Positions 1 through 64,000 of a stretch of 64,000 bases of DNA are shown here, piece by piece. The number at the start of each line of letters is the position of its first letter. Within the stretch, counting starts at the first letter, position 1. A model generated the notes under the pieces. That model was not told where the DNA came from, ran no database searches, and worked only from the letters and a program-made list of their open reading frames with translations. The position numbers and the translations under genes were made by a program. Location of the stretch: assembly GCA_041690135.1 (NCBI GenBank), contig JAWLHY010000009.1, positions 256,001 to 320,000 on the forward strand, given 5' to 3'. Source of the DNA: Armatimonadota bacterium (GTDB lineage: Bacteria; Armatimonadota; SYMT01).

Positions 1-618
1 GGCGCGCTCCGCGAGGACCAGGACCGCGTGCTGGGTCCGACCACGATCAACCGGTGGGCGTACAGCGCCTCCAAGGCGATCGACGAGCACATGGCCTACG
101 CCTATTTCCGGGGCGGACTGCCGGTCTCCATCGTCCGGTATTTCAACTCCTACGGTCCGCGGGTGAATGAAGACGGCTACGGCAGCGTCATCGCGAACTT
201 CATCCGCCAGGCGTTGACGGGGCAACCTCTCACTGTCCACGGCGACGGCAGCCAGACGCGCTGCTTCACCTTCGTAGAAGACACGGTGCGGGGTACGATG
301 TATGCGGGCGAGAAACCCGAGGCCTTGGGGGAGGCGTTCAATGTCGGCGCCGAACACGAAGTGACCATTCTGGAACTTGCTCACCTGATCCGGGACATGA
401 GCGAGTCGCAGAGCGAAGTCGTCTGCATGCCGTATCGCGATTACTACGGACATAGCTACGAAGACACTCCCCGGCGCCGCCCGGACATGGGCAAGTCGGA
501 AAGACTGCTCGGTTTTACGGCACAGGTAGGACTGGAAGAGGGTTTGCGGCGCACACTGGCCTGGTGCCGGGACAACTACGAGCTGCGCCGCCCGCTGGGC
601 GCGCCTGCTTCAAGATGA
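1..618 (+). CDS. NAD-dependent epimerase/dehydratase (extended SDR, UDP-glucuronate decarboxylase/ArnA-like), 5'-truncated by the window edge
   Basis: Frame is open from base 1 (GALREDQDRVLGPT...). Catalytic YxxxK (YSASK); also RYFNSYGPR, GDGSQTRCFTFVED and PRRRPD motifs. Confidence 0.9.
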   Translation, partial: GALREDQDRVLGPTTINRWAYSASKAIDEHMAYAYFRGGLPVSIVRYFNSYGPRVNEDGYGSVIANFIRQALTGQPLTVHGDGSQTRCFTFVEDTVRGTMYAGEKPEALGEAFNVGAEHEVTILELAHLIRDMSESQSEVVCMPYRDYYGHSYEDTPRRRPDMGKSERLLGFTAQVGLEEGLRRTLAWCRDNYELRRPLGAPASR

Positions 619-634
619 AAATGGCTATTGGCTG

Positions 635-1360
635 ATGTTACCTGCTAGATTTGCCGACGCGCTTTTCAAGAACTCGCGGATCCTGGTGATCTCGCCTCAC
701 GCCGATGATGAGACTTTCGGGTGTGGCGGCACCATGGCTCGGGCCAAAGCGCTCGGTGCCGAAGTGTACGTAATCGTCGCGTCCGTTGCCAACCTGGAAC
801 ACTACAGTTCCGAGCACGCGCACGTTACCGGTCATACGCGTGGCGAGGAGTTCCGGAACGCGATGGCGGTTCTGGGGGTGGACGATACGGACATCCTTTA
901 CACGGATGACCAGACCCATCTCCGTCTCGACGCGATTCCGCGCCGGGACCTGGTGGCCAAGCTCGAGCGGGACAGCCCCCTGGCGATCGACCGGATCAAG
1001 CCCGACGTGCTGCTCTTCCCGGCCGTGTCGTACAACCAGGACCACGAGGCGATTTATAAGGCTGTTTACGCCGCCTGCCGCCCGCATCTAGCGGAGGACA
1101 AGCCGTTCGTGCGTGCCGTGTTCTGCTACGATCAGCCTCAGTTGGGATGGAACCATACCAAGTTCCGGCCAAGTGTTTACGTAGATATCTCGGACTATCT
1201 GGGCAAGAAACTGGAAGCTTACCGCTGCCATGCTTCGCAGGTGAGACCGGAGCCGCATCACGCCTCCGTGGAGAATGTGGAACGCCTGGCGCGCCTGCGC
1301 GGCAGCGAAGTTTCCACCTACGCGGCAGAAGCGTTCGAATGCCATCGGCTGGTGATTTAA
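635..1360 (+). CDS. PIG-L/LmbE family N-acetylsugar deacetylase
   Basis: SPHADDETFGCGG metal-binding motif, NQDH motif, and C-terminal YVDIS...KLEAY..HASQ...AEAF. Confidence 0.9.
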   Translation: MLPARFADALFKNSRILVISPHADDETFGCGGTMARAKALGAEVYVIVASVANLEHYSSEHAHVTGHTRGEEFRNAMAVLGVDDTDILYTDDQTHLRLDAIPRRDLVAKLERDSPLAIDRIKPDVLLFPAVSYNQDHEAIYKAVYAACRPHLAEDKPFVRAVFCYDQPQLGWNHTKFRPSVYVDISDYLGKKLEAYRCHASQVRPEPHHASVENVERLARLRGSEVSTYAAEAFECHRLVI

Positions 1361-1364
1361 CGCC

Positions 1365-2069
1365 ATGCGGGTCGGAATCCACCAACCGCATTACCTGCCC
1401 TGGTTGCGTTACTTCGAGAAGATTGCTCGGAGCGATGTCTTTATCGTGCTGGATGACGTGCAGTATGAAAAGAACGGCTTCCAGAACCGCAATAAGATCA
1501 AGACGGCGCAGGGGTGGACTTACCTCACCGTACCCGTGAAGCGTCCCACGCTGCGCCCCATCCACGAGATCGAGATCGAGTGCAGCAGTGGTTGGCGGGA
1601 GAAGCACGCCCGGGCGCTGGAGATGAACTACCGGAAGGCGCCGTACTTCGAACGCTATTGGCCCGAGTTAAACGACCTCTTCCAGCGGGAGTGGACCCAC
1701 CTGGCCGCGCTGAACGAGGCCATGATGCGGCTCTTCATGGGTCAACTCGGCATCGAGACCCGGTTAGTCAACAGCCGCGACATTCCCACCACCGGCACGT
1801 CGACGGACCGCCTGGTAGAGCTTTGTCGCTCCGTGGGGGGGACGGAGTACCTCTCCGGCGCCTACGCGGTGCAGGCGTACCTCGATCCGACCGCGATGGA
1901 AGCGGCCGGGATTCGCCTTGCCTTCCAGGAATGGACGGCCCCCACCTATCCGCAATTGTACCCGTCCGCCGGGTTCATCCCGGATCTCGGCGTCGTCGAT
2001 CTGCTGTTCAACGCAGGGCCCCGGGCGCTGGAGCTGCTCCTGGCCGCGGGGAGCGTAAGCTACCCGTGA
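1365..2069 (+). CDS. wbqC: WbqC family protein (putative sugar N-glycyl transferase)
   Basis: HQPHYLPWLRYFEK, DDVQY, QNRNKIK, LTVP, Y.KAPYF, YPQ and DLLFN.G motifs typical of WbqC. Confidence 0.9.
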   Translation: MRVGIHQPHYLPWLRYFEKIARSDVFIVLDDVQYEKNGFQNRNKIKTAQGWTYLTVPVKRPTLRPIHEIEIECSSGWREKHARALEMNYRKAPYFERYWPELNDLFQREWTHLAALNEAMMRLFMGQLGIETRLVNSRDIPTTGTSTDRLVELCRSVGGTEYLSGAYAVQAYLDPTAMEAAGIRLAFQEWTAPTYPQLYPSAGFIPDLGVVDLLFNAGPRALELLLAAGSVSYP

Positions 2070-3427
2070 GCCCCGTGGCTGCGGGCGGGAGAGTCGGGGA
2101 AGCGTGGGGGAGATCGCCCTTCCGTCGCCTGCTGTACGCAGCTTTCGGAGTGCTCCTCACCGCCCTGTTCTTTACCGTACCGACGCCCGACCGGGGCCTG
2201 TGGGACCGCGCCTACCTCGCTAACCTGCCGATGCCCACGCGAGCGGCATGGGAAGGCAGTCTTCACGGAGCCGACCATTTGCCCGGCCGGAAGTTTCCTC
2301 CGGTGACTCCGGAAGCGCCCGCCGGTGTCGGCGCCTACCTCGATACCGGCTGCGCCCGGCCCCACATTCCTCGCGCACTGGACGCACTGGAAGACCTGGG
2401 TCTCACGTGGGCCCGCACGGAGATCCCCTGGGCGGGGGTTGAACCAATGCCCGGACACTGGGAGTGGGAACGTTGGGACCGGGTGGTCGACGGGCTCCGC
2501 TCGCGCCGCTATCGCGTGCTCGGGATGCTCTGCTACTGGACTGGCGGCGTGGAGCCCTACTCAGATCGGGCCATCGAGCGCTTCGGCCGGTATGCGGAGG
2601 CAGTCGCACGCCGGTACCGCGGTCGCGTGGATCACTGGGAGGTCTGGAACGAGCCGAACTCGACCACCTTCTGGACGGCCAGCCCGGAGCAGTACGTGCG
2701 GCTGCTGAAATCCGCTTACCGGGGCGTCAAACGCGGCAATCCGGAGGCTACGGTCATCGGCGGGAGCCTCTCCGGCGTGGACCTGGTATTCCTGCGGAAG
2801 ATGCTCGATGCGGGTGCCGCGGAATGGATGGATGCCCTTGCGGTGCACCCGTATTTCTTTGGCTGGGCCCCCGAGAGCACCCGGCTTCTACAAGAACTCC
2901 GGGGTGCGGCCGCAATGATGCACGCAGCGGGAAAGTCTCCCGGCCTCTGGGTCACGGAGATCGGAACGACGACCTGGAACGACGCCAAGGCAGCCGATTG
3001 GCTGCAGCGGGCGGTGATCCTGACCTCCCAGTCGCGAGCCGTGGACGCCTGGTTCTGGTTCACGCTTTACCTGACCGAGCCGAGCGCCTATGCACTCTAC
3101 CGTTCGGACTGGAGCCCACGTCCATCAGCCCAGGCCTACCGCCATCTGATGCGGCGCCTTTCGGGAGCGCGACCTACTGGTTCCGGTTTGCCGGGAGATC
3201 TCACTCCGCCCTGGGGATCCGGTCACCCCGCCGCGTGGAGCCCTCCGCAGGCCTGGGCTTTCCGGAAGGGACGGGAGATGCTTCTTACCGCCTGGGCCGG
3301 AGAGGGGAGGGTCGAACTTTCGCCGGAGGTCACGGGATCGCAGACCCGGACCCAGCTCACAGCCACTCCCCAGTGGTTGGACCGCGAATTCGCAGGTTTC
3401 GCTGGCAGCAACCCTGATGGAGAGTAA
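2066..3427 (+). CDS. Membrane-anchored clan GH-A glycoside hydrolase (GH39/GH5-like)
   Basis: GTG start at 2066 overlaps the wbqC stop (GTGA). N-terminal TM helix, acid/base WEVWNEPN, nucleophile WVTEIG, DALAVHPY. Confidence 0.8.
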   Translation: MSPVAAGGRVGEAWGRSPFRRLLYAAFGVLLTALFFTVPTPDRGLWDRAYLANLPMPTRAAWEGSLHGADHLPGRKFPPVTPEAPAGVGAYLDTGCARPHIPRALDALEDLGLTWARTEIPWAGVEPMPGHWEWERWDRVVDGLRSRRYRVLGMLCYWTGGVEPYSDRAIERFGRYAEAVARRYRGRVDHWEVWNEPNSTTFWTASPEQYVRLLKSAYRGVKRGNPEATVIGGSLSGVDLVFLRKMLDAGAAEWMDALAVHPYFFGWAPESTRLLQELRGAAAMMHAAGKSPGLWVTEIGTTTWNDAKAADWLQRAVILTSQSRAVDAWFWFTLYLTEPSAYALYRSDWSPRPSAQAYRHLMRRLSGARPTGSGLPGDLTPPWGSGHPAAWSPPQAWAFRKGREMLLTAWAGEGRVELSPEVTGSQTRTQLTATPQWLDREFAGFAGSNPDGE

Positions 3428-4949
3428 GGAGCCGCGGACGAAACCTGGGCTCACGGCGGCGGCGTTGCTCACGTTGTTCGTCGGACGATGGCTGGCGCTG
3501 GGGGCCACGGTCTATTTCTCGTTCTTCCACTGGATGCGATCGGAGTACCTGGTCTTCAGCCACGTCTGGCAGTACGGCCTGCCTCTCCTCGACCCGCGTG
3601 TCACCGCCGCCCTGCTCTGGGCTCTCCAATTCTGGGTATTCCTCGTGCTGCTGGTCCTCCCTGCGGCACGCTGGCTCGCCGCCCGCCTCCCATTCCAAGG
3701 GACCGGATGGTGGCTCGCGGCCGCAGGCCTCTCGTTGGCACTCGGCACGCGCGGAGTGGTGGGGCCGTTAGTCACGCGCGCTGTGACGGCGCATCCGGTC
3801 CGCATCCTGCCCGGCGGAGGCGAGGACCTCCTTTCCCCTCTCACCGAGGTCCACCTGGCGCGCTGGATCGTGGCGCTCACGGAGGCCTGGTGGCTGGTCC
3901 CGCTGCTGGCGGTTGCCCTTCGTCAATTGGAGAACACCCCGGTTAGTTGGCTACGGCGGGGTTGGCCGCTGCTCGCCCTGCTCGGCCTGTATGCGCTTCT
4001 CCAGGCCCCGGACGCACCCTACTTGCTTACGGGAGGAGGGCCGCGGGGCGCAACTACCAACCTCCAGCTTCTCGCCTTCCAATTGGCTTTCGGCGCCCAG
4101 GAGTTCGGTTACGCCTCCGTCCTGACGACGCTACTCTGCTGTGTCGGTCTGCTCGGTGGTGGGGTCCTCCTCCGCGCGCTCCGCACGGTCCCGCCATCCG
4201 CAGAGCGGCCCGCACCAAGGTCTGTGTCACCCGGAATGGAGTGGTCGTGGGTGATGCTTCCGGCGGCAAGCCTGGTGGTGCTAGCTCTCGCCTGGAGCCG
4301 GAACCCCCCGGAAACATCCGCCGATCCCCAGTTCCCCATCCACGCACTGACCAGCTTTGCCGGCGCCATTGCGGCCGCCGGTTGGAGTGCGGTCCTGATT
4401 GCCGCTTTGTGGAACTGGATGCGGGCTGCGAGCTTCCGCCGGGTTCGGACCGCATGGGCGTTGCTGCCGGTGGTCTTCCCTCCGCTGGTCTGGGTCTTGC
4501 CGGCCGTGCGGGTACTGGGGGAGCAGCAGGGAGGCGTGGATGTGGTGGCGGGACCGGCCGGCCTGGTATTCGGCGTCCCCTACCTCTACCTGGGACTGGC
4601 GGTTCTGGCCATCGGTCGCTGCGCCGGACTCTCCGAAAGGCGGGCCATGCTTGCCGCCGGAGCGGCGGTGGCCTGGGGGACGTGGACGGATCTGACCCTC
4701 TCGCTGATGCTGACCCAACAGGCGCAGAACGTGGTCCACCTTCCGAGCGCGATGGTCTGGAATCTGTCCTTGCACCTCTGGCGTTCTCCGCTTTCCGTAC
4801 CCGGCTGGCCTATTGCCTGGCTCGGAGGCACGCTGTTTGCCCTGGCGACCCTCACTCTACTGCATGAGCGGCCCCCGCAACCGGCGGCCGCAGGAGTTGA
4901 CGATGAACTCGATGATCCCTCACAGCCGGCCTACCCTTCCCGCGCCTGA
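3417..4949 (+). CDS. Polytopic membrane protein resembling a fused, degenerate MalF+MalG-type carbohydrate ABC permease
   Basis: Many hydrophobic helices. QYGLPLLDPRVTAAL and YLLTGGGPRGATTNL..LAF....FGYAS match CUT1 permease motifs. No EAA loop is visible. Confidence 0.65.
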   Translation: MESKEPRTKPGLTAAALLTLFVGRWLALGATVYFSFFHWMRSEYLVFSHVWQYGLPLLDPRVTAALLWALQFWVFLVLLVLPAARWLAARLPFQGTGWWLAAAGLSLALGTRGVVGPLVTRAVTAHPVRILPGGGEDLLSPLTEVHLARWIVALTEAWWLVPLLAVALRQLENTPVSWLRRGWPLLALLGLYALLQAPDAPYLLTGGGPRGATTNLQLLAFQLAFGAQEFGYASVLTTLLCCVGLLGGGVLLRALRTVPPSAERPAPRSVSPGMEWSWVMLPAASLVVLALAWSRNPPETSADPQFPIHALTSFAGAIAAAGWSAVLIAALWNWMRAASFRRVRTAWALLPVVFPPLVWVLPAVRVLGEQQGGVDVVAGPAGLVFGVPYLYLGLAVLAIGRCAGLSERRAMLAAGAAVAWGTWTDLTLSLMLTQQAQNVVHLPSAMVWNLSLHLWRSPLSVPGWPIAWLGGTLFALATLTLLHERPPQPAAAGVDDELDDPSQPAYPSRA

Positions 4950-6069
4950 CGAATGGGGAGGGGTGATGTCGGGACTGGCTCCCGGTTGGGTGGCCGATGG
5001 CCCATGCACCACTGCCTTTGAGAGCGCGGTGGCCGCCTATCTGGGGTGTGCGAGGGGTGTTGCAGTGAACTCCGGCACGAATGCCCTGCACCTGGCGCTG
5101 GCCGCGGCCGGGGTGAAGGCGGGCACGGAGGTGTTGATTCCCGCTTACTGTTGCGCTGCGGTTCTGAACGCCGTGCACCAGGCCGGCGCCCAGCCGGTAC
5201 TCGTCGATGCGGAGCCGGGTGGCTTCAACCTCTGCCCCCGCGATGCGCTACGGCGCCGGACCGCACAAACCCGTGCGGTGGTGGTGGCGCATCTGTTTGG
5301 AGAGCCGGCGCCCGTCGAGGCCTTCCGAGCCCTCGAGGTGCCTATCATCGAGGATTGCGCCCAGTCCCTGGGGGCCCGCCGGAAAGGTATCTACTCCGGC
5401 GGCCTGGGGGACTTTGCGATCACGTCCTTCTTCGCCACCAAGGTGATCACGACCGGACACGGGGGATTCGCGGGTGCGGCCTCCCCCGAGCGGGCGGCGG
5501 TGCTGCAGGATCTCGTGGACTACGACAACCGGGATACCTGGCAACCCCGGTTCAGCTACCGTATCAGCGAGATGCAGGCTGCCCTCGGATTGTCACAAAT
5601 TGATCAACTCCCCCGCTTCCTGCACTGCCGGCGGCAGGTCGCCGACTATTATGATGTGAGCCTGATCCAAAGGGGAGCGAGCCGGGAAGGGCTTCGCGGG
5701 CGAGGAGCGCCACTGCGGTTGACCGGGAGGGCAGAGGAGGCCGGACCGGGCGGTAGTGAACCCGCAGCGGCTGTGCATGCGGCGGCACCGGGCGAGGGAG
5801 AGACGGACCGCGAGCGCATCTTCTACCGGTACGTGCTGCGGTTACCCGACGCGGAGCGGATTATCACCGGCTTGCGAGAGCTGGGAGTAGACGCCAAACG
5901 CCCCGTTTATCGGCCGCTGCACCACTATCTGGGAGGGAGCTACCCCCACGCGGAGGCAGCGCATCGGGAGATCGTCAGTTTACCGATCTATCCCTCACTC
6001 GCTATGGCAGATGCCGAGCGGGTGGTTGCGGCGGTGCTGAAGGTCGCGGGAGAGGTTACCTCGTCCTGA
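4903..6069 (+). CDS. DegT/DnrJ/EryC1/StrS family PLP-dependent sugar aminotransferase
   Basis: ATG at 4903 follows AGGAG. MIPHSRP start, NSGTNALHLAL, IEDCAQSLG, PLP lysine in SFFATKVITTG, SLPIYP. Confidence 0.92.
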   Translation: MNSMIPHSRPTLPAPDEWGGVMSGLAPGWVADGPCTTAFESAVAAYLGCARGVAVNSGTNALHLALAAAGVKAGTEVLIPAYCCAAVLNAVHQAGAQPVLVDAEPGGFNLCPRDALRRRTAQTRAVVVAHLFGEPAPVEAFRALEVPIIEDCAQSLGARRKGIYSGGLGDFAITSFFATKVITTGHGGFAGAASPERAAVLQDLVDYDNRDTWQPRFSYRISEMQAALGLSQIDQLPRFLHCRRQVADYYDVSLIQRGASREGLRGRGAPLRLTGRAEEAGPGGSEPAAAVHAAAPGEGETDRERIFYRYVLRLPDAERIITGLRELGVDAKRPVYRPLHHYLGGSYPHAEAAHREIVSLPIYPSLAMADAERVVAAVLKVAGEVTSS

Positions 6070-6498
6070 TGGTCGATTCCTTCGTGAGCGTTTGCACGGT
6101 CGGTGTCTCGGCTGTATATCGCTATGGGTTGTGGCAAGGAGACTATGCCCTGCCCTGAAATGGTCCCGGCGACCTTTTCAGCCAGCTTTAGGCATTCGGT
6201 CGGGACTTAGCATCCGGCTGCCTGCTATACTTCGGAGAAGCCGGTGACATAGCTTGCAGCCTGGGGAATGGATCGCTTTCCTCCGCTCATTCAGGGGGTG
6301 GGGTGCCCTGGGTAGGATGTTCCGAAGCCCGAAGAGCGACCGGAGCCTCGATCCCTCCTGCGTGAAGAAAGCCGGCGGATGCCGGAATGCCAGGAAGGAA
6401 AGCGGGCGTTTCGTCGCCAATCGGTATAGTGGTGGTTTCATTTCCGGAAACGGACTGGCAGAAGCTGGAATAGTCGGCCCCTAAACGTAACAAAATTT

Positions 6499-7593
6499 AT
6501 GTTCCATCTGCCTGAAGCGATAGCTACTCCCATACTGGCCTTCTGCATCGCCGCGCTCACGATGCCCGCTCTCAACCGGATTGCGGTGATGACCGGTTTC
6601 GTGGATATTCCGAACGCTCGGAAGATTCACAGCCACCCCATTCCGCTCCTGGGCGGGATTGGGGTGTATGTGGGAGTGATGCTGACGCTCTTGTTGCGGG
6701 GGGAACTCGATCCGCGCGTGATGCTGATGATGGGGGCGTCGTTCCTGGTGATGCTGTTGGGCCTCGCCGACGACCGGCTCGATCTCCATTCGCGGTATCG
6801 GCTCTTCCTCCAGGTGGCGGTGGCGTTTGCGCTCGCGCTGGCGGGGGTGCGGTTCGAGATCTTTCCGTGGGAACCGCTCAACTACGTTGTCACCGTCCTC
6901 TGGGTGGTCGGCGTTATCAACGCCATGAACTGCCTGGACTGTGCGGATGGAGCGGCAGGCGGGACATGCCTGGTCGGGTTCAGCCTGATGGCCATCCTCG
7001 CTGGACTGAACGGCCGCTTCTTCGTATGCCAGGCTTCGCTGGCGTGCGTGGGGGCGATCCTCGGTTTCCTGGTCTACAACGTGCCGCCGGCGCGGGTGTT
7101 CCTGGGAGACACCGGCAGCACCTTCCTTGGATTGATGCTCGCCGTAACCGCGGTGCTGGCGGAACCCGGACGACCCGGACGGGAATGGGAAGGACTTCTG
7201 GCTCCGTTTGCGTTGACGATCCCTGTTTTCGACATCATTTGGGTGCATTACCGCCGCTACCAGGCGGGCATCCGATCCATCCGTGACCTGCTCTCATCAA
7301 CAGGTAAAGATCACTTGCCTCATCGACTGATGGCCCGAGGGCTTTCGAAGCCTGCTTGTATGGCTGTAGTTACTTTTCTTTCCGTGTTGGCGGCTGCCAG
7401 TGTCTGGGCATTGCGGAGCGGACTGTTTCCGGTTGCTCTGATGGCCTTCGTGGCGCTGGTTGCTTTCCTGTGGCATCTGGAAGAGAACGCTCAGGTCGTG
7501 ATCCGCCCGGAAGACCGCGTTGCTGTATTTGGACTGCGGAATGAACCTGCCGCGCTCCAGACGTCTCTTCAACACGAGGAGGGTGTTGCGTGA
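6499..7593 (+). CDS. MraY/WecA/TagO family undecaprenyl-phosphate sugar-1-phosphate transferase
   Basis: DIPNARKIH..PIPLLGG, GLADD, NAMNCLDCADG, YN.PPARVFLGDTGS and DHLPHRL motifs; about 11 TM helices. Confidence 0.93.
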   Translation: MFHLPEAIATPILAFCIAALTMPALNRIAVMTGFVDIPNARKIHSHPIPLLGGIGVYVGVMLTLLLRGELDPRVMLMMGASFLVMLLGLADDRLDLHSRYRLFLQVAVAFALALAGVRFEIFPWEPLNYVVTVLWVVGVINAMNCLDCADGAAGGTCLVGFSLMAILAGLNGRFFVCQASLACVGAILGFLVYNVPPARVFLGDTGSTFLGLMLAVTAVLAEPGRPGREWEGLLAPFALTIPVFDIIWVHYRRYQAGIRSIRDLLSSTGKDHLPHRLMARGLSKPACMAVVTFLSVLAAASVWALRSGLFPVALMAFVALVAFLWHLEENAQVVIRPEDRVAVFGLRNEPAALQTSLQHEEGVA

Positions 7594-9602
7594 AATCGTA
7601 CCGCTGGACTGGCCTCCTACAGAACCAGGTTGTCGCGATAGTGCTCGCGCTACTGGTAGTCGTGCCGATGTTGTTTGCGGCCTCTCCGGACGCACGCACG
7701 GATCAGATGACCGCATATGGTCTGCTGGGCCTGCTGCTCCTCGTGGTCTGGCTCTTCCGCACTCGGGACGAAATCAGCCTCGCAAAGGCTCGAGCATTCC
7801 TCTTTAGCGGCCCTAACCTGCCGATCGTTTTGTATTGTGCCTGGGGCATGATCTCCGTCCTGGGTAGTGCCGAACGGCTCTTCAGTCAGGTAGCCTTTAT
7901 CCAGTTGGCCTGCGGAGTGTTGCTCTATGCGATGGTGGTTTACCAGTTCCGCCATCGCGATCAGATCCGCGCCCTGCTCCACGGCTTGATCGTGGTGGGC
8001 GTTCTGATGGTGGTGACGGCGCTCTATCTGGCCCAGGATCGTCTCTTCCCGCTCGTCGGTACTTTCCACGATCGGCAGCTCTTCGGCGGCTTTCTCGCAT
8101 TGGTGCTGCCGGTCCTCATGGGCGTTGCCGCCGGAACTCGCAACGGGCGATGGAAGCTGGGCGCGCAGATATCCTGCATCCTGGTTGCCGGGGCTTTGAT
8201 CTGCACGCAGTGCCGCAGTGCCTGGATCGGACTGTCCGTAGCGGTCCTGGTCTTCATCGCTCTCGGCATGGGCTTCGTTTGGAAAGTCTCCGGCTTTCTG
8301 CGCAAGAAGCACGAGTTGCTGGTCACTCCCATTCTGGCCCTGATCGTGCTTGGGATCTTCATCGGGTTTACTCGAATGGGCGGTCCCACCATCCAGCGCC
8401 TCACGACCCTGAGTGCAATCCGCCAGGATGAAAGCGTTAAGGACCGTGTGGGACTGTGGCGAGTGGCCGTGGACGTGATCCGAGCCAACCCGTTTGTCGG
8501 GCATGGAATCGGCACCTATACGCTGGTTCAGGCGGACTACAATCCCGCCTCGCGATCGCGGGAAGTCATCCGGCAGATGGGGCCCACGCTGTCGGAGAGC
8601 CCGCACAACACCTATCTGCAGATCGCGGCCGAGTCCGGGCTGGTCGGGTTGTCGCTTTACCTGGCGATCCTGGTGCTCTTCTGCTACCGGGCCCTCATCG
8701 CTCTCCCGCGAATGGAGAAGGGACTGCGCCAGTACACGCTTATCGGCTGTATCTCGGCAGTGGTAGGGCAGAGCGTCGATGCGATCGCCAATCCCGCCTG
8801 GACCTATCCCGAGTGCACAGCGTTCTTCTGGCTGGTGCTTGGCGTGGGGATGGCGGCGGCCGGTCTGGCGCAAGAACTGCGCAGTGAGGTGCCTGCGCGC
8901 GTGGAAGCAACGGACGCTCCAGTGTTCGGGCTGCCCCGGTTCCTCTACCGTGGTGTGCGCACCGCAATGATCCTTTGCGGCGCCATCTGGCTCGGAGCGC
9001 ATCTCCTCAACCTGAACACGGCGGTGGCGGCCTCGGCTGGCGAAGTCTCCGCTAATCGCGCGCGGCCGACCTACCGACCGATTTACTGCGACCATATCAC
9101 CAAGCTGGGGCTGGACTTCCTGAACGACACGGTCAAGACCCCAACGGCGTGGAACGTGACGGCAGGCGCAACTTCCTACGACCGTCTCGCTACCTTCCAC
9201 GTGTATGCGCTCACCGACGATCCGCGCTTCTGGGCGAACGTGTCGGTGGAACGGCGGTACATCAAGTGGAAGCGCACCGGTCTGAAGGGCAAGTTCTATT
9301 ACGCCGAAACCAGTGGCGACCCCCGCTGGTTCTACAAGCCGCACATCAAAGATCGCGGCCGGACGGGAACCTTGCTGGTAACCTACAACTGCACGGCCCC
9401 CAAGGTGCGCTACCAGACCAAGTTCATCCTGACGGTTCTCCCCAACCGCGCGCCGATCGATACCTTCGGCCGCGGCGGGCAGACCCCGGGGACCTCGGGC
9501 GGCTTCGATCCGTTCAATCCGCTCATTCTGAACAACCTCAACCCGCTGATCGAAGTGCCCTCGGAATTCGAAGAGAGCACGGAGGAGGGTACCGCGGAGT
9601 AG
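7590..9602 (+). CDS. O-antigen ligase/Wzy_C family protein with a C-terminal soluble extension
   Basis: TQCRSAWIG, R...W..A...I..NP..G.G.G and PHNTYLQIAAESGLVG motifs. GTGA coupling to the upstream gene. Confidence 0.88.
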   Translation: MKSYRWTGLLQNQVVAIVLALLVVVPMLFAASPDARTDQMTAYGLLGLLLLVVWLFRTRDEISLAKARAFLFSGPNLPIVLYCAWGMISVLGSAERLFSQVAFIQLACGVLLYAMVVYQFRHRDQIRALLHGLIVVGVLMVVTALYLAQDRLFPLVGTFHDRQLFGGFLALVLPVLMGVAAGTRNGRWKLGAQISCILVAGALICTQCRSAWIGLSVAVLVFIALGMGFVWKVSGFLRKKHELLVTPILALIVLGIFIGFTRMGGPTIQRLTTLSAIRQDESVKDRVGLWRVAVDVIRANPFVGHGIGTYTLVQADYNPASRSREVIRQMGPTLSESPHNTYLQIAAESGLVGLSLYLAILVLFCYRALIALPRMEKGLRQYTLIGCISAVVGQSVDAIANPAWTYPECTAFFWLVLGVGMAAAGLAQELRSEVPARVEATDAPVFGLPRFLYRGVRTAMILCGAIWLGAHLLNLNTAVAASAGEVSANRARPTYRPIYCDHITKLGLDFLNDTVKTPTAWNVTAGATSYDRLATFHVYALTDDPRFWANVSVERRYIKWKRTGLKGKFYYAETSGDPRWFYKPHIKDRGRTGTLLVTYNCTAPKVRYQTKFILTVLPNRAPIDTFGRGGQTPGTSGGFDPFNPLILNNLNPLIEVPSEFEESTEEGTAE

Positions 9603-9733
9603 TCTGCGGAACTTCTCTTCCATCAGGTGAATGCAAAGGCCGTCCCTCCCAGGGACGGCCTTTCTCCTGACCCGGTCCGGCTACGTCGCACTAATGGAGA
9701 CGTCACAGCTCCCTTCCCGTTACTGAGATTCTC

Positions 9734-10294
9734 ATGCAGCGTGTCGAAACCTCTCTCCCAGGCGTCTACGTCCTGGAGCCCCGAGTCTTCCAGGACGCCC
9801 GGGGTTTCTTTCTTGAGACTTACCACCGGCAGAAGTTCGCGGAACTGGGCATCAAGGCCGATTTCGTGCAGGACAACCATTCCCGTTCTCAGCGGGGGAC
9901 GCTGCGCGGACTTCACTACCAGCTCCATCACCCGCAGGCAAAGCTCTGCCGGGTGGTTCTCGGTTCCGTACTCGACGTGGCCGTGGACATCCGGCGCAAC
10001 TCTCCCACCTTCGGGCGTTGGGTCGCGGTCGAATTGACAGCGGAGAACAAGCGACAGATCTTCATTCCCGCCGGCTTTGCCCACGGATTCGTCGTCCTGT
10101 CGGAGGCCGCCGAATTCCTCTACAAGTGCGACGAGTTCTATCATCCCGAGGACGAGCGGGGGATTGCCTGGAACTGTCCCACCCTGGGAATCGACTGGGG
10201 GATCCAGGAGCCGCTCCTGTCCGTGAAAGACCAGCGCAACCCCACCCTGGGCGACGTGGACCCGGACCAACTCCCTACCTATTTCCCCATGTAG
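9734..10294 (+). CDS. rfbC: dTDP-4-dehydrorhamnose 3,5-epimerase
   Basis: DARGFFLE, FVQDNHS.S..GTLRGLHYQ, DVAVDIR..SPTFG.W, GFAHGF, YKCD..Y. Confidence 0.97.
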   Translation: MQRVETSLPGVYVLEPRVFQDARGFFLETYHRQKFAELGIKADFVQDNHSRSQRGTLRGLHYQLHHPQAKLCRVVLGSVLDVAVDIRRNSPTFGRWVAVELTAENKRQIFIPAGFAHGFVVLSEAAEFLYKCDEFYHPEDERGIAWNCPTLGIDWGIQEPLLSVKDQRNPTLGDVDPDQLPTYFPM

Positions 10295-10364
10295 TTCCAA
10301 TTCTGGCGATGCCGACACAGGCTCTCTACGTAAGTAGTGATGAAGGTGGGAGGATCGTGCGACG

Positions 10365-11258
10365 ATGTTAGATTCGCTGGGACGGGAGCAAGAGGGCCGG
10401 ATCCGCTTCGGGATTGCCGCGGACCTGTACGTGCGCAACGTACTGGACCTGTGCGATGCCGCGCACGTCGCCGGCATGAGTCCCGAGGCCTTCGAGGAAC
10501 AACTGACCTCGAGCTTCCCGCGTACGACGGGAGTTTCGGCCGTGCTGGCGCCTCGCGACCCCGACACGCCCCTCCTGTCGGTCGTCATTCCCGTCTTCAA
10601 TGAGCGTCGCACCTTTCTGCAGTTGCTGGAAGCCGTTCGTGCCGTTCCGATTGCCAAAGAGATCATCATTGTCGATGACTGCTCGCTAGACGGCACGCGG
10701 GAAATGCTGCAGGAACAGGTGGACGGTAAGATCGCCGGCGTCCGCGTGGTTTACCAGAAGGTAAACCAGGGAAAGGGCGCGGCCCTTCGCCGCGGGTTTG
10801 CCGAAGCCCGGGGCGACATCGTCCTGGTTCAGGATGCGGACCTGGAATATGATCCGCGCGAGTACCCACAGCTCCTCGAGCCGATCCTGGAGGGGAAGGC
10901 GGATGTGGTTTACGGTTCTCGCTTTCAGGGTGGACCGCACCGGGTGCTCTACTTCTGGCACTCGGTGGGCAACCGCTTTCTTACCACCCTGTCGAATATG
11001 TTCACGGACCTGAACCTGACGGACATGGAAACCTGTTACAAGGTCTTCCGCCGGGAGGTCATCCAGCAGGTTCCCCTGCGCCAGAACCGCTTCGGCTTCG
11101 AGCCGGAGGTCACTGCCAAAGTCGCCCGGCGGGGCTGGCGCATCTACGAGGTGCCGATCAGCTACGCTGGCCGGAGCTACGCGGAAGGGAAGAAAATCGG
11201 CTGGAAGGATGGTTTCCAGGCGATCTGGTGCATTTTGCGGTACGCGCGCCTCGATTGA
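10365..11258 (+). CDS. Glycosyltransferase family 2 (DPM1-like) with an N-terminal UPF0175-like extension
   Basis: [57 protein letters not shown]. Confidence 0.93.
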
Positions 11259-11263
11259 TCCGT

Positions 11264-11295
11264 GTTCAGGCGATCAGGCATTCAGGCGATCAGCA
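11264..11295. repeat. Octamer tandem array (4 copies of about GTTCAGGC)
   Basis: gttcaggc-gatcaggc-attcaggc-gatcagca immediately after the GT2 stop. Confidence 0.7.
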
Positions 11296-11633
11296 CTTAG
11301 GCAACCAGATGTTCGGGCACTCCTGTAGGGCGTAAATGTTCGGGCACATTCTCAGAGGTGCTCGGTTCGTGAACTCGTCACGCCGCACGCCAGGGCCAAT
11401 GTAGGGCAGTAGCTCCGTCGCCGCCGCGTCATGAACACGTTTACCGTCATGACAACCGGTGGTCGTGCCGGGTACGGAAGTCACGGAAGCATTTGATCTC
11501 ACGTGCCGGGTGCAGGGTGCTGTACCGCCATCCCTCTCGCGTGCCGGTCGTCCGGACGGGTACGGATGCAGAGGCCGGCGGGCACGGAGTCTCCGACCTA
11601 CTTCTACGGGTGCTGCGGCAAGGCGAATTGCAG

Positions 11634-13646
11634 TTAGCGCAGCCATCCGCTCATGATCTGGGCGATGCCTCCCGGTGTTACCGATGGGTGCACATGGAGG
11701 TCTTTCTCTTTATCCAGAGCACGGTACACCTGGCGGGGCCACGCGTACGCCTGTTCGATCTCGGCTGGTGTCGCCGGGGTGCCGTCGAGCCGGAAAGGGG
11801 CGGCCACGGCCACCGGTCGGGGGGCAGCCAGTGCGGCCAGATGGGGGAGATCGCCGGCTTCCATCAGCCGGGGGCTGAAGAGACCCATCCGTACACTATC
11901 GGGGACGTGGCCACCCGTGAACGAAAGTGCGGGCTCGATGCCGGCGGAGCCTTGCAGGCGCGGGTCCAGGGCCGCGGTAAGGTAGGCCGCCAGCGCTCCC
12001 TCTCGCCAGCCGAGCACGGCAAACCGTTCGATTCCCCGTGGCTCCAACGCAGTCATCAGTTGCCGGAGGTCCAGCACCCACTGACCGAGGAGCGGACGAC
12101 CGATCCAGAGCGACCATTCTACGAGGTTGTGGTCCGGAATGGCGTCGCCCAGCGCCTGGCCGGGGAGAGTAAGCGATCCACAGCCCCTTAGCTCCAGGGC
12201 GCGCGTATGGATTCCCGCCTCGCGCAACGCCGCGGCAACAGGAGAGTTCAACGCCGCTTCTAAACCCGCCGGATGCAGCAGGAGCACCGCGGCCCTACCT
12301 CGTGCTTCACCGGTACCGCGAAGCGCCGCCGTCGGAATCCGGACGCCCTCTTCCGGTTCGAGTTCATCGATCGTGTAAGGTTCAGCCGGCCGGCCCTCAT
12401 GCAGGCGCGCTTTGCCCGGGCTTGGAGGGAGGGCCAGCACGTCCCGTAGTGTTCGCAACCGGCCGTCCCGCAGCTTTCCCCAGCCGTTCCTGGTCACTGG
12501 TTGCGAGGCGGCCTCCGCCAGCTCCTGACTGCGATTTCGCACCCAAGCCGCGGTGGTCATTACCTTCCCGGACCGGAACGGCGGGCTGTAACAGCGGAGA
12601 GCTTCCGGGTCCTCGGTCAGGATCGCCGGCTCAGGTGTGGGGGAGCCGTCCCCTTCTCCTTTCAACCACCGCCTCATCCAGCCGTACATCGCCTCCCGCA
12701 TTTCCTGGTTGTAGGCGTGCCCCGATTCGACAATCACGTGCCGCACCTTCGCATCCGTACCATGCGCGTGGAAGTAGGGACGGGCGCGGTCGAGCGCCTG
12801 GGCGGCGATCGTGGGGCCGAAGTGCGGGACGTCGCGACTCGCGGTGATGACCATCAGGGCCCGCGGCGCCACCATCCCCAGGAGATCGCCCTCTTCGGCA
12901 AAGGTGAGACCCCCCAGCAGCACTTCATCCACGCAGCAGGCCGCGGTGAGGTAAGAGGTGAAGGTGCCGACGCTGCACACCGGGACCGCGCACTGGATGC
13001 GTTCGTCGAAGGCACTGAGATACGTGGTCTGGTTCCCCCCGCCGCTGGCGCCGGTGCAGCCCAGGCGCTGCCCATCCACGTCCCGCCGAGACTGGAGGTA
13101 GTCCAGGGCACGGATGTTGTCGTACAACTGCAGGCCGTGCAGAGGAGTGCCGATGGGCCAGAGGCTAGCCCCTAGTAGGCCGCCGTGGTACTCGTTCTGA
13201 CCGATCTCCGTCCCCCGCTCCCCGGCGCCCCAGGCGTCGAGGGTCAGCGCCACGAAACCGAGCTTGGCCAGCCCGACGCAGCGGCTCTGGACGACCGGGT
13301 CGCGCCGGGCACCCGGCCAGTGACCATGCACGCACAGCACTGCCGGAAAGGGGGCTTTGCCGCGAGTAGGAACGTAACAGCTCGCCGTCGCGTAGCAGCC
13401 CACTCGGGTCTGGAAGATCAGCTTTTCGATCCGGTACCCATCCCGTTCCAGGGTGCCTAACACCTCCGGTTGCAAAGGCGCCTTCTCCGCCGGCCAGGTG
13501 CCCTCTGCGACCAGGATGCGGGCGCGGATCTCGGCCCCCCGTCGCGAGGCCTCCTGGGTGGAACGAGGGGCAGGATCACTTTCGCGCAGGGCGCGGGCGG
13601 CGTCGAGGTACCAGTTCTTCAGGCGGTCAACAGCAGTGGCTTCCAT
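11634..13646 (-). CDS. Two-domain alpha/beta hydrolase (acetylxylan esterase / Abhydrolase_7-like)
   Basis: PAVLCVHGH, nucleophile elbow GASGG, LLGMVAPR, GHAY. The second hydrolase-like domain has a degenerate elbow (GWREGA). Confidence 0.85.
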   Translation of the reverse strand: MEATAVDRLKNWYLDAARALRESDPAPRSTQEASRRGAEIRARILVAEGTWPAEKAPLQPEVLGTLERDGYRIEKLIFQTRVGCYATASCYVPTRGKAPFPAVLCVHGHWPGARRDPVVQSRCVGLAKLGFVALTLDAWGAGERGTEIGQNEYHGGLLGASLWPIGTPLHGLQLYDNIRALDYLQSRRDVDGQRLGCTGASGGGNQTTYLSAFDERIQCAVPVCSVGTFTSYLTAACCVDEVLLGGLTFAEEGDLLGMVAPRALMVITASRDVPHFGPTIAAQALDRARPYFHAHGTDAKVRHVIVESGHAYNQEMREAMYGWMRRWLKGEGDGSPTPEPAILTEDPEALRCYSPPFRSGKVMTTAAWVRNRSQELAEAASQPVTRNGWGKLRDGRLRTLRDVLALPPSPGKARLHEGRPAEPYTIDELEPEEGVRIPTAALRGTGEARGRAAVLLLHPAGLEAALNSPVAAALREAGIHTRALELRGCGSLTLPGQALGDAIPDHNLVEWSLWIGRPLLGQWVLDLRQLMTALEPRGIERFAVLGWREGALAAYLTAALDPRLQGSAGIEPALSFTGGHVPDSVRMGLFSPRLMEAGDLPHLAALAAPRPVAVAAPFRLDGTPATPAEIEQAYAWPRQVYRALDKEKDLHVHPSVTPGGIAQIMSGWLR

Positions 13647-13757
13647 ATCGGTGACTCAAATGGGGTGAAGGCAGCGAGTCAGGGTTCGGCGGAGGGTGCC
13701 ATGCACGTACTTGCGCGCCGGTAGAGGGCGGAGAAAGCGGATTTGGGATCATCCAGA

Positions 13758-13772
13758 GGGACCGACGGTCCC
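13758..13772 (-). promoter_or_regulatory. Candidate bacterial SECIS hairpin
   Basis: GGGACC-GTC-GGTCCC stem-loop starting exactly 11 nt after the UGA at 13786-13784; the loop begins with GU. Confidence 0.45.
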
Positions 13773-13774
13773 AG

Positions 13775-14323
13775 CTATCGACATCAGCCACCCTTGAGCT
13801 TGATCGGCTTGGGAAACCGGTTCTCGACCCGGTATTCCTCGGCCGGGAACCCGAGGTTACGGCAGACGGTGAGGAACTGCGGCAGCTTCGCACGGCGCGG
13901 GTCGTAATCCACTACCGCCAGTCCGATGCGGGCATCGACCACGGCTGACTGAACCCCGGGGACCTGGCAGAGGGCGCTGGAAACCGACTGGGCGTTGGCA
14001 GTTGTCTCAAGGTCGGAGATTTCCAGCGCAACCTTCTCAACTCGCGTGGACTGAGGTTTTCCTGCCGATAGTTTTGTTGCCGGAGTACGGACCGTACGGG
14101 ATGCAGGTCTGTTCCTCTTTGCCGGCTTGCGTGTTGCCGCGCTCGCATCGGGCGTTCTTCCGGCGCCCAGGCTACCGGCAGTAATCACGAGAGCCAGGCA
14201 AACTTGATGGTACTGTACCCAAACGCGGCGGGTTCTTTTCACTTGCGCCACACTATCTCGCCTTTCCGCTCCTTCGGTAGGTGACACTCTCCCCACCAGC
14301 AAGTTTCGGGCGAATCCTCGCAC
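13775..14323 (-). CDS. Secreted heavy-metal-associated (HMA) fold protein lacking CxxC; possible selenoprotein (...KGG-U-C-R*). The plain ORF ends at TGA 13784
   Basis: HMA pattern ..V..AL..VPGV..A.VD....A.V.YD....GF. The stop TGA is followed in frame by TGT CGA TAG. Start codon is uncertain. Confidence 0.7.
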
Positions 14324-14347
14324 CGCCCAGAGTGAGGCGAGGGCGTT

Positions 14348-15646
14348 CTACATCGCCGTGTGCGGCCCGCGTGCCAGCGCCTCGCGCAAAGCATTGCTCC
14401 GACGCGTGCAGTGGATTTGCCAGTCCGACGAAGATTTGCCGCCAGCCGGTTTGAGCTCGAAGAACTGGGGTCGCTTGAGGACTTCCGTCAGCCGGTGTTG
14501 GAGGGCGTAGTGTGCATAGAGGCCGAGGGTCACATCCGCCGGGGCCGACAGTTCGCGTTCGGTGAGAGCGCAGCCGATGGTTGCCAGGCAGATCGCTACC
14601 TGACCCTGATATTCGACGTTGAGCGCTCCTTCGATGCCCTGCCAGCCCAGGTGGCCGAACATGGCCCAGAAGCCGAGTTGTGACAGGGCCATTTGCTTTA
14701 CGGCGCTCAACAGCAGCCGGCCCTGGCTTTTTCGGAGCGACTGGGCGAGGGCGGTCCAGAGGTCTTTCCGCACCGCCTCGAACTCCGCGCGCGCGATCCG
14801 GTAGCCATCCGCCATCGCGGGGTCAGCGACCGGGGCGGTCCCGCTCCCGCCTTCCAGCCCCAGCAGTTGGCCCAACCGGAGCAGGCGCTGCTCGGCGGCG
14901 TCCGTGGCCAGGGCGCGGAACTGAAGCGCCTGCACCACCGGCTCGTCGGCGTAAACGGTGAGCCCATCGTAGCCAAGGGCACGGGTAATGGAAGTGAAGT
15001 GCCGGTAAGCGGGGTGAGAGGCGATCTTGTCCGCCGCCTCGCTGATCGGCGCCAGGCCCGGCACGTCGCGGAGGTGCTTCGCTTCGATCCGGATGTTGGA
15101 GGGGCTCCGTGGCCCGACCTGGACGCGGACTCCCGGTAGTTCGACAGTTACGCCGCGATCAGCAAGCCACTCCGCCTGTTTGGCGATAGGGTCCCAGGCG
15201 TTCGTATCCGGCCCCAGGTGTGGTCGCGTGGCCAGTTCCAGAAAGGCATCGCGGTAGAGGTCGCGCCGGCGGTTCCGATCTCGGAGGGTGAGGGGACGCG
15301 GACCGTAGAGCCGGAAAGCGTTCGCCGGGCGGTGGATGGCCGTCGGCACCCGGAGGGTAATGAACGCTCCGCGGTTGTCTTTGATCCGGATGCTGCCCAC
15401 TTCATCCCGGACACCGCTAAGGAGGCGGAGGCTTTCCGGGCTCGCCGTCAGAACGGACGCTTCCTTGGCCGGAGGCGCGGGGTCCCCAGGGCTGGAAGCC
15501 TTCTCCGACTCCTCGCTGCGGGCAGTGGTCTCGGCGGGTTGCGTCAGCGCCGGCGTGGTGGGTGAAGTGGGTTCAATTTGAGCCTGCGCGGCGGCCGGTC
15601 CGGCCACCGCGAGTGCGATCGCATAGATCCAGAAATAACGACTCAT
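14348..15646 (-). CDS. Hypothetical secreted protein
   Basis: ATG at 15646 follows GGGAGGGA. Signal peptide MSRYFWIYAIALAVAGPAAA, then a Pro/Thr-rich linker and a helical domain. Confidence 0.75.
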   Translation of the reverse strand: MSRYFWIYAIALAVAGPAAAQAQIEPTSPTTPALTQPAETTARSEESEKASSPGDPAPPAKEASVLTASPESLRLLSGVRDEVGSIRIKDNRGAFITLRVPTAIHRPANAFRLYGPRPLTLRDRNRRRDLYRDAFLELATRPHLGPDTNAWDPIAKQAEWLADRGVTVELPGVRVQVGPRSPSNIRIEAKHLRDVPGLAPISEAADKIASHPAYRHFTSITRALGYDGLTVYADEPVVQALQFRALATDAAEQRLLRLGQLLGLEGGSGTAPVADPAMADGYRIARAEFEAVRKDLWTALAQSLRKSQGRLLLSAVKQMALSQLGFWAMFGHLGWQGIEGALNVEYQGQVAICLATIGCALTERELSAPADVTLGLYAHYALQHRLTEVLKRPQFFELKPAGGKSSSDWQIHCTRRSNALREALARGPHTAM

Positions 15647-15945
15647 CGATTCCCTCCCGGCACGACGGCTTGCGTCTGCTGTTGCTCCCTGAATTCTACC
15701 CCGGTTGCCGTCTGGATTCCGACGCGGCGTCGGAGACCGCATCAACTACCTACCGGAGGACTGCACCCTGATGAAGGACGACGAACCCTAGTGGCGCGCT
15801 CGCTGCCCAATGCCAACTTGCCTCTCTTATGTACGAGTGAAGGACCTTCTGTTGAGGGCGGCCAACGAATCGGCAAAGGTCGGGAAGACCGTACCCAGGG
15901 CTAGCCATGCTGCGAAGTTGCCCAGGGGAAACCAATTGGAGGTCA

Positions 15946-16434
15946 ATGATGACCTATGTGAGCGTCGGAGCGAGCTCTCGCGTAGTCGGCTATGTCGTCG
16001 CCGTTGTTGTTGCTGGTCTTGTAATTGTTGGTGCTTGGAATCAGGAAAGCATCTCCTACTACTTGAAGATGCGGGCCTGGGATCCCAATGCTCCCGGTCG
16101 GACCGTGCTCGAGTTCTTGCGCGCCGGCAAGCGCGGCGATCAAGATGCCGCCACCAGGCTCCTGGGTACCCAGGAACTTAAACCCCTTATCACTCGGGGG
16201 AAATGGACGGGATACTCGCTGACCACCCTGGCGGGCACGCTGGAATACGTGATGAGCGATCTCACCCCCGCCTCCGAGCCGAAGAGCCCCAAAACGGAAT
16301 TCGTCTACCGGGGGGACGGGGCGGCCATCGTGACCGTGCCAGATCGATCCGGCACGGAAGTAACCTACCGATTGCTGATTGCTGGTGGTGGTTGGAAAAT
16401 TGCCGAGATCCGTGGCGGCCGGGTCGCACGCTAG
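15946..16434 (+). CDS. Hypothetical membrane-anchored protein
   Basis: GGAGG precedes ATG 15946. N-terminal TM helix; ends in GGWKI. First gene of a tightly spaced operon. Confidence 0.75.
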   Translation: MMTYVSVGASSRVVGYVVAVVVAGLVIVGAWNQESISYYLKMRAWDPNAPGRTVLEFLRAGKRGDQDAATRLLGTQELKPLITRGKWTGYSLTTLAGTLEYVMSDLTPASEPKSPKTEFVYRGDGAAIVTVPDRSGTEVTYRLLIAGGGWKIAEIRGGRVAR

Positions 16435-16444
16435 AGGGTAGCTT

Positions 16445-17692
16445 ATGCTGCGGTCCAACCACCGGTGGCTCTGGCCCCTCTTTGGGTCCCTGCTAGCAGT
16501 CCTGGTTGTGAGTACGCTTTTTCGGGTGGTAAAGGCCGGCGCCGAGGCACGCCTGCGTGCCTTGAGTGCAACGGAATTGGAAGCCCGCCTGCGCGCCACC
16601 CCGGAGAACTCCGCGCTCCGGTACGCTCTTGGCCAGGCATATGCGCGCGCAAACCGGCATAACGACGCCGCTCGCGAGTTCATCGCGGTTCTAAAGCGGG
16701 AACCCGCCCGCCCGGACGTCCTGAACGACCTCGGCGCAAGTTACCTCTTGCAGGAGCGCTTCTACGAGGCACTGGTAGCTCTTCAGGCTGCAGTGATTGC
16801 CCAGCCTGATTATGCTCTCGCTCACGCGAACCTGGGCCGTCTTCACCTGGCAACCGAAATGCCTTTCACGGCGGTCCAGGATCTCGAGCGGGCTCACAGG
16901 CAACAGCCGAGGAATATATCGATCTCGTACGATCTCGGTGAGGCGTATCAGCAGACACTCAACTTCCGTTCAGCGGAACGAGCCTACCTCCAGGCCTTGC
17001 GCCTGGACCCTACTTACACACCGGCAAGGGTGGGTTTGGGACGGGTCCTCTTCAGCCTGACCCGATACGACGAAGCGAGTCGGCAACTGGAACTCGCACT
17101 CCAGGCCGACCCACGAAACGCATCCGCCCTGCTGGCACTTGCACGTGTCCGGATGGAACAGAACAACACTCACGATGGTTGGGAAGACGCGCTCACGCTC
17201 CTGGTGAAGGCGGCGGAGGCTGACTCGCAGATGCCGGAAGTCCACTACGAACTCGGAAGAGTCTCACTGCGACGGGGCGATGCCGGAGCGGCCATAGAGT
17301 ACTTGAAGAAGGCGCTTCTCCTGTCGCCAGATCATCCCGGTGCCATGCAGCAGATGGGGCGGGCATTGCGATTGGCAGGGCGAACGGCGGATGCCCGCCG
17401 CCTGGAAGCACAGTTGCGGCACGAGGCGCTACGTAGTCGCGAAGAGGCTCGCCTGGAAGAACGCGTCCACCAGTTCCCAGAGGATTGGGAAGCCAAAGCC
17501 GAACTCTGTTCGCTCTATCTTGAGACCGGTAAGACAGGGTTGGCGGCGCTACTACTTCGCGAGCTGGAGCAAGGTGCTCCCGCACTCCGCCAGTTGCCAA
17601 GCCTTCAGACAAGCCTCCGGCAGCAGCTAGGCAGCCGGAAACGGTCACCGCTACCCACTCCGGCACAGGCGTCGAACGGAGGCCCCCATTGA
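16445..17692 (+). CDS. Tetratricopeptide repeat protein with N-terminal TM anchor
   Basis: Repeated LG..Y....A......AL..DP TPR units. Confidence 0.88.
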   Translation: MLRSNHRWLWPLFGSLLAVLVVSTLFRVVKAGAEARLRALSATELEARLRATPENSALRYALGQAYARANRHNDAAREFIAVLKREPARPDVLNDLGASYLLQERFYEALVALQAAVIAQPDYALAHANLGRLHLATEMPFTAVQDLERAHRQQPRNISISYDLGEAYQQTLNFRSAERAYLQALRLDPTYTPARVGLGRVLFSLTRYDEASRQLELALQADPRNASALLALARVRMEQNNTHDGWEDALTLLVKAAEADSQMPEVHYELGRVSLRRGDAGAAIEYLKKALLLSPDHPGAMQQMGRALRLAGRTADARRLEAQLRHEALRSREEARLEERVHQFPEDWEAKAELCSLYLETGKTGLAALLLRELEQGAPALRQLPSLQTSLRQQLGSRKRSPLPTPAQASNGGPH

Positions 17693-19422
17693 TCCTGGCT
17701 TCTTACCGGGTTTGGGCCACGTCTTCTCGTGCGTGGTTGGCGATAGGTTCCCTGGTGTCGATCGGGTTGCACTCCGGGTGCGTACCGCCGCGCTCTACTC
17801 CCGCTTCCACGATCACTGCGTCGGCCAGGGGTCCCGCGCTGTTAGAGGAGGTCGCACCCGCAAGGGGCCTGGAGTTTCGCCACGAGGCTAGCGACCGCGC
17901 GCCACTCACCATTGTGGAGACAATGGGAAGTGGCTGCGCCTTCCTGGACTACAACAACGACGGTTGGCAAGACATCTTGCTAGTAAACGCTGGGCAGGAT
18001 TTCCGGCAATCGCGGCAAATGCCCAATACCCGCCTGTTCCGCAATGATCAGGGGACTTTCACGGACTTTACCTCGGAGGCGGGCCTCTCGATTGACTTTT
18101 ACGGAATGGGTTGCTGTGCGGGCGACTTCGACAACGATGGCTGGACAGATCTGTTCTTAACGGGTTTCGGGCGAAACGCACTGCTGCGGAATACGGGAAA
18201 GGGCAGCTTTCAGGATGTCACTTCGGCCTCTGGAATCTCGGCGGCTACGCACTCCTGGGGGACGGGTTGTGCATTCGTGGATATAGACCGCGATGGCTGG
18301 CTCGATCTCTACGTCGCGAATTACATTATTTATGATCCCGACCTGCCGCTGTGCCGTTCCGGGTCGGTGATGACCGGTTGCACGCCCAATCAGTATCGAA
18401 CACAGCGGAATCTTCTCTACCTCAACGAACGGGGATCGCGGTTCAGGGAATGCGCCGAGTCGCGGGGAGCGGATGATCCGTCCGGTGCGGGGCTGGGAGT
18501 TACTGTTGCCGACTTCGATGACGATGGTTGGCCGGATATCTTCGTGGCCAATGATGGAACCCCCAATGCACTCCTCCACAACCTTCGAGGCCGTTTTCGC
18601 AACGAAGGACAGTCCAGTGGGGTTGCATTTGCGGAGACGGGGGCCATGCGGGCCGGAATGGGTTGTGATGCAGCCGACTACGACGGGGATGGGCGAATTG
18701 ACCTCATCATCACCAACTTCCAGCACGAGCCTAACTCCCTTTACCGAAACCTGGGGAGGCTCTCCTTCGAGGAGACAACCGGCCCCGCCGGAATCACCAC
18801 CCCCAGCATCATGCGCCTAGGCTTCGGAGTTTCCTTTGCTGACCTGGATGGGGACGGCCGCGCTGATCTTTACGTTGGAAACGGGCATGTCTTCGACAAC
18901 GTCAAGGAGTTTGACGACACAGCCAGTTTCGAGCAGACGGATCAAGTATTTCTGAACGTCGCAGGCCAGCGTTATGCGGAGCAACTGCCACGCTCCGGCG
19001 CCATCCCGGCAGTCTCCTCTGTATCCCGCGGATTGGCCGTGGGTGATTACAACAACGACGGCGCACCGGATGTGCTGGTAAACTCGCTCGAACGGCACGT
19101 TCGCTTGCTGGAGAATCGGACGGGCAATACCGGAGGGTGGCTGGGGCTCAATCTCGTGGGGACTCGATCCAATCGCAGCGCCGTCGGAACGCGAGTCGAA
19201 CTGCACGGTGCAGGCGTGATGCAGGTTCGGGAAGTCCGGAGTGGCGGTAGTTACCTGTCTCAGTCGGATTTCCGACCGCTCTTCAGGTTCGAAAGCGCGA
19301 TCGAGCCGGCCCAGATCACTCTGAAGATTCGGTGGCCAACGGGTCGCTGGCAATCGGTAAAGCCTGAGGGAACAGGGCGCTATCTCACGATTAAGGAGCC
19401 AGAGTTCCGTGACGAGGAGTAG
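17689..19422 (+). CDS. CRTAC1 family protein (FG-GAP/VCBS repeats + ASPIC/UnbV), probable lipoprotein
   Basis: Multiple D.D.DG..D Ca-binding repeats (DYNNDGWQD, DFDNDGWTD), SGGSYLSQSD and IRWPTG; lipobox-like HSGC. Confidence 0.92.
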   Translation: MILASYRVWATSSRAWLAIGSLVSIGLHSGCVPPRSTPASTITASARGPALLEEVAPARGLEFRHEASDRAPLTIVETMGSGCAFLDYNNDGWQDILLVNAGQDFRQSRQMPNTRLFRNDQGTFTDFTSEAGLSIDFYGMGCCAGDFDNDGWTDLFLTGFGRNALLRNTGKGSFQDVTSASGISAATHSWGTGCAFVDIDRDGWLDLYVANYIIYDPDLPLCRSGSVMTGCTPNQYRTQRNLLYLNERGSRFRECAESRGADDPSGAGLGVTVADFDDDGWPDIFVANDGTPNALLHNLRGRFRNEGQSSGVAFAETGAMRAGMGCDAADYDGDGRIDLIITNFQHEPNSLYRNLGRLSFEETTGPAGITTPSIMRLGFGVSFADLDGDGRADLYVGNGHVFDNVKEFDDTASFEQTDQVFLNVAGQRYAEQLPRSGAIPAVSSVSRGLAVGDYNNDGAPDVLVNSLERHVRLLENRTGNTGGWLGLNLVGTRSNRSAVGTRVELHGAGVMQVREVRSGGSYLSQSDFRPLFRFESAIEPAQITLKIRWPTGRWQSVKPEGTGRYLTIKEPEFRDEE

Positions 19423-20806
19423 GAAACTGGTTTGCTTCATACTGACGGGCGTCGCCGCCGGTGGCGTTGCGTTCTGGGCCGCCGCCGCAGGGCCGCGCCC
19501 CGCACAGAAGGCAACAGATGGCCCTACGAAGTCGTCCATCCCAGGTGCCGAACCCAACCCGAGTCAGCGGTACGCACCCGATCCGGCGTTGGAATATGCC
19601 CGAGCCAGGGCCCAGGTCGAGCAAACAATTGCGGCTCAGCCCAAAGCCCTCTCGCTTCGCATGCAGGCTGCGGAGTTTTATATGCGGGCTGGAGATCATC
19701 CGGCGGCGCTACCCCACCTGCGGGTGGCAACGCGGTTATCCGAAGATCAATTCTTTCCCTGGCTCGCCTTAGGGGATGCGGCTACCCTGGCCGGGGAACC
19801 GCAACTGGCGGAGCGCGCCTATACTCGTGCAAAAAAGCTGGATGCGCGACACCCATTACTTTTCAGGGGCTACGGGCAGCTTCTGATTAGCCGGAAGAGA
19901 CTGGCTGAAGCGCAGAATGTACTGGAGCGTGGTCTTGCGCTACATCCAAAAGATGTAGAGATTCGTACCACACTTGGGAATTTGTTCCTCATCAGGAACA
20001 AGCCGGGAAGGGCCATCGAGGTCTTGGAGCCGGCCGTGAAGGCGGCACCGGCCAGGCCAGACTTGCACTATTTGATTGCCGAGTCCTATGAGCGCGATTT
20101 GAAACTCGAACGAGCCATCAGCCACCTTCGTGATGCCGTTCGTCTGGATCCGGCAATGGATAGTGCCTGGGGCCGGCTCGGACTTTACCTCGTCAATCTC
20201 ACAAGGTATGCGGAAGCGAGAGCACCGCTCCAGCGAGCGATTGAGTTAAGGCCGGATGAGCCGCATTACCACTGGGCGCTTGGAGACACTTATCTGTTAG
20301 ACAGCGGTCTCCAGAACGGCTTCGCGCTGGCAGCGGAAGCATACCGGAAGGCTCTCAAGCTGTCTCCACACAATGAAAAGGCACTCTATTCCTTCGCGAT
20401 GGCTCTTACCCGCCGCGGCAAAGAAGAGGACCTGAGAGAAGCAGCGGAGTTGCTCGAGCGCCTGGTGAGGCTTCAGCCCCAGGATATCAATGCTCATTAT
20501 AAACTTGCTGAGACTTACCGGCGGCTCAGCCGGCCCGAAGACGCAAACAAGCATCTCAAAGTCTTTCAGCGGCTCTCAGCGCAGCACCGGAGTAAGCTTC
20601 GAAACCTCTATCAAGGCGCTGCCTTTCGAGACACTTTTGAAGAGCACATGAAGCGTGGCCGGGAGTTCATGGCGCGTAAACGCCCGGATCTAGCCGTAAA
20701 GTCGTTCGAAGTGGCCGTTGCGCGAAATGGGAAGAGTACGGAAGCCCGGCAGGCGTTAGCCCGGGCTCGTCGGGCGACCGGACAGCAGACGGGAGGCATT
20801 CCTTGA
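19409..20806 (+). CDS. Tetratricopeptide repeat protein with N-terminal TM anchor
   Basis: About 9 TPR-like helical repeats; overlaps the genes on either side. Confidence 0.88.
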   Translation: MTRSRKLVCFILTGVAAGGVAFWAAAAGPRPAQKATDGPTKSSIPGAEPNPSQRYAPDPALEYARARAQVEQTIAAQPKALSLRMQAAEFYMRAGDHPAALPHLRVATRLSEDQFFPWLALGDAATLAGEPQLAERAYTRAKKLDARHPLLFRGYGQLLISRKRLAEAQNVLERGLALHPKDVEIRTTLGNLFLIRNKPGRAIEVLEPAVKAAPARPDLHYLIAESYERDLKLERAISHLRDAVRLDPAMDSAWGRLGLYLVNLTRYAEARAPLQRAIELRPDEPHYHWALGDTYLLDSGLQNGFALAAEAYRKALKLSPHNEKALYSFAMALTRRGKEEDLREAAELLERLVRLQPQDINAHYKLAETYRRLSRPEDANKHLKVFQRLSAQHRSKLRNLYQGAAFRDTFEEHMKRGREFMARKRPDLAVKSFEVAVARNGKSTEARQALARARRATGQQTGGIP

Positions 20807-22512
20807 AGCGCCACGGGATCGGATGCAATGTGTTGAGGCTGTTCTGGCTTGGATGTCTGGGCGTGTCGTTAGGATACGGCTGTTCCGGGCCGCGCCACCA
20901 GGCAGTAGACGCAGTTCCCACGGGCACTTCTACCAGGCAGTTTCGCAACGTGACGGCTGAAAGTGGGTTGGGGGCATTTCGCCATACGGATGGAGGCACG
21001 GGACGCCGGTTTTTCGTGGAGCAGATTGGCAGCGGACTGGCGATATTTGATTTCGACGGTGATGGCCTGCAGGACGTGTACTTCTGTACGGGTACCGCGC
21101 TTCCGGGATACACAGGGCCTGCGCCCCACAACCGGCTGTTCCGGAACCGGGGTGACGGTACATTTGAGGACCGCACTACCGCCGCGGGTGTCGCATGTAA
21201 CAGGTATTCGATTGGCGCCGCAGCCGGCGATTTCGACAACGATGGTGATATAGATCTATATGTATGTTGCTTTGACTCGAATGTGCTTTATAGGAATAAC
21301 GGCGACGGCACTTTCGCCGATGTGAGTAAAGTCTCGGGTGTGGACGATCCGCGGCTGAGCAGCAGTGCGGCCTGGGGTGACTACAACGGCGACGGCTACC
21401 TCGATCTTTTTGTTGCAAACTACGTGAAGTATCGCGTGGATGAAGATCTCTGGTGTAGCAAATACGAAGGTCAGAAAAGTTACTGTGGCCCAACGCTCTA
21501 TCAGCCGGAGCGCCACACACTCTATCGGAACAATGGGAACGGAACTTTTACGGATGTTTCCGGTCCCAGTGGAGTAGCGAGCAAGCTGGGGAATGGCCTT
21601 GGGGTGGTGTGGTTCGATTTTGACGATGATGGCCGGCAGGACATCTTCGTAGCAAATGATCAAACTCCGAACCACCTCTGGTGGAACCGTGGCAACGGCA
21701 AGTTCCAGGAAGTAGCTCTGGAAAGAGGGGTAGCCTACGGAGAAGAAGGGAATGCCCGCGCTGGGATGGGGGTAGATGCGGGCGACTTCGACAATGATGG
21801 TCGAGTGGATCTCGTTGTTACAAATTTTAGTGAAGAAAATAACGCAATCTACCGCAACGAAGGTGCTGCGTTCCGCGACGTTGCTTTTGACCGCGGGGTC
21901 GGCGCAGAAACCTTGATGCACCTCGGTTTCGGTACTGCGTTTCTTGACTACGACCGAGACGGCTGGTTGGATCTGTTCTTTGCCAACGGGCATGTTATGG
22001 ACGACATCGCGATGTACTCCGACTCCGTTACCTGGGAGCAGCCACTCCAGTTGTTCAAGAACACCGGCACCGGGCACTTCCGGGAAGTATCCGACGCCGC
22101 TGGGGTGGGCGAAGGGAAGTGGGTGGCCCGGGGTGCCGCACAGGGAGATCTGGATAACGACGGCCGGAAGGACGTGATCATCTCCGTGCTGCGAGGCCAG
22201 CCGCTCTATCTGCGGAATGAATGTGCCCCAGCGGCGCACTGGTTGGGAGTGGACCTCCATCCCGCGTCCGGCAATGCCCAGGCAATCGGCGCGACGGTTT
22301 GGCTCACGGCAAATGGCGTCACCCAGCGCCGAGATGTCTCAACCGCGGGAAGTTTTGCCTCCTCGAACGATCCACGACCGTTGTTCGGACTGGGTCCGGT
22401 GAATAAAGTGGATGAACTTAAGATCAGGTGGCCGAGCGGGCGGGTGACCTTGCAAAAAGGGCCGGCTCTCGACCGCTATCTGCGGATCGACGAACCGGCC
22501 CAGCCGCACTAG
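20803..22512 (+). CDS. CRTAC1 family protein (FG-GAP + ASPIC/UnbV), probable lipoprotein
   Basis: DFDGDGLQD, DFDNDGDID and DYNGDGYLD repeats; AGSFASSND and IRWPSG; lipobox-like GYGC. Confidence 0.92.
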   Translation: MKRHGIGCNVLRLFWLGCLGVSLGYGCSGPRHQAVDAVPTGTSTRQFRNVTAESGLGAFRHTDGGTGRRFFVEQIGSGLAIFDFDGDGLQDVYFCTGTALPGYTGPAPHNRLFRNRGDGTFEDRTTAAGVACNRYSIGAAAGDFDNDGDIDLYVCCFDSNVLYRNNGDGTFADVSKVSGVDDPRLSSSAAWGDYNGDGYLDLFVANYVKYRVDEDLWCSKYEGQKSYCGPTLYQPERHTLYRNNGNGTFTDVSGPSGVASKLGNGLGVVWFDFDDDGRQDIFVANDQTPNHLWWNRGNGKFQEVALERGVAYGEEGNARAGMGVDAGDFDNDGRVDLVVTNFSEENNAIYRNEGAAFRDVAFDRGVGAETLMHLGFGTAFLDYDRDGWLDLFFANGHVMDDIAMYSDSVTWEQPLQLFKNTGTGHFREVSDAAGVGEGKWVARGAAQGDLDNDGRKDVIISVLRGQPLYLRNECAPAAHWLGVDLHPASGNAQAIGATVWLTANGVTQRRDVSTAGSFASSNDPRPLFGLGPVNKVDELKIRWPSGRVTLQKGPALDRYLRIDEPAQPH

Positions 22513-22601
22513 CAAGCCTCACGCGAGAGATGACACGTTCCTAAACAGGATTGGGCGCCATGTCTTGCCTGGCTTCGCGAAGTGTGCTTGCGTTGCCCAC
22601 C

Positions 22602-23321
22602 TCAGGGAGTATCGCGGTTACCTAGCAGAAGCCAGTTCATGTCGTGATTGGGATTCCACGCCGGGTCCTGATGGTTCAGACGGAACACCTTCACGTGCCC
22701 ATCAGCGAACGCCACGTTGATCTGCCGGGTTCGGGGCGGAACAACCGGTGTCCCGGCGGGGTGCACGCCACCGTAGAGCGGTAACTTTTCGGCGTGGAAG
22801 GCACCTGCCTCAAAGAACACGATGGAACTAGCCGGGAACTCAATCGATGACTCGGCCGTTCCCACGTTGATGCCAGCTCCTTGAGCGTTGTCGAAGCAAT
22901 GCCGGAAGTGGTAGGAACTGGGTCGCCCCCACCACGTGGCGGATTGCCAGGGCCATCCGACTGAACTTCTTCCCCAGTAGTTGTCGCCTGCGTCGCTGGG
23001 GCAAATGAAGACCTGCTGGTTCTTGATGTACGGCTGCATGAAGTAACTGGAGCCGCCGCCAAGCATCCGGACGATGTTTTGTCCGTCCGCTGCCGTAGCC
23101 GGAAACTGCGGCAACTGGCCGGAGGCGAACATCTTTCCGTCGTAATCTTGTTGGTACATTCCCAGCGCCAGTGCAATCTGCTTCAGATTGCTCGTACAGC
23201 TGGTTTTGCGTGCGGCTTCTCTTGCCTGCGCGAAGACAGGAAATAGTATGGCCGCTAGGATTGCGATAATCGCAATCACAACAAGTAGCTCTATCAGTGT
23301 GAATGCCGGTCTTTTCTTCAT
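22602..23321 (-). CDS. Prepilin-type N-terminal cleavage/methylation + DUF1559 + H-X9-DG domain protein
   Basis: [41 protein letters not shown]...[23 protein letters not shown]. Confidence 0.95.
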
Positions 23322-23401
23322 GTGTTGCTCCTTCGCGGAGTACCCCGATTGTATGTAGCTAACGGTACAATCGGGCAGGACTCGCCTGCGAGCCCTGTCG
23401 G

Positions 23402-23644
23402 TCAGCTTCCTCCTGACTGTGTTGGTGGTGCTGGGGACGTTCCTGTCGGCGGCATCATACCGGTCCCTGGTTTGGAATTCCCCACCGGCGCGCCGGGTGG
23501 CGGCGTATAGAGGGGCTGCCCCTGTTTCACTTTTTCCATGTACTCTTCACTGCCGGTAGTTTTGGGCTGGAACTTCTCCGGCCCACAGCCTACGAGACTG
23601 CCAAGGAGCACAGTGGCTGCTAATGCCTTGCCTAACTGATACAC
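23402..23644 (-). CDS. Small Pro/Gly-rich lipoprotein
   Basis: AAAGGAGG lies 8 nt before GTG 23644. Lipobox LVGC. Directly upstream of the DUF1559 gene. Confidence 0.8.
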
Positions 23645-23823
23645 GTGCGTCACCTCCTTTCCTGGACTGCTAATTTGGAAACATTTCTAGTGGAAGAGTT
23701 TCCATCTCGCAAGGGGCTTTTCGCAGGCCTCGCGAAAACATCCTGCGCAATTGTCGCATTTGCTCGAAGTGGCGCACTTCGGCGTACGGTAAATGGGGGA
23801 GAACAACCCGTGCTTACAAACGA

Positions 23824-24261
23824 TCAGGCGCCTGGTCCGGATGAGACGGACGGCAATGTGGAGAGGTCCGGCTCGAGGAACCGGTACTTCGCCTCGGGGT
23901 GCATGCGGCGCTGCGGGGAGTAGAACAGGCGGAGGATCTGCTTGCACAGGAGGTGCGGATGCGCGTCGCAAAACGCGTCGCTGTCCGGAGTGGGGATGGC
24001 GGCACCATAAGCGTGATGGGTGGCCGCCACGAGATGCATGAATGCGACCGTAGTCGTTTCGTTATAGCCGCGGTCCGGCCCTTCCGGGACGTGGTGTGCG
24101 GCGTTCAGGGCCTGGATTCCGCTCCGCATCCGGTCGAGTGCCTCGGTGAAGGAGTAGTCGCGGATGTAAAGGAAAGCGACCCGGACATGGGACCGGTGGG
24201 TCCATTCCGTCTGGGCCAGATCGTGACACTCAAAGCGCCGCAGGAGTTCAGCATCCGTCAT
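23824..24261 (-). CDS. Conserved hypothetical protein
   Basis: WTHRSHVRVAF, YNETTT.AF and FYS...FLEPDL pattern; host-like codon usage. Confidence 0.75.
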   Translation of the reverse strand: MTDAELLRRFECHDLAQTEWTHRSHVRVAFLYIRDYSFTEALDRMRSGIQALNAAHHVPEGPDRGYNETTTVAFMHLVAATHHAYGAAIPTPDSDAFCDAHPHLLCKQILRLFYSPQRRMHPEAKYRFLEPDLSTLPSVSSGPGA

Positions 24262-24339
24262 TGTTTCACAGGGTAGTCTTAACGCCGGCGAAGTCGAAGC
24301 GGCCCTCCGCACTCGGGTGCGGAAGGCCGCTTCTGTGAG

Positions 24340-26343
24340 TTACTTGACGGCGTCGACGAGCTTGCGCACGGCATTCAGGTCGAGCTTGCCGTAGCCCCAG
24401 CGGGGGTTGGGCACGCTCCCGGTGAAGCGATCGCTGGTGGCGCTGCGTTCCAGCAGCTTCTTGATTTCTCCGCTCGTGAGGTCGCGCTTCTTCTCCATCA
24501 TCAGGGCAATGACTCCGGAAAGATACGGAGTGGCGGCACTGGTGCCGTTGAAGGGCTGGTAGAGGCCCGAAATGTGAAGCAGCTTGTCCCCGCCGGTTTG
24601 GGTCGGCGCGGGCGCGATATGGAATTGACCCGGCGCGGCGATCTCCGGCTTCAGCGTGCCGGTGCGGCTGGGTCCGGGGCAACTGTAGCTGGAAAGCCCC
24701 CCGATGACCAGCGGGGACGGCTTGCCGTCGGAAGTGGTCCGGATCACGTCACCCAGGATCAGCTTTCCGCGCTTGGATTCGAACTCGTTATTCCAGTCGT
24801 AGCTGCCGACTGTGATAGCGCTGGCGGTCGTGCCGGGAGTGCCGACCTGTTTGCCCAGGCTGACGCAGGGACCCGTGAACACCGCGCGACTTTTCGATCC
24901 GAAGGCGGAGATGTAGGCATCCGCCTTCCGGGATGCGCCGGTGGGGCTGAAGAGGCGGAGCTCACCGGCTCCAGGCTGAAGGTCGATCGACCAGACGAGC
25001 TGCTTGGTGAGCGGGTGAATGCGCCCCCGTCCCTTCCGCAGGTCGAGCTTCGACTCCAGGTTGGTGCGCAGGGACACCTGTTTATCATCGCTGTCGAAGT
25101 AGACGTCCAGCGTGGCCGCCACGGCGTCGGCGGGAACGCTCCAGGTGAAGATGCCAGGAGAACTCTCGCCGGCAAACGAGACCTCGCCGTGGATAGCGTC
25201 GGCGCCGTCGTTTCCGGCGGCGATGCAGAGCGCCCGGCCAGGACGGTCCGGCGCGTAACGGGCACTGAGTTGTCGCTCCAACACCCGCTGACCGTCCCTG
25301 CCGCCGAGCTGGCCGCCGAAGCTACAGGAGACCACAGTCGGACGGGGGCCGGTCACCGCATCGATCCAATTGGCGATGGCGCCCATCAGGTAGGAGTTCG
25401 GGAGCCCCGGTCCGGGGCCGATCCGCACCCCGATGATATCGGCATTCGGCGCCACTCCGGTGTAGCGGCGGTCCGGCAGGGCCTGCCCGTTGCCGGCCGC
25501 GATCCCGGCGCAACTCGTACCATGGCCGTTGGTGTCCAGCGGAGCGATGGTGGGTGAGGGTTCTCGCAGCGCCGCGGTCAGGTCTTCCTGGGTGTAGACT
25601 GTGCCCAGGCCCCGCCCGTTCTGGAAGGCGACCGGGCCCTGCCGCCCCGGCTTACCGGGTTCCCAGTCCGTCATCGTATCCCAATAGTGGGTGATGCGGG
25701 AGATGGGCTTGCCGGTGGCGTCCTTGGTGATGAAGTCCGGGTGGCGGAAGTCGATGCCCGAGTCGACAACCGCCACGACCACACCCCGGCCGGTGAGCCC
25801 GGAGAGGCCGCCGCGAACGATCGGCTCTGCGGGCGCTCGGCTAACGGCGGTGCGGGTTTCCGGCGGCGGGGGCACAGTGACCCGGCGGCCGAGTTCCACC
25901 CAGACCACGCCGGGCGCCGTGGTTACACTCTTGAGGGCGCTCGCCTCTTTCGTGTCGACAAACACGTCGGCCCACTTCTCGAAACGGTTGAAGACCCGGA
26001 CCCCGGGGGCGTTGAGCTTGCTGCAGGACTCCGCGGAATCGAATTCCGCATGGGCGACCAGATAGGTGCTGTTCTCCTGCTGCGTCGTGGCGCCGTCCGC
26101 GGCAGGTCCCGTGGGAGGGGCACCGGCCTGGAGCGCCTGGGCGACCCCGGCATCCGCAGGGGAAAGCTGACCGGGGGTATTTCCCATGGCTAGCGGGACC
26201 ACAGGTCCCAGGGTCCGTTTGAGCCCGGCGCCCCTGGACGTCTTCGTGCCGGCCGGAGGGGCGGCTTTGGGCGCGGCGCCGGCCACACCGGCAACAGCCA
26301 GGGCAGCACAGAGGATAGCAGGTTTGCAGGTTCGGTGCTTCAA
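24340..26343 (-). CDS. Secreted S8 (subtilisin-like) serine peptidase
   Basis: Catalytic triad VAVVDSG, NGHGTSCAGIAAG and NGTSAATP; oxyanion AAGN; signal peptide. Confidence 0.95.
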   Translation of the reverse strand: MKHRTCKPAILCAALAVAGVAGAAPKAAPPAGTKTSRGAGLKRTLGPVVPLAMGNTPGQLSPADAGVAQALQAGAPPTGPAADGATTQQENSTYLVAHAEFDSAESCSKLNAPGVRVFNRFEKWADVFVDTKEASALKSVTTAPGVVWVELGRRVTVPPPPETRTAVSRAPAEPIVRGGLSGLTGRGVVVAVVDSGIDFRHPDFITKDATGKPISRITHYWDTMTDWEPGKPGRQGPVAFQNGRGLGTVYTQEDLTAALREPSPTIAPLDTNGHGTSCAGIAAGNGQALPDRRYTGVAPNADIIGVRIGPGPGLPNSYLMGAIANWIDAVTGPRPTVVSCSFGGQLGGRDGQRVLERQLSARYAPDRPGRALCIAAGNDGADAIHGEVSFAGESSPGIFTWSVPADAVAATLDVYFDSDDKQVSLRTNLESKLDLRKGRGRIHPLTKQLVWSIDLQPGAGELRLFSPTGASRKADAYISAFGSKSRAVFTGPCVSLGKQVGTPGTTASAITVGSYDWNNEFESKRGKLILGDVIRTTSDGKPSPLVIGGLSSYSCPGPSRTGTLKPEIAAPGQFHIAPAPTQTGGDKLLHISGLYQPFNGTSAATPYLSGVIALMMEKKRDLTSGEIKKLLERSATSDRFTGSVPNPRWGYGKLDLNAVRKLVDAVK

Positions 26344-26680
26344 CGAGACTCTCCTGAAAGGGTACGGAAGGCCGGCCGACTCCTATCATCAGCCCAGCGC
26401 ACGGAGGCGTGCTGAATGGTGTTACTGATTATCGGATGCCATGCTCTTTTTATGAACGCCGGAGTGGCTCGATCCGGCGAGGGATCTCGATATCAACCGA
26501 CAAATCCAACCCACAAGTGTTCCCAAATCCGTGGTGTGTCAGTGGGTGGCGGAGGTTGGATGGGGGCAGTAATGTGGAAGTTACATCCTGCTTTCGGTGG
26601 ATTTGACCCCGGAGCATTGCAACCGTATACTTCCGTGCAGAGGAGGCGCCGGCCTCCCGGCTGGTAGCGCAAAGCAAAGG

Positions 26681-27241
26681 GTGGTCGTCGAGATGATTGA
26701 GAGTTATATGTCCTGGGAAGGCGGGGTGGATCTGGTAGGCAGCACGGATCCGAACTCCGCACAACCCAATGTCATCATCCACGTGGCGCGCGTGGTTCAC
26801 ACTCCCGTCGGTTCCGCGCCATCCGGACTGGTTCTTTTCCAGCCGGACCCGGCGGCGCCACCCGCCGTGATAGGGTTTGTATCGGCCGATTCCACGGTGG
26901 GTGCCTATTTTGGACCGCACATCTTCGCAGGCACCCCGTTCGAGGCCGCGCCGGTACTGGAAGCGGAGATCCAGATCCAGGAAGACCTGCCAGGAACTGT
27001 CGGAGCGCGGGTCCGTGTGGGTAATTACCTCTTCGAGACACGCCTGTCGCAACTGGCTCCGCTGGAAGTCGTGCACCGGCCCGCGCAGCACTTGCCGTTC
27101 CTCCAGCAGGGGTTGGAAGCGGCCGCCGGCTCCGTGGAAGTCCGGGTGAACGGGAACGCGACTCAGGTGTTCGTTCCCCAAGTGGGGATGTCCGGCGGCC
27201 CAGGTGCTGTCTGGGCGCCGTGCGGCGTCTACGCCCGCTAG
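26681..27241 (+). CDS. Hypothetical protein
   Basis: Coding-like frame (ESYMSWEGGVDL...AVWAPCGVYAR). Start is uncertain (GTG 26681 or ATG 26693). Confidence 0.65.
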   Translation: MVVEMIESYMSWEGGVDLVGSTDPNSAQPNVIIHVARVVHTPVGSAPSGLVLFQPDPAAPPAVIGFVSADSTVGAYFGPHIFAGTPFEAAPVLEAEIQIQEDLPGTVGARVRVGNYLFETRLSQLAPLEVVHRPAQHLPFLQQGLEAAAGSVEVRVNGNATQVFVPQVGMSGGPGAVWAPCGVYAR

Positions 27242-30200
27242 TTGCTCGCCGGTAGGCTCCGCCACTGCCCCAGGAGCGCGAAGGGGGCCCAGTAGTACGG
27301 GTGAGTGTATTTCTTGCCGCGCAGCAGTGAGAGTTGGGCCTGTCGCAGGGCTTCGGCACGCGACTGCGGCTGCCTCTCCCGCTCTTTAGCCAACTCACGG
27401 TAGAAGGCCGTCATCAGGGCGCCGGTGCTTTCGTCCGCTACCTGCCAGTGGCTGGCAACGGTGCCGGCCGCTCCACCGGCGAAAAGGGCCCAGGTCAGGC
27501 CCAGAATACCCTCGCCGCGCACCTTTTGACCGAGGGCCGTTTCGCAGGCGGACATCACGACGAGGTCGGCACTCAACTCCATCTCCGCCAGCTCCCGGGC
27601 CTGCAAGAAGCCGTCGTGGCGTCCGTCACCTGTCAAGACGAGAGAGGAGAACATGGGGGCGGAAGGGTCGAGCATGCCGTGCGTCGCAAAGTGTGCGAAG
27701 CGCGCGCGTCGCAGCAGTTCGTGTGCACGGCTTTCAAGGGCACGCTCTCCCGTCAAAACGACGGCCCCCGACCCGAAATGACGCGAGATGGCGTTCACCT
27801 CTCCTGCCGCCGCCGGAAGCTCGGGAAGACGAGTAGGAAACACCGGGCTTCCGAAGGCTACCAGCGGGAGGCGATCTCCGCGTGCCGGTCTCCGCTGGAG
27901 CATCTCTGTCATCCGGAGTAGGGCCGTGGCGGATGGCGCATAACTGATCGCGTACTTCGCAGCCAGCGGTGTCGCACCCGAGTCGAGCAGGGCGGCAAAA
28001 GCAAGCGTGCTCAACTCGGTATCCGGAACCACGATCAGATGCTCCTTCCCGGCCAGAGCCGGGGCGGCCGGAGCGATGAGCCGCTGGAAGAGCCAACGAC
28101 CCGCAGCTTCATAGTCGCCGCCCGGCGTCGAACACCCCTGCCAGTGCTCGTCAACTCGGTTCGCGAGTTGGGAGCGGGTGACGGACGACCGGTACAGCTC
28201 AATGCGCGGTTGCCCTCGCTTGTCGTGATGGAGCACGAAGAGCAGGGTCTCCCGGTCGAGCACCAGGTAGGAAAGCAGCGCGGACTTCGGCGAGGCCGCG
28301 AGTAGCTTCGTCAGGAGTTCCTGGGGGGCCGCGGGAGAAAACTCGGCGCGGCGCGTGCGGAGGTCCGGAAGCTGCAGGAACAGACGCTCCCGGAACGCCT
28401 GGAGATCGGAGCGGACCTGGTTGCGCTCCTCGGTCAGCTTCTCCAGGGCATCCGTCAGGACTGTCTTATCGATGGCGGTGGAGAGTGAAGCCAGACGACT
28501 CTCCAACGAGGCTTCTCTCCCCTTTTGCTCCGGAGTCATCGAGCGCGTGAGGCGGACGTTCCCGCTCCGAAGGACGTCGACCAGCGCGCGGGCCTTGAAT
28601 TGTTCGGAGACGGCGAAGGCCTGGGCCGTGTCTCCCACTTTCAAATAGCTATCCGCCAGTTTCAGATAGACGGATGCGTGGAGACGGAGAAAGCTGGTCT
28701 GGAGGGAGCCGACTTCGGCCTGCGTGCGGATCTGTTCGATCAACTCCACGGCCTGGCGGAGATGGATGGCTGCCTGGGGGTAGTTTTTCCAATCGCGGTA
28801 GAGATCCCCCTGGTGAATCCGGATCATCTGGAGGACCGCGGAAGCCCCAGCTTCCGCCGCCATCGCGGCTGCCGTCTCGAAATGCCGGGCGGCAGCCGCA
28901 CGGTAATCCGGCTGCCGGCGTTCGCGGAGATCCACGACCGCCAGGCCCATTGTGGCCATCGCTTCCATGCCCCGGTGGCGGTTGGCACGGGCCGCGTCCA
29001 ACATCTCCCGGTAGGCGTCGCGGGCCGCATTCCACGCTTCCATCCGCACGCCGACCTCGCCCAGGTTGCTCCAGATCTGTGGCAGGAACCGGTCGTTCTT
29101 CAGCTCGCTTGCCAGCTTCGCGCTGGCGAAGCCGCTTTCCATGGCCTCATCCAACTGGTTGCGCTCCAGAAGGTAGACGGTCAGGTTGTGCTGGGCAATC
29201 AACTCGTCTTCCTTGCGCCCCAACTTCCGGGCCAGTTGCACGGCTGCCCGGAGTGCTTCGTTGGCTTCCGCGAAGCGCCCGACCACCTGATAGAGATTGC
29301 CCAGGTTTGTGAGGATCGGCCCTTCCGCCGTGAAGTCGTCGATCTCCTGAAAGATGCGGCGGGCCTCTTCGTAGCCGCGCAGGGCTTCGGCGTACCGTTG
29401 GAGGTCCTGCTGCACCGCCGCGATGTTCCCGATGAGGATAGCCTGCGTGCGGCGGTTGCCGAGTTTGCGCTGGAGTTCGAGGGCAGTCTGGTAGGAGGTG
29501 AGGGCGTCGGTGGGTTTTCCGCTGTACTGCTGTGCTAGGCCGAGGTCCTGAAGCGCGGCAGCTTCCTCGGGTGCGTCTTTGATCTTCCGGAAGTGCTCGA
29601 TGGCCAGGTTATATGCCTTGAAGGCCTTATCGTAGTTCGCCGTCGTGCTGTAGATGTGCGCGCTGTTGCGCCAGATCTTCGCGAGACCTTCGTCATCCTG
29701 GAGCTTTTCAAAGAGCTGCCGGGCCTGTTCGTTGTCCCGGAGGGCGACGTTCCACTGCAATTGCTTTCTCCGGACGTAGCCGCGTATCAGGTAACAGTAG
29801 GCGCGCTCGAAGTCACTCTTCATCCACTCGGCGGCCTCAAACGAGAGTTCGACGAAGCGATCCGCCTCCTCTGGTTTACCGGCGTCGGCGAGCTTGTTCG
29901 CCTCTCCGCGCAAGGAATAGGGGAGCCAGCCCCCCGCGAGGTCGGAGTTGCGGTCCAGCAGCGCATGACGGTCCGCGGGGGAAGCGGCTTTCAAAAAGGA
30001 TTGATAGAAGTGCCGCTCCGCCATTCGGAAGCCGTGGAGCTTCCAGGCGCCGGCCTCGAACACGAAGCGGAGATCGAGGGTCTGGGCCCCCTCGACGGGA
30101 GCGCCGTTCTTGGGGTCTTTCGTCTTCCAGTCCAGGCGAATCCGGCCGAAAGCTACTTCTCCATCATCGGACTGGATACGGAACCGGGAGTGGCGGAGCT

Positions 30201-30462
30201 CCACGCCGCGGTCCGCCGCCAGTTCCTGGGTCAGGTAGGTCCAGAATTCCTGGTTGAGAGCCCGGTCCGCGATCATCCAGCGGAACGCCTCTGTCTGGTC
30301 TCGCCGCGCGAACGCTTCGAGGAACCGCTCAACGGCGGTGCGTTGAGCCATCTCCGCCGTCGTCTGGGCCGGCAGCGGTCCGACGAGCGTCAGGATGAGA
30401 AGAACGGCAAAAAGGCTAGCAAACATGCCGGAGTACCGGGGACCATCTGCCAAGCGGACCAT
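27238..30462 (-). CDS. TPR + CHAT (caspase-like clan CD peptidase) domain protein with signal/TM peptide
   Basis: Catalytic HFATHG and MSACETALG; ASHWQV.D and HPYYWAPF; TPR array. Probable ATG 30462 after AGGAAGGA. Confidence 0.93.
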   Translation of the reverse strand: MVRLADGPRYSGMFASLFAVLLILTLVGPLPAQTTAEMAQRTAVERFLEAFARRDQTEAFRWMIADRALNQEFWTYLTQELAADRGVELRHSRFRIQSDDGEVAFGRIRLDWKTKDPKNGAPVEGAQTLDLRFVFEAGAWKLHGFRMAERHFYQSFLKAASPADRHALLDRNSDLAGGWLPYSLRGEANKLADAGKPEEADRFVELSFEAAEWMKSDFERAYCYLIRGYVRRKQLQWNVALRDNEQARQLFEKLQDDEGLAKIWRNSAHIYSTTANYDKAFKAYNLAIEHFRKIKDAPEEAAALQDLGLAQQYSGKPTDALTSYQTALELQRKLGNRRTQAILIGNIAAVQQDLQRYAEALRGYEEARRIFQEIDDFTAEGPILTNLGNLYQVVGRFAEANEALRAAVQLARKLGRKEDELIAQHNLTVYLLERNQLDEAMESGFASAKLASELKNDRFLPQIWSNLGEVGVRMEAWNAARDAYREMLDAARANRHRGMEAMATMGLAVVDLRERRQPDYRAAAARHFETAAAMAAEAGASAVLQMIRIHQGDLYRDWKNYPQAAIHLRQAVELIEQIRTQAEVGSLQTSFLRLHASVYLKLADSYLKVGDTAQAFAVSEQFKARALVDVLRSGNVRLTRSMTPEQKGREASLESRLASLSTAIDKTVLTDALEKLTEERNQVRSDLQAFRERLFLQLPDLRTRRAEFSPAAPQELLTKLLAASPKSALLSYLVLDRETLLFVLHHDKRGQPRIELYRSSVTRSQLANRVDEHWQGCSTPGGDYEAAGRWLFQRLIAPAAPALAGKEHLIVVPDTELSTLAFAALLDSGATPLAAKYAISYAPSATALLRMTEMLQRRPARGDRLPLVAFGSPVFPTRLPELPAAAGEVNAISRHFGSGAVVLTGERALESRAHELLRRARFAHFATHGMLDPSAPMFSSLVLTGDGRHDGFLQARELAEMELSADLVVMSACETALGQKVRGEGILGLTWALFAGGAAGTVASHWQVADESTGALMTAFYRELAKERERQPQSRAEALRQAQLSLLRGKKYTHPYYWAPFALLGQWRSLPASN

Positions 30463-30995
30463 AAGCCGTTTCCTTCCTAACCCACCATCGGCCGGCACGA
30501 CCCCTCGCTCTGGCCACCGGAGTTTCCGGGGGCGCCATCCCGGTTCCTCAATCCCCAGGACTTCGCCAGGGCCATGCCCCGAGAATCTTTCGCTGCTCCC
30601 ACGCCGGATGGTTCCCACACCACTTACCAATATGGCTGCACCACGGGCGACCTATAGCTTGGGGAGTAACGACCCTACCGTTGCAACTTACAACTGCAGG
30701 GAGAGACGCTTCCTTCCTGAGAAGGGAAGCTCTTATCCACCGATGAACGGCTATCTGCAGGCTCCATTTGTGCTTAAGATTAAAGTATTTCGCATATTGA
30801 TTGACTATGCACCAATTCTATTGCGAGTAGGAATAGATCTGGTCCGTTAGAAGGGAAGGCTGATGTGACCGCCGACAATCCGAGGGGGCTTTCGTGACGG
30901 AAGTCAAAGTTGTAATTCGATTTGCAATTATCGGGGCATTCTGAAAAGCCGGAAGGTCAATCCCTTTGCTACGGTGGGAGCCGGGCGAACGGCCT

Positions 30996-32900
30996 ATGAG
31001 CAGTATTGGTGCGATTTTGGATTGGTCCGGAGACGGGCTGCTGGCACGGGGTCTCTGCCGGATGGCGGAGAAACTGGACCGTCGGGGTCGCGATGGCGTG
31101 GACACCTGGTCGGAGGGGAAGGTGGGCCTGGTCCACGCTCATGCCTGGGTTCTTCCGGAAGAAGTGGGGGAGAGGCAGCCGATCACCTCCCCATGCGGTC
31201 GGCTGCGGATTTCGGCGAACGCCCGGATCGACAACCGGCCGGAATTGCTCGCGGAGCTGGTGGGTCTTGGGATCCAAGCGCAGTCCAGCGATGCACAGTA
31301 CATCCTGGCGGCCTATCAGCGATGGGGAGAGGACTGCGTTCAGTACCTGGTGGGGGACTTCGCATTTGCCCTGTGGGATGCGGATCGGGAGATACTCCTC
31401 TGCGCGCGCGATGCGTTGGGCGTGCGACCGCTGCACTACTCCCGGTCCGGCGGAAGCGTAATCGTTGCGAGTGAAACCGGAACCCTTCTGGCGGCTCTGC
31501 CGCAAACGCCCCACTTCAACCGTGCATTCCTCGAAGATCTGCTGGCCAATGCCTGGGACCGTTCGTTGCACGAGACGGCGTACCAGGGGGTCTACCGGGT
31601 TCCCCCAGGCTACCGGATCACTTTCCGCCGGAATGACGTGCGCCTGGTGCGCTACTGGGATCCGAAGGCGGTTGGGTCCTCGGTTGAATTCGGTGCGCCG
31701 GAGTGCTTCGAGCGTTTCCACGCCCTCCTCTCGCGGGCGGTTTCGGATCGACTCCGGGCCATCGATCCAGTGGGAGTTGCCGTGAGTGGTGGGATGGACT
31801 CCTCCTCCATCGCCTGCCTGGCACAAGAACTGCAACCCAAACAGGATGTCCAAGTGCCAGTTTGGTTGCTTACAACGATTTATGAATGCACTCCGGGCGC
31901 GGATGAGCGGGATTACTTCGAGGCGGTGGCCGCACGCTGCCCTGCCCTGCAAGCAGAGCGAATCCTTTCGGATGACTGCTGGTCGCTCCGGGAGTTTGGG
32001 ACGGACGGTGGATTTCCGCTGGATGAGCCTGAGATTGGCCTGAACCGCACGCTCCTGCTGCGCCTGATCCGCCAGGCGCGAGCGAAGGGATGCCGCGTGA
32101 TGCTGAATGGTTGCGGCGGTGATCAGGTACTGGGGGGCGAGCCGTACCACCTGCCGCACCTGCTGCAGGATGTCGGACTTGCGCGCCTGTGCGCGGAGTT
32201 GCCGCACTTCCGGCGGTGCAGTCGCCGTCCTCTCTGGTGGATTCTGCTGGCGGCCTATGGATTGCCGCTCTTCGGCGGGGAGATCTCCTCCCGCTTGCGG
32301 AGTTTGCTCCGGGGGCGAGAAATGGATGCCGCGGGGTTACCGCTCCGTCGCCCCAGTGCGGCGCCGCTTGCCCTGCCGGAGCCGTTGCAAGCGCCGGAGT
32401 TCTCCACGCGAGCGGCTGCGGAGAGTTACCGGCAGTTGACGCACGGACTCTTCGTGGCCAGTCTCCAGGAGTTCGAAATCATCGGGGGGGAGACAGGCGT
32501 GGAGTGGCGCTTTCCGTTCCTGGATCGCCGCCTGGTCGAATTCATGTTGGGCGTACCTGCCGCTGCGCGATTCGCCGCCGGGTGGCCCAAGCGCATGGTG
32601 CGAGAAGGCTTGCGCGGCGTACTGCCGGAGAAGGTGCGTTTCCGGCAGGGCTACGCTCACTTTAGCGGCTTGATCGAACGCGGACTGCGGGAGCGTGAGG
32701 TGCCGCGGCGTCAGGAATTGTTGCGGGACCCTCTGCTGGTGTCGTGTGGCCTGGTCGAGCGGGAGCGCCTCGCGCGGGCCTGGAGTTACTGGGAGGATCG
32801 GCCGCAAGTGAACTGCTTGCAGCCGTTATTCTCCTCTCTTTTAGTGGAAGCGTGGCTGCGCCATTTTTCGCCCGGGGCTCTCGCCGCGCTGCAAAGTTGA
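30996..32900 (+). CDS. Lasso peptide cyclase (isopeptide bond-forming, asparagine-synthetase-like C protein)
   Basis: No N-terminal catalytic Cys (MSSIG instead of MCGI). ARIDNR.EL, GDFAFALWD, RDALGVRPL, PP-loop SGGMDSS, GGDQ, RFPFLDRRLVEF. A lasso precursor follows 46 nt downstream. Confidence 0.9.
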   Translation: MSSIGAILDWSGDGLLARGLCRMAEKLDRRGRDGVDTWSEGKVGLVHAHAWVLPEEVGERQPITSPCGRLRISANARIDNRPELLAELVGLGIQAQSSDAQYILAAYQRWGEDCVQYLVGDFAFALWDADREILLCARDALGVRPLHYSRSGGSVIVASETGTLLAALPQTPHFNRAFLEDLLANAWDRSLHETAYQGVYRVPPGYRITFRRNDVRLVRYWDPKAVGSSVEFGAPECFERFHALLSRAVSDRLRAIDPVGVAVSGGMDSSSIACLAQELQPKQDVQVPVWLLTTIYECTPGADERDYFEAVAARCPALQAERILSDDCWSLREFGTDGGFPLDEPEIGLNRTLLLRLIRQARAKGCRVMLNGCGGDQVLGGEPYHLPHLLQDVGLARLCAELPHFRRCSRRPLWWILLAAYGLPLFGGEISSRLRSLLRGREMDAAGLPLRRPSAAPLALPEPLQAPEFSTRAAAESYRQLTHGLFVASLQEFEIIGGETGVEWRFPFLDRRLVEFMLGVPAAARFAAGWPKRMVREGLRGVLPEKVRFRQGYAHFSGLIERGLREREVPRRQELLRDPLLVSCGLVERERLARAWSYWEDRPQVNCLQPLFSSLLVEAWLRHFSPGALAALQS

Positions 32901-32946
32901 AGGAACCCGGAGGAGCAACCCACCGGGACCAAGGGATGAAAGTACG

Positions 32947-33147
32947 ATGGAAATGGAACAAAAGGGAACGCCTGTCAAAACCCTGGCTCAGCCGGCGTAC
33001 GCGGGATCGGACACTGCGGCGCAGATGCCCCGGAAGAAGGAATACCGTCCACCGCTCCTGGAGCGCCTGGGTCCCCTGGAAGAATTGACCCAGGGTGGAA
33101 ATGGCGCCTTTTCCGACGCCCCCCTCGCCGGCACCCGCGCTTTCTAG
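32947..33147 (+). CDS. Lasso peptide precursor (A); predicted core GGNGAFSDAPLAGTRAF at 33094-33144
   Basis: Leader Y-x-x-P-x-L (YRPPLL), then LG.L.ELT with Thr at -2. Core starts with Gly and has Asp at position 8. Confidence 0.93.
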   Translation: MEMEQKGTPVKTLAQPAYAGSDTAAQMPRKKEYRPPLLERLGPLEELTQGGNGAFSDAPLAGTRAF

Positions 33148-33338
33148 GGTTCCCCCGCCCCGTCCGACGAGTTCTTTCACTGTTTTGGTCGCGTTTGTAG
33201 GCGACCCGCTCCCCTTCCACTGCGCCCCTGGCAGCCAGGCTCGGAACAGTTCCCCAGGTTTCCGGCCCGCCTGCCGAACGGCCACAATTTTGGACCGGCG
33301 GCCCGATTTCCCCGGCAGCGGTTCGAGGAACGACTGAA

Positions 33339-36300
33339 ATGGGTTACGTGCGGAAGTTAGCCTGGCTGCTATTGCTGGGCGTAGTCTCTATGCTGATCAC
33401 GACCGGAGCGATCAGTTCCGAGTCTCTGGGTTCGGCCGCGAGACGCGCCGCGGCGCTGCGTCCGGTCCGAAGAGGCCGCGGCGGCTTTCTGGATTCCGGG
33501 CCGAAAATGGCCGAGACCCGGCGGAAACTGGCGAACCTGTGGCGCAACCGGGTGATCCGCGAGCGGATCCGCCGCCGCCTGGATCTCCGCACTCCGGCTC
33601 CGACGGCCGGCCGTCCCCGCCAGCGCCGGCCGCTGGTGGACGGTCCCGCTCCCGGGGAGTACGTTTACTTCCCGAGTGGCGCAGTCGACGACGGTCGGTT
33701 CCTCACAATTGCGGGCACCACGGGTTCCGCCACTCTTGCGACGGAAATCAAGGTGAAGCTCGCGGCGCCCAGCACCGCGGGAACGCTCGAGATCGGGATC
33801 TTTGACGGGGATACCAGTGGACTGTGGGACCAGGGCACCGGAGCGCTGGAATATACGCTGTATGAGGATAAGGACGGCAACGCGAGTGGAACTACGCAAG
33901 TAGGGCAGTGGTCCGGCTCCGCGATGTCGGACAACACCTGGTTCAGCACCTCGATCAGCACCGGCCCGGGCGCGCAGGCGCCCAGTGGCAACTACTTCTA
34001 CTACCTGCGGGTGCGCCTGGTCGATACGACCTCCATTACGCTCAGCAGCTTCAAGATCCGGACCAATGCCAGCGTCCGCCTGGAACCCCAGAACTCGTTC
34101 AACGTCATCGCCCCGGTCTCTTCGGAGGCGGCCGCGCAGATCATCTATCCCGATTGGCCCTCGCTCACGCCGACGACCTACGACGGCTCGTGGAATTTCT
34201 ACGCCTATGTTCCGAATTCCACGACCTTCTTCGACGTGTGGGATGGCGACCTTGACTTCGGTACTTACAACGGCAGCGTTAAGGACACGGACGACCAGAA
34301 CACAACGACCATCCCCGCCTGGGCGACCGGCACGCCGGCCAACCTGGACGGCGCCTCTTCCGGGTTGAATGCTTCCTCCGGGAATCCGCCGGACGACGAC
34401 ACCCACGCGGTTTTCCGGCGCTCGCCGGACGTCGTTTACGACGTTACGGACCCAAACGGCATTCGGTATTTCAACGGCAACCCTTCCGGAAATCTGGAGT
34501 GGGAGAACTTCCGCATCGATACGGCGCCGTTCAACGCGAGCAACATGGACTACCACGCCGACGAGCTTCCTCCTGGCGTGTATGAGGTTCATATCGACGG
34601 CCTCGACATCAACAACCTGGATGCCTTCCGCTTCGATTTCGACCTCCTGGGGGTCGACAAAGACGGGAACCCCGTCCGCCCCCTGCTGCCCTACATCGTG
34701 GGCGATACGGTGTGGATCGACCAGGTGGCGGACAATGCCTTCGGTGGATTGGGTTCGGGAGAGGGCCACGCAAACGTTACCGTGGAACTGCTCGACGCCA
34801 ACGGGTTCACCCTGGATACGACCACCACGGATGCGCAGGGGCAGTATAGTTTCCCGGTAGAAGCAGGGACCTTTACCGTCTACGTTTCACCGGCGAACTT
34901 CCTTCCGACCGGACCTCTTGCGGGGTACCGGAATATCGCGGGCGGCTCCAACACGCTCACCTACACGGTAGTCAACGCTAATGTCGACACGTACGACTTC
35001 GGGTACCGGGCGGAGGGTCCCGACCGCCTGGGGGATCGGGTGTGGCTTGACGTAGACGGGGATATGACACAAGACTCCGACGAACCCGGCATAGGGGGGG
35101 TCACGGTCATTCTCCGGGATAACGGCGGCGTGCAACTCACGACGACGGTGACGAACGCTAACGGCACGTATCTGTTCACCGGGCTGGCCGCCGCGACTTA
35201 CCAGGTGCAGGTGGACACTACCACCCTGCCGCCCGGCCTGACCCAGACGCACGACCTGGACGGCACGGGAACAGCGCACCTCGCGACCGGCGCCCTGGTG
35301 GGTGGCACCGAGAAGCTGGACTTTGACTTCGGCTATCGGGGGACCGCCTCGATCGGCGACCGGGTCTGGAACGATGTGAACAACTCCGGCGTCCAGGACA
35401 GCGACGATCTCGGCATTGGCGGAGTGAAGTTGGTGCTTACGGGCGATTTCAACGGAGACGGCACCGCGGACCTGACCGCTACCGATACCACCGACTCCAC
35501 CGGTGCCTACCTCTTCGACCGGTTGCCCAGCCTCGACACCGGGACCTATCCGGGTGCGAAATACACGGTGAAGGTGGATACCAACACGCTGCCATACGGC
35601 CTCACCTTGATTTCCGATCCGGACGACAGCCCATCCGTGGCCACGCCCAACCGGTCGGAAGTGACCAGCCTATCCGTCGGACAGGCGAACCTGGTCCAGG
35701 ACTTCGGCTACCGCGGCGGCGGCTGTCTCGGCGGCACCCTCTGGAAGGATGACGATCAGGACGGGAAGATCGATACCGGCGAGACGGTCTTCAGCAACAT
35801 CACCGTGACGCTCTCGGGCGATCTGAACCTGGACGGCGTGTTCGGTGAGTATGCAACGAGCCAGTTGACGGATGCCGACGGCAAGTACTCGTTCACAAAT
35901 CTTCCCGGCGGACGTTTCAAGATCGTGGTCACGGCGTCACAATTGCCTTCCGGCGCCACCTGGAGCCCGACTTACGATGTAGACGGTACCGGCACTGCGA
36001 GCGAGGCGACCCTGATGCTCCACTCTCGGGTCTGTCGGACGGACATCGACTTCGGTTACCGGGCCACAGCCACCGTGACGGGACTGGCCGGAACCGTGTG
36101 GCATGACACCGGCGTGGACGGGATTCTCGATCCGGGTGAGGATGGCATTCCGAATGTCACCGTCAGCATCAGTGGCCCGACCAGCGCCAGCATGCAGACG
36201 GATGCGGACGGCAAGTACAGCTTCCTGGGAATCCCCGCCGGAACGTACACCGTGACGGTGACCCATGCGGAAGTGCCGACCGCCTACAACACTCCCACCG

Positions 36301-38036
36301 GTGACTACGACGGCCTGGGCACCCAGAACACCGCCTCCGTGGCGGTACCCGCGGGCACGACCGTGCAACCTGTGAACTTCGGCTACGTTGGCGTTTGCAA
36401 CCTTGGGAACCGGGTTTGGGACGACCTGGACTTTGATGGAATCCAGGACACCGCGGAATTCGGTACCGGCACGGAGCCGGGGATCAGCGGCGTGACCGTC
36501 CAACTGTACTCGGCGACTACGCTCACCTTCATCGCCAGCACACCGACGGACTCTAACGGGAACTACCAGTTCCAGAACCTGCTACCGGGCGCCTACTACG
36601 TCAAGTTCATCGCCCCTTCGGTCAACCACGTGTTCAGTCCCAGCCTGGAAGGGTCGAACCGCGCGGTGGATAGCGATCCCGATACCGTGACCGGGGAATC
36701 GGGGGTGGTGACCCTGACGGAGGGCACCACGAACCTGACGGTGGACTGCGGCTTCTACGACATCTCCAAGGGCCAGAGCGTGGGCGACCTGGTGTGGATC
36801 GACGCCAACGCGAACGGGGTGCAGGACGCCGGAGAAGCCGGTGTGGCCGGCGTGACGGTGGAACTCTACCGCCAGAGCACGGGCGCGCTGTTGCAAACCA
36901 CCGTCACCAACAGCGACGGCAACTATCTGTTCACGGGGGTGGGGGTCGGCCGGCACTATGTGAAGTTCTACCTGCCGAACGGCTTCGCGTTCACCCAGGC
37001 ACTCCAGGGTGGCGACACGACGAAGGACAGCAATGCCAACGCCTCGACCGGCATCACCGCAGAGTTCCAGGTAAACGGCGGAAACGACGTTTTCACCATC
37101 GACTGCGGCCTGCTGTCGCCGATGATCGAAGGCTGCGTGTGGTATGACCAGAACCGGGACGGGGTGTTCCAGTACACGGAATCGGGCCTGGGGGGGGTGA
37201 CGGTCCAACTTTACAGTGGCGCAACGCTCCTGAAGACCACCACCACTTCGGGCGGCGCCTTTACTTTCACTGGTGTGGCCGCGGGTGTTTACACCGTGAA
37301 GGTGGTCACTTCTTCCCTTCCCGCGGACAAGACGATCGCGACCGTGGACTCGGACGACATCCAGCCGCCGTTGCTCACCCCCCACGAGGTGATCGTGGAC
37401 GTGGAAGCACTGCCCACGGGTACGGACGGGTCTGTTTTCGTGGGGCCGAAAGCATGCTTCGGCTATTCGGTAGCGCCGCGGCTCAATACGGCCAGCAACT
37501 ACCGGTCGCAGACGCAGGGCGGTTGGGGGGCCGAACCCCGCGGCGGGAACGCCGGCGGCTTCCTCCATGCCAACTGGACCACGGTCTACCCAACGGGCAC
37601 GCTGGTAGTGGGGAAAGAGGCGGGCGCCAGTGGTTCGTTCTGGAATATCTTCCTGAACGGTGCCCAGGCGGTCACCAACTTCCTCCCGCAGGGCGGAACG
37701 GCGAGCGTCCTGACGCAGAACCACACGAACCCGCTCAGCACGGAAGCGGGGGTCCTCGCCGCGCAACTGGTCACCGCCCAGATTAGCCGCGACTTCTCGG
37801 CCGCAGGGGTGACGAAGAGCGGCTTGGGCAGCCTGAAGCTGACAAACCCGCCCAACGCGAGCAACCCTTTCAAGGGTTACTCGCTGGATAAGATCCTCGT
37901 CGTCGGCAACCGGGTGCTGTCCGGCAACCTGAACGCTCTGCCGAATGGCGCTACGATCACCCATCTCAACGAAGCCCTGGACTACTTGAACAACTGCTTC
38001 GTCGATGGGATCGAGGACAAGGGCTACTACCGCTAG
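33339..38036 (+). CDS. Large secreted protein with 8 SdrD-B-like (CnaB-type Ig) repeats
   Basis: Eight G(D/G/T/N/C)x(V/L)W.D starts with DxNGxQD-type loops, TD..G.Y.F..L motifs and DFG(Y/F) ends. Signal peptide present. Confidence 0.9.
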   Translation: MGYVRKLAWLLLLGVVSMLITTGAISSESLGSAARRAAALRPVRRGRGGFLDSGPKMAETRRKLANLWRNRVIRERIRRRLDLRTPAPTAGRPRQRRPLVDGPAPGEYVYFPSGAVDDGRFLTIAGTTGSATLATEIKVKLAAPSTAGTLEIGIFDGDTSGLWDQGTGALEYTLYEDKDGNASGTTQVGQWSGSAMSDNTWFSTSISTGPGAQAPSGNYFYYLRVRLVDTTSITLSSFKIRTNASVRLEPQNSFNVIAPVSSEAAAQIIYPDWPSLTPTTYDGSWNFYAYVPNSTTFFDVWDGDLDFGTYNGSVKDTDDQNTTTIPAWATGTPANLDGASSGLNASSGNPPDDDTHAVFRRSPDVVYDVTDPNGIRYFNGNPSGNLEWENFRIDTAPFNASNMDYHADELPPGVYEVHIDGLDINNLDAFRFDFDLLGVDKDGNPVRPLLPYIVGDTVWIDQVADNAFGGLGSGEGHANVTVELLDANGFTLDTTTTDAQGQYSFPVEAGTFTVYVSPANFLPTGPLAGYRNIAGGSNTLTYTVVNANVDTYDFGYRAEGPDRLGDRVWLDVDGDMTQDSDEPGIGGVTVILRDNGGVQLTTTVTNANGTYLFTGLAAATYQVQVDTTTLPPGLTQTHDLDGTGTAHLATGALVGGTEKLDFDFGYRGTASIGDRVWNDVNNSGVQDSDDLGIGGVKLVLTGDFNGDGTADLTATDTTDSTGAYLFDRLPSLDTGTYPGAKYTVKVDTNTLPYGLTLISDPDDSPSVATPNRSEVTSLSVGQANLVQDFGYRGGGCLGGTLWKDDDQDGKIDTGETVFSNITVTLSGDLNLDGVFGEYATSQLTDADGKYSFTNLPGGRFKIVVTASQLPSGATWSPTYDVDGTGTASEATLMLHSRVCRTDIDFGYRATATVTGLAGTVWHDTGVDGILDPGEDGIPNVTVSISGPTSASMQTDADGKYSFLGIPAGTYTVTVTHAEVPTAYNTPTGDYDGLGTQNTASVAVPAGTTVQPVNFGYVGVCNLGNRVWDDLDFDGIQDTAEFGTGTEPGISGVTVQLYSATTLTFIASTPTDSNGNYQFQNLLPGAYYVKFIAPSVNHVFSPSLEGSNRAVDSDPDTVTGESGVVTLTEGTTNLTVDCGFYDISKGQSVGDLVWIDANANGVQDAGEAGVAGVTVELYRQSTGALLQTTVTNSDGNYLFTGVGVGRHYVKFYLPNGFAFTQALQGGDTTKDSNANASTGITAEFQVNGGNDVFTIDCGLLSPMIEGCVWYDQNRDGVFQYTESGLGGVTVQLYSGATLLKTTTTSGGAFTFTGVAAGVYTVKVVTSSLPADKTIATVDSDDIQPPLLTPHEVIVDVEALPTGTDGSVFVGPKACFGYSVAPRLNTASNYRSQTQGGWGAEPRGGNAGGFLHANWTTVYPTGTLVVGKEAGASGSFWNIFLNGAQAVTNFLPQGGTASVLTQNHTNPLSTEAGVLAAQLVTAQISRDFSAAGVTKSGLGSLKLTNPPNASNPFKGYSLDKILVVGNRVLSGNLNALPNGATITHLNEALDYLNNCFVDGIEDKGYYR

Positions 38037-38042
38037 GGAGCA

Positions 38043-40091
38043 GTGGACGCAATGAGGATTCAGCAGTACCTCACACGAAGACAGGCGGACCGGGAGGGGA
38101 AGGGTAGCTTTCCTCTCCCGCCGCGACGGCTCCATCCGGCTTCCCTGTGCGCCATGGGGATGGGCCTGGGTTTGACCTACCTGGGGGCACAGCCCGCCGT
38201 GTCGGAGACGGCGCCTAACCCCTCCTGGAGCAAACTCTACAACGGCGCCGGCAACTTCTACGACTATGCCCGCGCGACCACCGTGGACACCGCCGGCAAC
38301 GTTTACGTGACGGGCAGTTCGGATGGGGACTACGTTACCGTCAAATACGGTCCCACCGGGTCTCAACTCTGGGCGGCCCGTTACGATGGTCCCCGCCACG
38401 GTCTCGATACCCCTACTGCCATTGTTGTGGACAGCGCCGGAAACGTCTACGTCACCGGCGCTTCCTACGGGGGAAACCCCGCCCTGGCCGGGACGGACTT
38501 CGACTTTGCCACCGTCAAGTACGACCCCGCTGGGGATGAACTCTGGGTCGTCCGTTACGACGGACCGGCCGGACGGGAAGATGCGGCCGCGGCGATGACC
38601 CTCGACTCCGAGGAGAACCTGTGCGTGGCCGGCACCTCTTCCACCCTCGCCACGGGCAAGGACTTTACCCTGATCAAGTACTCCCCGGCCGGTGAGGAAC
38701 TCTGGACCTCGCGGTACGACGGCACCGGTGGCGCCGACACCCTGGCGAGCCTGGCGATCGGGAGCGACGATACCCTGGTGGTCACGGGCGAGTCGTGGGG
38801 TGGAGTTTCCCTGATGGACTTCGCCACCGTAAAGTTCAGTGCGGCGGGTACGCGACTGTGGGCCGCCCGTTTTGACGGCAACCTTGCCGCGGATGCAGCG
38901 GTCGCGGTGGCGGTCGACAGCACCGGAGCGGTCTACGTGACCGGCGCCACCGATGGGGGGCCCGCGGGCGCCGGAGGGAGCGAGCTGGACTACGCCACCC
39001 TAAAGTACACGGACCAGGGCGGACAGGTGTGGCTCAAGCGTTATGACAGTGGAAGCCGTAACCTGGACGTTCCGGCCGCTCTGGCGGTGGACGTTAATGG
39101 AAACGTGTTCGTCACCGGCCGGTCCCGGACCCCTACTGGCGGGTACGGCTTTCTGACCCTCGCCTATAACACGGGCGGGACCCAGTTGTGGTCGGATCGG
39201 TATGACGCCAGCGGCAACCGGGATGATTACCCCACCGGTCTCGTCGCCACCGGGGTCGGTACCCTCTACATCGCGGGCCAGGCGACGGCCGGCTCGGGGC
39301 GGGTGGGCTTCGCCACCCTCAAGTACAGTCTCGCCGGCAGTCGACTCTGGGTGGCGCGGTATGACGGACCCACGAACGGCGATTCCGCGCCGGTCGCCAT
39401 GGCCCTCCAGGGAGACGATGCCCTGGTGGTGGCCGGAACCGCCTGGGGGACCAGCGGCACCCAGGACTACGCCACGCTGAAGTATCTCATCGGCGCCTCG
39501 GCTCCCCCGTCCGCCCCGAGCGGTCTCGTCGGCGCTCCCACTTCCGCCGGCGACGTTCTCCTGACCTGGCAGGACACCAGCGGGGATGAAGCGGGGTTCC
39601 GGATCGAGCGAAAACTCGGCCGTGCCGACTACGTGGAGGTCGGCACGGTAGGCGCCGGGGTTACCAACTTCGTCGACATGAGCGCCGCACTCCGGTCGAA
39701 GTATCGCTACCGGGTAGTGGCCTTCAATGCCCTGGGGAGTTCCGCGCCTTCCAACGAGTTGGCGGTGAATCTTCCCGCTCGCCTGACCACGCGTATCTCC
39801 GTTTCGCCGACGAAGGTGAAGTTCCCCCGAGTACGGATCGGCAGTACCGGAAGCAAGTCGGTCACGGTGCGCAACCTCGGCAGCACCATCCTGACCGGAC
39901 GCATAGTAGCGCCCTCGACTCCGTTCAGTGCGGCGAGTGAGGAGTTCACGTTGTATCCCCGGGCTCGGAAGCAAGTGTCCGTGCAGTTTGCCCCTACCGC
40001 CACGGGTGATTTCACCGGTGAGCTGCAGGTGGAGAGCAACGATCCCAAGAAGCCGGTGGCTCCGGTGAAACTTTCGGGTAAAGGCTTCTAA
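38043..40091 (+). CDS. SBBP-type beta-propeller (8 blades) + fibronectin type III + choice-of-anchor D/ASH-like Ig domain
   Basis: Repeats W...Y(D/N)G...AVD..GNVYVTG....DFATVKY. FN3 PSAPSGL...LTWQD.S.DE.GFRIER...YRYRVVAFN. C-terminal V.N.G...F.P...G...SND. Confidence 0.88.
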   Translation: MDAMRIQQYLTRRQADREGKGSFPLPPRRLHPASLCAMGMGLGLTYLGAQPAVSETAPNPSWSKLYNGAGNFYDYARATTVDTAGNVYVTGSSDGDYVTVKYGPTGSQLWAARYDGPRHGLDTPTAIVVDSAGNVYVTGASYGGNPALAGTDFDFATVKYDPAGDELWVVRYDGPAGREDAAAAMTLDSEENLCVAGTSSTLATGKDFTLIKYSPAGEELWTSRYDGTGGADTLASLAIGSDDTLVVTGESWGGVSLMDFATVKFSAAGTRLWAARFDGNLAADAAVAVAVDSTGAVYVTGATDGGPAGAGGSELDYATLKYTDQGGQVWLKRYDSGSRNLDVPAALAVDVNGNVFVTGRSRTPTGGYGFLTLAYNTGGTQLWSDRYDASGNRDDYPTGLVATGVGTLYIAGQATAGSGRVGFATLKYSLAGSRLWVARYDGPTNGDSAPVAMALQGDDALVVAGTAWGTSGTQDYATLKYLIGASAPPSAPSGLVGAPTSAGDVLLTWQDTSGDEAGFRIERKLGRADYVEVGTVGAGVTNFVDMSAALRSKYRYRVVAFNALGSSAPSNELAVNLPARLTTRISVSPTKVKFPRVRIGSTGSKSVTVRNLGSTILTGRIVAPSTPFSAASEEFTLYPRARKQVSVQFAPTATGDFTGELQVESNDPKKPVAPVKLSGKGF

Positions 40092-40108
40092 CTTGGAGGT
40101 CCGCCCGA

Positions 40109-40615
40109 GTGAGGAAACGGTCCCCACGCTCTACCGGTTGCCGTTCGGCCTTTGTCAGCTTCGCCTGGGGTGAGCCGGATTGCACGGTCCGCAGCGGGAA
40201 CACCTCCGATCGGGAACTCGCCTGGCGTTTGCTCCCACCGCACCTTTGCCTCCAGGCTGCGACAGCCGCGCAGGTTGTGCCCGTCAGCGAGCAGGATGAG
40301 GCTCGGGGATCTCTCTGGCCGGTGAAAGACCTGCTCTTCGGAGAGTTCGAGGGGGAACTCCTGCTGGCCCGCGACGAAATCGGTGAGGGGTATCGCCTCT
40401 CCGGTATTGGGGCGGAGTTCTGGCGGTCCATCCTTGCGGGTGAGCCCGCCGCCGAAACGGCGGAACGCTTGAGCCGCGTCTACGACGTAGACGCCGGTAC
40501 CGTTTGCACGAATTTGGAAGGCTTCACCCGCACGCTGCTCCAGCAAGGTTGGCTGCAGCCTGCCGGTGCGGCGGATGGGGATGGGCAGGAAGTCCCGAGC
40601 ATTCCGGAGAGGTAA
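40109..40615 (+). CDS. PqqD family RiPP recognition element (lasso B1/E protein); real start may be GTG 40277
   Basis: EFEGELLL....GEGYRLSGIGAEFWRSI.....ETAERLSRVYDVD.....LEGF...L.QQGWL matches the PqqD 3-strand/3-helix pattern. Confidence 0.85.
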   Translation: MRKRSPRSTGCRSAFVSFAWGEPDCTVRSGNTSDRELAWRLLPPHLCLQAATAAQVVPVSEQDEARGSLWPVKDLLFGEFEGELLLARDEIGEGYRLSGIGAEFWRSILAGEPAAETAERLSRVYDVDAGTVCTNLEGFTRTLLQQGWLQPAGAADGDGQEVPSIPER

Positions 40616-40748
40616 TACCGAAGAGGTGATAGAGGACAGCGGCGGCATTCCCCTTAACCAGGTAGCAACGGATCCATGTCGGACCCGTCGATGGCAGCGT
40701 CCCGCGTCTACACTACGATCCGCGGGCTTCCACGGTAAGGAATGTGGG

Positions 40749-41606
40749 ATGAAACGTCGGGATTTTCTCATCGGTTCTGCCGGCCTTCTGCTGGCGGCGG
40801 ATCGCGCGTGCGGCGAGCCACGCGTGGTGCGCGATGTCGTTTATGGCGAGCCTGGCGGACACCGCCTGCTCATGGACATCTACCGTCCGGAGACGCCCGG
40901 GCCGCACCCCGCCGTGGTGCTGGTCCATGGCGGTGGCTGGCTGGGAGGCAGTAAGGCGGGGCACCAGGGCACGGGGATGCTGCTGGCGCGGCACGGGTAC
41001 GTTGCTTGCGCCATCAATTACCGCCTGGCACCCCAATATCCGTATCCCGCCGCCTTTGATGATTGCCAGAGGGCCGTGCGGTGGGTCCGCGCGCACGCCG
41101 GGGAGTACGGGATCGATCCGAAGCGAGTCGGGGCGATGGGGGATTCAGCGGGAGGCCACCTGGTGGCCCTGATCGGGGTGCGGCACACCCGCGACAATAG
41201 CGATCGGGAGCTCTCGCGGTTCCGGAGCCGTCCTGATGTGGTGGTCGCCTATTACGGCGCCTTCGAGCTCGTGCGGATGTGGGATATCGAGATGGCCCAT
41301 CGCCCGCTGACCGCCTGGCTCGGGGGTCCGCCCGATCAACACGCCAAGGTATACCGGGAGGCCTCACCCGTGGCGATGGTCACTCGCAAGTCGCCGCCGT
41401 TCCTGATCCTGCACGGCAACCGGGACATGGTCAATCCGCTGGAGCAGTCCGAGTTGCTACATGCGGCTCTCCGAAAAAAGGGTGTCACGAGTGAGATGGT
41501 GGTCCTGGACGGTGCGGGGCACGGCTGGGCCCTGGACTCCCCGCATGGGAAACAGGCCGAGAAGGCCGTGCTGACCTTCCTGGACAGGCACCTACGACGC
41601 AAATAG
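40749..41606 (+). CDS. Tat-secreted alpha/beta hydrolase (HSL/BD-FAE-type esterase)
   Basis: MKRRDFL twin-arginine signal, HGGGW, GDSAGG, HG..D..., GAGHG. Confidence 0.92.
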   Translation: MKRRDFLIGSAGLLLAADRACGEPRVVRDVVYGEPGGHRLLMDIYRPETPGPHPAVVLVHGGGWLGGSKAGHQGTGMLLARHGYVACAINYRLAPQYPYPAAFDDCQRAVRWVRAHAGEYGIDPKRVGAMGDSAGGHLVALIGVRHTRDNSDRELSRFRSRPDVVVAYYGAFELVRMWDIEMAHRPLTAWLGGPPDQHAKVYREASPVAMVTRKSPPFLILHGNRDMVNPLEQSELLHAALRKKGVTSEMVVLDGAGHGWALDSPHGKQAEKAVLTFLDRHLRRK

Positions 41607-41750
41607 GCGCGCCCGATGCAGAGCTTGGACGACACAATACCCGAGGATAAACCTCACCCTGAACGGCGGCCCCTGTGGACCCTATCGCATGGCGAGCGAT
41701 ACCGTTGACGACGGTTCACACCCAAAGTGTACGCGCCGTCTAGCGGGAGG

Positions 41751-41806
41751 TACGGCTGGGCGAGTGAACTCGCGGCTACACAAAGCGAAGCCTGCCTCCG
41801 CAGGCT
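41751..41806 (-). repeat. REP-like element, copy 1
   Basis: Reverse strand reads AGCCTGCGGAGGCAGGCT-TCGCTTTGT-GTAG-CCGCGAGTTCACTCGC (two hairpins around GTAG); 50/56 identical to 58980-59035. Confidence 0.85.
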
Positions 41807-41895
41807 GGAAACACCTTGGTGCAGAAGTCTTCTGGTTTGACGGTCCTTTTGCTTGTGGCTGGAGCTGTTGATGCACGTAGGCGGAATGCCCGGGG

Positions 41896-41942
41896 AGCCG
41901 ACGGAGGTCGGCTTTGCTTTGTGTAGCCGCGGCTTGAGCCGC
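41896..41942 (+). repeat. REP-like element, copy 2 (inverted relative to copy 1)
   Basis: AGCCGACGGAGGTCGGCT-TTGCTTTGT-GTAG-CCGCGGCTTGAGCCGC; same layout as copy 1 with compensatory stem changes. Confidence 0.8.
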
Positions 41943-42122
41943 TTGGGAACCCGCACCAGCCCTTGGGCGTTACCTCCTGTCGCACACGGAGCAATGAGGG
42001 TCTGCGGCTGGACGGGTGGTGAGCCGCGTGAGTATCCCGGCTACACATTGTGGAACCGACATCCACACCCTCCTCCCTGGGTACCCGGGCGTAAACCTCC
42101 GTCGGTGGGGAACAACAAGCGG

Positions 42123-42794
42123 TTATTTCTTGACAGAAGCTTCGTCGGCGAACTGCAGCGCCTGGTGAAGCGCTCCCGTCCACATCTCCCACGTGAGCAC
42201 GCCGGTGTTGGTATTCTGCCTGCTCGGGTGGTAGCTGTCCACCAGGGTCGGTTCTCCCTCACCCAGATCGTGGACCGCGCCGTGGCGGAAGGGAAAGGCG
42301 GAGAGCCGGTGTCCCCGTAGCTTCAAGTAAGTATCGTGCGCGAGCTTGCCCAGGGCCAGCACCACGCGTGTGTTGGCGATCAGCTCTAACTCGCGCTCCA
42401 GGAAGGGGCGGCAGGCATCGAACTCCGCGCCGGTGGGCCGGTTCTGCGGCGGCACGCACCGCACGGCGTTGCTGATCCACACGCCGCGAAGCTCCAGGGG
42501 CTGATCCCCGCGGGTACAGTTGGGTTCGGAGCAGACCCCCAGCTCATGGAGCGCTCCCCAGAGCCAGCGCCCGGAATCGTCTCCCGTGAACACCCGCCCG
42601 TGGCGGTTGGCGCCATGGTAACCAGGGGCAAGGCCGAGGATGAACAGGCGCGCCTCCGGATCGCCGAAACCGGAGACGGGGCGAGACCAGTATTCCGGAT
42701 GCTTCTCCCGGGATTCCTGGAGGAAGGCGGCCAGACGGTCGCACCGGGTGCAGCCGTGGATCTCTCCGGCCAGCTTCAGGATCGTGTCATTCAC
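42123..42794 (-). CDS. Uracil-DNA glycosylase family 5 (UdgB-like, [4Fe-4S])
   Basis: CxxC..., GLAPGYHGANRHGRVFTGDDSG, VRCVPPQNRP, C.PFL and SYHPSRQNT. Confidence 0.93.
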   Translation of the reverse strand: MNDTILKLAGEIHGCTRCDRLAAFLQESREKHPEYWSRPVSGFGDPEARLFILGLAPGYHGANRHGRVFTGDDSGRWLWGALHELGVCSEPNCTRGDQPLELRGVWISNAVRCVPPQNRPTGAEFDACRPFLERELELIANTRVVLALGKLAHDTYLKLRGHRLSAFPFRHGAVHDLGEGEPTLVDSYHPSRQNTNTGVLTWEMWTGALHQALQFADEASVKK

Positions 42795-43052
42795 GGTCTC
42801 AGTATACGGTTCGGTTCGAACGCTGTCGCATTGCTCCGGAAACGGAAGCTTCCGGATGGGGAGGATGTACCTTTGCGGCGGGACCGCGAAGGCACTTCCG
42901 CAGGACGCTCGCTAACTTACAACAACTCCGCAGCCTGGCGCGGGAGGTGCTGAGGCGGAAATAGAGAATTACAGATGGGTCCTTTCCCAAGTGTGTTGTG
43001 GACCCGGTTACTCAGCATCAAATTATCTCCAGCGTTGGAGAGGGAGTCGTCC

Positions 43053-43751
43053 GTGAAGAAGCGTGGGTTTACACTCATCGAATTGCTCGTGGTGATTGCC
43101 ATTATCGCCATCCTCGCCGCTATCCTCTTTCCTGTATTTGCGCGCGCCCGTGAGGCCGCACGCCAGTCCGCCTGTCTCAACAACACGAAGCAGATCGGCA
43201 CCGCCATCATGATGTACGTGCAGGACTACGACGAGTTGTTCCCGCATGACAGCACGGCGGCCAACACCGGAGCCGGAGTAGGCACCGGTGTTTGGACGGG
43301 GAACATGTTCACCAGCATCGAGCGCTGGCCGAACAAAGTCGCCCCTTACATCAAGAACCAGAATGTCTTCCAGTGCCCCAGCAGCACCCCCACCACCACC
43401 GCTCCGCGCACCGATCACATCGGCTACTGGGCGAATGGGGCGGTGTTCGCCACGAGTGGGAACGCGCCGGTGGGACTTGCGGCGCTGACGGCTTCGGCAG
43501 ACATAGTGATGGCTTACGACGACCTGGGCAAGCAGAACCGGAACCAGATTGTGATGCGGCCCTACTGGAGTGGTGGCACGTTCATCGACTCGAATGCGTT
43601 CGACACGATCAGCAACGGTGCTTACCGGAGCGGCCCTCACAACGATATGATCAACGTGCTCTGGGCCGACGGCCACTCGAAGGCCATCAAGAACCGCCTC
43701 TTGAAGCAAGTGACGATGCGGGCGCCTATTGGCGCTGCTGTCTTCCCATAA
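43053..43751 (+). CDS. Prepilin-type N-terminal cleavage/methylation + DUF1559 + H-X9-DG domain protein
   Basis: GTG 43053 after [66 protein letters not shown]. Confidence 0.95.
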
Positions 43752-43768
43752 ACAGGGACGGCAACCAG

Positions 43769-43823
43769 AAAAGCGAATGGGGTCACGGAGAAGCACTTCT
43801 CCGTGACCCCATTCGCTTTTTTT
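43769..43823. terminator. Bidirectional intrinsic terminator
   Basis: Perfect 25-bp inverted repeat AAAAGCGAATGGGGTCACGGAGAAG / CTTCTCCGTGACCCCATTCGCTTTT with a T7 tail, between convergent genes. Confidence 0.92.
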
Positions 43824-43834
43824 GGGGGGCTCTC

Positions 43835-44410
43835 TTATCCGATTCGAGGCTTCTTCTGGGCGCCGCTGGGATGCGGATCGAAGTCGGCGGGCCAGAGGGT
43901 GCCGGTGTCGTAGATGGCGTCGCTGATCTCGGCGCGGTGCATCCGGGCATTACGGAAGTCGGTGCCGCGCAGGTCGGCGCCGCGCAGGTTCACGCCGCGC
44001 AGGTCGGCGCCGCGTAGGTCCGCGCCGGAGAGGTCCGCCATCCGGAGGTCCGCCTTATGCAGGTCGGCGCCGCGCATCGACGCGTGCTGCAGGTCCGCGC
44101 CCACCAGGGCGATCCCGCTCAGCTTCGATTCGATCAGCGAGGCTCCGGCCACCGTGTGCAGAAGCGCGCCTGTGCGCCGGTGCGAAATCATTGTCGTGGG
44201 AGTCTCGGACTTCTCCTCGACCACGGCGACCGTGGCGGCGGCCCTTTTCTTGGCCGCGCCGGTCTTGGCCCACATCTGGAAGCGCCGGGAACTCTGGCAC
44301 TCGGTGCATACCATAGCAACGCTGTTAAACCCGTTCCAGGTCGCCGGCGTCACCGAAACCATCGGCACATCTTCCTTGTCGTTTCCACACAGGGTGCAGG
44401 TTCGGATCAT
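43835..44410 (-). CDS. Pentapeptide repeat protein with N-terminal CxxC...CxxC zinc-ribbon
   Basis: A(D/N)LxG repeats (ADLRG, ADLSG, VNLRG); CTLC and CTEC. Confidence 0.88.
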   Translation of the reverse strand: MIRTCTLCGNDKEDVPMVSVTPATWNGFNSVAMVCTECQSSRRFQMWAKTGAAKKRAAATVAVVEEKSETPTTMISHRRTGALLHTVAGASLIESKLSGIALVGADLQHASMRGADLHKADLRMADLSGADLRGADLRGVNLRGADLRGTDFRNARMHRAEISDAIYDTGTLWPADFDPHPSGAQKKPRIG

Positions 44411-44684
44411 AGGGCCTCTTCCTTGGCGGCAAAGCCGCGGTCATGTCACGGAGATCGATCGGCGGGACCAGCTCACGGGCAGCGGTCGCACTTTCGCTAG
44501 CGGAGCGTTCGGTCTTCCGGCATGGTCAACGGGAGTTGATTAGGCCGGAATGTACAAAGGCCGTCCCGGTGCTGATAGAGCACTGCGGGACGGCCTCGAC
44601 GCTCCGAACGGTAATGCGCTACGAACTCAATCTGTGGTTTACACAGCTACTATAGCGGAATCCCGCCCGAATAGCCAATCGGGT

Positions 44685-46115
44685 TCATGCCCAGCCTTTT
44701 CGATACTCCGGTCGTTTCAGGAAGCGGTTGGCGCGCTTGACGTTCGAGACGCGCCCGCGCTCGGCATTCCACTCGATGCTCTCGCCGGAGCGGACCGCGA
44801 GGTTGCCGAGCAGCACGAACTCGGTGAGCGGCGCGGAGTAGTCGAAGTTGGAGCTGGGCAGGCCGCCGTTGACGATGCAGTGGGCCCATTCCAACTGCGG
44901 ATTGCCGGGCTGCGGGCTCCGCTCTTCGGTCTTCTTGAACTTACCTGCCTCGGTGTCCCGCTTCACCGCCTCGAAGCGCTCCACCGGGTAGATGTCCGGG
45001 TTCACGCAGTAGGCATCGGGTTCGAACAGCACGCCTTCCGTGCCGATGAACATCATCCCACTGCTGGCCTTATCGAATGCGGCCACAGGGATCCGCTCGT
45101 CCCGCTCGGGCTTGTTTGGCTTGCCGTCCTTCTCCCCGTCGTGCCAGGTCACCTTGATCCCGGGGAATGGCCCGGAGTTGGGCATGTGGTAGGTGAGGAT
45201 GGACCATTCCGGCGCGGTAAGCGCGGTGTACGGACCGCTCTGGACGTCCACCCGGACGGGGACCTGCCGCCCCAGGATGTTGAAGGTGGCGTCCATGATG
45301 TGGCAACCCATGTCTCCCAGGGCCCCGCACCCGAACTGCCACCAGCCGCGCCAGTTGAACGGATGGACGGAGTTGCCGCGCCGGTTCATTTTGCCTTCCG
45401 GAAGGTCGAGCACGAAATACGGCTCCATCGTTTCCATGGAAAGCCAGGCATCCCAATTCAACTCCGCCGGGCAAGTAACCACCTTCTTGTTGATGGGGCC
45501 CTGGGGCCAGATCGGGCGGTTGGTCCAGAGGCGGATCTCCTGGAGCTTTCCGATGGCGCCCTGATCGATCCATTCCTTGGAGCGGCGCTGGCCGTCCATC
45601 GTCCGACCCTGGTTGCCCATCTGGGTGACCACGCCTGCTTTCTTGGCGGCCCTGTGGAGTTCCCGCACTTCATCGATGGTATTGCAGAGCGGCTTCTGCA
45701 CACAGACATGCTTTTTATTCCGCACTGCCCACATCGCGGCGTTGAAGTGGGTGTGGTCCGGAGTGGAGACGATGACGGCATCGATCTCCTTGCCCATCTC
45801 GTCGAACATTTTCCGGAAGTCGGAATAGGTGCGAGGTGCGCGGGAAGGAGTGACGCTGCGGTTCGCGTAGAACTTGGCGAGGCTGGCAACGGCTCCGTCG
45901 AGGCGCTTGGCGTCGACGTCCACGAGGGCGACGATGTTGTGCTGCAGGGCAACGTTGTGGGTGTCCGACTGGCCCTTACCCATGGCGCCAATGACAGCGA
46001 TGTTGAGCCTTTTTCCCGGCGTGTCCTGGGCATAGCTGGGGCGGGCCAGGCCGGCAACTGCCAGTCCGGCAGTCCCGGCCAGGAAGTGACGGCGGCTAAG
46101 CGTGGATGACGACAT
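44685..46115 (-). CDS. Tat-secreted Gfo/Idh/MocA family oxidoreductase
   Basis: SRRHFL, STPDHTH, KHVCVQKPL, QMGNQ, GALGDMGCH, YRKGW. Confidence 0.95.
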   Translation of the reverse strand: MSSSTLSRRHFLAGTAGLAVAGLARPSYAQDTPGKRLNIAVIGAMGKGQSDTHNVALQHNIVALVDVDAKRLDGAVASLAKFYANRSVTPSRAPRTYSDFRKMFDEMGKEIDAVIVSTPDHTHFNAAMWAVRNKKHVCVQKPLCNTIDEVRELHRAAKKAGVVTQMGNQGRTMDGQRRSKEWIDQGAIGKLQEIRLWTNRPIWPQGPINKKVVTCPAELNWDAWLSMETMEPYFVLDLPEGKMNRRGNSVHPFNWRGWWQFGCGALGDMGCHIMDATFNILGRQVPVRVDVQSGPYTALTAPEWSILTYHMPNSGPFPGIKVTWHDGEKDGKPNKPERDERIPVAAFDKASSGMMFIGTEGVLFEPDAYCVNPDIYPVERFEAVKRDTEAGKFKKTEERSPQPGNPQLEWAHCIVNGGLPSSNFDYSAPLTEFVLLGNLAVRSGESIEWNAERGRVSNVKRANRFLKRPEYRKGWA

Positions 46116-46140
46116 ACGACTCTCCGTAGTGGTGAAAGGT

Positions 46141-46188
46141 GTTCGGGTGTTCGGGTGTTGGGCTGTTCAGGCTTTCAGGCCTTCGGGC
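46141..46188. repeat. Octamer tandem array (6 copies of about NTTCRGGY)
   Basis: gttcgggt gttcgggt gttgggct gttcaggc tttcaggc cttcgggc. Confidence 0.8.
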
Positions 46189-46387
46189 GTCCGGTATGCA
46201 GGCAGTCCGGCTGCCCGGTGAGGGGCAAAGTTCAGGCATGTTGTAACTATCTTCGCCCGTGCGCCGGTTGATCCTCCCCAGATCGTCTCTGGATGCAGGG
46301 GGGAGCCGATCTTGTAGAGGAACCGGGCTCCTGACGGCCGAATGGGTGGAGTGGGCGAAGAGTGGAGCCTCGTCCGGAACGGAAGAG

Positions 46388-48568
46388 ATGGCAGAACGAA
46401 GACTTGGGACCTGGAAGCTGCTGATCCCCGCGGTTGCCCTGGGTGCGGTTGGCTGGTCGGAGCTGGCAGAGGCCGGACGTCCAGGTCTTACCGCCGGCAA
46501 TGATTACTGGAGCGTGGAGAGTGATGCGGAGCGAAGGGCTCTCCCGAAGTACCAGGTGATTCCGGCGGCCCGTCCCGCGGAGTTGACCCCGGCCGGGGAA
46601 GGAAGGGACCTGCGGAGTGGACGGAACTGGCCGCGGTCTCACGGTGGCGACGCGGGAACCCGGTACTCCACCTTGAGCCAGATTGACCGCCGCAACGTGA
46701 GCGAGCTTCAGGTCGCCTGGACCTATCGCTCCAAAGACGGCACCGGCAATATCCAGTGCAATCCGATCGTGGTGGACGGCGTGATGTATGCGCCCACGGT
46801 GGGGCACAACGTGGTGGCCGTGAATGCGGAGACCGGACAGGAGATCTGGCGGTTCCGACCCGAAGGGCAGCCAGCCTTCCGCGGCCTCACTTACTGGCCG
46901 GGAGATGGTCGAAACGCTGCGCGTCTCCTGTTCAACGCCGGGAATGACCTGTGGTCGCTCGATGCGAAAACGGGGCAGCCGGTGACCTCCTTCGGCCAGA
47001 AGGGGAGGGTGCGCTCCGGCCATTTCCGGGTCGCGCCGGCCGTCTACCGCGATGTGATCGTGATCGCCGGGTACGACCGGGACGTCTTCGGTTTCGAACT
47101 GCTGACCGGGAAGCCGCTCTGGACATTCCACACCATCCCCCAGCCGGGCGAATTCGGGTACGACACGTGGGACGGGCCGGAGCAGGGCGCCAACTGCTGG
47201 GGCGGCATCGCGCTGGACGGCGAGCGAGGCATTGCCTACATCGCGACCGGTTCCCCCAAGCCGAACTACGATGGCGCGGGCCACTGGGGCGACAATCTCT
47301 TCTCCAACTGTCTGATTGCGCTCGATGCGCAGACCGGCCGCCGCCTCTGGCACTTCCAGGAGATCCGCCACGACATCTGGGACATGGATCTCCCCGCGCC
47401 CCCGGTGCTGGTCTCCGTGAAGCGCGCCGGGAAGAAGGTGGATGCCGTCGCTACGGTCACGAAACTGGGCAACACACTTCTGCTGGACCGGGTCACCGGC
47501 AAGCCGCTGTTTCCGTTTCGTCTGCGCCGCGCTCCCACGTCCAGACTGCCCGGGGAGCGGACCTCGCCCTATCAACCGGACCTGGAACTTCCGCAGCCGT
47601 TCTCCCGGCAGGTGTTCGGTCCGAACGACGTGACCAACATTTCTCCCGAGGCGCGGGAATTCATCTCGAAGCGGGTCCGCTCCGCGAACTACGGCTGGTT
47701 CCAGGCCTTCGAGCCCGGAAAGCCGACCGTTTACTACGGCGTGCATGGGGGCGGGGAGTGGACCGGGGCCTCGTTCGATCCTACCAGCGGTTACCTCTAC
47801 ATCAATGCCAACGAGTTGCCGTGGATCATCACGGTGATCCCGCATACGGCGCGGGTGAAACGCGACCCGCAACAGCCGCCGACGGCGGGGGAGCAGGTCT
47901 ATCGTCGCGAGTGCGTTTCCTGCCACGGATCGGAACGGGAGGGCGTGGGGGTCGCGCCGCCGTTGCTGGCGCTCGACTTCCGGATGAAGGATGCGGACCT
48001 GGTGCGCCTGCTGAAGACGGGCCGTGGCGGCACCCACCCGAGGTTCTCCCTGGCGGCGGCCGATGAGAGAACCCTGCTGGAGTACGTCTTCGACCGGGAT
48101 CGGCCGGCAGTCGCTGTGGACCGCGGTAAGCGGCCGGAGTACACCTTCCTGGGTTTCCAAAAGCTGCTGGATGAAAACGGCTATCCCGGCAGCAAGCCGC
48201 CCTGGGGAACGCTCAACGCGCTCGACCTGAACACCGGGAAGCTGGTCTGGAAGGTGCCGTTGGGTGAGTATCCCGAACTGACGCAGCGAGGGATCCCGAA
48301 AACCGGCACGGAGAATTTCGGTGGCGCCCTTTCGACGGCCGGTGGCCTGGTCTTCTGCGCGGGCACCCGGGACGAGAAAATCCGGGCCTTCGACGCGGCG
48401 ACCGGCAAGGAGCTGTGGGAGCACCGCTTGCCGTTCGGAGGCTACGCGCCTCCCGCGACGTATGAAGTGAAGGGTCGGCAATACGTGGTCATCCCCGCCA
48501 CCGGCGGGGGCAAGCTAGGCGGCCCGATGGGGGACGCCTACGTAGCCTTCGCCCTACCCCAACGTTAA
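46388..48568 (+). CDS. PQQ-dependent dehydrogenase (glucose/quinate type) with an inserted c-type cytochrome domain
   Basis: RYSTL.QI...NV..L.VAWT, WHFQ..HD.WD.D, GG.EW.G and PPWG.L.A.DL.TG motifs; CVSCH heme motif. Confidence 0.92.
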   Translation: MAERRLGTWKLLIPAVALGAVGWSELAEAGRPGLTAGNDYWSVESDAERRALPKYQVIPAARPAELTPAGEGRDLRSGRNWPRSHGGDAGTRYSTLSQIDRRNVSELQVAWTYRSKDGTGNIQCNPIVVDGVMYAPTVGHNVVAVNAETGQEIWRFRPEGQPAFRGLTYWPGDGRNAARLLFNAGNDLWSLDAKTGQPVTSFGQKGRVRSGHFRVAPAVYRDVIVIAGYDRDVFGFELLTGKPLWTFHTIPQPGEFGYDTWDGPEQGANCWGGIALDGERGIAYIATGSPKPNYDGAGHWGDNLFSNCLIALDAQTGRRLWHFQEIRHDIWDMDLPAPPVLVSVKRAGKKVDAVATVTKLGNTLLLDRVTGKPLFPFRLRRAPTSRLPGERTSPYQPDLELPQPFSRQVFGPNDVTNISPEAREFISKRVRSANYGWFQAFEPGKPTVYYGVHGGGEWTGASFDPTSGYLYINANELPWIITVIPHTARVKRDPQQPPTAGEQVYRRECVSCHGSEREGVGVAPPLLALDFRMKDADLVRLLKTGRGGTHPRFSLAAADERTLLEYVFDRDRPAVAVDRGKRPEYTFLGFQKLLDENGYPGSKPPWGTLNALDLNTGKLVWKVPLGEYPELTQRGIPKTGTENFGGALSTAGGLVFCAGTRDEKIRAFDAATGKELWEHRLPFGGYAPPATYEVKGRQYVVIPATGGGKLGGPMGDAYVAFALPQR

Positions 48569-48589
48569 ATTTCAATCCGGAGACCTGCG

Positions 48590-49474
48590 ATGGAAAGAAG
48601 AACGATCCTGAAGGGCACCCTCGGCGCCCTGGCCTGTGCCGGCATGAGCGGTGGTGTGCCGGCTTCCGCCGCGGAGCGGAAGCGCACCGGGCGCGACTTG
48701 TTCGCGAAGGACAATCTGATCGCCTGGTGCATCGTCCCGTTCGACGCGAAGAAGCGGGGGCCGGAGGAGCGCGCCGAGATGCTCAAACAACTCGGCATCC
48801 AGCGCCTCGCCTATGACTGGCGGGCGGAGCACATCCCCACCTTCGACCAGGAGCTGGATGCCCTCCAGAAGCGGGGGATCACCCTGGACGCCTTCTGGTG
48901 CCCGTGCGGGCCGGAGCCGGAGAAGGAAGGACATGTCACGGCGATCCTCGACTTTGTCCGGCGGAGGAAGTTGAAGACGCAGTTGTGGGTTTTGACCGGA
49001 GTAGGAGACCAGGGCAGCCAGCAGGAGAAGGTTGCGCGCGCCGCGAAGCCGCTCGCGTGGATGGCCGACGAGGCCGCTAAGCTTGGCTGTTCCGTGGGTC
49101 TCTACAACCACGGCGGCTGGTTCGGGGAGCCTGAGAACCAGATCGAAATCATCGAGGCGCTGGGCAAGAAGAACGTCGGCATCGTCTACAACTTCCACCA
49201 CGGGCACCCGCACATCGACCGCTTCCGCCCGATGTTCGCCAGGATGCAGCCGCACCTGATCGCCCTCAATATCAACGGAATGATGAAGAGCGGCAATCCC
49301 AAGATCCTCGGCGTCGGCAAAGGCGAGGTCGATCTCGACCTGCTGACTGTGGTGGCAAAGAGCGGCTGGAGCGGTCCCATTGGCATCCTTGGCCACCGCG
49401 CTGAGCTGGATGCTGAAGTGGCCCTCAAGGAAAACCTGGACGGCCTGGAATTGCTCAAGCCCCGGTTACCCTGA
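48590..49474 (+). CDS. Xylose-isomerase-like TIM barrel protein (sugar phosphate isomerase/epimerase), Tat-like signal
   Basis: MERRTILK signal, YNHGGWFGEPEN, VYNFHHGH, G.G.VD. Confidence 0.85.
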   Translation: MERRTILKGTLGALACAGMSGGVPASAAERKRTGRDLFAKDNLIAWCIVPFDAKKRGPEERAEMLKQLGIQRLAYDWRAEHIPTFDQELDALQKRGITLDAFWCPCGPEPEKEGHVTAILDFVRRRKLKTQLWVLTGVGDQGSQQEKVARAAKPLAWMADEAAKLGCSVGLYNHGGWFGEPENQIEIIEALGKKNVGIVYNFHHGHPHIDRFRPMFARMQPHLIALNINGMMKSGNPKILGVGKGEVDLDLLTVVAKSGWSGPIGILGHRAELDAEVALKENLDGLELLKPRLP

Positions 49475-49922
49475 CCTGACCTGGATCTTGAGGAGTTTCG
49501 AAGGCGCTGCGCGACTGAAGGTCCGCGGCGCCGTACCTTTGGCCACCGAATGGGTGGGCACTCCCTCTCCGGTCCGCTCTCGGGACAAACCGCCGCCGGC
49601 CTATTCGCTGGTGCAGTGACTGGCATTGCCTTTGGATCTCGATGCCTTATCGTCAGTGGCGAGTGCCCTCATCGGCGGATCCACAGCGGATTTCAAGTGA
49701 CATTTTTCACTCTTGGAACGGCGCCGGCAGGGGAATATTCTCTTGACCGCCCGTAGACCTCCGCAGCACGGGTAGTCCAGGCTCCCCCGCGGGCAACCAT
49801 CTCTCGAACCGGGACGATCAGCCTCCCCGCCGCCACCAAGTGTTTGCAAAATGTTCATCAATCGGCAGCCGGGTTGTCGTTCGGGGGAGGGTGAATGCCT
49901 GCTCGTTTGGAAAGGCAAATCC

Positions 49923-51293
49923 ATGAAGCGTCACCGCACCGTCGCGGCGGCGATTACGACCTCACTTCTGGTTGGCGGCACCATCGCCCTTGCGACCGCG
50001 TCACCGGCCAACATCCCCAACCTCAAGGCGTTCGCGAACCCAACGGGCGACTCGCACACCTTTGGGGCGGATGGGCAACTTCCCCTCGACAATCCTTTCT
50101 TCCAGAGCCTCGGCACGAACGGCCGCGCCTGCGTCCATTGCCACCAGCCCGGTGAAGGATGGGGGATCACTCCGGCCGGTGTCCAGGCCCGCTTCGAAGC
50201 TACGGAGGGTCTCGATCCGATCTTCCGCACCAACGACGGCTCGAACTCACCCCTTGCGGACGTCTCCACGGTGGAGGCCCGGCGGCAGGCCTACAGCATG
50301 CTGCTGAACAAAGGCCTGATCCGGGTAGGCATCGGAGTTCCGGCCGGCGCGGAATTTACTCTTACAGCCGTGGACGATCCCTACGGCTACGCGCATGTGG
50401 GAGAGTTGTCGCTGTTCCGGCGACCCCTGCCCTCCACCAATCTGCGCTATATGACCGCCATTATGTGGGACGGACGCCAGTCCCCCGCGGGCCGGAGCAT
50501 GGAAGACAACCTTATCGAGCAGGCTCGAGGCGCAACGCTGGGGCATGCGGAAGCCGCCACATCGCCAACGGATGCACAGCTTCGGGAGATCGTCCGGTTC
50601 GAAACGGGCCTGTTCACCGCCCAGTGCCGGGATTCGGATTGCGGCCAGCTTCATAGTCAGGGCGCGAAAGGCGGCGCGCAGGTCCTGGCAAAGGTCCCGT
50701 TCCACCCCGGTATCAATGATCCGATCCTCCCGGACCCCTCCGGCCAGCCTTCGACCCCGATCGTCATGACGTTGTTCGATGGTTGGAGCCGCGACAGCCG
50801 GAAATCCGCCCAGGCCGTGCGGCGTCAGGCCGTCGTGCGGGGACAGGCCCTGTTCAATTCGCGGCAGTTCGCAATCACGGGTGTCTCGGGGCTCAACGAC
50901 GAGCTGGGACAGCCTTTGATCATGGGCACCTGTTCCACCTGCCACAACACGCCCAACGTCGGAAACCACTCGATGCCCCGGGCGCTGGATATCGGCCTGA
51001 CCGATGCCTCGCTGCGGACCCCGGATATGCCGCTCTATACGCTCCGGAACAACACCACGGGTGAAATCCGGCTTACAACCGATCCCGGAAGGGCGTTGAT
51101 CACCGGGAAATGGAAGGACGTGGGTCGCTTCAAGGGAGCGGTGCTCCGTGGTCTTGCCGCGCGGGCTCCCTATTTCCACAATGGGCTGGCCGCAAGCCTC
51201 ATGGACGTGGTGGACTTCTACGACAGCCGCTTCAGTATGGGTCTTACCGCACAGGAAAAGGCGGACCTTGTTGCCTTCATGCGGTCCCTCTAG
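49923..51293 (+). CDS. Secreted di-heme cytochrome c of the bCcP/MauG superfamily
   Basis: CVHCH and CSTCH heme motifs; MWDGR, DPGRA.ITG, FK...LR.L...APYFHNG, DVVDFY. Confidence 0.85.
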   Translation: MKRHRTVAAAITTSLLVGGTIALATASPANIPNLKAFANPTGDSHTFGADGQLPLDNPFFQSLGTNGRACVHCHQPGEGWGITPAGVQARFEATEGLDPIFRTNDGSNSPLADVSTVEARRQAYSMLLNKGLIRVGIGVPAGAEFTLTAVDDPYGYAHVGELSLFRRPLPSTNLRYMTAIMWDGRQSPAGRSMEDNLIEQARGATLGHAEAATSPTDAQLREIVRFETGLFTAQCRDSDCGQLHSQGAKGGAQVLAKVPFHPGINDPILPDPSGQPSTPIVMTLFDGWSRDSRKSAQAVRRQAVVRGQALFNSRQFAITGVSGLNDELGQPLIMGTCSTCHNTPNVGNHSMPRALDIGLTDASLRTPDMPLYTLRNNTTGEIRLTTDPGRALITGKWKDVGRFKGAVLRGLAARAPYFHNGLAASLMDVVDFYDSRFSMGLTAQEKADLVAFMRSL

Positions 51294-51350
51294 CCGGGTG
51301 GTTTAGAGAATCGGACCTCGCCGACAGTGACCCAGGCTCGCGGGCCTGGG

Positions 51351-51761
51351 TCACTCCGTCCGTGGGGCGGAGGTGGCGACCAGAAGCTGCTCCACCTCCG
51401 CCGGCAACTCGGGGCGGCCGCGCTGGTTTAGCGCCGTGCCGATCACTTTCGCCCGGAGGACCGGTTTCTCGTCCGGAAGGCGCAAGATCTCCTGGTTGAA
51501 GCCGAACCGGAGACGCGAGATTCGCTCCGTCGTCAGCCGCACCTCGAACCGGTCGCCGCTGCGCAGCGGATAGAGGTAGTCCAGCTCGATCCGGACCACC
51601 ACCAGGTCCACCCCGCGCCGCGAGAGGTCCGCGAAGTCAAGGCCGTTCTGCTTCAGGAAAACGTGCCGGGTGTGCTCCAGGTAGTTCTGATAGACGGCGT
51701 TGTTCACGATCCCCTGCAGGTCGCACTCATAGTCGCGAACCTCGAACTCCAGCTTGAACAC
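51351..51761 (-). CDS. Acyl-CoA thioesterase (4HBT/YbgC-FadM hotdog fold)
   Basis: GTG 51761 after AGGAG. VRDYECDLQGIVNNAVY..YLEHTR and DY..PLRSGD. Confidence 0.92.
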   Translation of the reverse strand: MFKLEFEVRDYECDLQGIVNNAVYQNYLEHTRHVFLKQNGLDFADLSRRGVDLVVVRIELDYLYPLRSGDRFEVRLTTERISRLRFGFNQEILRLPDEKPVLRAKVIGTALNQRGRPELPAEVEQLLVATSAPRTE

Positions 51762-52288
51762 GCTTGCGCTCCTATCATGCGAGGCGGTGGCTACTTCTCC
51801 AAGCCGAAGCCGAGCCTCTCTCCAGGGGAGTATATACCAGTCAGGCCTCCTCTGCTCCGGCAAGCTGTGCGGCGCCCGCACCCCGCCTGTAACTGTAAAT
51901 AACCTAATCATCACTGCGGGGAGGGGTAGAACCCAACTGCCTTCACAGACCACCACCGCCACATAGCCGAAGCACGGCCCTTCCGTGCCAGCACCTTATT
52001 ACCCGACGCGGCAGGCCCCCTGGTCGGGGAAGTTGTGATGGACGAGGACTCCTCATCCTTATCCTGGTCCTAATCCATCCGGGGCCCCCTGGTCAGGGGA
52101 GTGGCAATTACACGGACGTGGTAACCACATTCCACCCCGACCACATTCCCAACTACGAAGCCAAAACCCGTCAGAAGGAGTGCCGAACCTGCTCCTCCAA
52201 CTCAGTGGAGAACCTCCGGAACGCGAACCGTTGAGAGTGTCGAGTCTTGCGAGGGGAGAAAGCGGCAATGCTCGGGAACAGCAGGGGT

Positions 52289-53620
52289 GTGAAGAAACTG
52301 GCAGCACTTACGCTCTTGGCGTCTACGGTCGCGGCGTGGGGTGCCTCGGAACCCATGCAGCCGGCGGATTTGAAGATTACAGGCGATTGGGAAATCACCG
52401 TTGCGGTTCCGGGCCGGAAAAGCGGCGAGGCGAAACTGCGGATCCCGCCTTCGGAGATGATCGCCGTCAACGGTGAAAAGTACGACGCACTGCCGCTCTT
52501 CAACCCGCGCGCCGGCGGCTGGATGCGGGGCGCCCGCCTGAAGCCGCTGATCGCCCAGGAGACCACGACGCCCTACCTTCTCGATCCGGCCAGCCTGACC
52601 GTGCGCGCGAGCGCCGAGGCGGCGGCGGAAACGTTCACGCGCGGCAAGGATTACGAGGCGGACCTCGATTGGGGGACCGTGGGCCGCCTGGCCAGTGGCC
52701 GGATCCGCGAGGGACAGCCGGTCTACATCAGCTACCGCTACGCACCACAGCGTCTCGACTCGATCGTGCTCACCCGGAGTGGGAAGATCGAGTTGCGCCG
52801 CGGGGAACCTCGTACATCCGCGGCCGCTCCCCCGGACTTGCCCGCAGGCGAACGGCGACTGGCGAATGTGTGGTTGCCCGGACGAGTGGCGAAATTGGCG
52901 CCGGAGCATCTGTTCCCGATCCTGGAGACGGAGTACCCGCGGTCCGCTCCCGCCGGTCCCTCCGTGGCCGAGAAGCTGCTGCCGAAGACGCTCAAGAAGC
53001 TCCGTTCCGGGGAGCCGCTGCGGATCCTGGCCTGGGGAGACAGCGTCACGGTGGGCACCTACGTTCCGGACCCGGAGCGCAACCGCTGGCAGGCGCAGTT
53101 CGTCGCCCGGCTCCGGGAGCGGTTCCCGAAGGCGAAGATCGAGCTGGTTACCGAAGCCTGGGGAGGCCGGAACACGGGGTCCTACCTGGCGGAGCCTCCC
53201 GGCAGCGAGCACAACTACCAGGAAAAGGTGCTTGCGGCGAAGCCGGACCTGGTCGTTTCCGAGTTCGTTAACGACGCCGGCCTGAACCCGTCGCAAGTCG
53301 AGGAGCGGTACGGCAAGCTGCTCCACGACTTTCGCGGGCTCGGGGCGGAGTGGATCATCCTCACACCGCACTACGTCCGACCGGACTGGATGGGCCTGAA
53401 CCGGGAGCGCGATATCGACCAGGACCCCCGCCCTTACGTCGCCGGTCTCCGCCAGTTCGCACCCAAGCATGGCGTGGCGCTCGCGGACGCCTCCCTCCGC
53501 TACGGCCGCCTCTGGCGCCAGGGCATTCCCTACACCACCCTGATGCTCAACTCGATCAACCACCCCGACGCCCGTGGAATGGCGATCTTCGCCGAATCGC
53601 TGATGGAACTGTTTCCCTGA
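52289..53620 (+). CDS. Secreted SGNH/GDSL hydrolase with an N-terminal beta domain
   Basis: Block I WGDSVT, block III EFVND, block V NHPD..G; signal peptide from GTG 52289. Confidence 0.88.
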   Translation: MKKLAALTLLASTVAAWGASEPMQPADLKITGDWEITVAVPGRKSGEAKLRIPPSEMIAVNGEKYDALPLFNPRAGGWMRGARLKPLIAQETTTPYLLDPASLTVRASAEAAAETFTRGKDYEADLDWGTVGRLASGRIREGQPVYISYRYAPQRLDSIVLTRSGKIELRRGEPRTSAAAPPDLPAGERRLANVWLPGRVAKLAPEHLFPILETEYPRSAPAGPSVAEKLLPKTLKKLRSGEPLRILAWGDSVTVGTYVPDPERNRWQAQFVARLRERFPKAKIELVTEAWGGRNTGSYLAEPPGSEHNYQEKVLAAKPDLVVSEFVNDAGLNPSQVEERYGKLLHDFRGLGAEWIILTPHYVRPDWMGLNRERDIDQDPRPYVAGLRQFAPKHGVALADASLRYGRLWRQGIPYTTLMLNSINHPDARGMAIFAESLMELFP

Positions 53621-53656
53621 AGTCTCCATCGTACAATAGTGAAGGGGGAGAACGCG

Positions 53657-53959
53657 ATGCCGCTTACTACTGACACCAATCTTTCGCCTCTAGGCGAGCA
53701 GGCAAGGAATATCTACGAGGCGAGGCTCAGATCTTTGTTAGAGCGGGATCATATGGGTCAGGCAGTTGCTATTCACGTAGACACGGGCGACTATGCGGTC
53801 GCTTCCAGCCACAGCGAGGCAGCCGGTTTATTGCTTACCCGCCACGAGCGAGACGGGCGAATTGTGACCTTGACAATCGGTCCACCAACTGATACTGACC
53901 TTCGACTTGCAGCACGGATCGCCGCTAGCCAGAAAATGCTGATTGAGTTTCCCGGCTAG
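53657..53959 (+). CDS. Small conserved hypothetical protein (DUF5678-like)
   Basis: IYE..LR..LE..H.GQ.VAI.VDTGDY pattern; GGGGAG RBS; AT-richer codon use. Confidence 0.7.
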   Translation: MPLTTDTNLSPLGEQARNIYEARLRSLLERDHMGQAVAIHVDTGDYAVASSHSEAAGLLLTRHERDGRIVTLTIGPPTDTDLRLAARIAASQKMLIEFPG

Positions 53960-53971
53960 GTAGGTTTGCCC

Positions 53972-55528
53972 TCAAGCGAGGATCCCATTTACGACCTTTC
54001 CCTCGTTGGTGGGGCCGATGAGGCGGTTGTTGAGGCCCTGGTAGGTGTAGTGGAAGCGGTAGGGGTCGAGGCCGAGCCGGTTCAGGATCGTCGCCTGGAG
54101 GTCCCGGACGGTGACCTTGTCCTTCACGATGTAGTAGCCGAGCTCATCCGTTTCCCCAAAGGCCAGGCCCGACTTGATCCCGCCCCCGGCCATCCACATG
54201 GTGAAGGCGAAGGGATGATGGTCGCGGCCGATGAAGCCCTTCGCCCGCTCCGTGCGGACGTTGTTCTGCATCATGGGGGTGCGACCGAACTCGCCGCCCC
54301 ACACCACCAGGGTGCTGTCGAGCAGGCCCCGCTGCTTCAGGTCGGCCAGGAGGCCCGCCACGGCGCGGTCGATCTGCCGGCACTTGATAGGGAGCGTCTC
54401 GTCGATCGACTCACCCGGTGAGCTGCCGTGGTGGTCCCAGCCCCAGTCGTAGAGCTGGACGAAGCGGACGCCGCGCTCCACGAGCCGCCGGGCCAGGAGG
54501 CAGTTGTTGGCGAAGGTGGCGTCTTCCCCCTTGTAGTCGGCGCGGGGGTCGTCCTTCCCTTCGATGTTGGAGACGTGGCCCGGCTTAGCACCGTACAGGT
54601 CGAGGACGTGCCGCGGCTCCTTCGAGATGTCCATCACGTCCGGGACGGAGACCTGCATCCGGAACGCCAGCTCGTACTGTTCGATGCGCGTGAGCGTCTC
54701 GGCATCGCCGACTTTCTTGAGCTGGTACTCGTTCAGGTCCTTCAGCGCGTCCAGGGTCTTGCGTCGGAGGTTGCGGTCGATCCCCGCCGGGTTGGAGAGG
54801 AACAGCACCGGGTCGCCGCCGTCCGTGCGGCACTGCACGCCCTGGTACACGGTCGGCAGGAAGCCGCTGCCCCACACGCTCTTGCCGGCGTCCGGCGACT
54901 TCCCACCGGAGGTGAGCACCACGAAGCCGGGGAGATCCTGGTTGACGCTACCGAGACCATAGGTGGCCCAGGCCCCCATGCTGGGATAGCCGAAACGGGG
55001 CTGCCCGGTGTGGAGATAGAGTTGCGCCGGCGCGTGGTTGAACTGGTCGGTCGTCATGGAGCGGATGACGCAGAGGTCATCCGCCTTTGCCGCTAGATGG
55101 GGCAGCAGCTCGCTGACCCACTGGCCGCTCTGGCCGTGCTGTTTGAACTTGAACACCGGCCCGAGCATCTTGGGGACGCCCTTGATGAACGCGAACCGCT
55201 TCCCCTTGAGGAACTCCTCCGGGCAGTCCTGGCCATCATACTTGATCAACTCGGGCTTGTGCTCGAACAACTCCAACTGGGAAGGCGATCCCGCCATGTG
55301 AAGGTAGATGACCGCCTTGGCCTGGGGCGGAAGCATCGGCGCCCGGGGGCTGAGTGGGCCCGGCTTCGGCGCCCCGGCCGGTGATCCGGCGGCCGGCGCG
55401 GCGTTGCCGTCGCTCTGGAGCAGGGTGCTGAGGGCCATGTTGCCCACCCCAAGCCCGATGCCGCCGAAGAACTGGCGGCGGGTCACTGCCTGGGCCTGAA
55501 GTAATCGGAGTTCGTCTTGGGGATTCAT
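53972..55528 (-). CDS. DUF1501 family protein (Tat, sulfatase-like fold)
   Basis: TRRQFF, YLHMAGSPSQLE, ARRLVERGVRFVQL, WDHH, WGGEFGRTP, GRDHHP. Confidence 0.95.
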   Translation of the reverse strand: MNPQDELRLLQAQAVTRRQFFGGIGLGVGNMALSTLLQSDGNAAPAAGSPAGAPKPGPLSPRAPMLPPQAKAVIYLHMAGSPSQLELFEHKPELIKYDGQDCPEEFLKGKRFAFIKGVPKMLGPVFKFKQHGQSGQWVSELLPHLAAKADDLCVIRSMTTDQFNHAPAQLYLHTGQPRFGYPSMGAWATYGLGSVNQDLPGFVVLTSGGKSPDAGKSVWGSGFLPTVYQGVQCRTDGGDPVLFLSNPAGIDRNLRRKTLDALKDLNEYQLKKVGDAETLTRIEQYELAFRMQVSVPDVMDISKEPRHVLDLYGAKPGHVSNIEGKDDPRADYKGEDATFANNCLLARRLVERGVRFVQLYDWGWDHHGSSPGESIDETLPIKCRQIDRAVAGLLADLKQRGLLDSTLVVWGGEFGRTPMMQNNVRTERAKGFIGRDHHPFAFTMWMAGGGIKSGLAFGETDELGYYIVKDKVTVRDLQATILNRLGLDPYRFHYTYQGLNNRLIGPTNEGKVVNGILA

Positions 55529-58500
55529 GGCTTCGTCACTGCCTCGTCCAGGTTCAGGAGCACGTTGGCGACCACGAGGTAGGCCGCCTGCGTGATGGGA
55601 TCGTCGGCCTTCAGCGTGGGCGCGTTTGCGGTGGTCAGGAGGGCCTTTGCGGCCTCCGGATTGGCGCGGAAGTCCGCCAGCGTGGCTTCGAAGAGTCGCT
55701 CCAGGCGGTCGAGCTCCGGCGCGGCGGGCTTCCGCGCGAGGGTGCGGTAAAAGCCGGCAGAGAGCCGCTCGCGTGCCTTCGTGGCCTTCTGTTCCAGCAT
55801 CACCCGCCCCAGCGCTCCGGCCGCTTCCACGAAAGCGGGGTCGTTCAGGGTCACCAGCGCCTGGAGAGGCGTGTTTGTCCGGATGCGCCGTACCACACAG
55901 AACTCTCCGGAGCCCGCGTCGAAGGTCGTTAGCGACGGATAGGGGCTCGTGCGCCGCCAGAAGGTGTAAAGGGACCGCCGATAACGATCTTCACCCTCGC
56001 TGGTTTTCCACTTCAATCCGCTGTAAACGGTTTTCCAGATGCCGTACGGTTGCGGCGGCATCACCGAGGGTCCGTGCGTTTTCGCGGAGAGCAGCCCCGA
56101 TACCGCCAGCGCCTGGTCGCGGATCACCTCCGCGGGCAGGCGGAAGCGCGGTCCCCGGCTGAGGAGCGTATTTGCGGGATCGATTCTCGCCTTTTCGGGC
56201 GTGACCTGCCCCGCTTGCCGGTAGGTCGCGGACATGACGATCAGCTTGAGCAGCTTCTTGGTGCTCCAACCTAGGCCTTCGGCGGGTGTGGGGACTGGGG
56301 ACTGGGGGCTGGGGGCAGCGTATCGCGTAGTGCGCAATGCCTTGCCGGCGTAATGCGTAGTGCGTATTGCATTGCCGGCGTAATTCGTATTGCGTATTGC
56401 GTAATCCGAACCCCGGGAACCAGAAGCTGCAGTGGTGCGCGAGGGTCGGGTCTCCCTTGCCCTCACCTGCCGCTTGCGGGTACCCGGTCCGCTCCCCTGC
56501 GTACTGGTGACCGCTGCGGGTGTGGAGTACATGGAAGCCAGAAAATCCAGCAGGTCCGGGTGCGAGGGCAGGGTGCCCTGGGTGCCGAAGTCTTCTTCCG
56601 TCTCTACCAGGCCGGTGCCGAAGAGACGGGCCCAGATGCGGTTGACGGCGACCCGGGCGGTCAGCGGGTTCTCCGGCGATACCAGCCACTGCGCCGCGCC
56701 GAGGCGGTTCAGGGGGGCGCCGGCGGGCAAGGCGCCGAAGGCGGCAGGGAAGCCCGGAGTGACTTCTTCGCCCGGGTCCAGGAAGTTGCCGCGCTGGTGG
56801 ATCTGGGTGAGGCGCTGCTTATCCTTCGGCAGGTCCCGCATCACGGGAGTCTTGGGGACTGCAGCCTCCAGGGCCGCCCGCTCCTTTTCCGTGGCGGTGA
56901 TCTGTCGATAGATGCCGGCCGTGGGCTCGTGGCTCTGTCGGAAGGCCTCGTCCAACCGCTTTTGCACCTCCTCGGAGCGTTCGGCACGGGGGATCCGGGC
57001 CAGGTCCGAATGCGGCTTCAACTCAGCCTTGAGCAGTTCCGGCTCCGCGGCGCTGATGGACAGGCGGAAGCAGCCATGCTGGAGGTTCGGATAGTTCTGC
57101 TGAATCTTGACCACCAGGCGCCCACCGTCGGGCACGGACAGCGGTGTTTTCAGATCGAACACGGCCACGTGCGCCTGCGCATTCTGCGGCGACCACGCCC
57201 ACCCGGTGGCGGGATTGCCGTCGATCGCGCCGCCTACGGGCCAGCCCTGCTGCTCGAAATCGGCGCGGGCATTGACCAGGGCGACGGGCCGGCGCTCTTT
57301 GCCATCCTCGGAGACGAGTTCCGCCGTGATCTCGGAGGTCACCACATTCTGGTCGCTGCCGTGTCGTCCCGGCCCACCGCTGGGGAGGGAGGGGTCCTTC
57401 AGGGCTTCCAACCGGAGGGAACGGACCGTTACGCTCGGAAGCGGAAACGTGAGCGTGTAGGTAGACTTCTCCGCTTTCGGACCGCCCACCACAAGGGCGC
57501 CGTCCGGCCGCGCGTGGAAGGTGGCGCCGGAGCTGCTCTCCGCCCGTTCCTGCCGCAGCGGCGTCCAGAGGGATTTCGCGGCGAGCTCCTTTTCCCATGT
57601 CAGTTGCCGCGCTTCCAAGTCGGGTGCGTCCTGGGCGAACGCCGCGCGCAGCGTCCGGATCTTTTCATCCAGCTCGGCGCGCCGCTTCATCTGCTCAGGC
57701 GTCGGCATGGGTACGGTAGGCGCTTCGTCGAAGCGGTTGGCATCTTCCGACTGGTTGAACAGAGCGTAGAACCGGTAGTACTCGCGATGGGTGATTGGGT
57801 CGTACTTGTGCGTGTGGCACTTGGCGCAGCCCATGGTGAGGCCCATCCACACCTGAACCGTGGTATCGACCCGGTCCTTCACGGCCGCAATCCGGAATTC
57901 TTCGCGGTCCACACCTCCCTCGGTGTTGGTCATCGTGTTCCGGTGGAACGCGGTGGCGAGGAGCTGCGAAGGAGTGGGATTGGGGAGCAGGTCGCCGGCG
58001 AGTTGCTCCACGGTGAACCGGTCGTAGGGCATGTCCGCGTTGAAGGCGTCGATGACCCAGTCCCGGTAGCGCCAGATGGTCCGCTGACCATCCTTCTCGT
58101 ACCCCTGTGTGTCCGCGTAGCGGGCCAGGTCCAGCCACATCCGCGCCCAGTGCTCCCCATAGCGGGGCGAGGCCAGCAGGCGGTCCACCACCTTCTCGTA
58201 GGCATTCGGGCTGCGGTCATTGATGAAGGCTTCCACCTCCGCCGGGGTGGGAGGGAGTCCCGTGAGATCGAGCGAGACGCGGCGGATGAGCGCGGAACGG
58301 TCTGCTTCTGTTTCCGGCTTCAGGCGCGCCTTCTCCAGCCGCGCGAGGACGAACGGATCGATCGGGTTGCGGCTCCACTCGCGGTTCTTCACCTTTGGCG
58401 GCGTGGGGCGGCGGAGTGGGGCGAACGACCAGTGGACGGCGTACGGTGCGCCCTGTTTCACCCAGGCGGTCAGCAGTTTCTTTTGCTGAGGCGTCAGTTG

Positions 58501-58863
58501 GTGGCCGCTGGACGCGGGCGGCATCAGCAGGTTCGGATCCGAAGTGTTGATCCGCGCGACCAGCGTGCTCTTCTCGGGCTTGCCGGGATCGATGGCCCGG
58601 CTGCCGTTCCGGAGTGCGACGGCCCCCTCCCGGGTGTCGAGCCGGAGCCCGGCCTGGCGGGAGTCGGGGTCCTGACCGTGACACGCGAAGCAGTTAGAAG
58701 CCAGGATCGGCCGGATGTCCCGGTTGTAGTCCACGGTCTCTGCCGAAAGTGATGGCTTCGGCGCTCCGGCCTGGGCGGCATTCAGCGCAAGAAGACCGAG
58801 GCCCGGAAGGGCTCCCAGGAGAATGGCTCGGACGGCGCCATGGCTGCGTCGGTGTCTGGTCAT
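55525..58863 (-). CDS. PSD1/planctomycete cytochrome C protein (PSCyt1 + DUF1549 + DUF1553)
   Basis: CFACHG, LDLTGLPPT, WLDLARYADT, CAKCHTHKYDP, NRIW..LFG.G.V and NTPLQAL..LND. Confidence 0.95.
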   Translation of the reverse strand: MTRHRRSHGAVRAILLGALPGLGLLALNAAQAGAPKPSLSAETVDYNRDIRPILASNCFACHGQDPDSRQAGLRLDTREGAVALRNGSRAIDPGKPEKSTLVARINTSDPNLLMPPASSGHQLTPQQKKLLTAWVKQGAPYAVHWSFAPLRRPTPPKVKNREWSRNPIDPFVLARLEKARLKPETEADRSALIRRVSLDLTGLPPTPAEVEAFINDRSPNAYEKVVDRLLASPRYGEHWARMWLDLARYADTQGYEKDGQRTIWRYRDWVIDAFNADMPYDRFTVEQLAGDLLPNPTPSQLLATAFHRNTMTNTEGGVDREEFRIAAVKDRVDTTVQVWMGLTMGCAKCHTHKYDPITHREYYRFYALFNQSEDANRFDEAPTVPMPTPEQMKRRAELDEKIRTLRAAFAQDAPDLEARQLTWEKELAAKSLWTPLRQERAESSSGATFHARPDGALVVGGPKAEKSTYTLTFPLPSVTVRSLRLEALKDPSLPSGGPGRHGSDQNVVTSEITAELVSEDGKERRPVALVNARADFEQQGWPVGGAIDGNPATGWAWSPQNAQAHVAVFDLKTPLSVPDGGRLVVKIQQNYPNLQHGCFRLSISAAEPELLKAELKPHSDLARIPRAERSEEVQKRLDEAFRQSHEPTAGIYRQITATEKERAALEAAVPKTPVMRDLPKDKQRLTQIHQRGNFLDPGEEVTPGFPAAFGALPAGAPLNRLGAAQWLVSPENPLTARVAVNRIWARLFGTGLVETEEDFGTQGTLPSHPDLLDFLASMYSTPAAVTSTQGSGPGTRKRQVRARETRPSRTTAASGSRGSDYAIRNTNYAGNAIRTTHYAGKALRTTRYAAPSPQSPVPTPAEGLGWSTKKLLKLIVMSATYRQAGQVTPEKARIDPANTLLSRGPRFRLPAEVIRDQALAVSGLLSAKTHGPSVMPPQPYGIWKTVYSGLKWKTSEGEDRYRRSLYTFWRRTSPYPSLTTFDAGSGEFCVVRRIRTNTPLQALVTLNDPAFVEAAGALGRVMLEQKATKARERLSAGFYRTLARKPAAPELDRLERLFEATLADFRANPEAAKALLTTANAPTLKADDPITQAAYLVVANVLLNLDEAVTKP
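56288..56405. repeat. Heptamer/30-bp tandem repeats inside the DUF1553 coding region
   Basis: (GGGGACT)n followed by three ~30-bp units built from GCGTA(A/T/G)T heptamers (56318, 56348, 56378). Confidence 0.85.
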
Positions 58864-58979
58864 CGGAATTGCAATCGGAGTGCCCGCGGCATGCCTCGGG
58901 GCGGTGGACAGGTAGCACGCTTGCGGATAGTGGGAGCTACTGGATCATATCCGCTTAAGGATTGCCAACAAACTGGCGC

Positions 58980-59035
58980 TACGGCTGGGCGAGTGAACTC
59001 ACGTCTACAAAAGGCCAAGCCGGCCTCCGCAGGCT
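58980..59035 (-). repeat. REP-like element, copy 3
   Basis: TACGGCTGGGCGAGTGAACTC...CCTCCGCAGGCT; 6 mismatches over 56 nt against 41751-41806. Confidence 0.85.
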
Positions 59036-59212
59036 AACCCGAACGAAACGATCAATTACTGACGGATCCTTAGTTCACCTTCTGGGCAAAGATTCCCCGC
59101 CTGAAGGCTTTGCAATTGTGAGGCGGAGACGTGCTGGCCCAGCCCCTCGGAGCGTGAAGTCGGCGGGTCCCGTAGAACCTCCATTCGCGGGATCGCGCGG
59201 GAAAGACTGCCC

Positions 59213-60259
59213 CTACTTCTGAGGCCAGTTCCGGGGAAGCTGCAGAGACCAGACGTCGTTCACCAGGGGCGAAACGTTTCCGGCGGTCACCCAGAGGCGA
59301 TCCTTCCAGACGTAGGTGGAGTGCTCGTGGCGGACGGACCATACGTCCTTCGTCACAAGCCGCTCCCACTGTTCACCGTCCGCCGAGTGCCAGACGTCGT
59401 TCCAGTTCCGGAACGGGTGGTTGGACCAGCCTCCCAGCAGCCACATCCGGTTGCGGTAGACGGCGGCCGAGAACCAGATCCGCGGCTCCCACGGCGCGTG
59501 GGCGCGGACCTGGGTCCAGTTCACCCCATCCCGTGAGCGCCATACGTCGTTGAACGCCGCGTACTTTGGGACGTAGTTCCCCCCGCCGAACACCCACAGG
59601 TAGCCGTTATGGGCGAGGGCTCCGTGATAGGCCCGGGGCGCCCAGGGTGCATTGGCCGTAACCCGCTGCCAGGTCTTACCGTCGCCGGAGGACCAGACGT
59701 CGTTCTTGAGGTGGCGCTCGGTGCCGTCGTAGTAGCGCTCCACCCCGCCCAGGACCCACATCTTGCCCCGGAATACCACGCCCGCCGCGCCCAGCCGGGG
59801 GCTCCAGCCTGCGGCCGGGGTTATCTGTTCCCACCGCTCACCGTCGCGCGAGGCCCACACCTCATTGCCGGCCGAGGCGTCCGGAAGCCGTCCGTTGTGC
59901 CAGCCGCCCATCATCCACATCCGGTTCTTGAAGACCAGCGAGGTCGGCAGGTCGGAGTGCTTCCAGGGCGCCTTCGCGGTGACGAGATCCCACTTCGCCC
60001 CATCGGCCGAGTTCCAGACGTCGCGGGGCGGCTCGCTGAAGGAGTCGAACCAACCGCCCAGGATCCAGAGCCGGTTCTTGAAGACCACCTCTCCGGATGA
60101 ATCGCGGGGTTTCCAGGCCGCGTGTTCAGTGACCCGCACCCAGTTCGGCACGGCGTCCGTCGATTCCGGCTTTGCGGAAGCGGGCGGGGTGTCCGGGATC
60201 ATCGGGAGGGAGAGCAGGATGAGCGGCAGGACCAGAATCGGACGAGGCAGAGAAGGCAT
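59213..60259 (-). CDS. Secreted Kelch/galactose-oxidase-type beta-propeller protein
   Basis: Six repeats of APW.PR....VF...W..GG....NDVW.S.DG..W; signal peptide. Confidence 0.9.
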   Translation of the reverse strand: MPSLPRPILVLPLILLSLPMIPDTPPASAKPESTDAVPNWVRVTEHAAWKPRDSSGEVVFKNRLWILGGWFDSFSEPPRDVWNSADGAKWDLVTAKAPWKHSDLPTSLVFKNRMWMMGGWHNGRLPDASAGNEVWASRDGERWEQITPAAGWSPRLGAAGVVFRGKMWVLGGVERYYDGTERHLKNDVWSSGDGKTWQRVTANAPWAPRAYHGALAHNGYLWVFGGGNYVPKYAAFNDVWRSRDGVNWTQVRAHAPWEPRIWFSAAVYRNRMWLLGGWSNHPFRNWNDVWHSADGEQWERLVTKDVWSVRHEHSTYVWKDRLWVTAGNVSPLVNDVWSLQLPRNWPQK

Positions 60260-60634
60260 GGAGCTTCCTTTCAACCCCTCGTTGAGCGGTGGTCGCCGGC
60301 TCTCCTCCGCAAGCCCCACGATTGTAGCCGCACCTGCGACCAGGCGACCAACGGTATTACCTGGCGGTCGCTGGTTCTAGCCGCTGGCCTCCGATGGTGT
60401 TTACTTACTGGCTGTCGCGGTCCGCGCAGGATCAGCGTACCAAACGCTTAGGGTGTTAACTCCTCGAATTTCCCATCCAGTTTGCCCGCATCCTCAAGCC
60501 TCTATAAGTAGTCCCCACAGGCTTGCCAATCCCGCTACAGTCACCCTTCGGCTCCCGCGGAAGCCCGCTCCAGAAAATGCCAACCCGTAGCCGCAACGAG
60601 CACAGAGGTTCCCAACCCCTGACCCACGAGGGGG

Positions 60635-60666
60635 CTTCAACCTTCCAACTTTCCAACCTTCCAACC
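60635..60666. repeat. Octamer tandem array (4 copies of about TTCCAACC)
   Basis: cttcaacc ttccaact ttccaacc ttccaacc just downstream of rnhC. Confidence 0.75.
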
Positions 60667-60681
60667 CTGATCCCTAGATGG

Positions 60682-61629
60682 TCAAATCGTACCCGTCACA
60701 GACGATAGCAGTTCCTGGATCGGCTTGAAGTGCAGCTTGGCCGCCCGTGCCAGCCCGGCGCGCCCGTGCTCTCGTAGCACGGTGCGGGCGGTCCGCTCCA
60801 GCGTGGTCACGTCCGAGGCGCCGCGGGGGAGCGGACCCGGCAGGCCGAACTCCTCCCCCAAGGTGACCAGGGCATCCGCGTAGGCGGCGCTGGCGAGAAT
60901 CGAAGCGGCCGCCACCGCCAGGCTGGCCGACTCGGCGCGGGGAAGCTGGCGGGGTCGGGGGAGGCCCACCTCGCGGAAAGCAGATTCCAGCACATCGAGC
61001 CGCTGGGCGAACTGGTCGCAGACGAACCGTCCCCCCGCCACGTCCCGAAGTGGTGCCGCGTTCTCCGCGTGCAGCGCCGCCAGCAGCAGGTTCAGATTGC
61101 CAATAGCGTCGTAGCGCCGGTTGTAGGCCTCGGGAAGGAGTACCGTCACCCGACGCCACTCTTCCGGTACGGCCCGGTCGATCTCGCCGGCCATCCGCTG
61201 CACCCCTACCGCGTTCAGTTTCTTGCTGTCGCAGACGCCGGCGCTCTGGAGCCGTTCCGCGGTAGGCTCGTCCAGGTACACGGCCGCCACCACGAGCGGC
61301 CCATACCAATCACCCTTGCCGGACTCGTCCATGCCGGCGTGGGGGAGGGGAATGGTGGCCTCGGTTTGCCGGGGAGCTTCGGCGGGAGCCGCCGGCGCCT
61401 GCGGGCGAACCGGGATGAGGCGACCGTCGATCCACATCTCCAACTCGGAGCGGAGATCGGAAGCGGCGCCGCCGGGCACCATCGCTCCCCGCTTGGGATA
61501 GTACGTGACCGTTGCCTTCTGGCGACCGTCCGTAATCACAATCTGCTCGCCGTAGGGCACCGGTTTGCCCGGCTGCCACGACCAGCCGCGGTCGGAAATG
61601 TAAGTCTTGAGTTGGTAGAGGCGGTTCAT
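60682..61629 (-). CDS. rnhC: Ribonuclease HIII
   Basis: GMDESGKGDWYGPLVVAAV, DSKKL, DQF and AVAAASILA; N-terminal TBP-like extension; AGGAG before ATG 61629. Confidence 0.9.
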   Translation of the reverse strand: MNRLYQLKTYISDRGWSWQPGKPVPYGEQIVITDGRQKATVTYYPKRGAMVPGGAASDLRSELEMWIDGRLIPVRPQAPAAPAEAPRQTEATIPLPHAGMDESGKGDWYGPLVVAAVYLDEPTAERLQSAGVCDSKKLNAVGVQRMAGEIDRAVPEEWRRVTVLLPEAYNRRYDAIGNLNLLLAALHAENAAPLRDVAGGRFVCDQFAQRLDVLESAFREVGLPRPRQLPRAESASLAVAAASILASAAYADALVTLGEEFGLPGPLPRGASDVTTLERTARTVLREHGRAGLARAAKLHFKPIQELLSSVTGTI

Positions 61630-61800
61630 GCGGGTTCTCCTGGGGACAGCCGTTCGATTATAACCGCCCGGATACCTTGGTTCCGCAGCCGCTGGGCGAG
61701 CTGCCACCGGTCGGAATGCCTCGAAATGGAGGAAAAGGAGTCCGAGCGGTGCCTGGCGGACTACCGTCAGGGCGCCTCGTCGCTCTGCTCTTTGACTCAG

Positions 61801-63381
61801 ATGAACCATCTATTCTCTTACCAGGGCTCAGCATGGGTTGGGGTGTTGCTGCTGTGGGGACTCTCGCAGCCAACCCGTGCCGAAGAGAGTCCTGCAGCGC
61901 AGCCAAAGCCGATTGCGGCTGTTAGCCGAAGCCTGGCCGATGAGAAACCCGAGGCCTTCCTGCGGCGGGCCTATCCGGGCAGCCGCGTAGCTCTCGATCC
62001 TCGTTTTGCGACAGCCAGTGGAGTCTTCCGGGCCTATTTCGTCGCCCTGTCCGACGGCCGGTTTGTGCGCGCCGAGTTGGAGACCCAGTTTCAGCAGGTG
62101 GCGACGCGAAAGGGGAACGGTGCCGCGCGTGCCTTCCTGGCGTTGACGGAGAAGCCGCTCCACTCGCCGTTCACCTGGAAGGTGGTGGCCGACGCCGCCG
62201 GTCCGGTACGCCTGGGCATGATGCCCGCCGCGATCTCGCAGGCGTGCGCCGAGTATCCCGTGCTGGTGGAGCGCGTGACTCGCAAGCGGAATGGCCAGGC
62301 CCGCCCCGTGCTGGCCGTCTCCCATTTCGGCAAGCCGCTCCTGCTGCTGGAAACCGCCGGTCCTACCGTGTCGCGGATCGAGGTCCTGGACCGTCGATTG
62401 ACAACCCCGCAGGGCCTGGGGTCCGGCAGTACTTTGAGTGAGCTCGCCGAGCGCTACGGGACCGGGGAACTGCTGCTGGGGCCGGAGGGGATCTCCGTGA
62501 TCTTCGCCTCGTCGTGCTCCGGGCGTGCCTTCAAGCTGGCGGAGCCCGCGCCCTCCCCTGGAACCGCGCTGCGCTGGGAGACACTGCTGAAGCGCAACCC
62601 ACAGGTGGCCTCGGTATGGGTGGCGGGGAGTGCCGGCGCCTTTGCGGCCGAGACCCGGGCGACCGGTCTTCCTCGCGCGCGGCAGAGCCGGGCCGGTGAG
62701 CCGGTGGAGGCCTTCCTGAAAAGGGCGTATCCGGGATGCACGACTGCGTATGACGCCTTCCGATCCAGCCCGCGTGAGGGTTACCGGCGATACCTGGTCC
62801 GCACCCCTGCGGGTGCCGTGGTCGCCGCGGAACTGAAGCCATCCCCAGTGGATTCACGGGGTGGTGGGACAAAGACTCTGGTTCTCACGCCGACCGAGGT
62901 CCGCCAGCCGTATACCTGGCAGGTGACTTCGCGGTCGCTGGGCCCGATTGGTCTCGGCATGCATGCAGCGCAGGTTGGGAAGGCGTGCGAGAGCTACGCC
63001 GTGACGCTCCAGCGGACCACGGTTCTGGATGAAGGCGAGTGGACCGCGGCGCTGGTGGTGAGCAGCTTCGGCAAGCCGCTTGCGGAGTTGGTGCTGAGCG
63101 CCCGGAACGATGTGGAATTCATCCGGGTCCGCGATCCCCGATTGAAGACCCCCCAGAGCGCGGGCGTGGGGACCTCCGTGCGCGAACTGGCCCGGCTCTA
63201 CGGCACGGGTGAGGTGTTGCTCGAAGAGGGCGACGTCAGCGTGGTGTTCGATCGCCGCTGTCCCGGTCGCATTTTCCGCCTGGTGAAAGCGGGCAAGGCA
63301 CCATTGCCGAACCCGAACTGGAAATCGCTGGTGAAGGCTAATGCAAAGGTGGACACCCTCTGGGTGGTGGGGCAGGAATAG
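61801..63381 (+). CDS. Hypothetical secreted protein made of two tandem ~230-aa repeats
   Basis: EKPEAFLRRAYPG...GPVRLGM...RLTTPQGLGSGST..EL..RYG is repeated as EPVEAFLKRAYPG...GPIGLGM...RLKTPQSAGVGTS..EL..LYG. Confidence 0.8.
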   Translation: MNHLFSYQGSAWVGVLLLWGLSQPTRAEESPAAQPKPIAAVSRSLADEKPEAFLRRAYPGSRVALDPRFATASGVFRAYFVALSDGRFVRAELETQFQQVATRKGNGAARAFLALTEKPLHSPFTWKVVADAAGPVRLGMMPAAISQACAEYPVLVERVTRKRNGQARPVLAVSHFGKPLLLLETAGPTVSRIEVLDRRLTTPQGLGSGSTLSELAERYGTGELLLGPEGISVIFASSCSGRAFKLAEPAPSPGTALRWETLLKRNPQVASVWVAGSAGAFAAETRATGLPRARQSRAGEPVEAFLKRAYPGCTTAYDAFRSSPREGYRRYLVRTPAGAVVAAELKPSPVDSRGGGTKTLVLTPTEVRQPYTWQVTSRSLGPIGLGMHAAQVGKACESYAVTLQRTTVLDEGEWTAALVVSSFGKPLAELVLSARNDVEFIRVRDPRLKTPQSAGVGTSVRELARLYGTGEVLLEEGDVSVVFDRRCPGRIFRLVKAGKAPLPNPNWKSLVKANAKVDTLWVVGQE

Positions 63382-63466
63382 AAAAGGAGGCACCCCTGCC
63401 GCGTACATCGAAGCACGAAGGACAAATACGGCTCACTCCTAACTCAGGGGAGGGGGATTAGAGTAG

Positions 63467-64000
63467 ATGAAACGGCTCGCGGGACTCTGGTTGTTTGCGG
63501 CTACCTTCACGCCGCTTGCCGTGGCACAGGGTCAGGGCAGTGCGGACAACTGGCCCTCCTTCCGAGGGGCGGGGGCGCGGGGCATCGCCGAGGGGCACCG
63601 CACCCCTACCGAATGGGATGTGGAAACGGGTCAGAACGTCCTCTGGCGCACTCCCATCCCCGGCCTGGGGCACTCCAGTCCCATCCTCTGGGGCGACCGC
63701 GTTTACGTCACCACGGCGGTGAGCGGCCGGGATAACCCGGAGCTGAAAGTCGGCCTCTACGGCGACATCGCTCCCGTGCAGGACGACTCGGTCCACCGGT
63801 GGAAGGTCTACTGCCTGGACCGCAAGTCCGGCCGGGTGCGGTGGGATCGGACGGCCCATGCGGGTGCGCCGAAGGTCAAGCGCCACACCAAGGCCACGCA
63901 CGCCAACTCCACCATGGCGACGGACGGCAAACACGTGGTCGCCTTCTTCGGCTCCGAGGGGCTCTACTGCTACGACCCGGAAGGGAAGCTGCTCTGGAAG
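63467..64000 (+). CDS. PQQ-binding-like (BamB-type) beta-propeller protein, 3'-truncated; not in the supplied ORF track
   Basis: Translated by hand: MKRLAGLWLFAATFTPLAVAQ...DNWPSFRG...NVLWRTPIPGLGHSSPILWGDRVYVTTA...HANSTMATDG..VVAFFGSEGLYCYD. Confidence 0.9.
   Translation, partial: MKRLAGLWLFAATFTPLAVAQGQGSADNWPSFRGAGARGIAEGHRTPTEWDVETGQNVLWRTPIPGLGHSSPILWGDRVYVTTAVSGRDNPELKVGLYGDIAPVQDDSVHRWKVYCLDRKSGRVRWDRTAHAGAPKVKRHTKATHANSTMATDGKHVVAFFGSEGLYCYDPEGKLLWK

Follow-up and report, generated by a model that had tools for sequence, protein, structure and literature searches.

The question raised by this locus is whether a TGA codon at 13786-13784 terminates a gene for a small HMA-like protein or is read as selenocysteine (Sec). 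The gene lies on the minus strand of the window, that is, the whole 64,000-nucleotide stretch of Armatimonadota DNA that was analysed. Judged from sequence comparison, it is in all probability a genuine selenoprotein gene that annotation has truncated, and a member of a new, uncatalogued family. No NCBIfam selenoprotein model or selenoprotein catalogue text was found that covers the family, and no PF00403, 'heavy' or MerP entry was found among the entries listed from BSepDB or in the deep-Sep supplements. The CopZ rows in the BSepDB and deep-Sep supplements were set aside as a different, 2Fe-2S-type family.

Reading frame and conservation past the UGA

On the minus strand the frame runs AAG CTC AAG GGT GGC, followed by TGA (13786-13784), TGT (13783-13781), CGA (13780-13778) and TAG (13777-13775). 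With TGA read as U, the product of this gene would end KLKGG-U-C-R-stop. An earlier note, which had proposed the selenoprotein, placed these codons correctly on the minus strand, and the observation turned out to be well beyond chance. The full proposed coding sequence (13775..14251, minus strand) comprises 155 codons followed by UGA as Sec, Cys and Arg, with a GTG start at 14251 and TAG as the stop. The gene had previously been drawn from 14323, which is indeed where the longest ORF begins, but alignment with 38 homologs places the likely start at GTG 14251, with GTG 14242 as the alternative. The UGA would specify Sec at residue 156 (13784..13786, minus strand), a reading that draws on a TGA in 10/10 distinct loci and on the Sec machinery, and the two codons after it Cys157 (TGT) and Arg158 (CGA; both within 13778..13783, minus strand). 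The true stop would be the TAG at 13775..13777 (minus strand), with TAG, TAA or TGA found exactly there in all ten loci. Small shares of the stretch are covered by public sequencing runs, where a 251-nt DNA contig is the same as the window at 13680-13930. A 282-nt contig from an RNA library among the public runs spans 13957-14238 with 4 differences and is no proof of transcription or habitat.

Conservation was evaluated at ten distinct loci with DNA, namely the window, L014, L015, L051, L052, L053, L054, L055, L057 and L058. The codon-pattern counts given here refer to this set, with 42 family proteins lying outside it. Protein identity of the other loci to the window is 45-63%. At every locus the sequence reads GG/SG-TGA-TGY-(CGA/CGC/CGT/AAA/AAG/AGC)-(TAG/TAA/TGA), the codon after Cys specifying Arg, Lys or Ser by way of six different codons. 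The variation past the TGA is synonymous or conservative on a predicted Sec-Cys-Arg/Lys/Ser-stop peptide, and sequence 3' of the hairpin described below is not conserved across loci. The comparison of homologs that had been suggested as a check on the claim showed in 10/10 loci a TGA, then a Cys codon, a further codon and a stop, as well as the hairpin, none having TAA or TAG at the GG. Within the genome, TGA-TGY-NNN-stop occurred in just 3 of 3727 crude TGA-ending ORFs and none of the 3 had a hairpin; the significance lies in the combination and in the comparison, not in the hairpin alone. The ten loci represent fewer than 10 independent lineages, since the hairpin of L051 recurs unchanged in L052 and a single taxonomic family accounts for three loci. 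As only two codons follow the UGA, the 'homology through the site' is short.

A scan of genome contigs returned two loci that are identical to L014 and L015 over the part compared and were not counted, while a scan of metagenome contigs returned 10 loci, among which L056 repeats L014. The ORFs at L059 and L060 (E 2e-5 and 3e-5) are HMA-like but distant, lack the tail motif and were dropped from the counts. Of 401 genomes scanned in the phylum 42 had a match, and matches near 1e-41 with the tail were seen solely in G000, G001 and G002. The match in G004 was on inspection an ordinary CxxC HMA, and the other 38 genomes were taken as generic HMA on account of their scores and of a match that ends short of the tail.

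It had been anticipated that ORF callers would truncate the product, and this was borne out: 52/52 family proteins collected stop at the ...GG motif, with nothing beyond it. The same ending was found in 38/38 word-index homologs, and among the 150 profile matches listed all 25 that extend to the end of the profile do so with the last residue of the protein. A Cys form (GGCC) was absent from the 52 family proteins and from the matches listed from 1.84 billion representative proteins. No Cys residue could therefore be aligned with the Sec, and the classical pairing test is inapplicable. Where these 52 database entries bear a name, it is 'copper chaperone CopZ' or 'heavy-metal-associated domain protein'.

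The hairpin, the Sec machinery and the proposed decoding of the UGA

The TAG is followed by CT and then by GGGACC (13772-13767), GTC (13766-13764) and GGTCCC (13763-13758). The perfect 6-bp stem with a GUC loop, 11 nt 3' of the UGA, that the earlier note described was confirmed. This SECIS-like minimal hairpin, GGGACC-GUC-GGUCCC (13758..13772, minus strand), lies wholly 3' of the true stop and is supported by covariation. A hairpin with a stem of 6-8 bp was found 9-12 nt after the UGA in 10/10 loci, with loops of GUC (six loci), GGC (two), GUU and CGGGC and with a G as the first or second base of the loop in every case. In alignment A4, 89.6% of cells pair as compared to 72.2% in shuffles. Five of the 7 stem pairs change on both sides, a covariation score reached in 0/500 shuffles, and sliding the 3' partners lowered pairing to 37-60%.

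Taken at a single locus, the hairpin is not statistically remarkable. The window element gave a fold z-score of -1.14, a value matched by 29 of 200 shuffles (a fraction of 0.157 of 300 in a second run), z-scores for the downstream 48 nt spanned -1.30 to +0.82 over the ten loci with none beating shuffles, and a hairpin of at least 6 bp is found at that position in 231 of the 3727 crude TGA-ending ORFs. Folding energy is uninformative in DNA of 64-71% G+C and covariation was therefore used instead. A search of Rfam over 13600-13900 gave a DUF3085 RNA as the sole match, which was sub-threshold (18.4 vs 40.6 bits, E 0.52) and was discarded as chance; no bacterial SECIS family was seen among the matches in this interval. 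A scan for terminators and promoters over 13400-14600 gave no result. L055 has a further stem-loop, followed by a T-run, located 3' of the SECIS-like hairpin.

The genome offers its own elements for comparison. In an FdhA-like gene (QARV-U-HSSTV, G000:C3:653691) a hairpin of 8 bp, with GUC as its loop, starts 11 nt after the UGA, and selD has one of 8 bp with a GUG loop. The window element resembles the formate dehydrogenase (FdhA-like) SECIS in its 11-nt spacing, GUC loop and G/C-rich closing pairs. It differs in having a stem of 6 bp as opposed to 8 bp, and in lying wholly after the stop codon, whereas the FdhA-like element is translated within the ORF. As for the machinery, the same genome has matches to SelA (481 bits), the SelB wing domain (82 bits) and SelD (370 bits, with one in-frame TGA of its own), and a tRNA-Sec (67 bits, anticodon tca) adjoins selA and selD. 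A search for these genes had been named as a check, and selA, selB, selD and tRNA-Sec are thus all present. SelA and SelB are likewise found in the carrier genomes G001 and G002. The machinery was also found in 5/5 tested genomes of the same taxonomic family without the gene, and co-occurrence of machinery and gene therefore does not discriminate. We infer that SelB and Sec-tRNA(Sec) would insert selenocysteine at the UGA (13786-13784), SelB being recruited by the minimal SECIS hairpin (6 bp, GUC loop) 11 nt downstream. With just two codons left after the UGA, the hairpin falls in the intergenic spacer, past the UAG at 13777-13775.

Were the UGA instead an ordinary stop, to which we assign a small chance, the protein would end ...KLKGG and the hairpin would be an mRNA-stability, processing or regulatory element before the hydrolase gene. 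Diglycine is known to serve as a functional C-terminus in proteins of other classes, every database gene call ends at GG and TGA is the commonest of the crude-ORF stops (3727/8959), but an ordinary stop leaves unexplained the restriction to TGY-(Arg/Lys/Ser)-stop in 10/10 loci where sequence past the hairpin is free. Likewise, the folding energy of the hairpin is unremarkable, as would suit an ordinary stop, yet its spacing and loop equal those of the authentic FdhA-like SECIS of the genome. Neither a T-tract nor a terminator-like call is present at the hairpin, and L055 has its own stem-loop and T-run after the SECIS-like one.

Read-through without Sec, by a near-cognate event or an alternative code inserting Trp, Cys or Gly, is very improbable. 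Frame conservation after the UGA fits it equally, but UGA is the most used crude-ORF stop, meaning that there is no genome-wide UGA reassignment, and the hairpin resembles in its position and G loop the SelB-type SECIS of the FdhA-like and SelD sites. A full Sec machinery is moreover present in the genome, and Sec sites typically have a vicinal partner Cys, according to the accessible parts of 10.1101/2022.07.06.499078 and PMC4607533. That the invariant UGAUG (TGATG in 10/10 loci) instead couples translation to a small overlapping AUG ORF, with no frame-0 continuation, is scarcely credible and was rejected, as TGATG follows automatically from a TGA before a Cys codon, the AUG frame varies from 10 to 182 codons over the ten loci with neither peptide nor length conserved, and a frame-0 stop lies exactly two codons on in 10/10 loci.

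Protein architecture and the proposed Sec-Cys arm

Residues 1-31 (14159..14251, minus strand) form a basic n-region and a hydrophobic segment, a putative signal peptide or membrane anchor, by which the product would be exported or held in the membrane. A hydrophobic segment, defined as Kyte-Doolittle >=1.6 over 15 residues, was found in 31 of the 34 family members of at least 125 aa and supports the export claimed in the earlier note, as putative export. A basic, Pro/Arg/Ala-rich linker follows (residues 32-71; 14039..14158, minus strand) that varies in length within the family. The pI of linker and domain spans 8.8-11.4 in the 32 rows with a hydrophobic segment, 2 N-terminally cut rows being uninformative.

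Residues 72-141 (13829..14038, minus strand) correspond to an HMA (MerP/CopZ-like) ferredoxin-fold domain without the GMxCxxC loop, as indicated by Pfam, AF2 and Foldseek. The Pfam HMA model (PF00403) scored 22.1 bits (E=2e-4) on the window protein, below the gathering score of 24.8, and a precomputed PF00403 match exists for 29/38 homologs. The AlphaFold (AF2) model of the domain is beta-alpha-beta-beta-alpha-beta at a pLDDT of 91, and its top PDB match in Foldseek was MerP 1osd (TM 0.94 on target, rmsd 0.9, 71 columns). Foldseek returned 50 PDB matches at E <= 0.001, and among the matches listed all were HMA domains. The family profile also matches GMTCxxC HMA repeats, with E down to about 1e-32. 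In the beta1-alpha1 loop, where GMxCxxC was looked for, no Cys is found in any aligned family member. An HMA domain without CxxC had been described for this gene; the fold and the loss of the loop both hold, whereas the Pfam gathering threshold is missed. At least 90% of family members have Cys130, which is replaced by Ser in L057 and L058. Searches of the ESM Atlas gave best scores of 0.78-0.82, which serve as leads only.

The conserved Lys-rich C-terminal arm, ...VENRFPKPIKLKGG, comprises residues 142-155 (13787..13828, minus strand). In a 39-row alignment R145 and P147 to G155 are invariant, and the terminal RFPKPIKLKGG is found in 40/52 family proteins. The tail had been taken to be flexible and the model predicts this as well, with a pLDDT of 60-69 over the arm. 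The product would consequently be laid out as a basic linker, an HMA/MerP-fold domain minus CxxC, and a flexible arm rich in Lys with Gly-Gly-Sec-Cys-Arg at its end. The working centre, on a swinging arm, would be the vicinal pair of Sec and Cys; the family has no other invariant chalcogen site.

Directly downstream and co-directional lies a gene for a 670-aa alpha/beta hydrolase (AXE1/Abhydrolase_7-like; 11634..13646, minus strand), which provides context only. This hydrolase family is directly downstream in 5/10 loci (the window, L014, L015, L051 and L052). No mer, cop, czc or ars family was found among 16 neighbour ORFs in 8 related loci and the neighbours in the window, and the scanned neighbourhoods showed neither a partner reductase nor genes for sulfur oxidation.

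Provided that the gene encodes a selenoprotein, the function ranked most likely, at somewhat less than even confidence, is chelation of a soft metal or metalloid ion by Sec-Cys as a selenolate-thiolate pair. Metal binding by the tail is plausible from the homology of the fold. The loss of the canonical metal loop counts against it, as does the lack of any metal-resistance or transport gene in the scanned neighbourhoods. Ranked next, and rather unlikely, is that Sec-Cys cycles as a selenenylsulfide redox arm. That the arm carries a covalent S/Se adduct is improbable. Both have models: the Cys-Sec tail of thioredoxin reductase forms a reversible selenenylsulfide and the C-terminal Gly-Gly-Cys arm of SoxY carries S/Se adducts.

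The broader alternative that the arm is a redox or covalent-carrier arm and not a metal site, has an appreciable chance within the selenoprotein reading. No member retains the canonical metal loop and no metal genes are seen nearby, but every one of the nearest relatives of the scaffold, in sequence and in structure, is a metal carrier. All 10 members are matched, below cut-offs, by MerP, CopZ and the UxxU metal-binding selenoprotein alike, and the best fold match is MerP. The arm is flexible, has Gly-Gly before Sec and is putatively exported, as would suit a redox or carrier arm, yet genes for a partner reductase or for sulfur oxidation are not seen nearby. A second Cys, C130, conserved in at least 90% of members, could serve redox chemistry; it is however Ser in L057 and L058. 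A selenylsulfide redox centre has been proposed for the Cys-Sec end of DUF466, according to the part of PMC4607533 that was available.

Relation to known systems and significance

Thioredoxin reductase and MerA end in a Gly-Cys-Sec-Gly tail and a Cys-Cys tail, respectively, which are redox/metal tails. In the window protein too, a vicinal chalcogen pair would lie on a flexible, Gly-flanked C-terminal arm, an analogy and not homology. It differs in lacking a flavoprotein domain, in its reversed Sec-Cys order and in a probably extracytoplasmic context. The Cys-Sec selenylsulfide of thioredoxin reductase is mentioned in the accessible part of PMC4607533.

The closest parallels in gene layout are the C-terminal star families, which comprise KCU-star/DUF466 (NF033934), SaoC with Cys-Cys-COOH (NF040734) and UXX-star/GUXX-star (NF041114, NF041211 and NF041212) (PMC13188914). 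In the available text of 10.1101/2022.07.06.499078, the UGA of SaoC is directly followed by UAG and, at a distance of 10 nt, by a stem of 7 bp whose loop is GGU; signal peptides are present in SaoC proteins, and most members of both SaoC and DUF466 have Cys-Cys. The order at the end of DUF466 is Cys-Sec-stop, and the loop G of its 5/6-bp hairpin is invariant (PMC4607533). The star selenoproteins and the window family are alike in that Sec is, or would be, no further than 3 residues from the C-terminus, beside a Cys, annotation cuts the gene at the UGA, and a short G-loop SECIS or SECIS-like hairpin follows the true stop. They differ in that the window family has an HMA fold and a Sec-Cys-basic order in place of Cys-Sec and, as compared to SaoC and DUF466, in that no Cys form was found. 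No star NCBIfam model matched at E <= 1 (full protein) or at E <= 10 (10 members), where HMMER filters may hide the weakest matches. The design is shared with the star families; ancestry is not.

The HMA selenoproteins, comprising NF041115, the NF045683 MerT/CopZ fusion and the UxxC cation-transporting ATPase, share with the window family the HMA fold and the putative Sec. The best NCBIfam match of the window protein was in fact NF041115, the UxxU metal-binding (seleno)protein, at 28.5-30.4 bits and with a match in 10/10 members; the scores are far below the HMA-selenoprotein cut-offs of 95 (NF041115) and 375 bits. In HMA selenoproteins Sec takes the place of a Cys within the canonical loop (PMC13188914), whereas the loop of the window protein has neither Cys nor Sec and the pair would lie on the C-terminal arm. 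The MerP model TIGR02052 also matches 10/10 members (best E 4.4e-10), at 24-25 bits for the window protein against a cut-off of 92.55. MerP (PDB 1osd, 1afi) is similarly small, has an N-terminal export-type segment and is the best structural match. Unlike MerP, the window protein has no GMTCxxC, adds a basic linker and the proposed Sec-Cys arm, and no mer genes were seen nearby.

We tentatively propose, at close to even confidence, an undescribed, obligately Sec-containing exported HMA family in which the CxxC loop is dead and the chemistry takes place on a Lys-rich Gly-Gly-Sec-Cys arm that would relay soft metal or S/Se species extracytoplasmically, with the SECIS past the stop. The lack of a Cys counterpart is unusual and argues that selenium itself is needed, as opposed to an interchangeable upgrade of Cys. 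Truncated records would be missing the sole invariant reactive site of the family, for which a family model with a Sec exception is the remedy. If confirmed, the hairpin would be a compact natural SECIS of 15-19 nt that works outside the ORF, 11 nt past the UGA. A UGA three codons from the end with an external SECIS is moreover the layout sought for C-terminal Sec tags. For protein evolution, the family would present a classic metal-binding scaffold whose loop site is gone and to which a terminal Sec-Cys arm has been added. If true, it adds an exported selenoprotein to large, DUF1559-rich genomes of a Planctomycetota-like kind and their relatives.

The UGA codon and the codons that follow it

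The minus-strand reading frame of the HMA gene ends ...AAG CTC AAG GGT GGC TGA TGT CGA TAG, with the in-frame TGA at 13786-13784 and the TAG stop at 13777-13775, and two bases past the TAG a hairpin, GGGACC GTC GGTCCC, is located on the same strand (13772-13758). With TGA read as selenocysteine (U) the translation ends ...KLKGG-U-C-R-stop. The longest ORF starts at 14323; homolog alignment points to GTG 14251 or 14242 as the probable start, and residues are numbered here from GTG 14251. Upon re-reading of the sequence, the coordinates in the earlier note, its 11-nt spacing between UGA and stem and its perfect 6-bp stem all proved right. We consider it very probable that the UGA is decoded in a SelB-dependent manner, which would give an exported HMA-fold protein ending Gly-Gly-Sec-Cys-Arg.

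Homologous proteins were collected by a word-index search, which gave 38 proteins at E ≤ 0.001 out of 110 candidates, every one of them ending exactly in ...[RFPKPIKLK]GG. When 1.84 billion representatives were searched with a HMMER profile, 3767 matched at E ≤ 0.001; among the best 150 of these, 25 reach the final profile position, and in all 25 it is the last residue of the protein. Other listed profile matches (P0047, P0058, P0061 and P0087) are ordinary GMTCxxC HMA repeat proteins, while two additional family proteins, P0048 and P0053, are fragmentary. The tail motif was terminal in 52 of the 177 proteins examined and none extended past it, as would follow if gene callers truncate the protein at the UGA, which the earlier note had anticipated. 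The RFPKPIKLKGG arm is near-invariant (identical in 40/52). As no family protein runs past GG, a Cys form (GGCC) was found neither among the 52 nor among the best 150 of the 3767 profile matches. Source names, where given, are 'copper chaperone CopZ' or 'heavy-metal-associated domain-containing protein'.

Homolog DNA was drawn from 61 related genomes, a genome-contig scan that re-found only two of those same records, and a metagenome-contig scan that yielded 10 loci. L056 repeats L014 and was not counted, and the distant ORFs L059 and L060, which have no tail, were left out of the family. The codon-level evidence covers 10 of the 52 family proteins, at ten distinct loci (the window, L014, L015, L051, L052, L053, L054, L055, L057 and L058) with 45–63% identity to the window protein. 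At all ten the codon after GG or SG is TGA, followed by a Cys codon (TGT in 2, TGC in 8), by one codon for Arg, Lys or Ser (CGA, CGC, CGT, AAA, AAG or AGC), by a stop (TAG, TAA or TGA) and by a hairpin, past which alignment between loci is lost; the homolog comparison called for in the earlier note thus came out in its favor. Purifying selection acting on a translated ending of Sec, Cys, basic residue and stop would be expected to leave such a pattern; a conserved RNA sequence would not. The main rival, in which translation simply ends at the UGA and the hairpin has a regulatory role, leaves this pattern unexplained and is very unlikely in our judgment.

How often the pattern arises by chance was evaluated in the 3727 crude TGA-ending ORFs of the window's own genome (at least 150 codons, GC3 ≥ 0.72), a set that does not include the HMA gene on account of its GC3 of 0.64. 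TGY directly follows the TGA in 131 of these ORFs and two sense codons then a stop in 74; TGA-TGY-NNN-stop occurs in 3, none of which has a hairpin. Hairpins of at least 6 bp were present in the tested interval in 231, with the loop beginning with G in 66.

The hairpin and its alternatives

Taken singly, at the 64% G+C of the window, the window hairpin is not remarkable (fold z-score -1.14; 29/200 shuffles equally good). Across the ten loci, a stem of 6–8 bp begins 9–12 nt past the UGA in every case, with a bulge in one hairpin sequence common to L051 and L052. The loops are GUC (6), GGC (2), GUU (1) and CGGGC (1), and G is among the first two loop bases in 10/10. Covariation was scored on a MAFFT alignment (A4) with a fixed structure of 7 pairs. 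Paired cells amounted to 89.6% vs 72.2% in shuffles, two-sided changes were observed in 5/7 pairs (12 cells), and the covariation score was reached by 0/500 shuffles; sliding the 3' partners by 1–3 columns resulted in pairing of only 37–60%. These figures are conservative because the L058 hairpin is offset in A4 and was scored against the structure, and they represent fewer than ten independent lineages, as the hairpin of L051 is identical to that of L052 and a single taxonomic family contributes three of the loci.

A transcription terminator was rejected as an explanation of the hairpin: no terminator-like site was called around it in the window, a T-run 3' of the stem is missing in 9/10 loci (L015 has TTT), and L055 has a further stem-loop, this one with a T-run, 3' of the SECIS-like hairpin (L055:2947-2985), so that the two elements are separate there. 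The following gene begins within about 30–40 nt in L014 and L015, and an Rfam search at the hairpin region gave no match over threshold. Coupling to a small overlapping ORF was ruled out, since frames started at the ATG within the invariant TGATG span 10 to 182 codons and conserve no peptide.

Selenium machinery and recoding in the genome

The genome (G000; 9.1 Mb, 25 contigs, 97% completeness) was searched for sel genes, as the earlier note had advised, and selA, selB, selD and tRNA-Sec were all found. SelA scored 481 bits and SelD 370 bits, the latter with one in-frame TGA; the SelB wing domain lies within a 644-codon frame, and the tRNA-Sec (67 bits; anticodon tca by ARAGORN) adjoins selA and selD. 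TGA is nonetheless the most frequent stop among crude ORFs (3727/8959), so the code is not reassigned.

Two clear selenoprotein genes are present, encoding an FdhA-like molybdopterin enzyme with one in-frame TGA (QARV-U-HSSTV; C3:653691, plus strand) and SelD (KCGG-U-ASK; C1:1150907, plus strand), and both have hairpins with a G-U loop 3' of the UGA. That of the FdhA-like gene has 8 bp, begins 11 nt past the UGA and has a GUC loop; that of SelD has 8 bp and a GUG loop and lies 25 nt past the UGA. With 6 bp, 11 nt and GUC, the HMA-gene hairpin looks like what the SelB of this genome already reads.

More Sec candidates came from a crude scan that looked for an in-frame TGA flanked on either side by coding signal and accompanied by a hairpin; they lie at C18:52166 (+), C5:53470 (+), C11:103915 (+) and C5:18890 (-). 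Motifs of that scan were FFYDEDCGM-U-ARF (CxxU), which we take to be DCC-like, FRCER-U-ATCK (UxxC) and two paralogous sites, ...(Y/F)CT-U-P(H/N)E(T/A)TSARVA.

Protein family, neighborhood and possible function

An N-terminal hydrophobic segment behind a few basic residues was observed in 31/34 members of at least 125 residues, the other three being apparently N-terminally cut or borderline. Together with the basic residues, this segment suggests that the proteins are exported or membrane-anchored, which supports the export proposed in the earlier note. A basic Pro/Arg/Ala-rich linker follows (post-segment pI 8.8–11.4 in the 32 rows with a meaningful value). In this linker, whose sequence otherwise varies, many members (e.g. 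P0004, P0006, P0014 and P0021) have a recurrent motif just N-terminal of the HMA domain, R-L-[S/C]-[A/S]-[G/A]-A-R-G-P, which might serve in processing or docking; the window protein has a degenerate form, K-L-S-A-G-K-P, at residues about 60–66 (about 14054-14074).

A structure model of residues 68–158 (40-row alignment, U entered as C) had pLDDT 91 and beta-alpha-beta-beta-alpha-beta topology, with pLDDT 60–69 over the last 13 residues. The top PDB match by Foldseek was MerP 1osd (TM 0.94 on target, rmsd 0.9), followed by copper-ATPase HMA domains and CopZ proteins. The beta1-alpha1 loop, at the GMxCxxC position, is Cys-free in every member, in agreement with the earlier description of an HMA domain lacking CxxC; C130 in helix 2 is kept in at least 90% of members and is Ser in L057 and L058. 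Distant HMA-like domains at L059:615-773 and L060:1889-2071, without CxxC and C-terminal in larger ORFs, have a ...TGLAVVDYDG core in common with the family and no tail motif; they may represent relatives of the domain that are not selenoproteins.

All matches to NCBIfam release 20.0 were sub-threshold, including the UxxU metal-binding selenoprotein NF041115 (28.5–30.4 bits vs a cut-off of 95), MerP (24–25 bits vs 92.55), CopZ-type models and NF045683; ten members gave no match to the UXX-star, GUXX-star, KCU-star, SaoC and MbdU models at E ≤ 10. In its accessible part, a 2026 review that tabulates prokaryotic selenoprotein families (PMC13188914) includes HMA-type proteins whose Sec lies in the loop, as well as the C-terminal 'star' families, and no HMA fold with a C-terminal GG-U-C; it was also the only full text in which 'UXX-star' was found. 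A 'MerP' selenoprotein is named, with no motif, in the accessible text of the GOS paper (PMC2398784), and neither deep-Sep nor BSepDB had a matching entry in the accessible portions of main text and supplements. No selenoprotein family of HMA/MerP type with such a tail was found in the literature, where an earlier description may still exist. Precedents for a C-terminal Sec with a downstream hairpin, as far as the accessible sources describe them, are SaoC (UGA-UAG, then a 7-bp stem with a GGU loop 10 nt past the UGA; preprint 10.1101/2022.07.06.499078) and DUF466 (Cys-Sec-stop, 5/6-bp hairpin, invariant loop G; PMC4607533). In its accessible part, that preprint asks for 10 or more examples, TGA in 100% of them and similarity that extends through U; the HMA family has 10 examples with DNA, TGA in all of them, and similarity to the extent that two residues can show it.

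Directly downstream of the gene an AXE1/Abhydrolase_7-type alpha/beta hydrolase is found at 5/10 loci (window, L014, L015, L051 and L052), and mnmG lies upstream at three (L051, L052 and L055). Further neighbors include glyoxalase, epimerase, PPK2, FtsX and planctomycete cytochrome domains, and in the window the wider surroundings hold genes for polysaccharide synthesis, pairs of TPR and FG-GAP/ASPIC genes, and one for a DUF1559 protein. The genome has 110 DUF1559 matches, a number that suggests a Planctomycetota-like organism. The ORF directly upstream, at 14348-15745 (minus strand; 465 aa, N-terminal hydrophobic segment), matched nothing in Pfam or NCBIfam at E ≤ 1, and its position is not conserved across the other loci examined. 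At 16445-22512 (plus strand) two successive gene pairs, each a TPR-repeat protein then an FG-GAP/UnbV_ASPIC protein, have the look of a two-gene module duplicated in tandem. No sign of a mer, cop, czc or ars system was seen in the neighborhoods scanned (window and related loci). In a 401-genome sample of the phylum only G000 and two other genomes (G001 and G002) carry the family; SelA and SelB were present in 5/5 same-family genomes tested, carriers and non-carriers alike.

Should the protein be a selenoprotein, the leading though tentative reading, at somewhat less than even odds, is that the tail chelates a soft metal or metalloid through its selenolate-thiolate pair, as every relative by sequence or structure is a metal carrier. 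Loss of the canonical metal site and the lack of metal genes nearby raise two others, namely that the tail may act as a selenenylsulfide redox arm, which is somewhat unlikely, or as a covalent carrier arm, which is more doubtful still.

Follow-up and report, generated by a model that had tools for sequence, protein, structure and literature searches.

We show here, by sequence comparison and structure prediction, that the PqqD-type gene of a dispersed lasso peptide locus in an Armatimonadota bacterium carries a lasso-type RRE, and that this gene is not the ordinary B1 gene of the original prediction but corresponds to the C-terminal 168 codons of a larger PRTase-fold-RRE fusion family. In members of this un-named family, which are ~330 to 425 amino acids (aa) long, a domain with a phosphoribosyltransferase (PRTase) fold is joined through a conserved linker to a leader-binding domain (RRE) of the lasso type. 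Recognition of the gene as a shortened member of the family changes what is to be understood by the "missing part" of the locus. Taken together, the data lead us to lean toward an unusual lasso subtype whose genes were rearranged in this lineage, the two surface protein genes being passengers. Throughout, "the window" refers to the whole 64,000-nucleotide (64-kb) stretch of DNA that was analyzed, and positions are those of the window.

RESULTS

ORF calls in the 64-kb window gave five plus-strand genes in the order lasso cyclase (C), precursor (A), SdrD_B repeat protein, SBBP propeller protein, and PqqD-type protein (Table 1), which confirmed the gene order, strand, and positions of the original prediction. 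The ~7 kb of secreted-protein genes that it had placed between A and the PqqD-type gene was likewise found, with 6961 nucleotides (nt) separating the A stop codon from the start of the PqqD-type ORF, so that the lasso genes are not contiguous but are divided by two unrelated genes. For comparison, we used 79 listed related lasso loci, whose cyclases are 24 to 35% identical and none of which comes from the clade of the window cyclase or from this genome. B1 and B2 are both present in 54 of these loci, mostly as a contiguous B1-B2-C run, and a C-to-B1 gap as large as the 7.2 kb between the cyclase and the RRE ORF of the window was seen in only 1 of 59 related loci. As had also been proposed, a simple terminator scan detected no intrinsic terminator in either intergenic gap; the first terminator-like site on the plus strand comes only past the esterase gene. 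Neither gap contains a stable RNA fold beyond those of shuffled sequences (z, +1.2 each).

Table 1. Features of the dispersed lasso locus, in window coordinates
Feature	Position	Strand	Basis or remark
Lasso cyclase C, AsnB-like macrolactam synthetase, 634 aa, without the glutaminase Cys2	30996..32900	+	Pfam and NCBIfam
Precursor A, 66 aa; alternative ATG at 33025 would give 40 aa	32947..33147	+	NF033521
Predicted core of A, 17 aa, Gly first, Asp at core position 8	33094-33144	+	Translation/alignment
Secreted SdrD_B/CarboxypepD_reg repeat protein, 1565 aa, signal-peptide-like N terminus	33339..38036	+	Pfam, translation
SBBP beta-propeller protein, FN3-like and choice-of-anchor-D/ASH, 679 aa	38052..40091 (start alternatively 38043)	+	Pfam/NCBIfam
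Gap from the SBBP stop to the shortened RRE ORF	40092..40108	.	Expected place of the PRTase-like part (~240 codons) of the family; long-form tblastn alignments start at 40094-40154
Shortened member of the PRTase-fold-linker-RRE family, 168 codons	40109..40615	+	Linker ~40150-40300; RRE HMM match 40325-40552; without the PRTase-like domain
Secreted esterase/lipase-type alpha/beta hydrolase, 285 aa, twin-arginine-like signal (MKRRDFL...)	40749..41606	+	Neighbor, outside the pathway
First terminator-like hairpin downstream of the gene set	41894..41915	+	Consensus scan only; number of sites equals shuffle expectation

Judged by sequence, C is an intact lasso cyclase homologue. It matches Pfam Asn_synthase (PF00733; 1.6e-40) as well as GATase_7/6, and its top NCBIfam model is that of the lasso cyclase (NF033535), with 361.5 bits; this is below the cutoff of 525, as are the scores of cyclases from canonical loci (352 for L072 and 420 for L054). 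The protein begins with MSSIG and lacks Cys2; in an alignment with 36 relatives, it agrees with all 30 invariant columns and with 32 of the 34 near-invariant ones. In a tree, it was placed in a clade of 53 sequences with 100% support that is separate from all 79 related loci. A is, on the same kind of evidence, a canonical-looking lasso precursor: it matches NF033521 (lasso_leader_L3) with 22.5 bits (cutoff, 19), and its leader reads Y33-x2-P-x-L-x3-G-x5-T48-Q49, with P36, L38, and G42 present. All features by which precursors were judged, i.e., a recognition motif, Thr at -2, Gly, Ala, Ser, or Cys at position 1, and Asp or Glu at positions 7 to 9, are found in A. Its Tyr, Pro, Gly, and Thr(-2) columns and the register of Asp8 align with those of 25 motif-selected precursors of related loci, and a six-frame search identified no other plausible leader motif in the window. 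C, A, and the RRE ORF are free of frameshifts and internal stops.

The PqqD-type ORF matched PF05402 with 31.6 bits (cutoff, 23.4) and NF033536 with only 17.9 bits (cutoff, 80). It aligns with 44 lasso B1 proteins across the full domain with a single one-column gap and retains their near-invariant Tyr, Leu, Trp, and Leu residues. In an AF2 model, residues ~70 to 150 have pLDDT values of >90 and the N-terminal 60 residues are poorly modeled; the six top PDB matches of this model are lasso B1 chains (5v1v, 5v1u, and 6jx3; TM, 0.90), with the PqqD structures 5sxy and 3g2b ranking after them. A PqqD of PQQ biosynthesis was therefore rejected: the fold is nearer to lasso B1s, and no pqq biosynthesis genes were present in the scanned ORFs.

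Modeling of the RRE together with the leader of A, a check suggested in the original prediction, gave a score of 0.39, compared with 0.01 for the best control, and weakly supports an interaction. In these runs, at least 73% of the contacts agreed and the partner had a pLDDT of at least 51. Of 157 solved complexes, 116 attained the mark used for such predictions, as did 2 of 215 mismatched pairs, and passes at scores of ≤0.60 comprised 18 of the 157 solved complexes and both of the passing mismatches. Since similar complexes have already been solved, the pass may reflect structures memorized by the predictor.

It could be argued that the PqqD-type ORF has nothing to do with C and A, that it belongs to the SdrD/SBBP unit or to some other pathway, and that C and A are an orphan pair. 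The ORF does lie 7 kb from A, its sole apparent conserved neighbor is the SBBP gene, and RRE-Finder reported almost 8,000 hits for discrete RREs of the lasso type, of which only ~4,000 occur together with a peptidase and a cyclase (PMC7470986). However, its best structural matches are lasso B1s rather than PqqD proper, the complex prediction with the A leader, as modeled, points weakly in the same direction, and three contigs appear to be common to the fusion family and to cyclases of the clade (see below), which makes this alternative very improbable.

A full HMMER search with the RRE ORF yielded 99 matches, of which ~21, including most of the closest, are proteins of 327 to 425 aa with a C-terminal RRE. 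The window ORF is 30 to 44% identical to these long forms over ~140 residues, and in tblastn alignments the homology continues upstream into positions 40094-40276. The first 56 codons of the ORF (40109-40276), previously regarded as a spacer, are hence conserved coding sequence, and a noncoding nature of this stretch, considered because of its GC2 of 0.64, was ruled out by its conservation within the fusion family. An HMM of the linker, from which the window sequence had been left out, matched the window ORF (E, 5e-14) and gave no hit in the 79 canonical loci (17,728 ORFs; best E, 0.019). The linker of the family has the form F-x-W-x-E-P-D ... W-R-x2-P-P-x-L-C-L, and the window protein has F, W, E, P, W, P, C, and L at conserved columns; over linker and RRE, it keeps 16 of 19 conserved columns.

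The PRTase-like domain of the family, marked by PRGG and VVVDDCA-x2-G-x-RF, has many columns whose conservation among 22 long forms is 85% or higher. A model of one representative (P0249; pLDDT, 92.4) has an N-terminal domain resembling type I PRTases and a C-terminal domain resembling TbiB1 (TM, 0.91). An HMM of the PRTase-like domain found no match at an E of ≤0.01 among the window ORFs or in the six-frame translation. The RRE ORF of the window starts with GTG, with GGAGG located 8 nt upstream, and is preceded by an in-frame stop at 40079-40081. Short forms of the family that were looked up lie on contigs of 518 to 4265 nt, and in two cases (P0253 with P0351 and P0254 with P0352) a short form falls into the same 90% cluster as a long form. 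A word-index search with the RRE ORF returned the query itself and no close relative, a tblastn search of plasmids with a long-form protein and with C gave no member of the family or of the clade, and the ESM Atlas returned for the family member P0274 only clusters labeled as PqqD family. A literature search for the PRTase fold combined with PqqD, RRE, or lasso peptides retrieved nothing relevant, and the PRTase-fold-RRE fusion family appears to be so far undescribed.

Coincidences of contig size and source suggest that the fusion family adjoins cyclases of the window clade on three contigs. Of 37 fusion-family contigs, 3, measuring 3090, 7579, and 7412 nt, equal contigs of C hits in both size and source (cyclase/fusion pairs P0021/P0290, P0023/P0322, and P0058/P0287), and the chance of three or more such coincidences is 0.004. 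All three contigs are too short to hold the 6.75-kb adhesin pair. Family members on long contigs (82,377, 893,286, 36,792, and 23,065 nt) had no counterpart of equal size; clustering of the databases could hide matches here. A fourth coincidence links a long-form RRE protein (P0258) with the only full-length SBBP ortholog found (P0133; 52% identity and 97% coverage), both on a contig of 7417 nt (chance, 0.006); by this equality of size and source, one relative seems to share the adjacency of an SBBP gene followed by an RRE gene.

Searches with Pfam, NCBIfam, and custom HMMs bore out that the 64 kb contains no B2 peptidase, ABC exporter, or classical isopeptidase. Transglut_core3 (PF13471) was not found among the 52 large ORFs of the window. 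Our custom B2 HMM, which detects B2 in 56 of the 79 related loci, found nothing better than an E of 0.22 among 886 stop-to-stop ORFs with the second- and third-round models and nothing in the whole-frame translations of the window (best i-E, 6). A candidate at 53533-53712 on the minus strand (14.9 bits; E, 0.0011) emerged with a five-sequence seed model and was noise with the larger models, and the un-named ORFs at 41853-42320, 26450-27265, 23824-24312, 43914-44543, and 44550-46109, considered as hidden B2 genes, matched no family even at an E of 0.1. As substitute leader peptidases, a divergent TPR-CHAT protease (27238-30630, minus strand) and an S8 subtilase (24340-26343, minus strand), neither of which has a relative in the 79 loci, would be pure speculation. 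No ABC_tran domain was detected in the scanned ORFs of the window. Lasso isopeptidases are prolyl-oligopeptidase-type proteins of ~700 aa with a propeller and an S9 peptidase domain and are encoded adjoining the cluster; the hydrolase encoded after the RRE gene is of the esterase/lipase type with a Tat-like signal and was rejected as an isopeptidase or leader peptidase, there being no isopeptidase among its 60 best PDB matches listed or its NCBIfam hits.

The first of the two intervening genes encodes a protein with eight SdrD_B stretches, whose N- and C-terminal parts had no PDB relative in a sequence search. Its GC3 of 0.81 resembles that of native genes, and both adhesin genes have a native-like codon usage. 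The SBBP start lies 6 to 15 nt past the SdrD stop, and the two genes therefore probably form one unit. SBBP proteins are a huge family, and genes for secreted repeat or propeller proteins are common in the window (FG-GAP/ASPIC twice, Kelch, and PQQ_2). Relatives of SdrD or SBBP were present in 0 of the 79 related lasso loci.

DISCUSSION

The original prediction had proposed a functional tie between the lasso system and the surface proteins. The absence of SdrD and SBBP relatives from all 79 loci and the three apparently compact contigs do not support such a tie, and the two genes are most likely passengers. A cotranscribed functional unit of all five genes, in which the peptide would target the repeat protein or propeller or be presented on it and the peptidase would come from elsewhere in the genome, would fit the shared strand, the two gaps free of terminator-like sites and stable hairpins, the first terminator-like site at 41894 only, the native-like codon usage of both adhesin genes, and the intactness of C, A, and the RRE, and one relative seems to have its SBBP ortholog and long-form RRE gene together. 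On the other hand, adjacency comes cheaply in a window rich in such secreted proteins, the huge SBBP family yielded a single full-length ortholog, and an order common to one relative may reflect shared ancestry; we regard such a unit as improbable. It is of note that the apparent adjacency of SBBP and RRE genes in one relative, the native-like codon usage, and the absent terminators are equally expected from a real functional link. As the case that would speak against such a link, the original prediction had named compact relatives with the adhesin genes as a lone recent insertion; the 79 loci and the short contigs come close to this, but "lone recent" is opposed by the apparent SBBP-RRE adjacency in one relative and by the native-like codon usage.

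For the rearrangement that we favor, the coincidences in contig size and source suggest the following course. Long-form fusion proteins would be the usual partners of the clade cyclases in compact loci; the SdrD_B and SBBP unit would have been inserted between A and the RRE gene in a lineage comprising this genome and at least one relative; and the PRTase-like two-thirds of the RRE gene would afterwards have been lost in the lineage of the window. By analogy with established lasso biochemistry, the RRE would bind the leader at Y-x2-P-x-L-x3-G, a peptidase encoded outside the window would cut after Thr-Gln, and C would adenylate Asp8 and link it to Gly1, so that the product would have a ring of 8 residues and a tail of 9. 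Whether the set still makes a product or is a young relic is about evenly balanced, and a product would require a peptidase from elsewhere and a dispensable PRTase-like domain. With its good start context (GGAGG, 8 nt, and GTG), the shortened ORF may be a working stand-alone RRE and not a remnant.

It is conceivable that the locus is dead, i.e., that no product has been made since the unit was inserted and the PRTase-like domain, along with any B2, was lost, and that C, A, and the RRE have simply not yet decayed. We consider this unlikely, though it deserves to be weighed: a highly conserved and presumably needed domain is absent, as is B2 from the 64 kb, the RRE ORF had no close relative in the word search, and its PF05402 score lies below those of 8 of 10 scored B1s of related loci (51 to 68 bits; the other two not listed). 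However, the three lasso genes contain no frameshift or stop, C has all its invariant columns, linker and RRE have most of theirs, and the putative remnant starts with a GTG behind a GGAGG. The absence of a neighboring B2 is in itself no proof of death, as a nearby B2 is also lacking in 5 of 59 related loci with B1, 2 of which (L040 and L075) have motif-matching precursor candidates.

Compared with canonical split-B clusters (A, B1, B2, and C; e.g., Tbi, with the B1-leader complex in PDB entries 5v1v and 5v1u), the window has in common the AsnB-like cyclase without Cys2, the leader Y-x2-P-x-L-x3-G-x5-T-x with Gly1 and Asp8, and an RRE that is structurally closest to TbiB1. It differs in the missing B2, in the distance of 7 kb between the RRE gene and A, and in the family-specific linker, which the B1 proteins of all 79 loci lack. 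Another comparison is offered by lasso-like sets without B2 in the polysaccharide loci L025, L040, L041, L056, and L075, which combine a cyclase homologue with a lasso-type PqqD and have no B2 within flanks of 3.7 to 10 kb on each side. Unlike the window, these carry NTP_transf_5 genes (L025, L056, and L075), weak, below-cutoff matches to HprK-related kinase A (L025, L040, L041, and L075), or ABC transporters (L025, L040, and L075), and their B1 is short, close to C, and devoid of the linker and the PRTase-like domain.

In the fused B proteins of proteobacteria, the RRE is N-terminal and the transglutaminase-like peptidase C-terminal (PMC12070363 and PMC7470986). The long forms likewise join an RRE to a second domain in one polypeptide, but in the reverse order and with a PRTase fold in place of the transglutaminase-like fold, and the window copy is without its partner domain; no conserved His able to pair with conserved Cys residues is evident in the long-form consensus. 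The triculamin cluster also departs from the A/B1/B2/C rule: it lacks an RRE, uses a follower in place of a leader, and has a cyclase that is truncated at the N terminus (PMC12070363), whereas the window has a canonical leader, a full-length cyclase, and an RRE. The same article notes a few noncanonical cyclases in Planctomycetota. RREs fused to a glycosyltransferase or to a glutathione S-transferase are known (PMC7470986) and resemble the long forms in joining an RRE to a small-molecule transferase fold; a PRTase-fold fusion is not named in the parts of that article available to us, and a term search of a review (PMC13352647) yielded no mention of dispersed clusters or of clusters without B2.

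More speculatively, and somewhat doubtfully, the clade of at least 53 lasso cyclases might work with a PRTase-fold-RRE fusion protein instead of, or besides, B1 and B2, with the PRGG/DDCA/G-x-RF domain adding a ribose-phosphate-type modification or docking on the GATase-like domain of the cyclase; in the window, the protein would have been cut to a bare RRE that is linked with a secreted repeat protein and propeller pair. In PurF, a PRTase domain docks on a GATase-like domain. RODEO and antiSMASH require C, an RRE, and a B2 peptidase close together, and loci like that of the window are thus skipped.

If the PRTase-fold-RRE protein is indeed the standard partner of this cyclase clade, it would define a branch of lasso biosynthesis with an additional step, perhaps a novel kind of tailoring or of leader presentation, and a pool of unexplored peptides. 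A link to the surface proteins, for which the evidence is thin, would, if true, matter more, since a lasso peptide would then have a role in structure or signaling. The window itself is a natural experiment: with its copy lacking the extra domain and its genes set apart, it can show whether the domain and the adjacency are needed.

Lasso genes in the window

The original prediction described five plus-strand genes in the order cyclase (C), precursor (A), SdrD_B, SBBP, and PqqD, and both this order and the ORF positions agree with our gene calls (see the table). As also predicted, neither intergenic gap contains a terminator-like site, and unusually stable RNA folds are absent from both. The two adhesin genes, SdrD_B and SBBP, are spaced by 6 to 15 nt. 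The G+C content of the window is about 64%, and its Pfam families include DUF1559 with an N-methyl signal, DUF1501, and PSCyt1/PSCyt2/PSD1, which are typical of Planctomycetota.

Features of the split lasso locus and the adjoining hydrolase gene
Feature	Position	Strand	Description
Lasso cyclase C	30996-32900	+	634-aa AsnB homologue; Pfam Asn_synthase 1.6e-40, GATase_7 1.4e-27
Precursor A	32947-33147	+	66 aa; NF033521 match above cutoff
SdrD_B/CarboxypepD_reg repeat protein	33339-38036	+	1565 aa, secreted; Pfam
SBBP propeller with choice-of-anchor-D/ASH domains	38052-40091	+	679 aa, secreted; Pfam/NCBIfam
PqqD ORF	40109-40615	+	168 aa; PF05402 at 31.6 bits
Alpha/beta hydrolase, esterase/lipase type	40749-41606	+	Twin-arginine-like signal MKRRDFL; 3' of PqqD ORF

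The top NCBIfam model for C is that of lasso cyclases, NF033535 (361.5 bits, below the cutoff of 525), versus scores of 219.8 for ordinary asparagine synthase and 185.3 for the exosortase-linked amidotransferase; the cyclases of two canonical loci, L072 and L054, also fall below this cutoff, at 352 and 420. The protein starts with MSSIG and hence lacks the glutaminase Cys2, and it agrees with all 30 invariant columns and 32 of the 34 near-invariant columns of 36 relatives. A FastTree phylogeny of 132 cyclase sequences, many of them on long branches, placed C in a clade of 53 with 100% support. This clade consists of database matches only (28 to 52% identity) and is separate from all 79 related lasso loci listed.

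Precursor A scores 22.5 bits against the lasso leader model NF033521 (cutoff, 19) and carries the sole plausible lasso leader motif within the window, Y-R-P-P-L-L-E-R-L-G-P-L-E-E-L-T-Q, followed by a predicted core of 17 residues with Gly first and Asp at position 8. This leader/core register is common to 25 precursor candidates of related loci, although these were chosen by motif and their invariance is therefore partly built in. Some related loci have two precursor candidates, such as L012 (6647-6817, plus strand, and 9668-9823, minus strand) and L058 (14680-15513, minus strand).

The PqqD ORF is a shortened PRTase-fold-linker-RRE protein

A word-index search with the PqqD ORF returned nothing beyond its own 168-aa record, and a full HMMER search of 1.84 billion representatives gave 99 matches. 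Some 21 of the matches, among them most of the closest ones, have lengths of 327 to 425 aa and a C-terminal PqqD domain, and the roughly 240 to 290 residues ahead of that domain match no Pfam or NCBIfam family. By tblastn, these long forms are 30 to 44% identical to the window over about 135 to 160 residues, with similarity extending upstream of the PqqD domain to 40094-40154, directly past the SBBP stop codon. This common region is a linker carrying two near-invariant motifs, F-x-W-x-E-P-D and W-R-x2-P-P-x-L-C-L. A linker HMM made without the window sequence, custom-built like the B1, B2, and N-terminal-domain HMMs used here, recovered the window ORF with an E value of 5e-14; in the 79 canonical loci listed, it had no match among 17,728 ORFs (best E value, 0.019).

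The N-terminal domain of the family strongly conserves P-R-G-G, V-D-D-C-A, G-x-R-F, and further columns; across 22 long forms, a total of 55 columns reach at least 85% conservation. The window protein keeps 16 of the 19 conserved linker and RRE columns, while the N-terminal domain is entirely absent from it and the HMM for this domain has no match in any frame of the window. The short family members that we looked up lie on contigs of 518 to 4265 nt, and two fall into the same 90% clusters as long forms; the 168-aa form of the window lies within a 366-kb contig and hence reflects a real shortening. Its ORF starts with GTG, eight bases after GGAGG. The original assignment of this gene as PqqD/RRE (B1) stands for the RRE part and fails for a plain B1; the gene is a shortened linker/RRE member of the fusion family.

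An AlphaFold2 model of a long-form representative, P0249 (pLDDT, 92.4; pTM, 0.91), has a C-terminal domain resembling the lasso B1 protein TbiB1 with bound leader (5v1v; TM, 0.91; 30% identity) and an N-terminal domain resembling type I phosphoribosyltransferases (PRTases) such as XGPRT (TM, 0.5 to 0.6). In the model of the window protein, residues 70 to 150 have a pLDDT of >90 and residues 1 to 60 are poorly modeled; its top six PDB matches, which rank above PqqD proper, are all chains of lasso B1 proteins (5v1v, 5v1u, and 6jx3). When the RRE part was modeled in complex with the 40-residue precursor, the prediction scored 0.39 (best control, 0.01), with at least 73% contact agreement between runs and a partner pLDDT of at least 51. 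Of 157 solved complexes, 116 passed the mark used for such predictions, as did 2 of 215 mismatched pairs; at scores of up to 0.60, just 18 of the 157 passed, together with both passing mismatches. The prediction thus lends weak support to an RRE-precursor pairing, and it may reflect mere likeness, since B1-leader complexes have been solved.

The RRE-Finder report names RRE-glycosyltransferase and RRE-GST fusions (PMC7470986). Within openly accessible literature, a search linking PqqD, RRE, or lasso peptides with phosphoribosyltransferases gave nothing relevant. Other PqqD architectures among the relatives include two or three tandem PqqD domains (P0257 and P0248), CxxCxxCC plus PqqD (P0255), and PqqD plus a TylF-type O-methyltransferase (P0325). 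The window contains no pqq biosynthesis genes, which places the PqqD-type ORF outside any PQQ synthesis operon; a gene 6 kb downstream (46259-48568, plus strand) encodes a PQQ-dependent dehydrogenase that ends in a cytochrome c domain.

The missing peptidase and the related lasso loci

The window had been predicted to lack a B2 peptidase, an ABC exporter, and an isopeptidase, and all three absences held up. Transglut_core3 was absent from the 52 large ORFs and the small unnamed ORFs searched with Pfam. A B2 HMM, seeded with five B2 genes that Pfam had confirmed in related loci and then iterated, gave a best E value of 0.22 among 886 stop-to-stop ORFs of the window and nothing in its whole-frame translations. 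No ABC transporter domain was present in the scanned ORFs. The hydrolase downstream of the PqqD ORF resembles esterases and lipases rather than lasso isopeptidases; it probably begins at the ATG at 40749, although its longest possible reading frame, from 40566, would overlap the RRE ORF. Divergent from the cyclase, with a start 366 nt from the cyclase start, lies a minus-strand operon (24340-30630) encoding a 1130-aa TPR and CHAT (caspase-like) protein, a 271-aa ORF without a family, and a secreted S8 subtilase; nothing suggests that this operon acts on the precursor.

Among the 79 related loci listed, whose cyclases are only 24 to 35% identical to C, 59 contain B1 and 56 contain B2 according to our HMMs; the 54 with both most commonly have a contiguous B1-B2-C run. 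None of the 79 has a relative of the esterase, the CHAT protein, or the subtilase. The C-to-B1 gap equals or exceeds the 7.2 kb of the window in 1 of the 59. Moderately split lasso loci exist, as shown by L012 and L017, whose B1-B2 pairs are on the other strand, 5 to 6.5 kb away from the cyclase. Five of the 59 (L025, L040, L041, L056, and L075) have B1 and no B2 within flanks of 3.7 to 10 kb, making the lack of a neighboring B2 a minority state that is not unique to the window. Two of them, L040 and L075, have cyclases over the NCBI cutoff and motif-matching precursor candidates. All five are embedded in polysaccharide synthesis genes (Polysacc_synt_2, Wzz, GT1/GT4, Bac_transf, Wzy_C, and PS_pyruv_trans), with NTP_transf_5 genes in L025, L056, and L075, ABC transporters in L025, L040, and L075, and weak, below-cutoff matches to HprK-related kinase A in L025, L040, L041, and L075. 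Reminiscent of this setting, a locus of polysaccharide or O-antigen type (epimerase, PIG-L deacetylase, WbqC, DegT aminotransferase, GT4, Wzy_C ligase-like, and GT2) occupies positions 1-11258 of the window, 20 kb upstream of the cyclase.

According to the RRE-Finder report, only about half of the lasso-type discrete RRE matches are accompanied by both a peptidase and a cyclase (PMC7470986). The triculamin cluster, described as lacking both B1 and B2 and as having a truncated cyclase and a follower peptide, represents a kind of departure from the lasso rule different from that of the window (PMC12070363).

Putative cyclase partner and proposed rearrangement

We inferred co-location from equal contig sizes and matching database sources. 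Three of 37 fusion-family contigs equal contigs with cyclases of the clade of C in both respects: P0287 with cyclase P0058 (3090 nt, JGI), P0290 with P0021 (7579 nt, Logan), and P0322 with P0023 (7412 nt, Logan). At least three such matches arose by chance in 0.4% of trials in which sizes were jittered by up to 300 nt. Fusion-family members on long contigs, such as P0274 (82,377 nt) and P0351 (893,286 nt), had no size match, an absence that is hard to read since the databases are clustered at 50% and 90%. This indirect evidence suggests that the fusion family adjoins cyclases of this clade. Besides the cyclase and fusion genes, the sizes of the three contigs leave no room for the 6.75-kb adhesin pair; on the 3090-nt contig, about 650 nt remain.

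The functional tie to surface proteins put forward in the original prediction, by which the five genes form one unit whose lasso peptide serves the surface proteins with a peptidase supplied from elsewhere, would fit the shared strand and the terminator-free gaps. It would also fit an apparent SBBP-RRE adjacency in one relative: P0258, a 338-aa long form, and P0133, the sole full-length SBBP ortholog found (52% identity), are both on 7417 nt (Logan and ENA; chance, 0.6%). However, the window has many genes for secreted repeat and propeller proteins, none of the 79 loci listed contains relatives of the SdrD_B or SBBP proteins, and the three inferred relatives are compact. We therefore regard this tie as improbable. 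Of the SdrD_B protein, about 350 N-terminal aa (33339-34700) and 235 C-terminal aa (37326-38033) have no Pfam family and no sequence relative in the PDB. Elsewhere in the window (16445-22512, plus strand), a TPR gene followed by FG-GAP/ASPIC-UnbV occurs twice in tandem and looks like a duplicated two-gene module.

The simplest account, which we consider somewhat favored, is a rearrangement. The usual locus of the clade would be compact, with a cyclase, a precursor, and a PRTase-fold-RRE protein; in this lineage and at least one relative, a two-gene secreted-protein unit would have come to separate the RRE gene from the precursor; the RRE gene would then have lost its PRTase-like part in this genome; and the remnant would be the present GTG-initiated ORF behind GGAGG. 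Codon usage is compatible with this rearrangement yet uninformative, as the GC3 values of C, A, and the RRE ORF (0.70 to 0.74) and of the adhesin genes (0.79 to 0.81) both lie inside the window spread (0.59 to 0.90).

By established lasso biochemistry, the RRE would bind the leader of A, and C would adenylate Asp8, with the ring closing onto Gly1; a peptidase encoded outside the window is predicted to cut A after Thr-Gln. Whether the gene set still works appears evenly balanced, as this would need both such an outside peptidase and a PRTase-like domain that is dispensable.

What the first reader, a model, noticed from the sequence alone, without database searches (positions are those of the whole stretch)
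32947..33147. Predicted new class II lasso peptide, core GGNGAFSDAPLAGTRAF
Seen: leader ...KKEYRPPLLERLGPLEELTQ has the YxxPxL RRE-binding motif and Thr at -2. The 17-aa core starts with Gly1, has Asp8 as its only acidic residue, and has no Cys. Inference: an 8-residue Gly1-Asp8 macrolactam threaded by the tail, with Arg15/Phe17 (or Leu11) as steric plugs. Hand-summed monoisotopic residue masses give about 1589.76 Da for the cyclised product ([M+H]+ about 1590.8). The leader is long (49 aa from ATG 32947; an alternative ATG lies at 33025). I do not recognise this core as a described lasso peptide.
Basis: partly seen in the sequence, partly recalled or inferred. Interest (0 to 1): 0.8.

Follow-up and report, generated by a model that had tools for sequence, protein, structure and literature searches.

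The report
New lasso peptide precursor, incomplete cluster
A small gene next to a lasso-cyclase gene in a probable planctomycete encodes a previously unseen but otherwise ordinary lasso-peptide precursor, and the protease needed to mature it is not in the 64 kb we can see.

Summary
ORF 32947-33147 (+) encodes the 66-aa peptide as quoted. It starts 46 nt after the stop of an asparagine-synthase-like lasso cyclase gene (30996-32900), on the same strand. It passes NCBIfam's lasso leader model NF033521 (22.5 bits, cut-off 19). It also matches a profile of 36 precursors from cyclase-relative loci, built without the window (E 2e-11). Thr at -2, Gly1, Asp8 as the only acidic residue, no Cys, and the mass (1589.7586 Da cyclised) all check out.

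No similar core turned up in a 5.8-billion-protein set, in the related loci, or in the searched literature.

The locus is atypical. The only RRE/B1 gene (about 40277-40615) lies 7 kb downstream, behind two large surface-protein genes. No B2 leader peptidase and no ABC exporter is present in the window. Of 32 related loci with a recognised precursor, 28 carry B2, usually in the order B1-B2-C-A.

So this is a genuine precursor with a new core, in a very well-known RiPP class. Whether the peptide is made depends on a B2 gene outside the window. Verdict: new member of a known kind, modest interest. Production and threaded topology remain untested.

The parts
30996..32900 (+). Lasso cyclase (C), 634 aa, asparagine-synthase homologue
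   Evidence: Pfam Asn_synthase 1.6e-40 and GATase_7 1.4e-27. Best NCBIfam model is lass_lactam_cya, 361.5 bits, E 9.5e-108, but below its curated cut-off of 525. Start at ATG 30996 as in the database record of 634 aa. Keeps 43 of 43 columns invariant in 29 relatives and 87 of 90 columns that are at least 90% conserved. Ser rather than Cys at position 2.
32947..33147 (+). Lasso precursor (A), 66 aa from ATG 32947; alternative starts at 32953 and 33025
   Evidence: NF033521 lasso_leader_L3 22.5 bits, above cut-off 19. Profile of 36 relatives' precursors E 2e-11.
33043..33060 (+). YxxPxL motif (Tyr33-Leu38) of the leader, the expected B1 (RRE) binding site
   Evidence: Role of the motif from PMC6784204 (passages).
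33094..33144 (+). Predicted 17-aa core; Gly1 (33094-33096), Asp8 (33115-33117); stop codon 33145-33147
   Evidence: Junction placed after Thr(-2)-Gln(-1) by alignment with relatives. Mass.
40277..40615 (+). PqqD-like RRE (B1), about 112 aa; start uncertain (GTG 40277 favoured; TTG 40229 and GTG 40109 also in frame)
   Evidence: Pfam PqqD 31.6 bits, above cut-off 23.4. Profile of 62 B1 ORFs from 59 related loci, window excluded: E 1.3e-9, model positions 2-77 of 80, the only hit among 886 window ORFs. Best PDB match is the lasso RRE TbiB1, 5v1u, E 0.0026. The coding G+C pattern starts only near 40271.
33339..38036 (+). Interposed gene: 1565-aa secreted protein with 8 SdrD_B repeats (context; not shown to belong to the pathway)
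   Evidence: N-terminal hydrophobic segment seen.
38043..40091 (+). Interposed gene: 682-aa SBBP beta-propeller / choice-of-anchor D protein (context; not shown to belong)

Best explanation
ORF 32947-33147 is a real lasso-peptide precursor gene (A), lying directly downstream of its lasso cyclase gene (C, 30996-32900). A split-type RRE (B1, about 40277-40615) sits on the same strand 7 kb further on. Inferred mechanism, by analogy with characterised split-B pathways: B1 binds the leader through Tyr33-x-x-Pro36-x-Leu38. A B2 cysteine protease, not encoded in this window, cuts after Gln49, guided by Thr at -2. The cyclase then activates the Asp8 side-chain carboxylate with ATP and joins it to the Gly1 amine around the pre-threaded tail. 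The product would be a 17-residue class II lasso peptide with an 8-residue ring and a 9-residue loop and tail (1589.76 Da). Shown here: the identity of A, C and B1, the position of the junction and ring residue by homology, and the absence of B2 and of an ABC exporter from the window. Inferred: that B2 exists elsewhere in the genome, that the peptide is produced, its threading and its plug residues. Its biological activity is unknown.
For: Precursor: NF033521 above its cut-off. A profile built without the window gives E 2e-11, a unique hit among 1271 ORFs. The precursor aligns with 36 precursors found beside cyclase relatives, sharing K-K/R-x-Y-x-x-P-x-L...G....(L/I)T-x-G and an acidic residue 7-9 residues into the core. 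Cyclase followed by precursor is the common order in those loci.

Cyclase: the best NCBIfam model is the lasso cyclase. It keeps 43 of 43 invariant and 87 of 90 near-invariant family columns. It has no Cys2 glutaminase nucleophile, like 28 of the 29 aligned relatives.

B1: a lasso-B1 profile gives E 1.3e-9. The best solved relative is TbiB1.

Complex prediction of B1 with precursor residues 27-66 gave weak support: score 0.38, best of 3 controls 0.00. The mark was reached by 116 of 157 solved complexes and 2 of 215 mismatched pairs. At 0.60 or under it was reached by only 18 of those 157 and by both mismatches that passed. The three runs agree in at least 77% of their contacts and the partner's pLDDT is at least 54. 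Like complexes are solved (TfuB1-leader 6jx3; TbiB1 entries 5v1u/5v1v), so the pass may come from memory.

All genes from C to B1 are on the + strand. No terminator-like site was found in 30500-33500, which covers C, A and the start of the next gene.
Against: No B2 (transglutaminase-like leader peptidase) in the window. Pfam scans of 130 ORF translations found none. A B2 profile built from 58 ORFs in 56 related loci gave a best E of 0.68 among all 886 window ORFs of 40 aa or more. Of 32 related loci with a recognised precursor, 28 have B2, usually directly between B1 and C. No ABC transporter domain was found in the window. B1 is separated from C-A by two unrelated large genes. The cyclase scores below NCBIfam's curated cut-off (361.5 against 525). 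B1 scores only 17.9 bits on NF033536 (cut-off 80). The precursor selection in the related loci used a regular expression, so the invariance of Y, P, G and T in A3 is partly by construction. No promoter-like site was found upstream of the cyclase.
Confidence: 0.7

Rival explanations
1. Orphaned or decaying cluster. A rearrangement broke an ancestral B1-B2-C-A unit and B2 was lost. The precursor is still encoded, but this organism makes no lasso peptide.
For: B2 is absent from 64 kb. B1 is displaced by 7 kb, behind two large genes. Relatives mostly keep B1-B2-C-A contiguous: 54 of 79 loci have both B1 and B2. There is no exporter gene.
Against: The cyclase keeps 43 of 43 invariant and 87 of 90 near-invariant columns. 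A and B1 are intact ORFs with a coding G+C pattern. Four of 32 related loci with precursors (L040, L045, L049, L075) also have no B2 hit in the fetched stretch, which does not reach 10 kb on both sides in all four, so B2 in trans or absent in cis is not unique. Only 64 kb of a 366-kb contig is visible.
Confidence: 0.22
2. Non-canonical maturation. The leader is removed by a protease other than B2, for example a housekeeping protease or one of the neighbouring proteases, and the cyclase then closes the ring.
For: Pseudomycoidin can be made in vivo from the core alone by the cyclase, without a leader or leader peptidase (PMC6993621, abstract read). A TPR-CHAT protein (27238-30630) lies divergent to the cyclase, and an S8 subtilase (24340-26343) is nearby.
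Against: The leader keeps the full B1/B2 recognition signature (YxxPxL, Thr -2), which argues for the canonical route. The CHAT protein has an N-terminal hydrophobic segment that suggests export. Nothing links either protease to lasso loci in the relatives scanned: they are absent from the 38 neighbouring ORFs scanned from 5 related loci that have B1 but no B2 hit.
Confidence: 0.05
3. The junction or ring is different: cleavage one residue later, giving a 7-residue Gly2-Asp8 ring, or another start of the core.
For: The core begins Gly-Gly, so a shifted cut would still expose Gly. Rings of 7, 8 or 9 residues are all known (PMC6784204).
Against: Thr is conserved exactly two residues before the core in the 37 aligned precursors (partly by construction of the search) and in lasso peptides generally (PMC6784204 figure legend).
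Confidence: 0.03
4. The ORF is a chance open frame in G+C-rich DNA. The PqqD-like gene belongs to another pathway, such as PQQ synthesis or another RiPP.
For: The strict motif arises by chance in 18 of 100 simulated windows. A PQQ-dependent dehydrogenase gene lies at 46259-48568.
Against: The position right after the cyclase, NF033521 above its cut-off, and profile E 2e-11. No pqqB/C/E or radical-SAM gene was found in the window. The best solved relative of the PqqD-like protein is a lasso RRE, and no true PqqD chain appears at E of 1 or less.
Confidence: 0.01

Closest known systems
Split-B lasso pathways with YxxPxL leaders, e.g. fusilassin/fuscanodin (TfuA/B1/B2/C; TfuB1-leader structure 6jx3)
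   Same: The leader carries YxxPxL plus Thr at -2. There is a separate PqqD-like B1 and an asparagine-synthase-like cyclase. The product is class II with no Cys. A B1 family profile that includes the window's B1 hits TfuB1 at 1e-11. The motif's role is taken from PMC6784204.
   Different: Here B1 is 7 kb from C-A, and B2 and an exporter are missing from the window. The core is unrelated in sequence.
TbiB1 system of Thermobaculum terrenum (PDB 5v1u/5v1v)
   Same: Best solved relative of the window's B1 (E 0.0026, 72 aligned residues; family profile 2.6e-26).
   Different: The single-sequence similarity is low. Different organism and different core.
B1-B2-C-A loci of cyclase relatives in GTDB genomes (e.g. 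L073 Vicinamibacterales MAG, L072 Gemmatales MAG, L051 Acidobacteriaceae MAG)
   Same: Same leader family and the cyclase-then-precursor order. Cores begin Gly with an acidic residue at position 8 in many. L051's second precursor has the nearest core (about 7.5 of 17 matched positions).
   Different: Cyclase identity is at most 35%. Those loci have B1 and B2 immediately upstream of C, and some add kinase or methyltransferase-like genes.
Pseudomycoidin (Bacillus pseudomycoides)
   Same: A precedent that a lasso cyclase can act without the leader peptidase (PMC6993621 abstract).
   Different: That result used a leaderless core. Its cluster and tailoring (phosphorylation, glycosylation) have no counterpart here.
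Short class II lasso peptides with a Gly1-Asp8 ring such as chaxapeptin and sungsanpin (recalled from memory, not checked by any search)
   Same: Similar size (15-17 residues), an eight-membered Gly1-Asp8 ring, a hydrophobic or aromatic C-terminus.
   Different: Actinobacterial origin. The core sequences differ. No comparison was run here.

Membership tests
Lasso peptide precursor (A) | Leader with the RRE-binding YxxP(xL) motif | tested here: met
   Tyr33-Arg-Pro-Pro36-Leu-Leu38. NF033521 22.5 bits, above cut-off 19. Profile E 2e-11.
Lasso peptide precursor (A) | Thr at the penultimate leader position | tested here: met
   Thr48-Gln49, then Gly50.
Lasso peptide precursor (A) | Core with a small N-terminal residue and Asp/Glu at position 7, 8 or 9 | tested here: met
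   Gly1 and Asp8, the only acidic residue in the core. Criterion from PMC6784204.
Lasso peptide biosynthetic locus | Asparagine-synthase-like lasso cyclase (C) next to the precursor | tested here: met
   30996-32900, 46 nt upstream of A. The best NCBIfam model is lass_lactam_cya (361.5 bits), although below its curated cut-off of 525. Relatives at 27-35% identity sit in B1-B2-C-A loci.
Lasso peptide biosynthetic locus | RRE / B1 (PqqD-like) domain | tested here: met
   About 40277-40615, 7 kb from A. PF05402 31.6 bits, above 23.4. Lasso-B1 profile E 1.3e-9. NF033536 gives only 17.9 bits against a cut-off of 80.
Lasso peptide biosynthetic locus | Leader peptidase B / B2 (transglutaminase-like Cys protease) | tested here: not met
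   No Pfam hit in 130 ORF translations. B2 profile best E 0.68 in 886 window ORFs. The rest of the genome was not visible.
Lasso peptide biosynthetic locus | ABC exporter (D) or isopeptidase (frequent, not obligatory) | tested here: not met
   No ABC_tran domain in the window. The only S9-like hit beside B1 is a 346-aa BD-FAE esterase-type protein at 40566-41606.
Class II lasso peptide | No disulfide bridges (no Cys in the core) | tested here: met
   The core has no Cys. Class definition from PMC6784204.
Lasso peptide (mature product) | Isopeptide macrolactam with the tail threaded through the ring and held by plug residues | not testable with these tools
   Needs MS, protease and heat challenge, and NMR. 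The assignment of Arg15/Phe17/Leu11 as plugs is inference only.

The most novel reading that the evidence does not exclude
The locus may be a working, non-canonical lasso system in a planctomycete-like bacterium. In this reading C and A are co-transcribed with two giant secreted surface proteins and B1, and the leader is removed without a dedicated B2, by an unrelated protease or one encoded far away. That would give the first lasso peptide from this phylum and a natural B2-independent pathway, possibly linked in function to the cell-surface proteins in the same gene string.
Probability: 0.07. Interest if true: 0.6.

Novelty: new member of a known kind. Interest (0 to 1): 0.3.

Why it matters
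If produced, this would add one more class II lasso scaffold (17 residues, Gly1-Asp8 ring). It would come from a lineage, probably Planctomycetota, for which my searches found only genome-mining mentions of lasso clusters and no characterised peptide. That is useful for natural-product mining but not surprising, because lasso precursors with new cores are predicted in very large numbers. The more instructive point is architectural. The cluster is split and lacks B2 in cis, as do 4 of 32 related loci with precursors. Cluster-based mining rules that demand adjacent B and C genes would miss or misjudge such loci.

Tried and rejected
1. A word-based search with the precursor found only itself (1 of 1 candidate). 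A profile search with A3 found 69 proteins among 102 candidates, none with a similar core.

2. Literature. The core string occurs in 0 papers and in 0 of 6 readable LassoESM supplementary files; file 4 was unreadable. Tietz et al. 2017 (RODEO) is not held. MIBiG and RODEO sets are not available here.

3. Looked for signs that the two large genes were inserted by a mobile element. There are no flanking direct or inverted repeats, only intragenic repeats. Third-position G+C is 0.70-0.73 for C, A and B1 against 0.79-0.81 for the interposed genes, but other window genes range from 0.62 to 0.90, so this is not informative.

4. Looked for an attenuator hairpin after the precursor gene. The fold of 33140-33345 has z = +1.22, and 179 of 200 shuffles fold at least as well. 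No terminator-like or sigma-70-like sites in 30500-33500.

5. Rfam at gathering thresholds over the whole window: 0 matches.

6. Asked whether a recurring alternative protease replaces B2 in related loci that have B1 but no B2 hit. In 38 ORFs from 5 such loci I found nucleotidyltransferase (PF14907), HPr-kinase-like, ABC and polysaccharide genes but no protease, and none of these recurring genes occurs in the window.

7. Start codon of the precursor. In relatives the nearest upstream Met lies 4-27 residues before the Tyr. The window offers 6, 30 or 32, so this is unresolved. It does not affect the core.

Full report
**What is at the coordinates.** The window carries an ATG-initiated ORF at 32947-33147 on the + strand. 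The leader contains Tyr33-x-x-Pro36-x-Leu38 and ends Thr48-Gln49. The last 17 residues are GGNGAFSDAPLAGTRAF, with Asp8 as the only acidic residue and no Cys. In-frame ATGs also lie at 32953 and 33025.

**Is it more than chance?** A strict leader-plus-core pattern turns up 0.19 times per simulated 64-kb window read in six frames (18 of 100 simulations had at least one). The motif by itself is therefore weak evidence. The weight comes from context and profiles.
- The ORF starts 46 nt after the stop of a 634-aa asparagine-synthase homologue on the same strand.
- It passes NCBIfam's lasso leader model NF033521 (22.5 bits, cut-off 19, E 8.2e-5).
- A profile of 36 precursors taken from loci of cyclase relatives, built without the window, hits it at E 2e-11. 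It is the only hit among 1271 window ORFs; the next best is E 0.9.
- G+C by codon position (0.69/0.51/0.70) resembles that of the neighbouring genes.

**The cyclase.** ORF 30996-32900 has Asn_synthase and GATase_7 domains. Its best NCBIfam model is the lasso isopeptide cyclase (361.5 bits, E 9.5e-108), ahead of true asparagine synthase (219.8 bits). Both scores are below their curated cut-offs. The nearest database relatives are only 50% identical and come from metagenomes. In an alignment with 29 relatives, the window protein keeps 43 of 43 columns that are invariant in the others and 87 of 90 that are at least 90% conserved. This includes the SGG-x-DSS nucleotide-binding stretch. Like 28 of the 29 aligned relatives, it starts Met-Ser rather than Met-Cys. 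From established knowledge of class II amidotransferases, this means it lacks the glutaminase nucleophile. Nothing suggests decay.

**Relatives and their gene order.** A scan of species-representative genomes returned 79 loci with cyclase relatives, at 35% identity or less. Both are present in 54. The usual order is B1-B2-C, with the precursor often just after C. A pattern search recovered precursors in 32 of the loci. They share the leader K-K/R-x-Y-x-x-P-x-L...G....(L/I)-T-x followed by a core that typically begins with Gly and has Asp or Glu 7-9 residues in. The window peptide aligns with them without gaps through the junction. These peptides were picked with a regular expression, so the invariance of Tyr, Pro, Gly and Thr is partly by construction. 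Their position beside cyclase genes is independent evidence.

**B1.** The only PqqD-like ORF in the window lies in frame 40109-40615.
- Pfam PqqD scores 31.6 bits against a cut-off of 23.4.
- The session's lasso-B1 profile, with the window excluded, gives E 1.3e-9 over model positions 2-77 of 80. It is the only hit among 886 ORFs.
- The best solved relative is the lasso RRE TbiB1 (E 0.0026). No true PqqD chain appears at E of 1 or less.
- The coding G+C pattern begins only near 40271, so GTG 40277 is the most plausible start.
- A complex prediction of B1 with precursor residues 27-66 gave weak support: score 0.38, best of 3 controls 0.00. The mark was reached by 116 of 157 solved complexes and 2 of 215 mismatched pairs. 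At 0.60 or under it was reached by only 18 of the 157 and by both mismatches that passed. The runs agree in at least 77% of contacts and the partner's pLDDT is at least 54. Structures of like complexes exist, so this shows likeness at most.

**What is missing or odd.** No B2 is present in the window. Pfam scans of 130 ORF translations found no transglutaminase-like domain. The B2 profile's best E-value over all 886 ORFs of 40 aa or more was 0.68. No ABC transporter domain was found either. B1 is 7 kb from the precursor. Between them lie a 1565-aa protein with eight SdrD_B repeats (33339-38036) and a 682-aa SBBP/choice-of-anchor-D protein (38043-40091). Both have N-terminal hydrophobic segments, and all these genes are on the + strand. 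I found no flanking repeats that would mark an insertion. There is no terminator-like site or significant hairpin after the precursor, and no Rfam element. Absence of B2 in cis is unusual but not unique. Of the 32 related loci with a precursor, 4 (L040, L045, L049, L075) have no B2 hit even with filters off. B1 lies 5-7 kb from C in L012 and L017.

**Most likely mechanism.** By analogy with characterised split-B pathways (PMC6784204, passages read):
1. B1 binds the YxxPxL segment of the leader.
2. A B2 protease, encoded outside the window, cuts after Gln49.
3. The cyclase adenylates the Asp8 side chain and closes it on the Gly1 amine around the tail.

The product would be a 17-residue class II lasso peptide. 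The identity of A, C and B1 and the junction are supported by the calls above. The existence of B2, actual production, threading, and the choice of Arg15, Phe17 or Leu11 as plugs are inference.

**Rival readings.**
- The main rival is that this is a broken remnant of a B1-B2-C-A unit that no longer yields a product (about 0.2).
- A less likely rival is leader removal by a non-dedicated protease. The pseudomycoidin work shows that a cyclase can act on a free core (PMC6993621, abstract). The intact B1/B2 recognition signature argues for the canonical route.

**Novelty.** The precursor has no relative sharing 5-residue words in a 5.8-billion-protein collection other than its own record. A profile search returned 69 precursor-like proteins, none with a similar core. 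The nearest core in everything I collected matches about 7.5 of 17 positions. The core string occurs in no paper of the searchable library and in none of the 6 readable LassoESM supplementary files. MIBiG and the RODEO tables could not be consulted, and Tietz et al. 2017 is not held.

The window's gene content (PSCyt1/PSCyt2/PSD1, DUF1501, DUF1559 with N-terminal methylation motif) points to a planctomycete-like organism. My searches found only genome-mining mentions of lasso clusters in that phylum, for example 10.1101/723874 (one passage read).

**Verdict.** This is a new member of a very well-known kind. Interest is modest, raised a little by the split, B2-less layout and the under-explored lineage.

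Noticed in passing
window 27238-30630 (-) and 24340-26343 (-): A 1130-aa TPR + CHAT (caspase-like) protein with an N-terminal hydrophobic segment is transcribed divergently from the cyclase. An S8 subtilase lies just beyond it. Nothing ties either to the lasso genes.
   Followed up: partly
window 30631-30995: The 365-nt stretch upstream of the cyclase start is only about 50% G+C at all three codon positions, in a 63.7% G+C window. It is probably a regulatory intergenic region. No sigma-70-like promoter was found.
   Followed up: partly
window 16445-22512 (+): Two consecutive gene pairs of the same design: a TPR protein followed by an FG-GAP/UnbV_ASPIC protein (16445-17692 + 17689-19422; 19409-20806 + 20803-22512), with overlapping stops and starts.
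   Followed up: no
window 28-11258 (+): A polysaccharide / O-antigen-type gene string: epimerase/dehydratase, PIG-L deacetylase, WbqC, DegT aminotransferase, GT4, Wzy_C ligase-like, dTDP-sugar epimerase, GT2.
   Followed up: no
window 53972-58863 (-), 22602-23321 (-), 42975-43751 (+): A DUF1501 plus PSCyt1/PSCyt2/PSD1 gene pair and two DUF1559 proteins with prepilin-type N-terminal methylation motifs. This is the basis for calling the organism planctomycete-like.
   Followed up: no
L025, L056, L075, L040, L041 (loci of cyclase relatives): These five loci have a PqqD-like B1 next to the asparagine-synthase homologue but no B2 hit. Three of them carry a PF14907 nucleotidyltransferase and two an HPr-kinase-like gene. 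Several sit among polysaccharide-synthesis genes (Wzz, GT1/GT4, Bac_transf, Polysacc_synt_2). Only L040 and L075 have a recognisable precursor. The others may use the B1-C pair for something other than a lasso peptide.
   Followed up: partly
window 40566-41606 (+): The gene after B1 is a BD-FAE / alpha-beta hydrolase with a twin-arginine-like signal (MKRRDFLIG...). It has weak Peptidase_S9 similarity but at 346 aa is far smaller than, and unlike, lasso isopeptidases.
   Followed up: partly
window 46259-48568 (+): A PQQ-dependent dehydrogenase with a C-terminal cytochrome c domain. No PQQ biosynthesis genes (pqqB/C/E) were seen in the window, so the PqqD-like ORF at 40277 is unlikely to serve PQQ synthesis.
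   Followed up: partly
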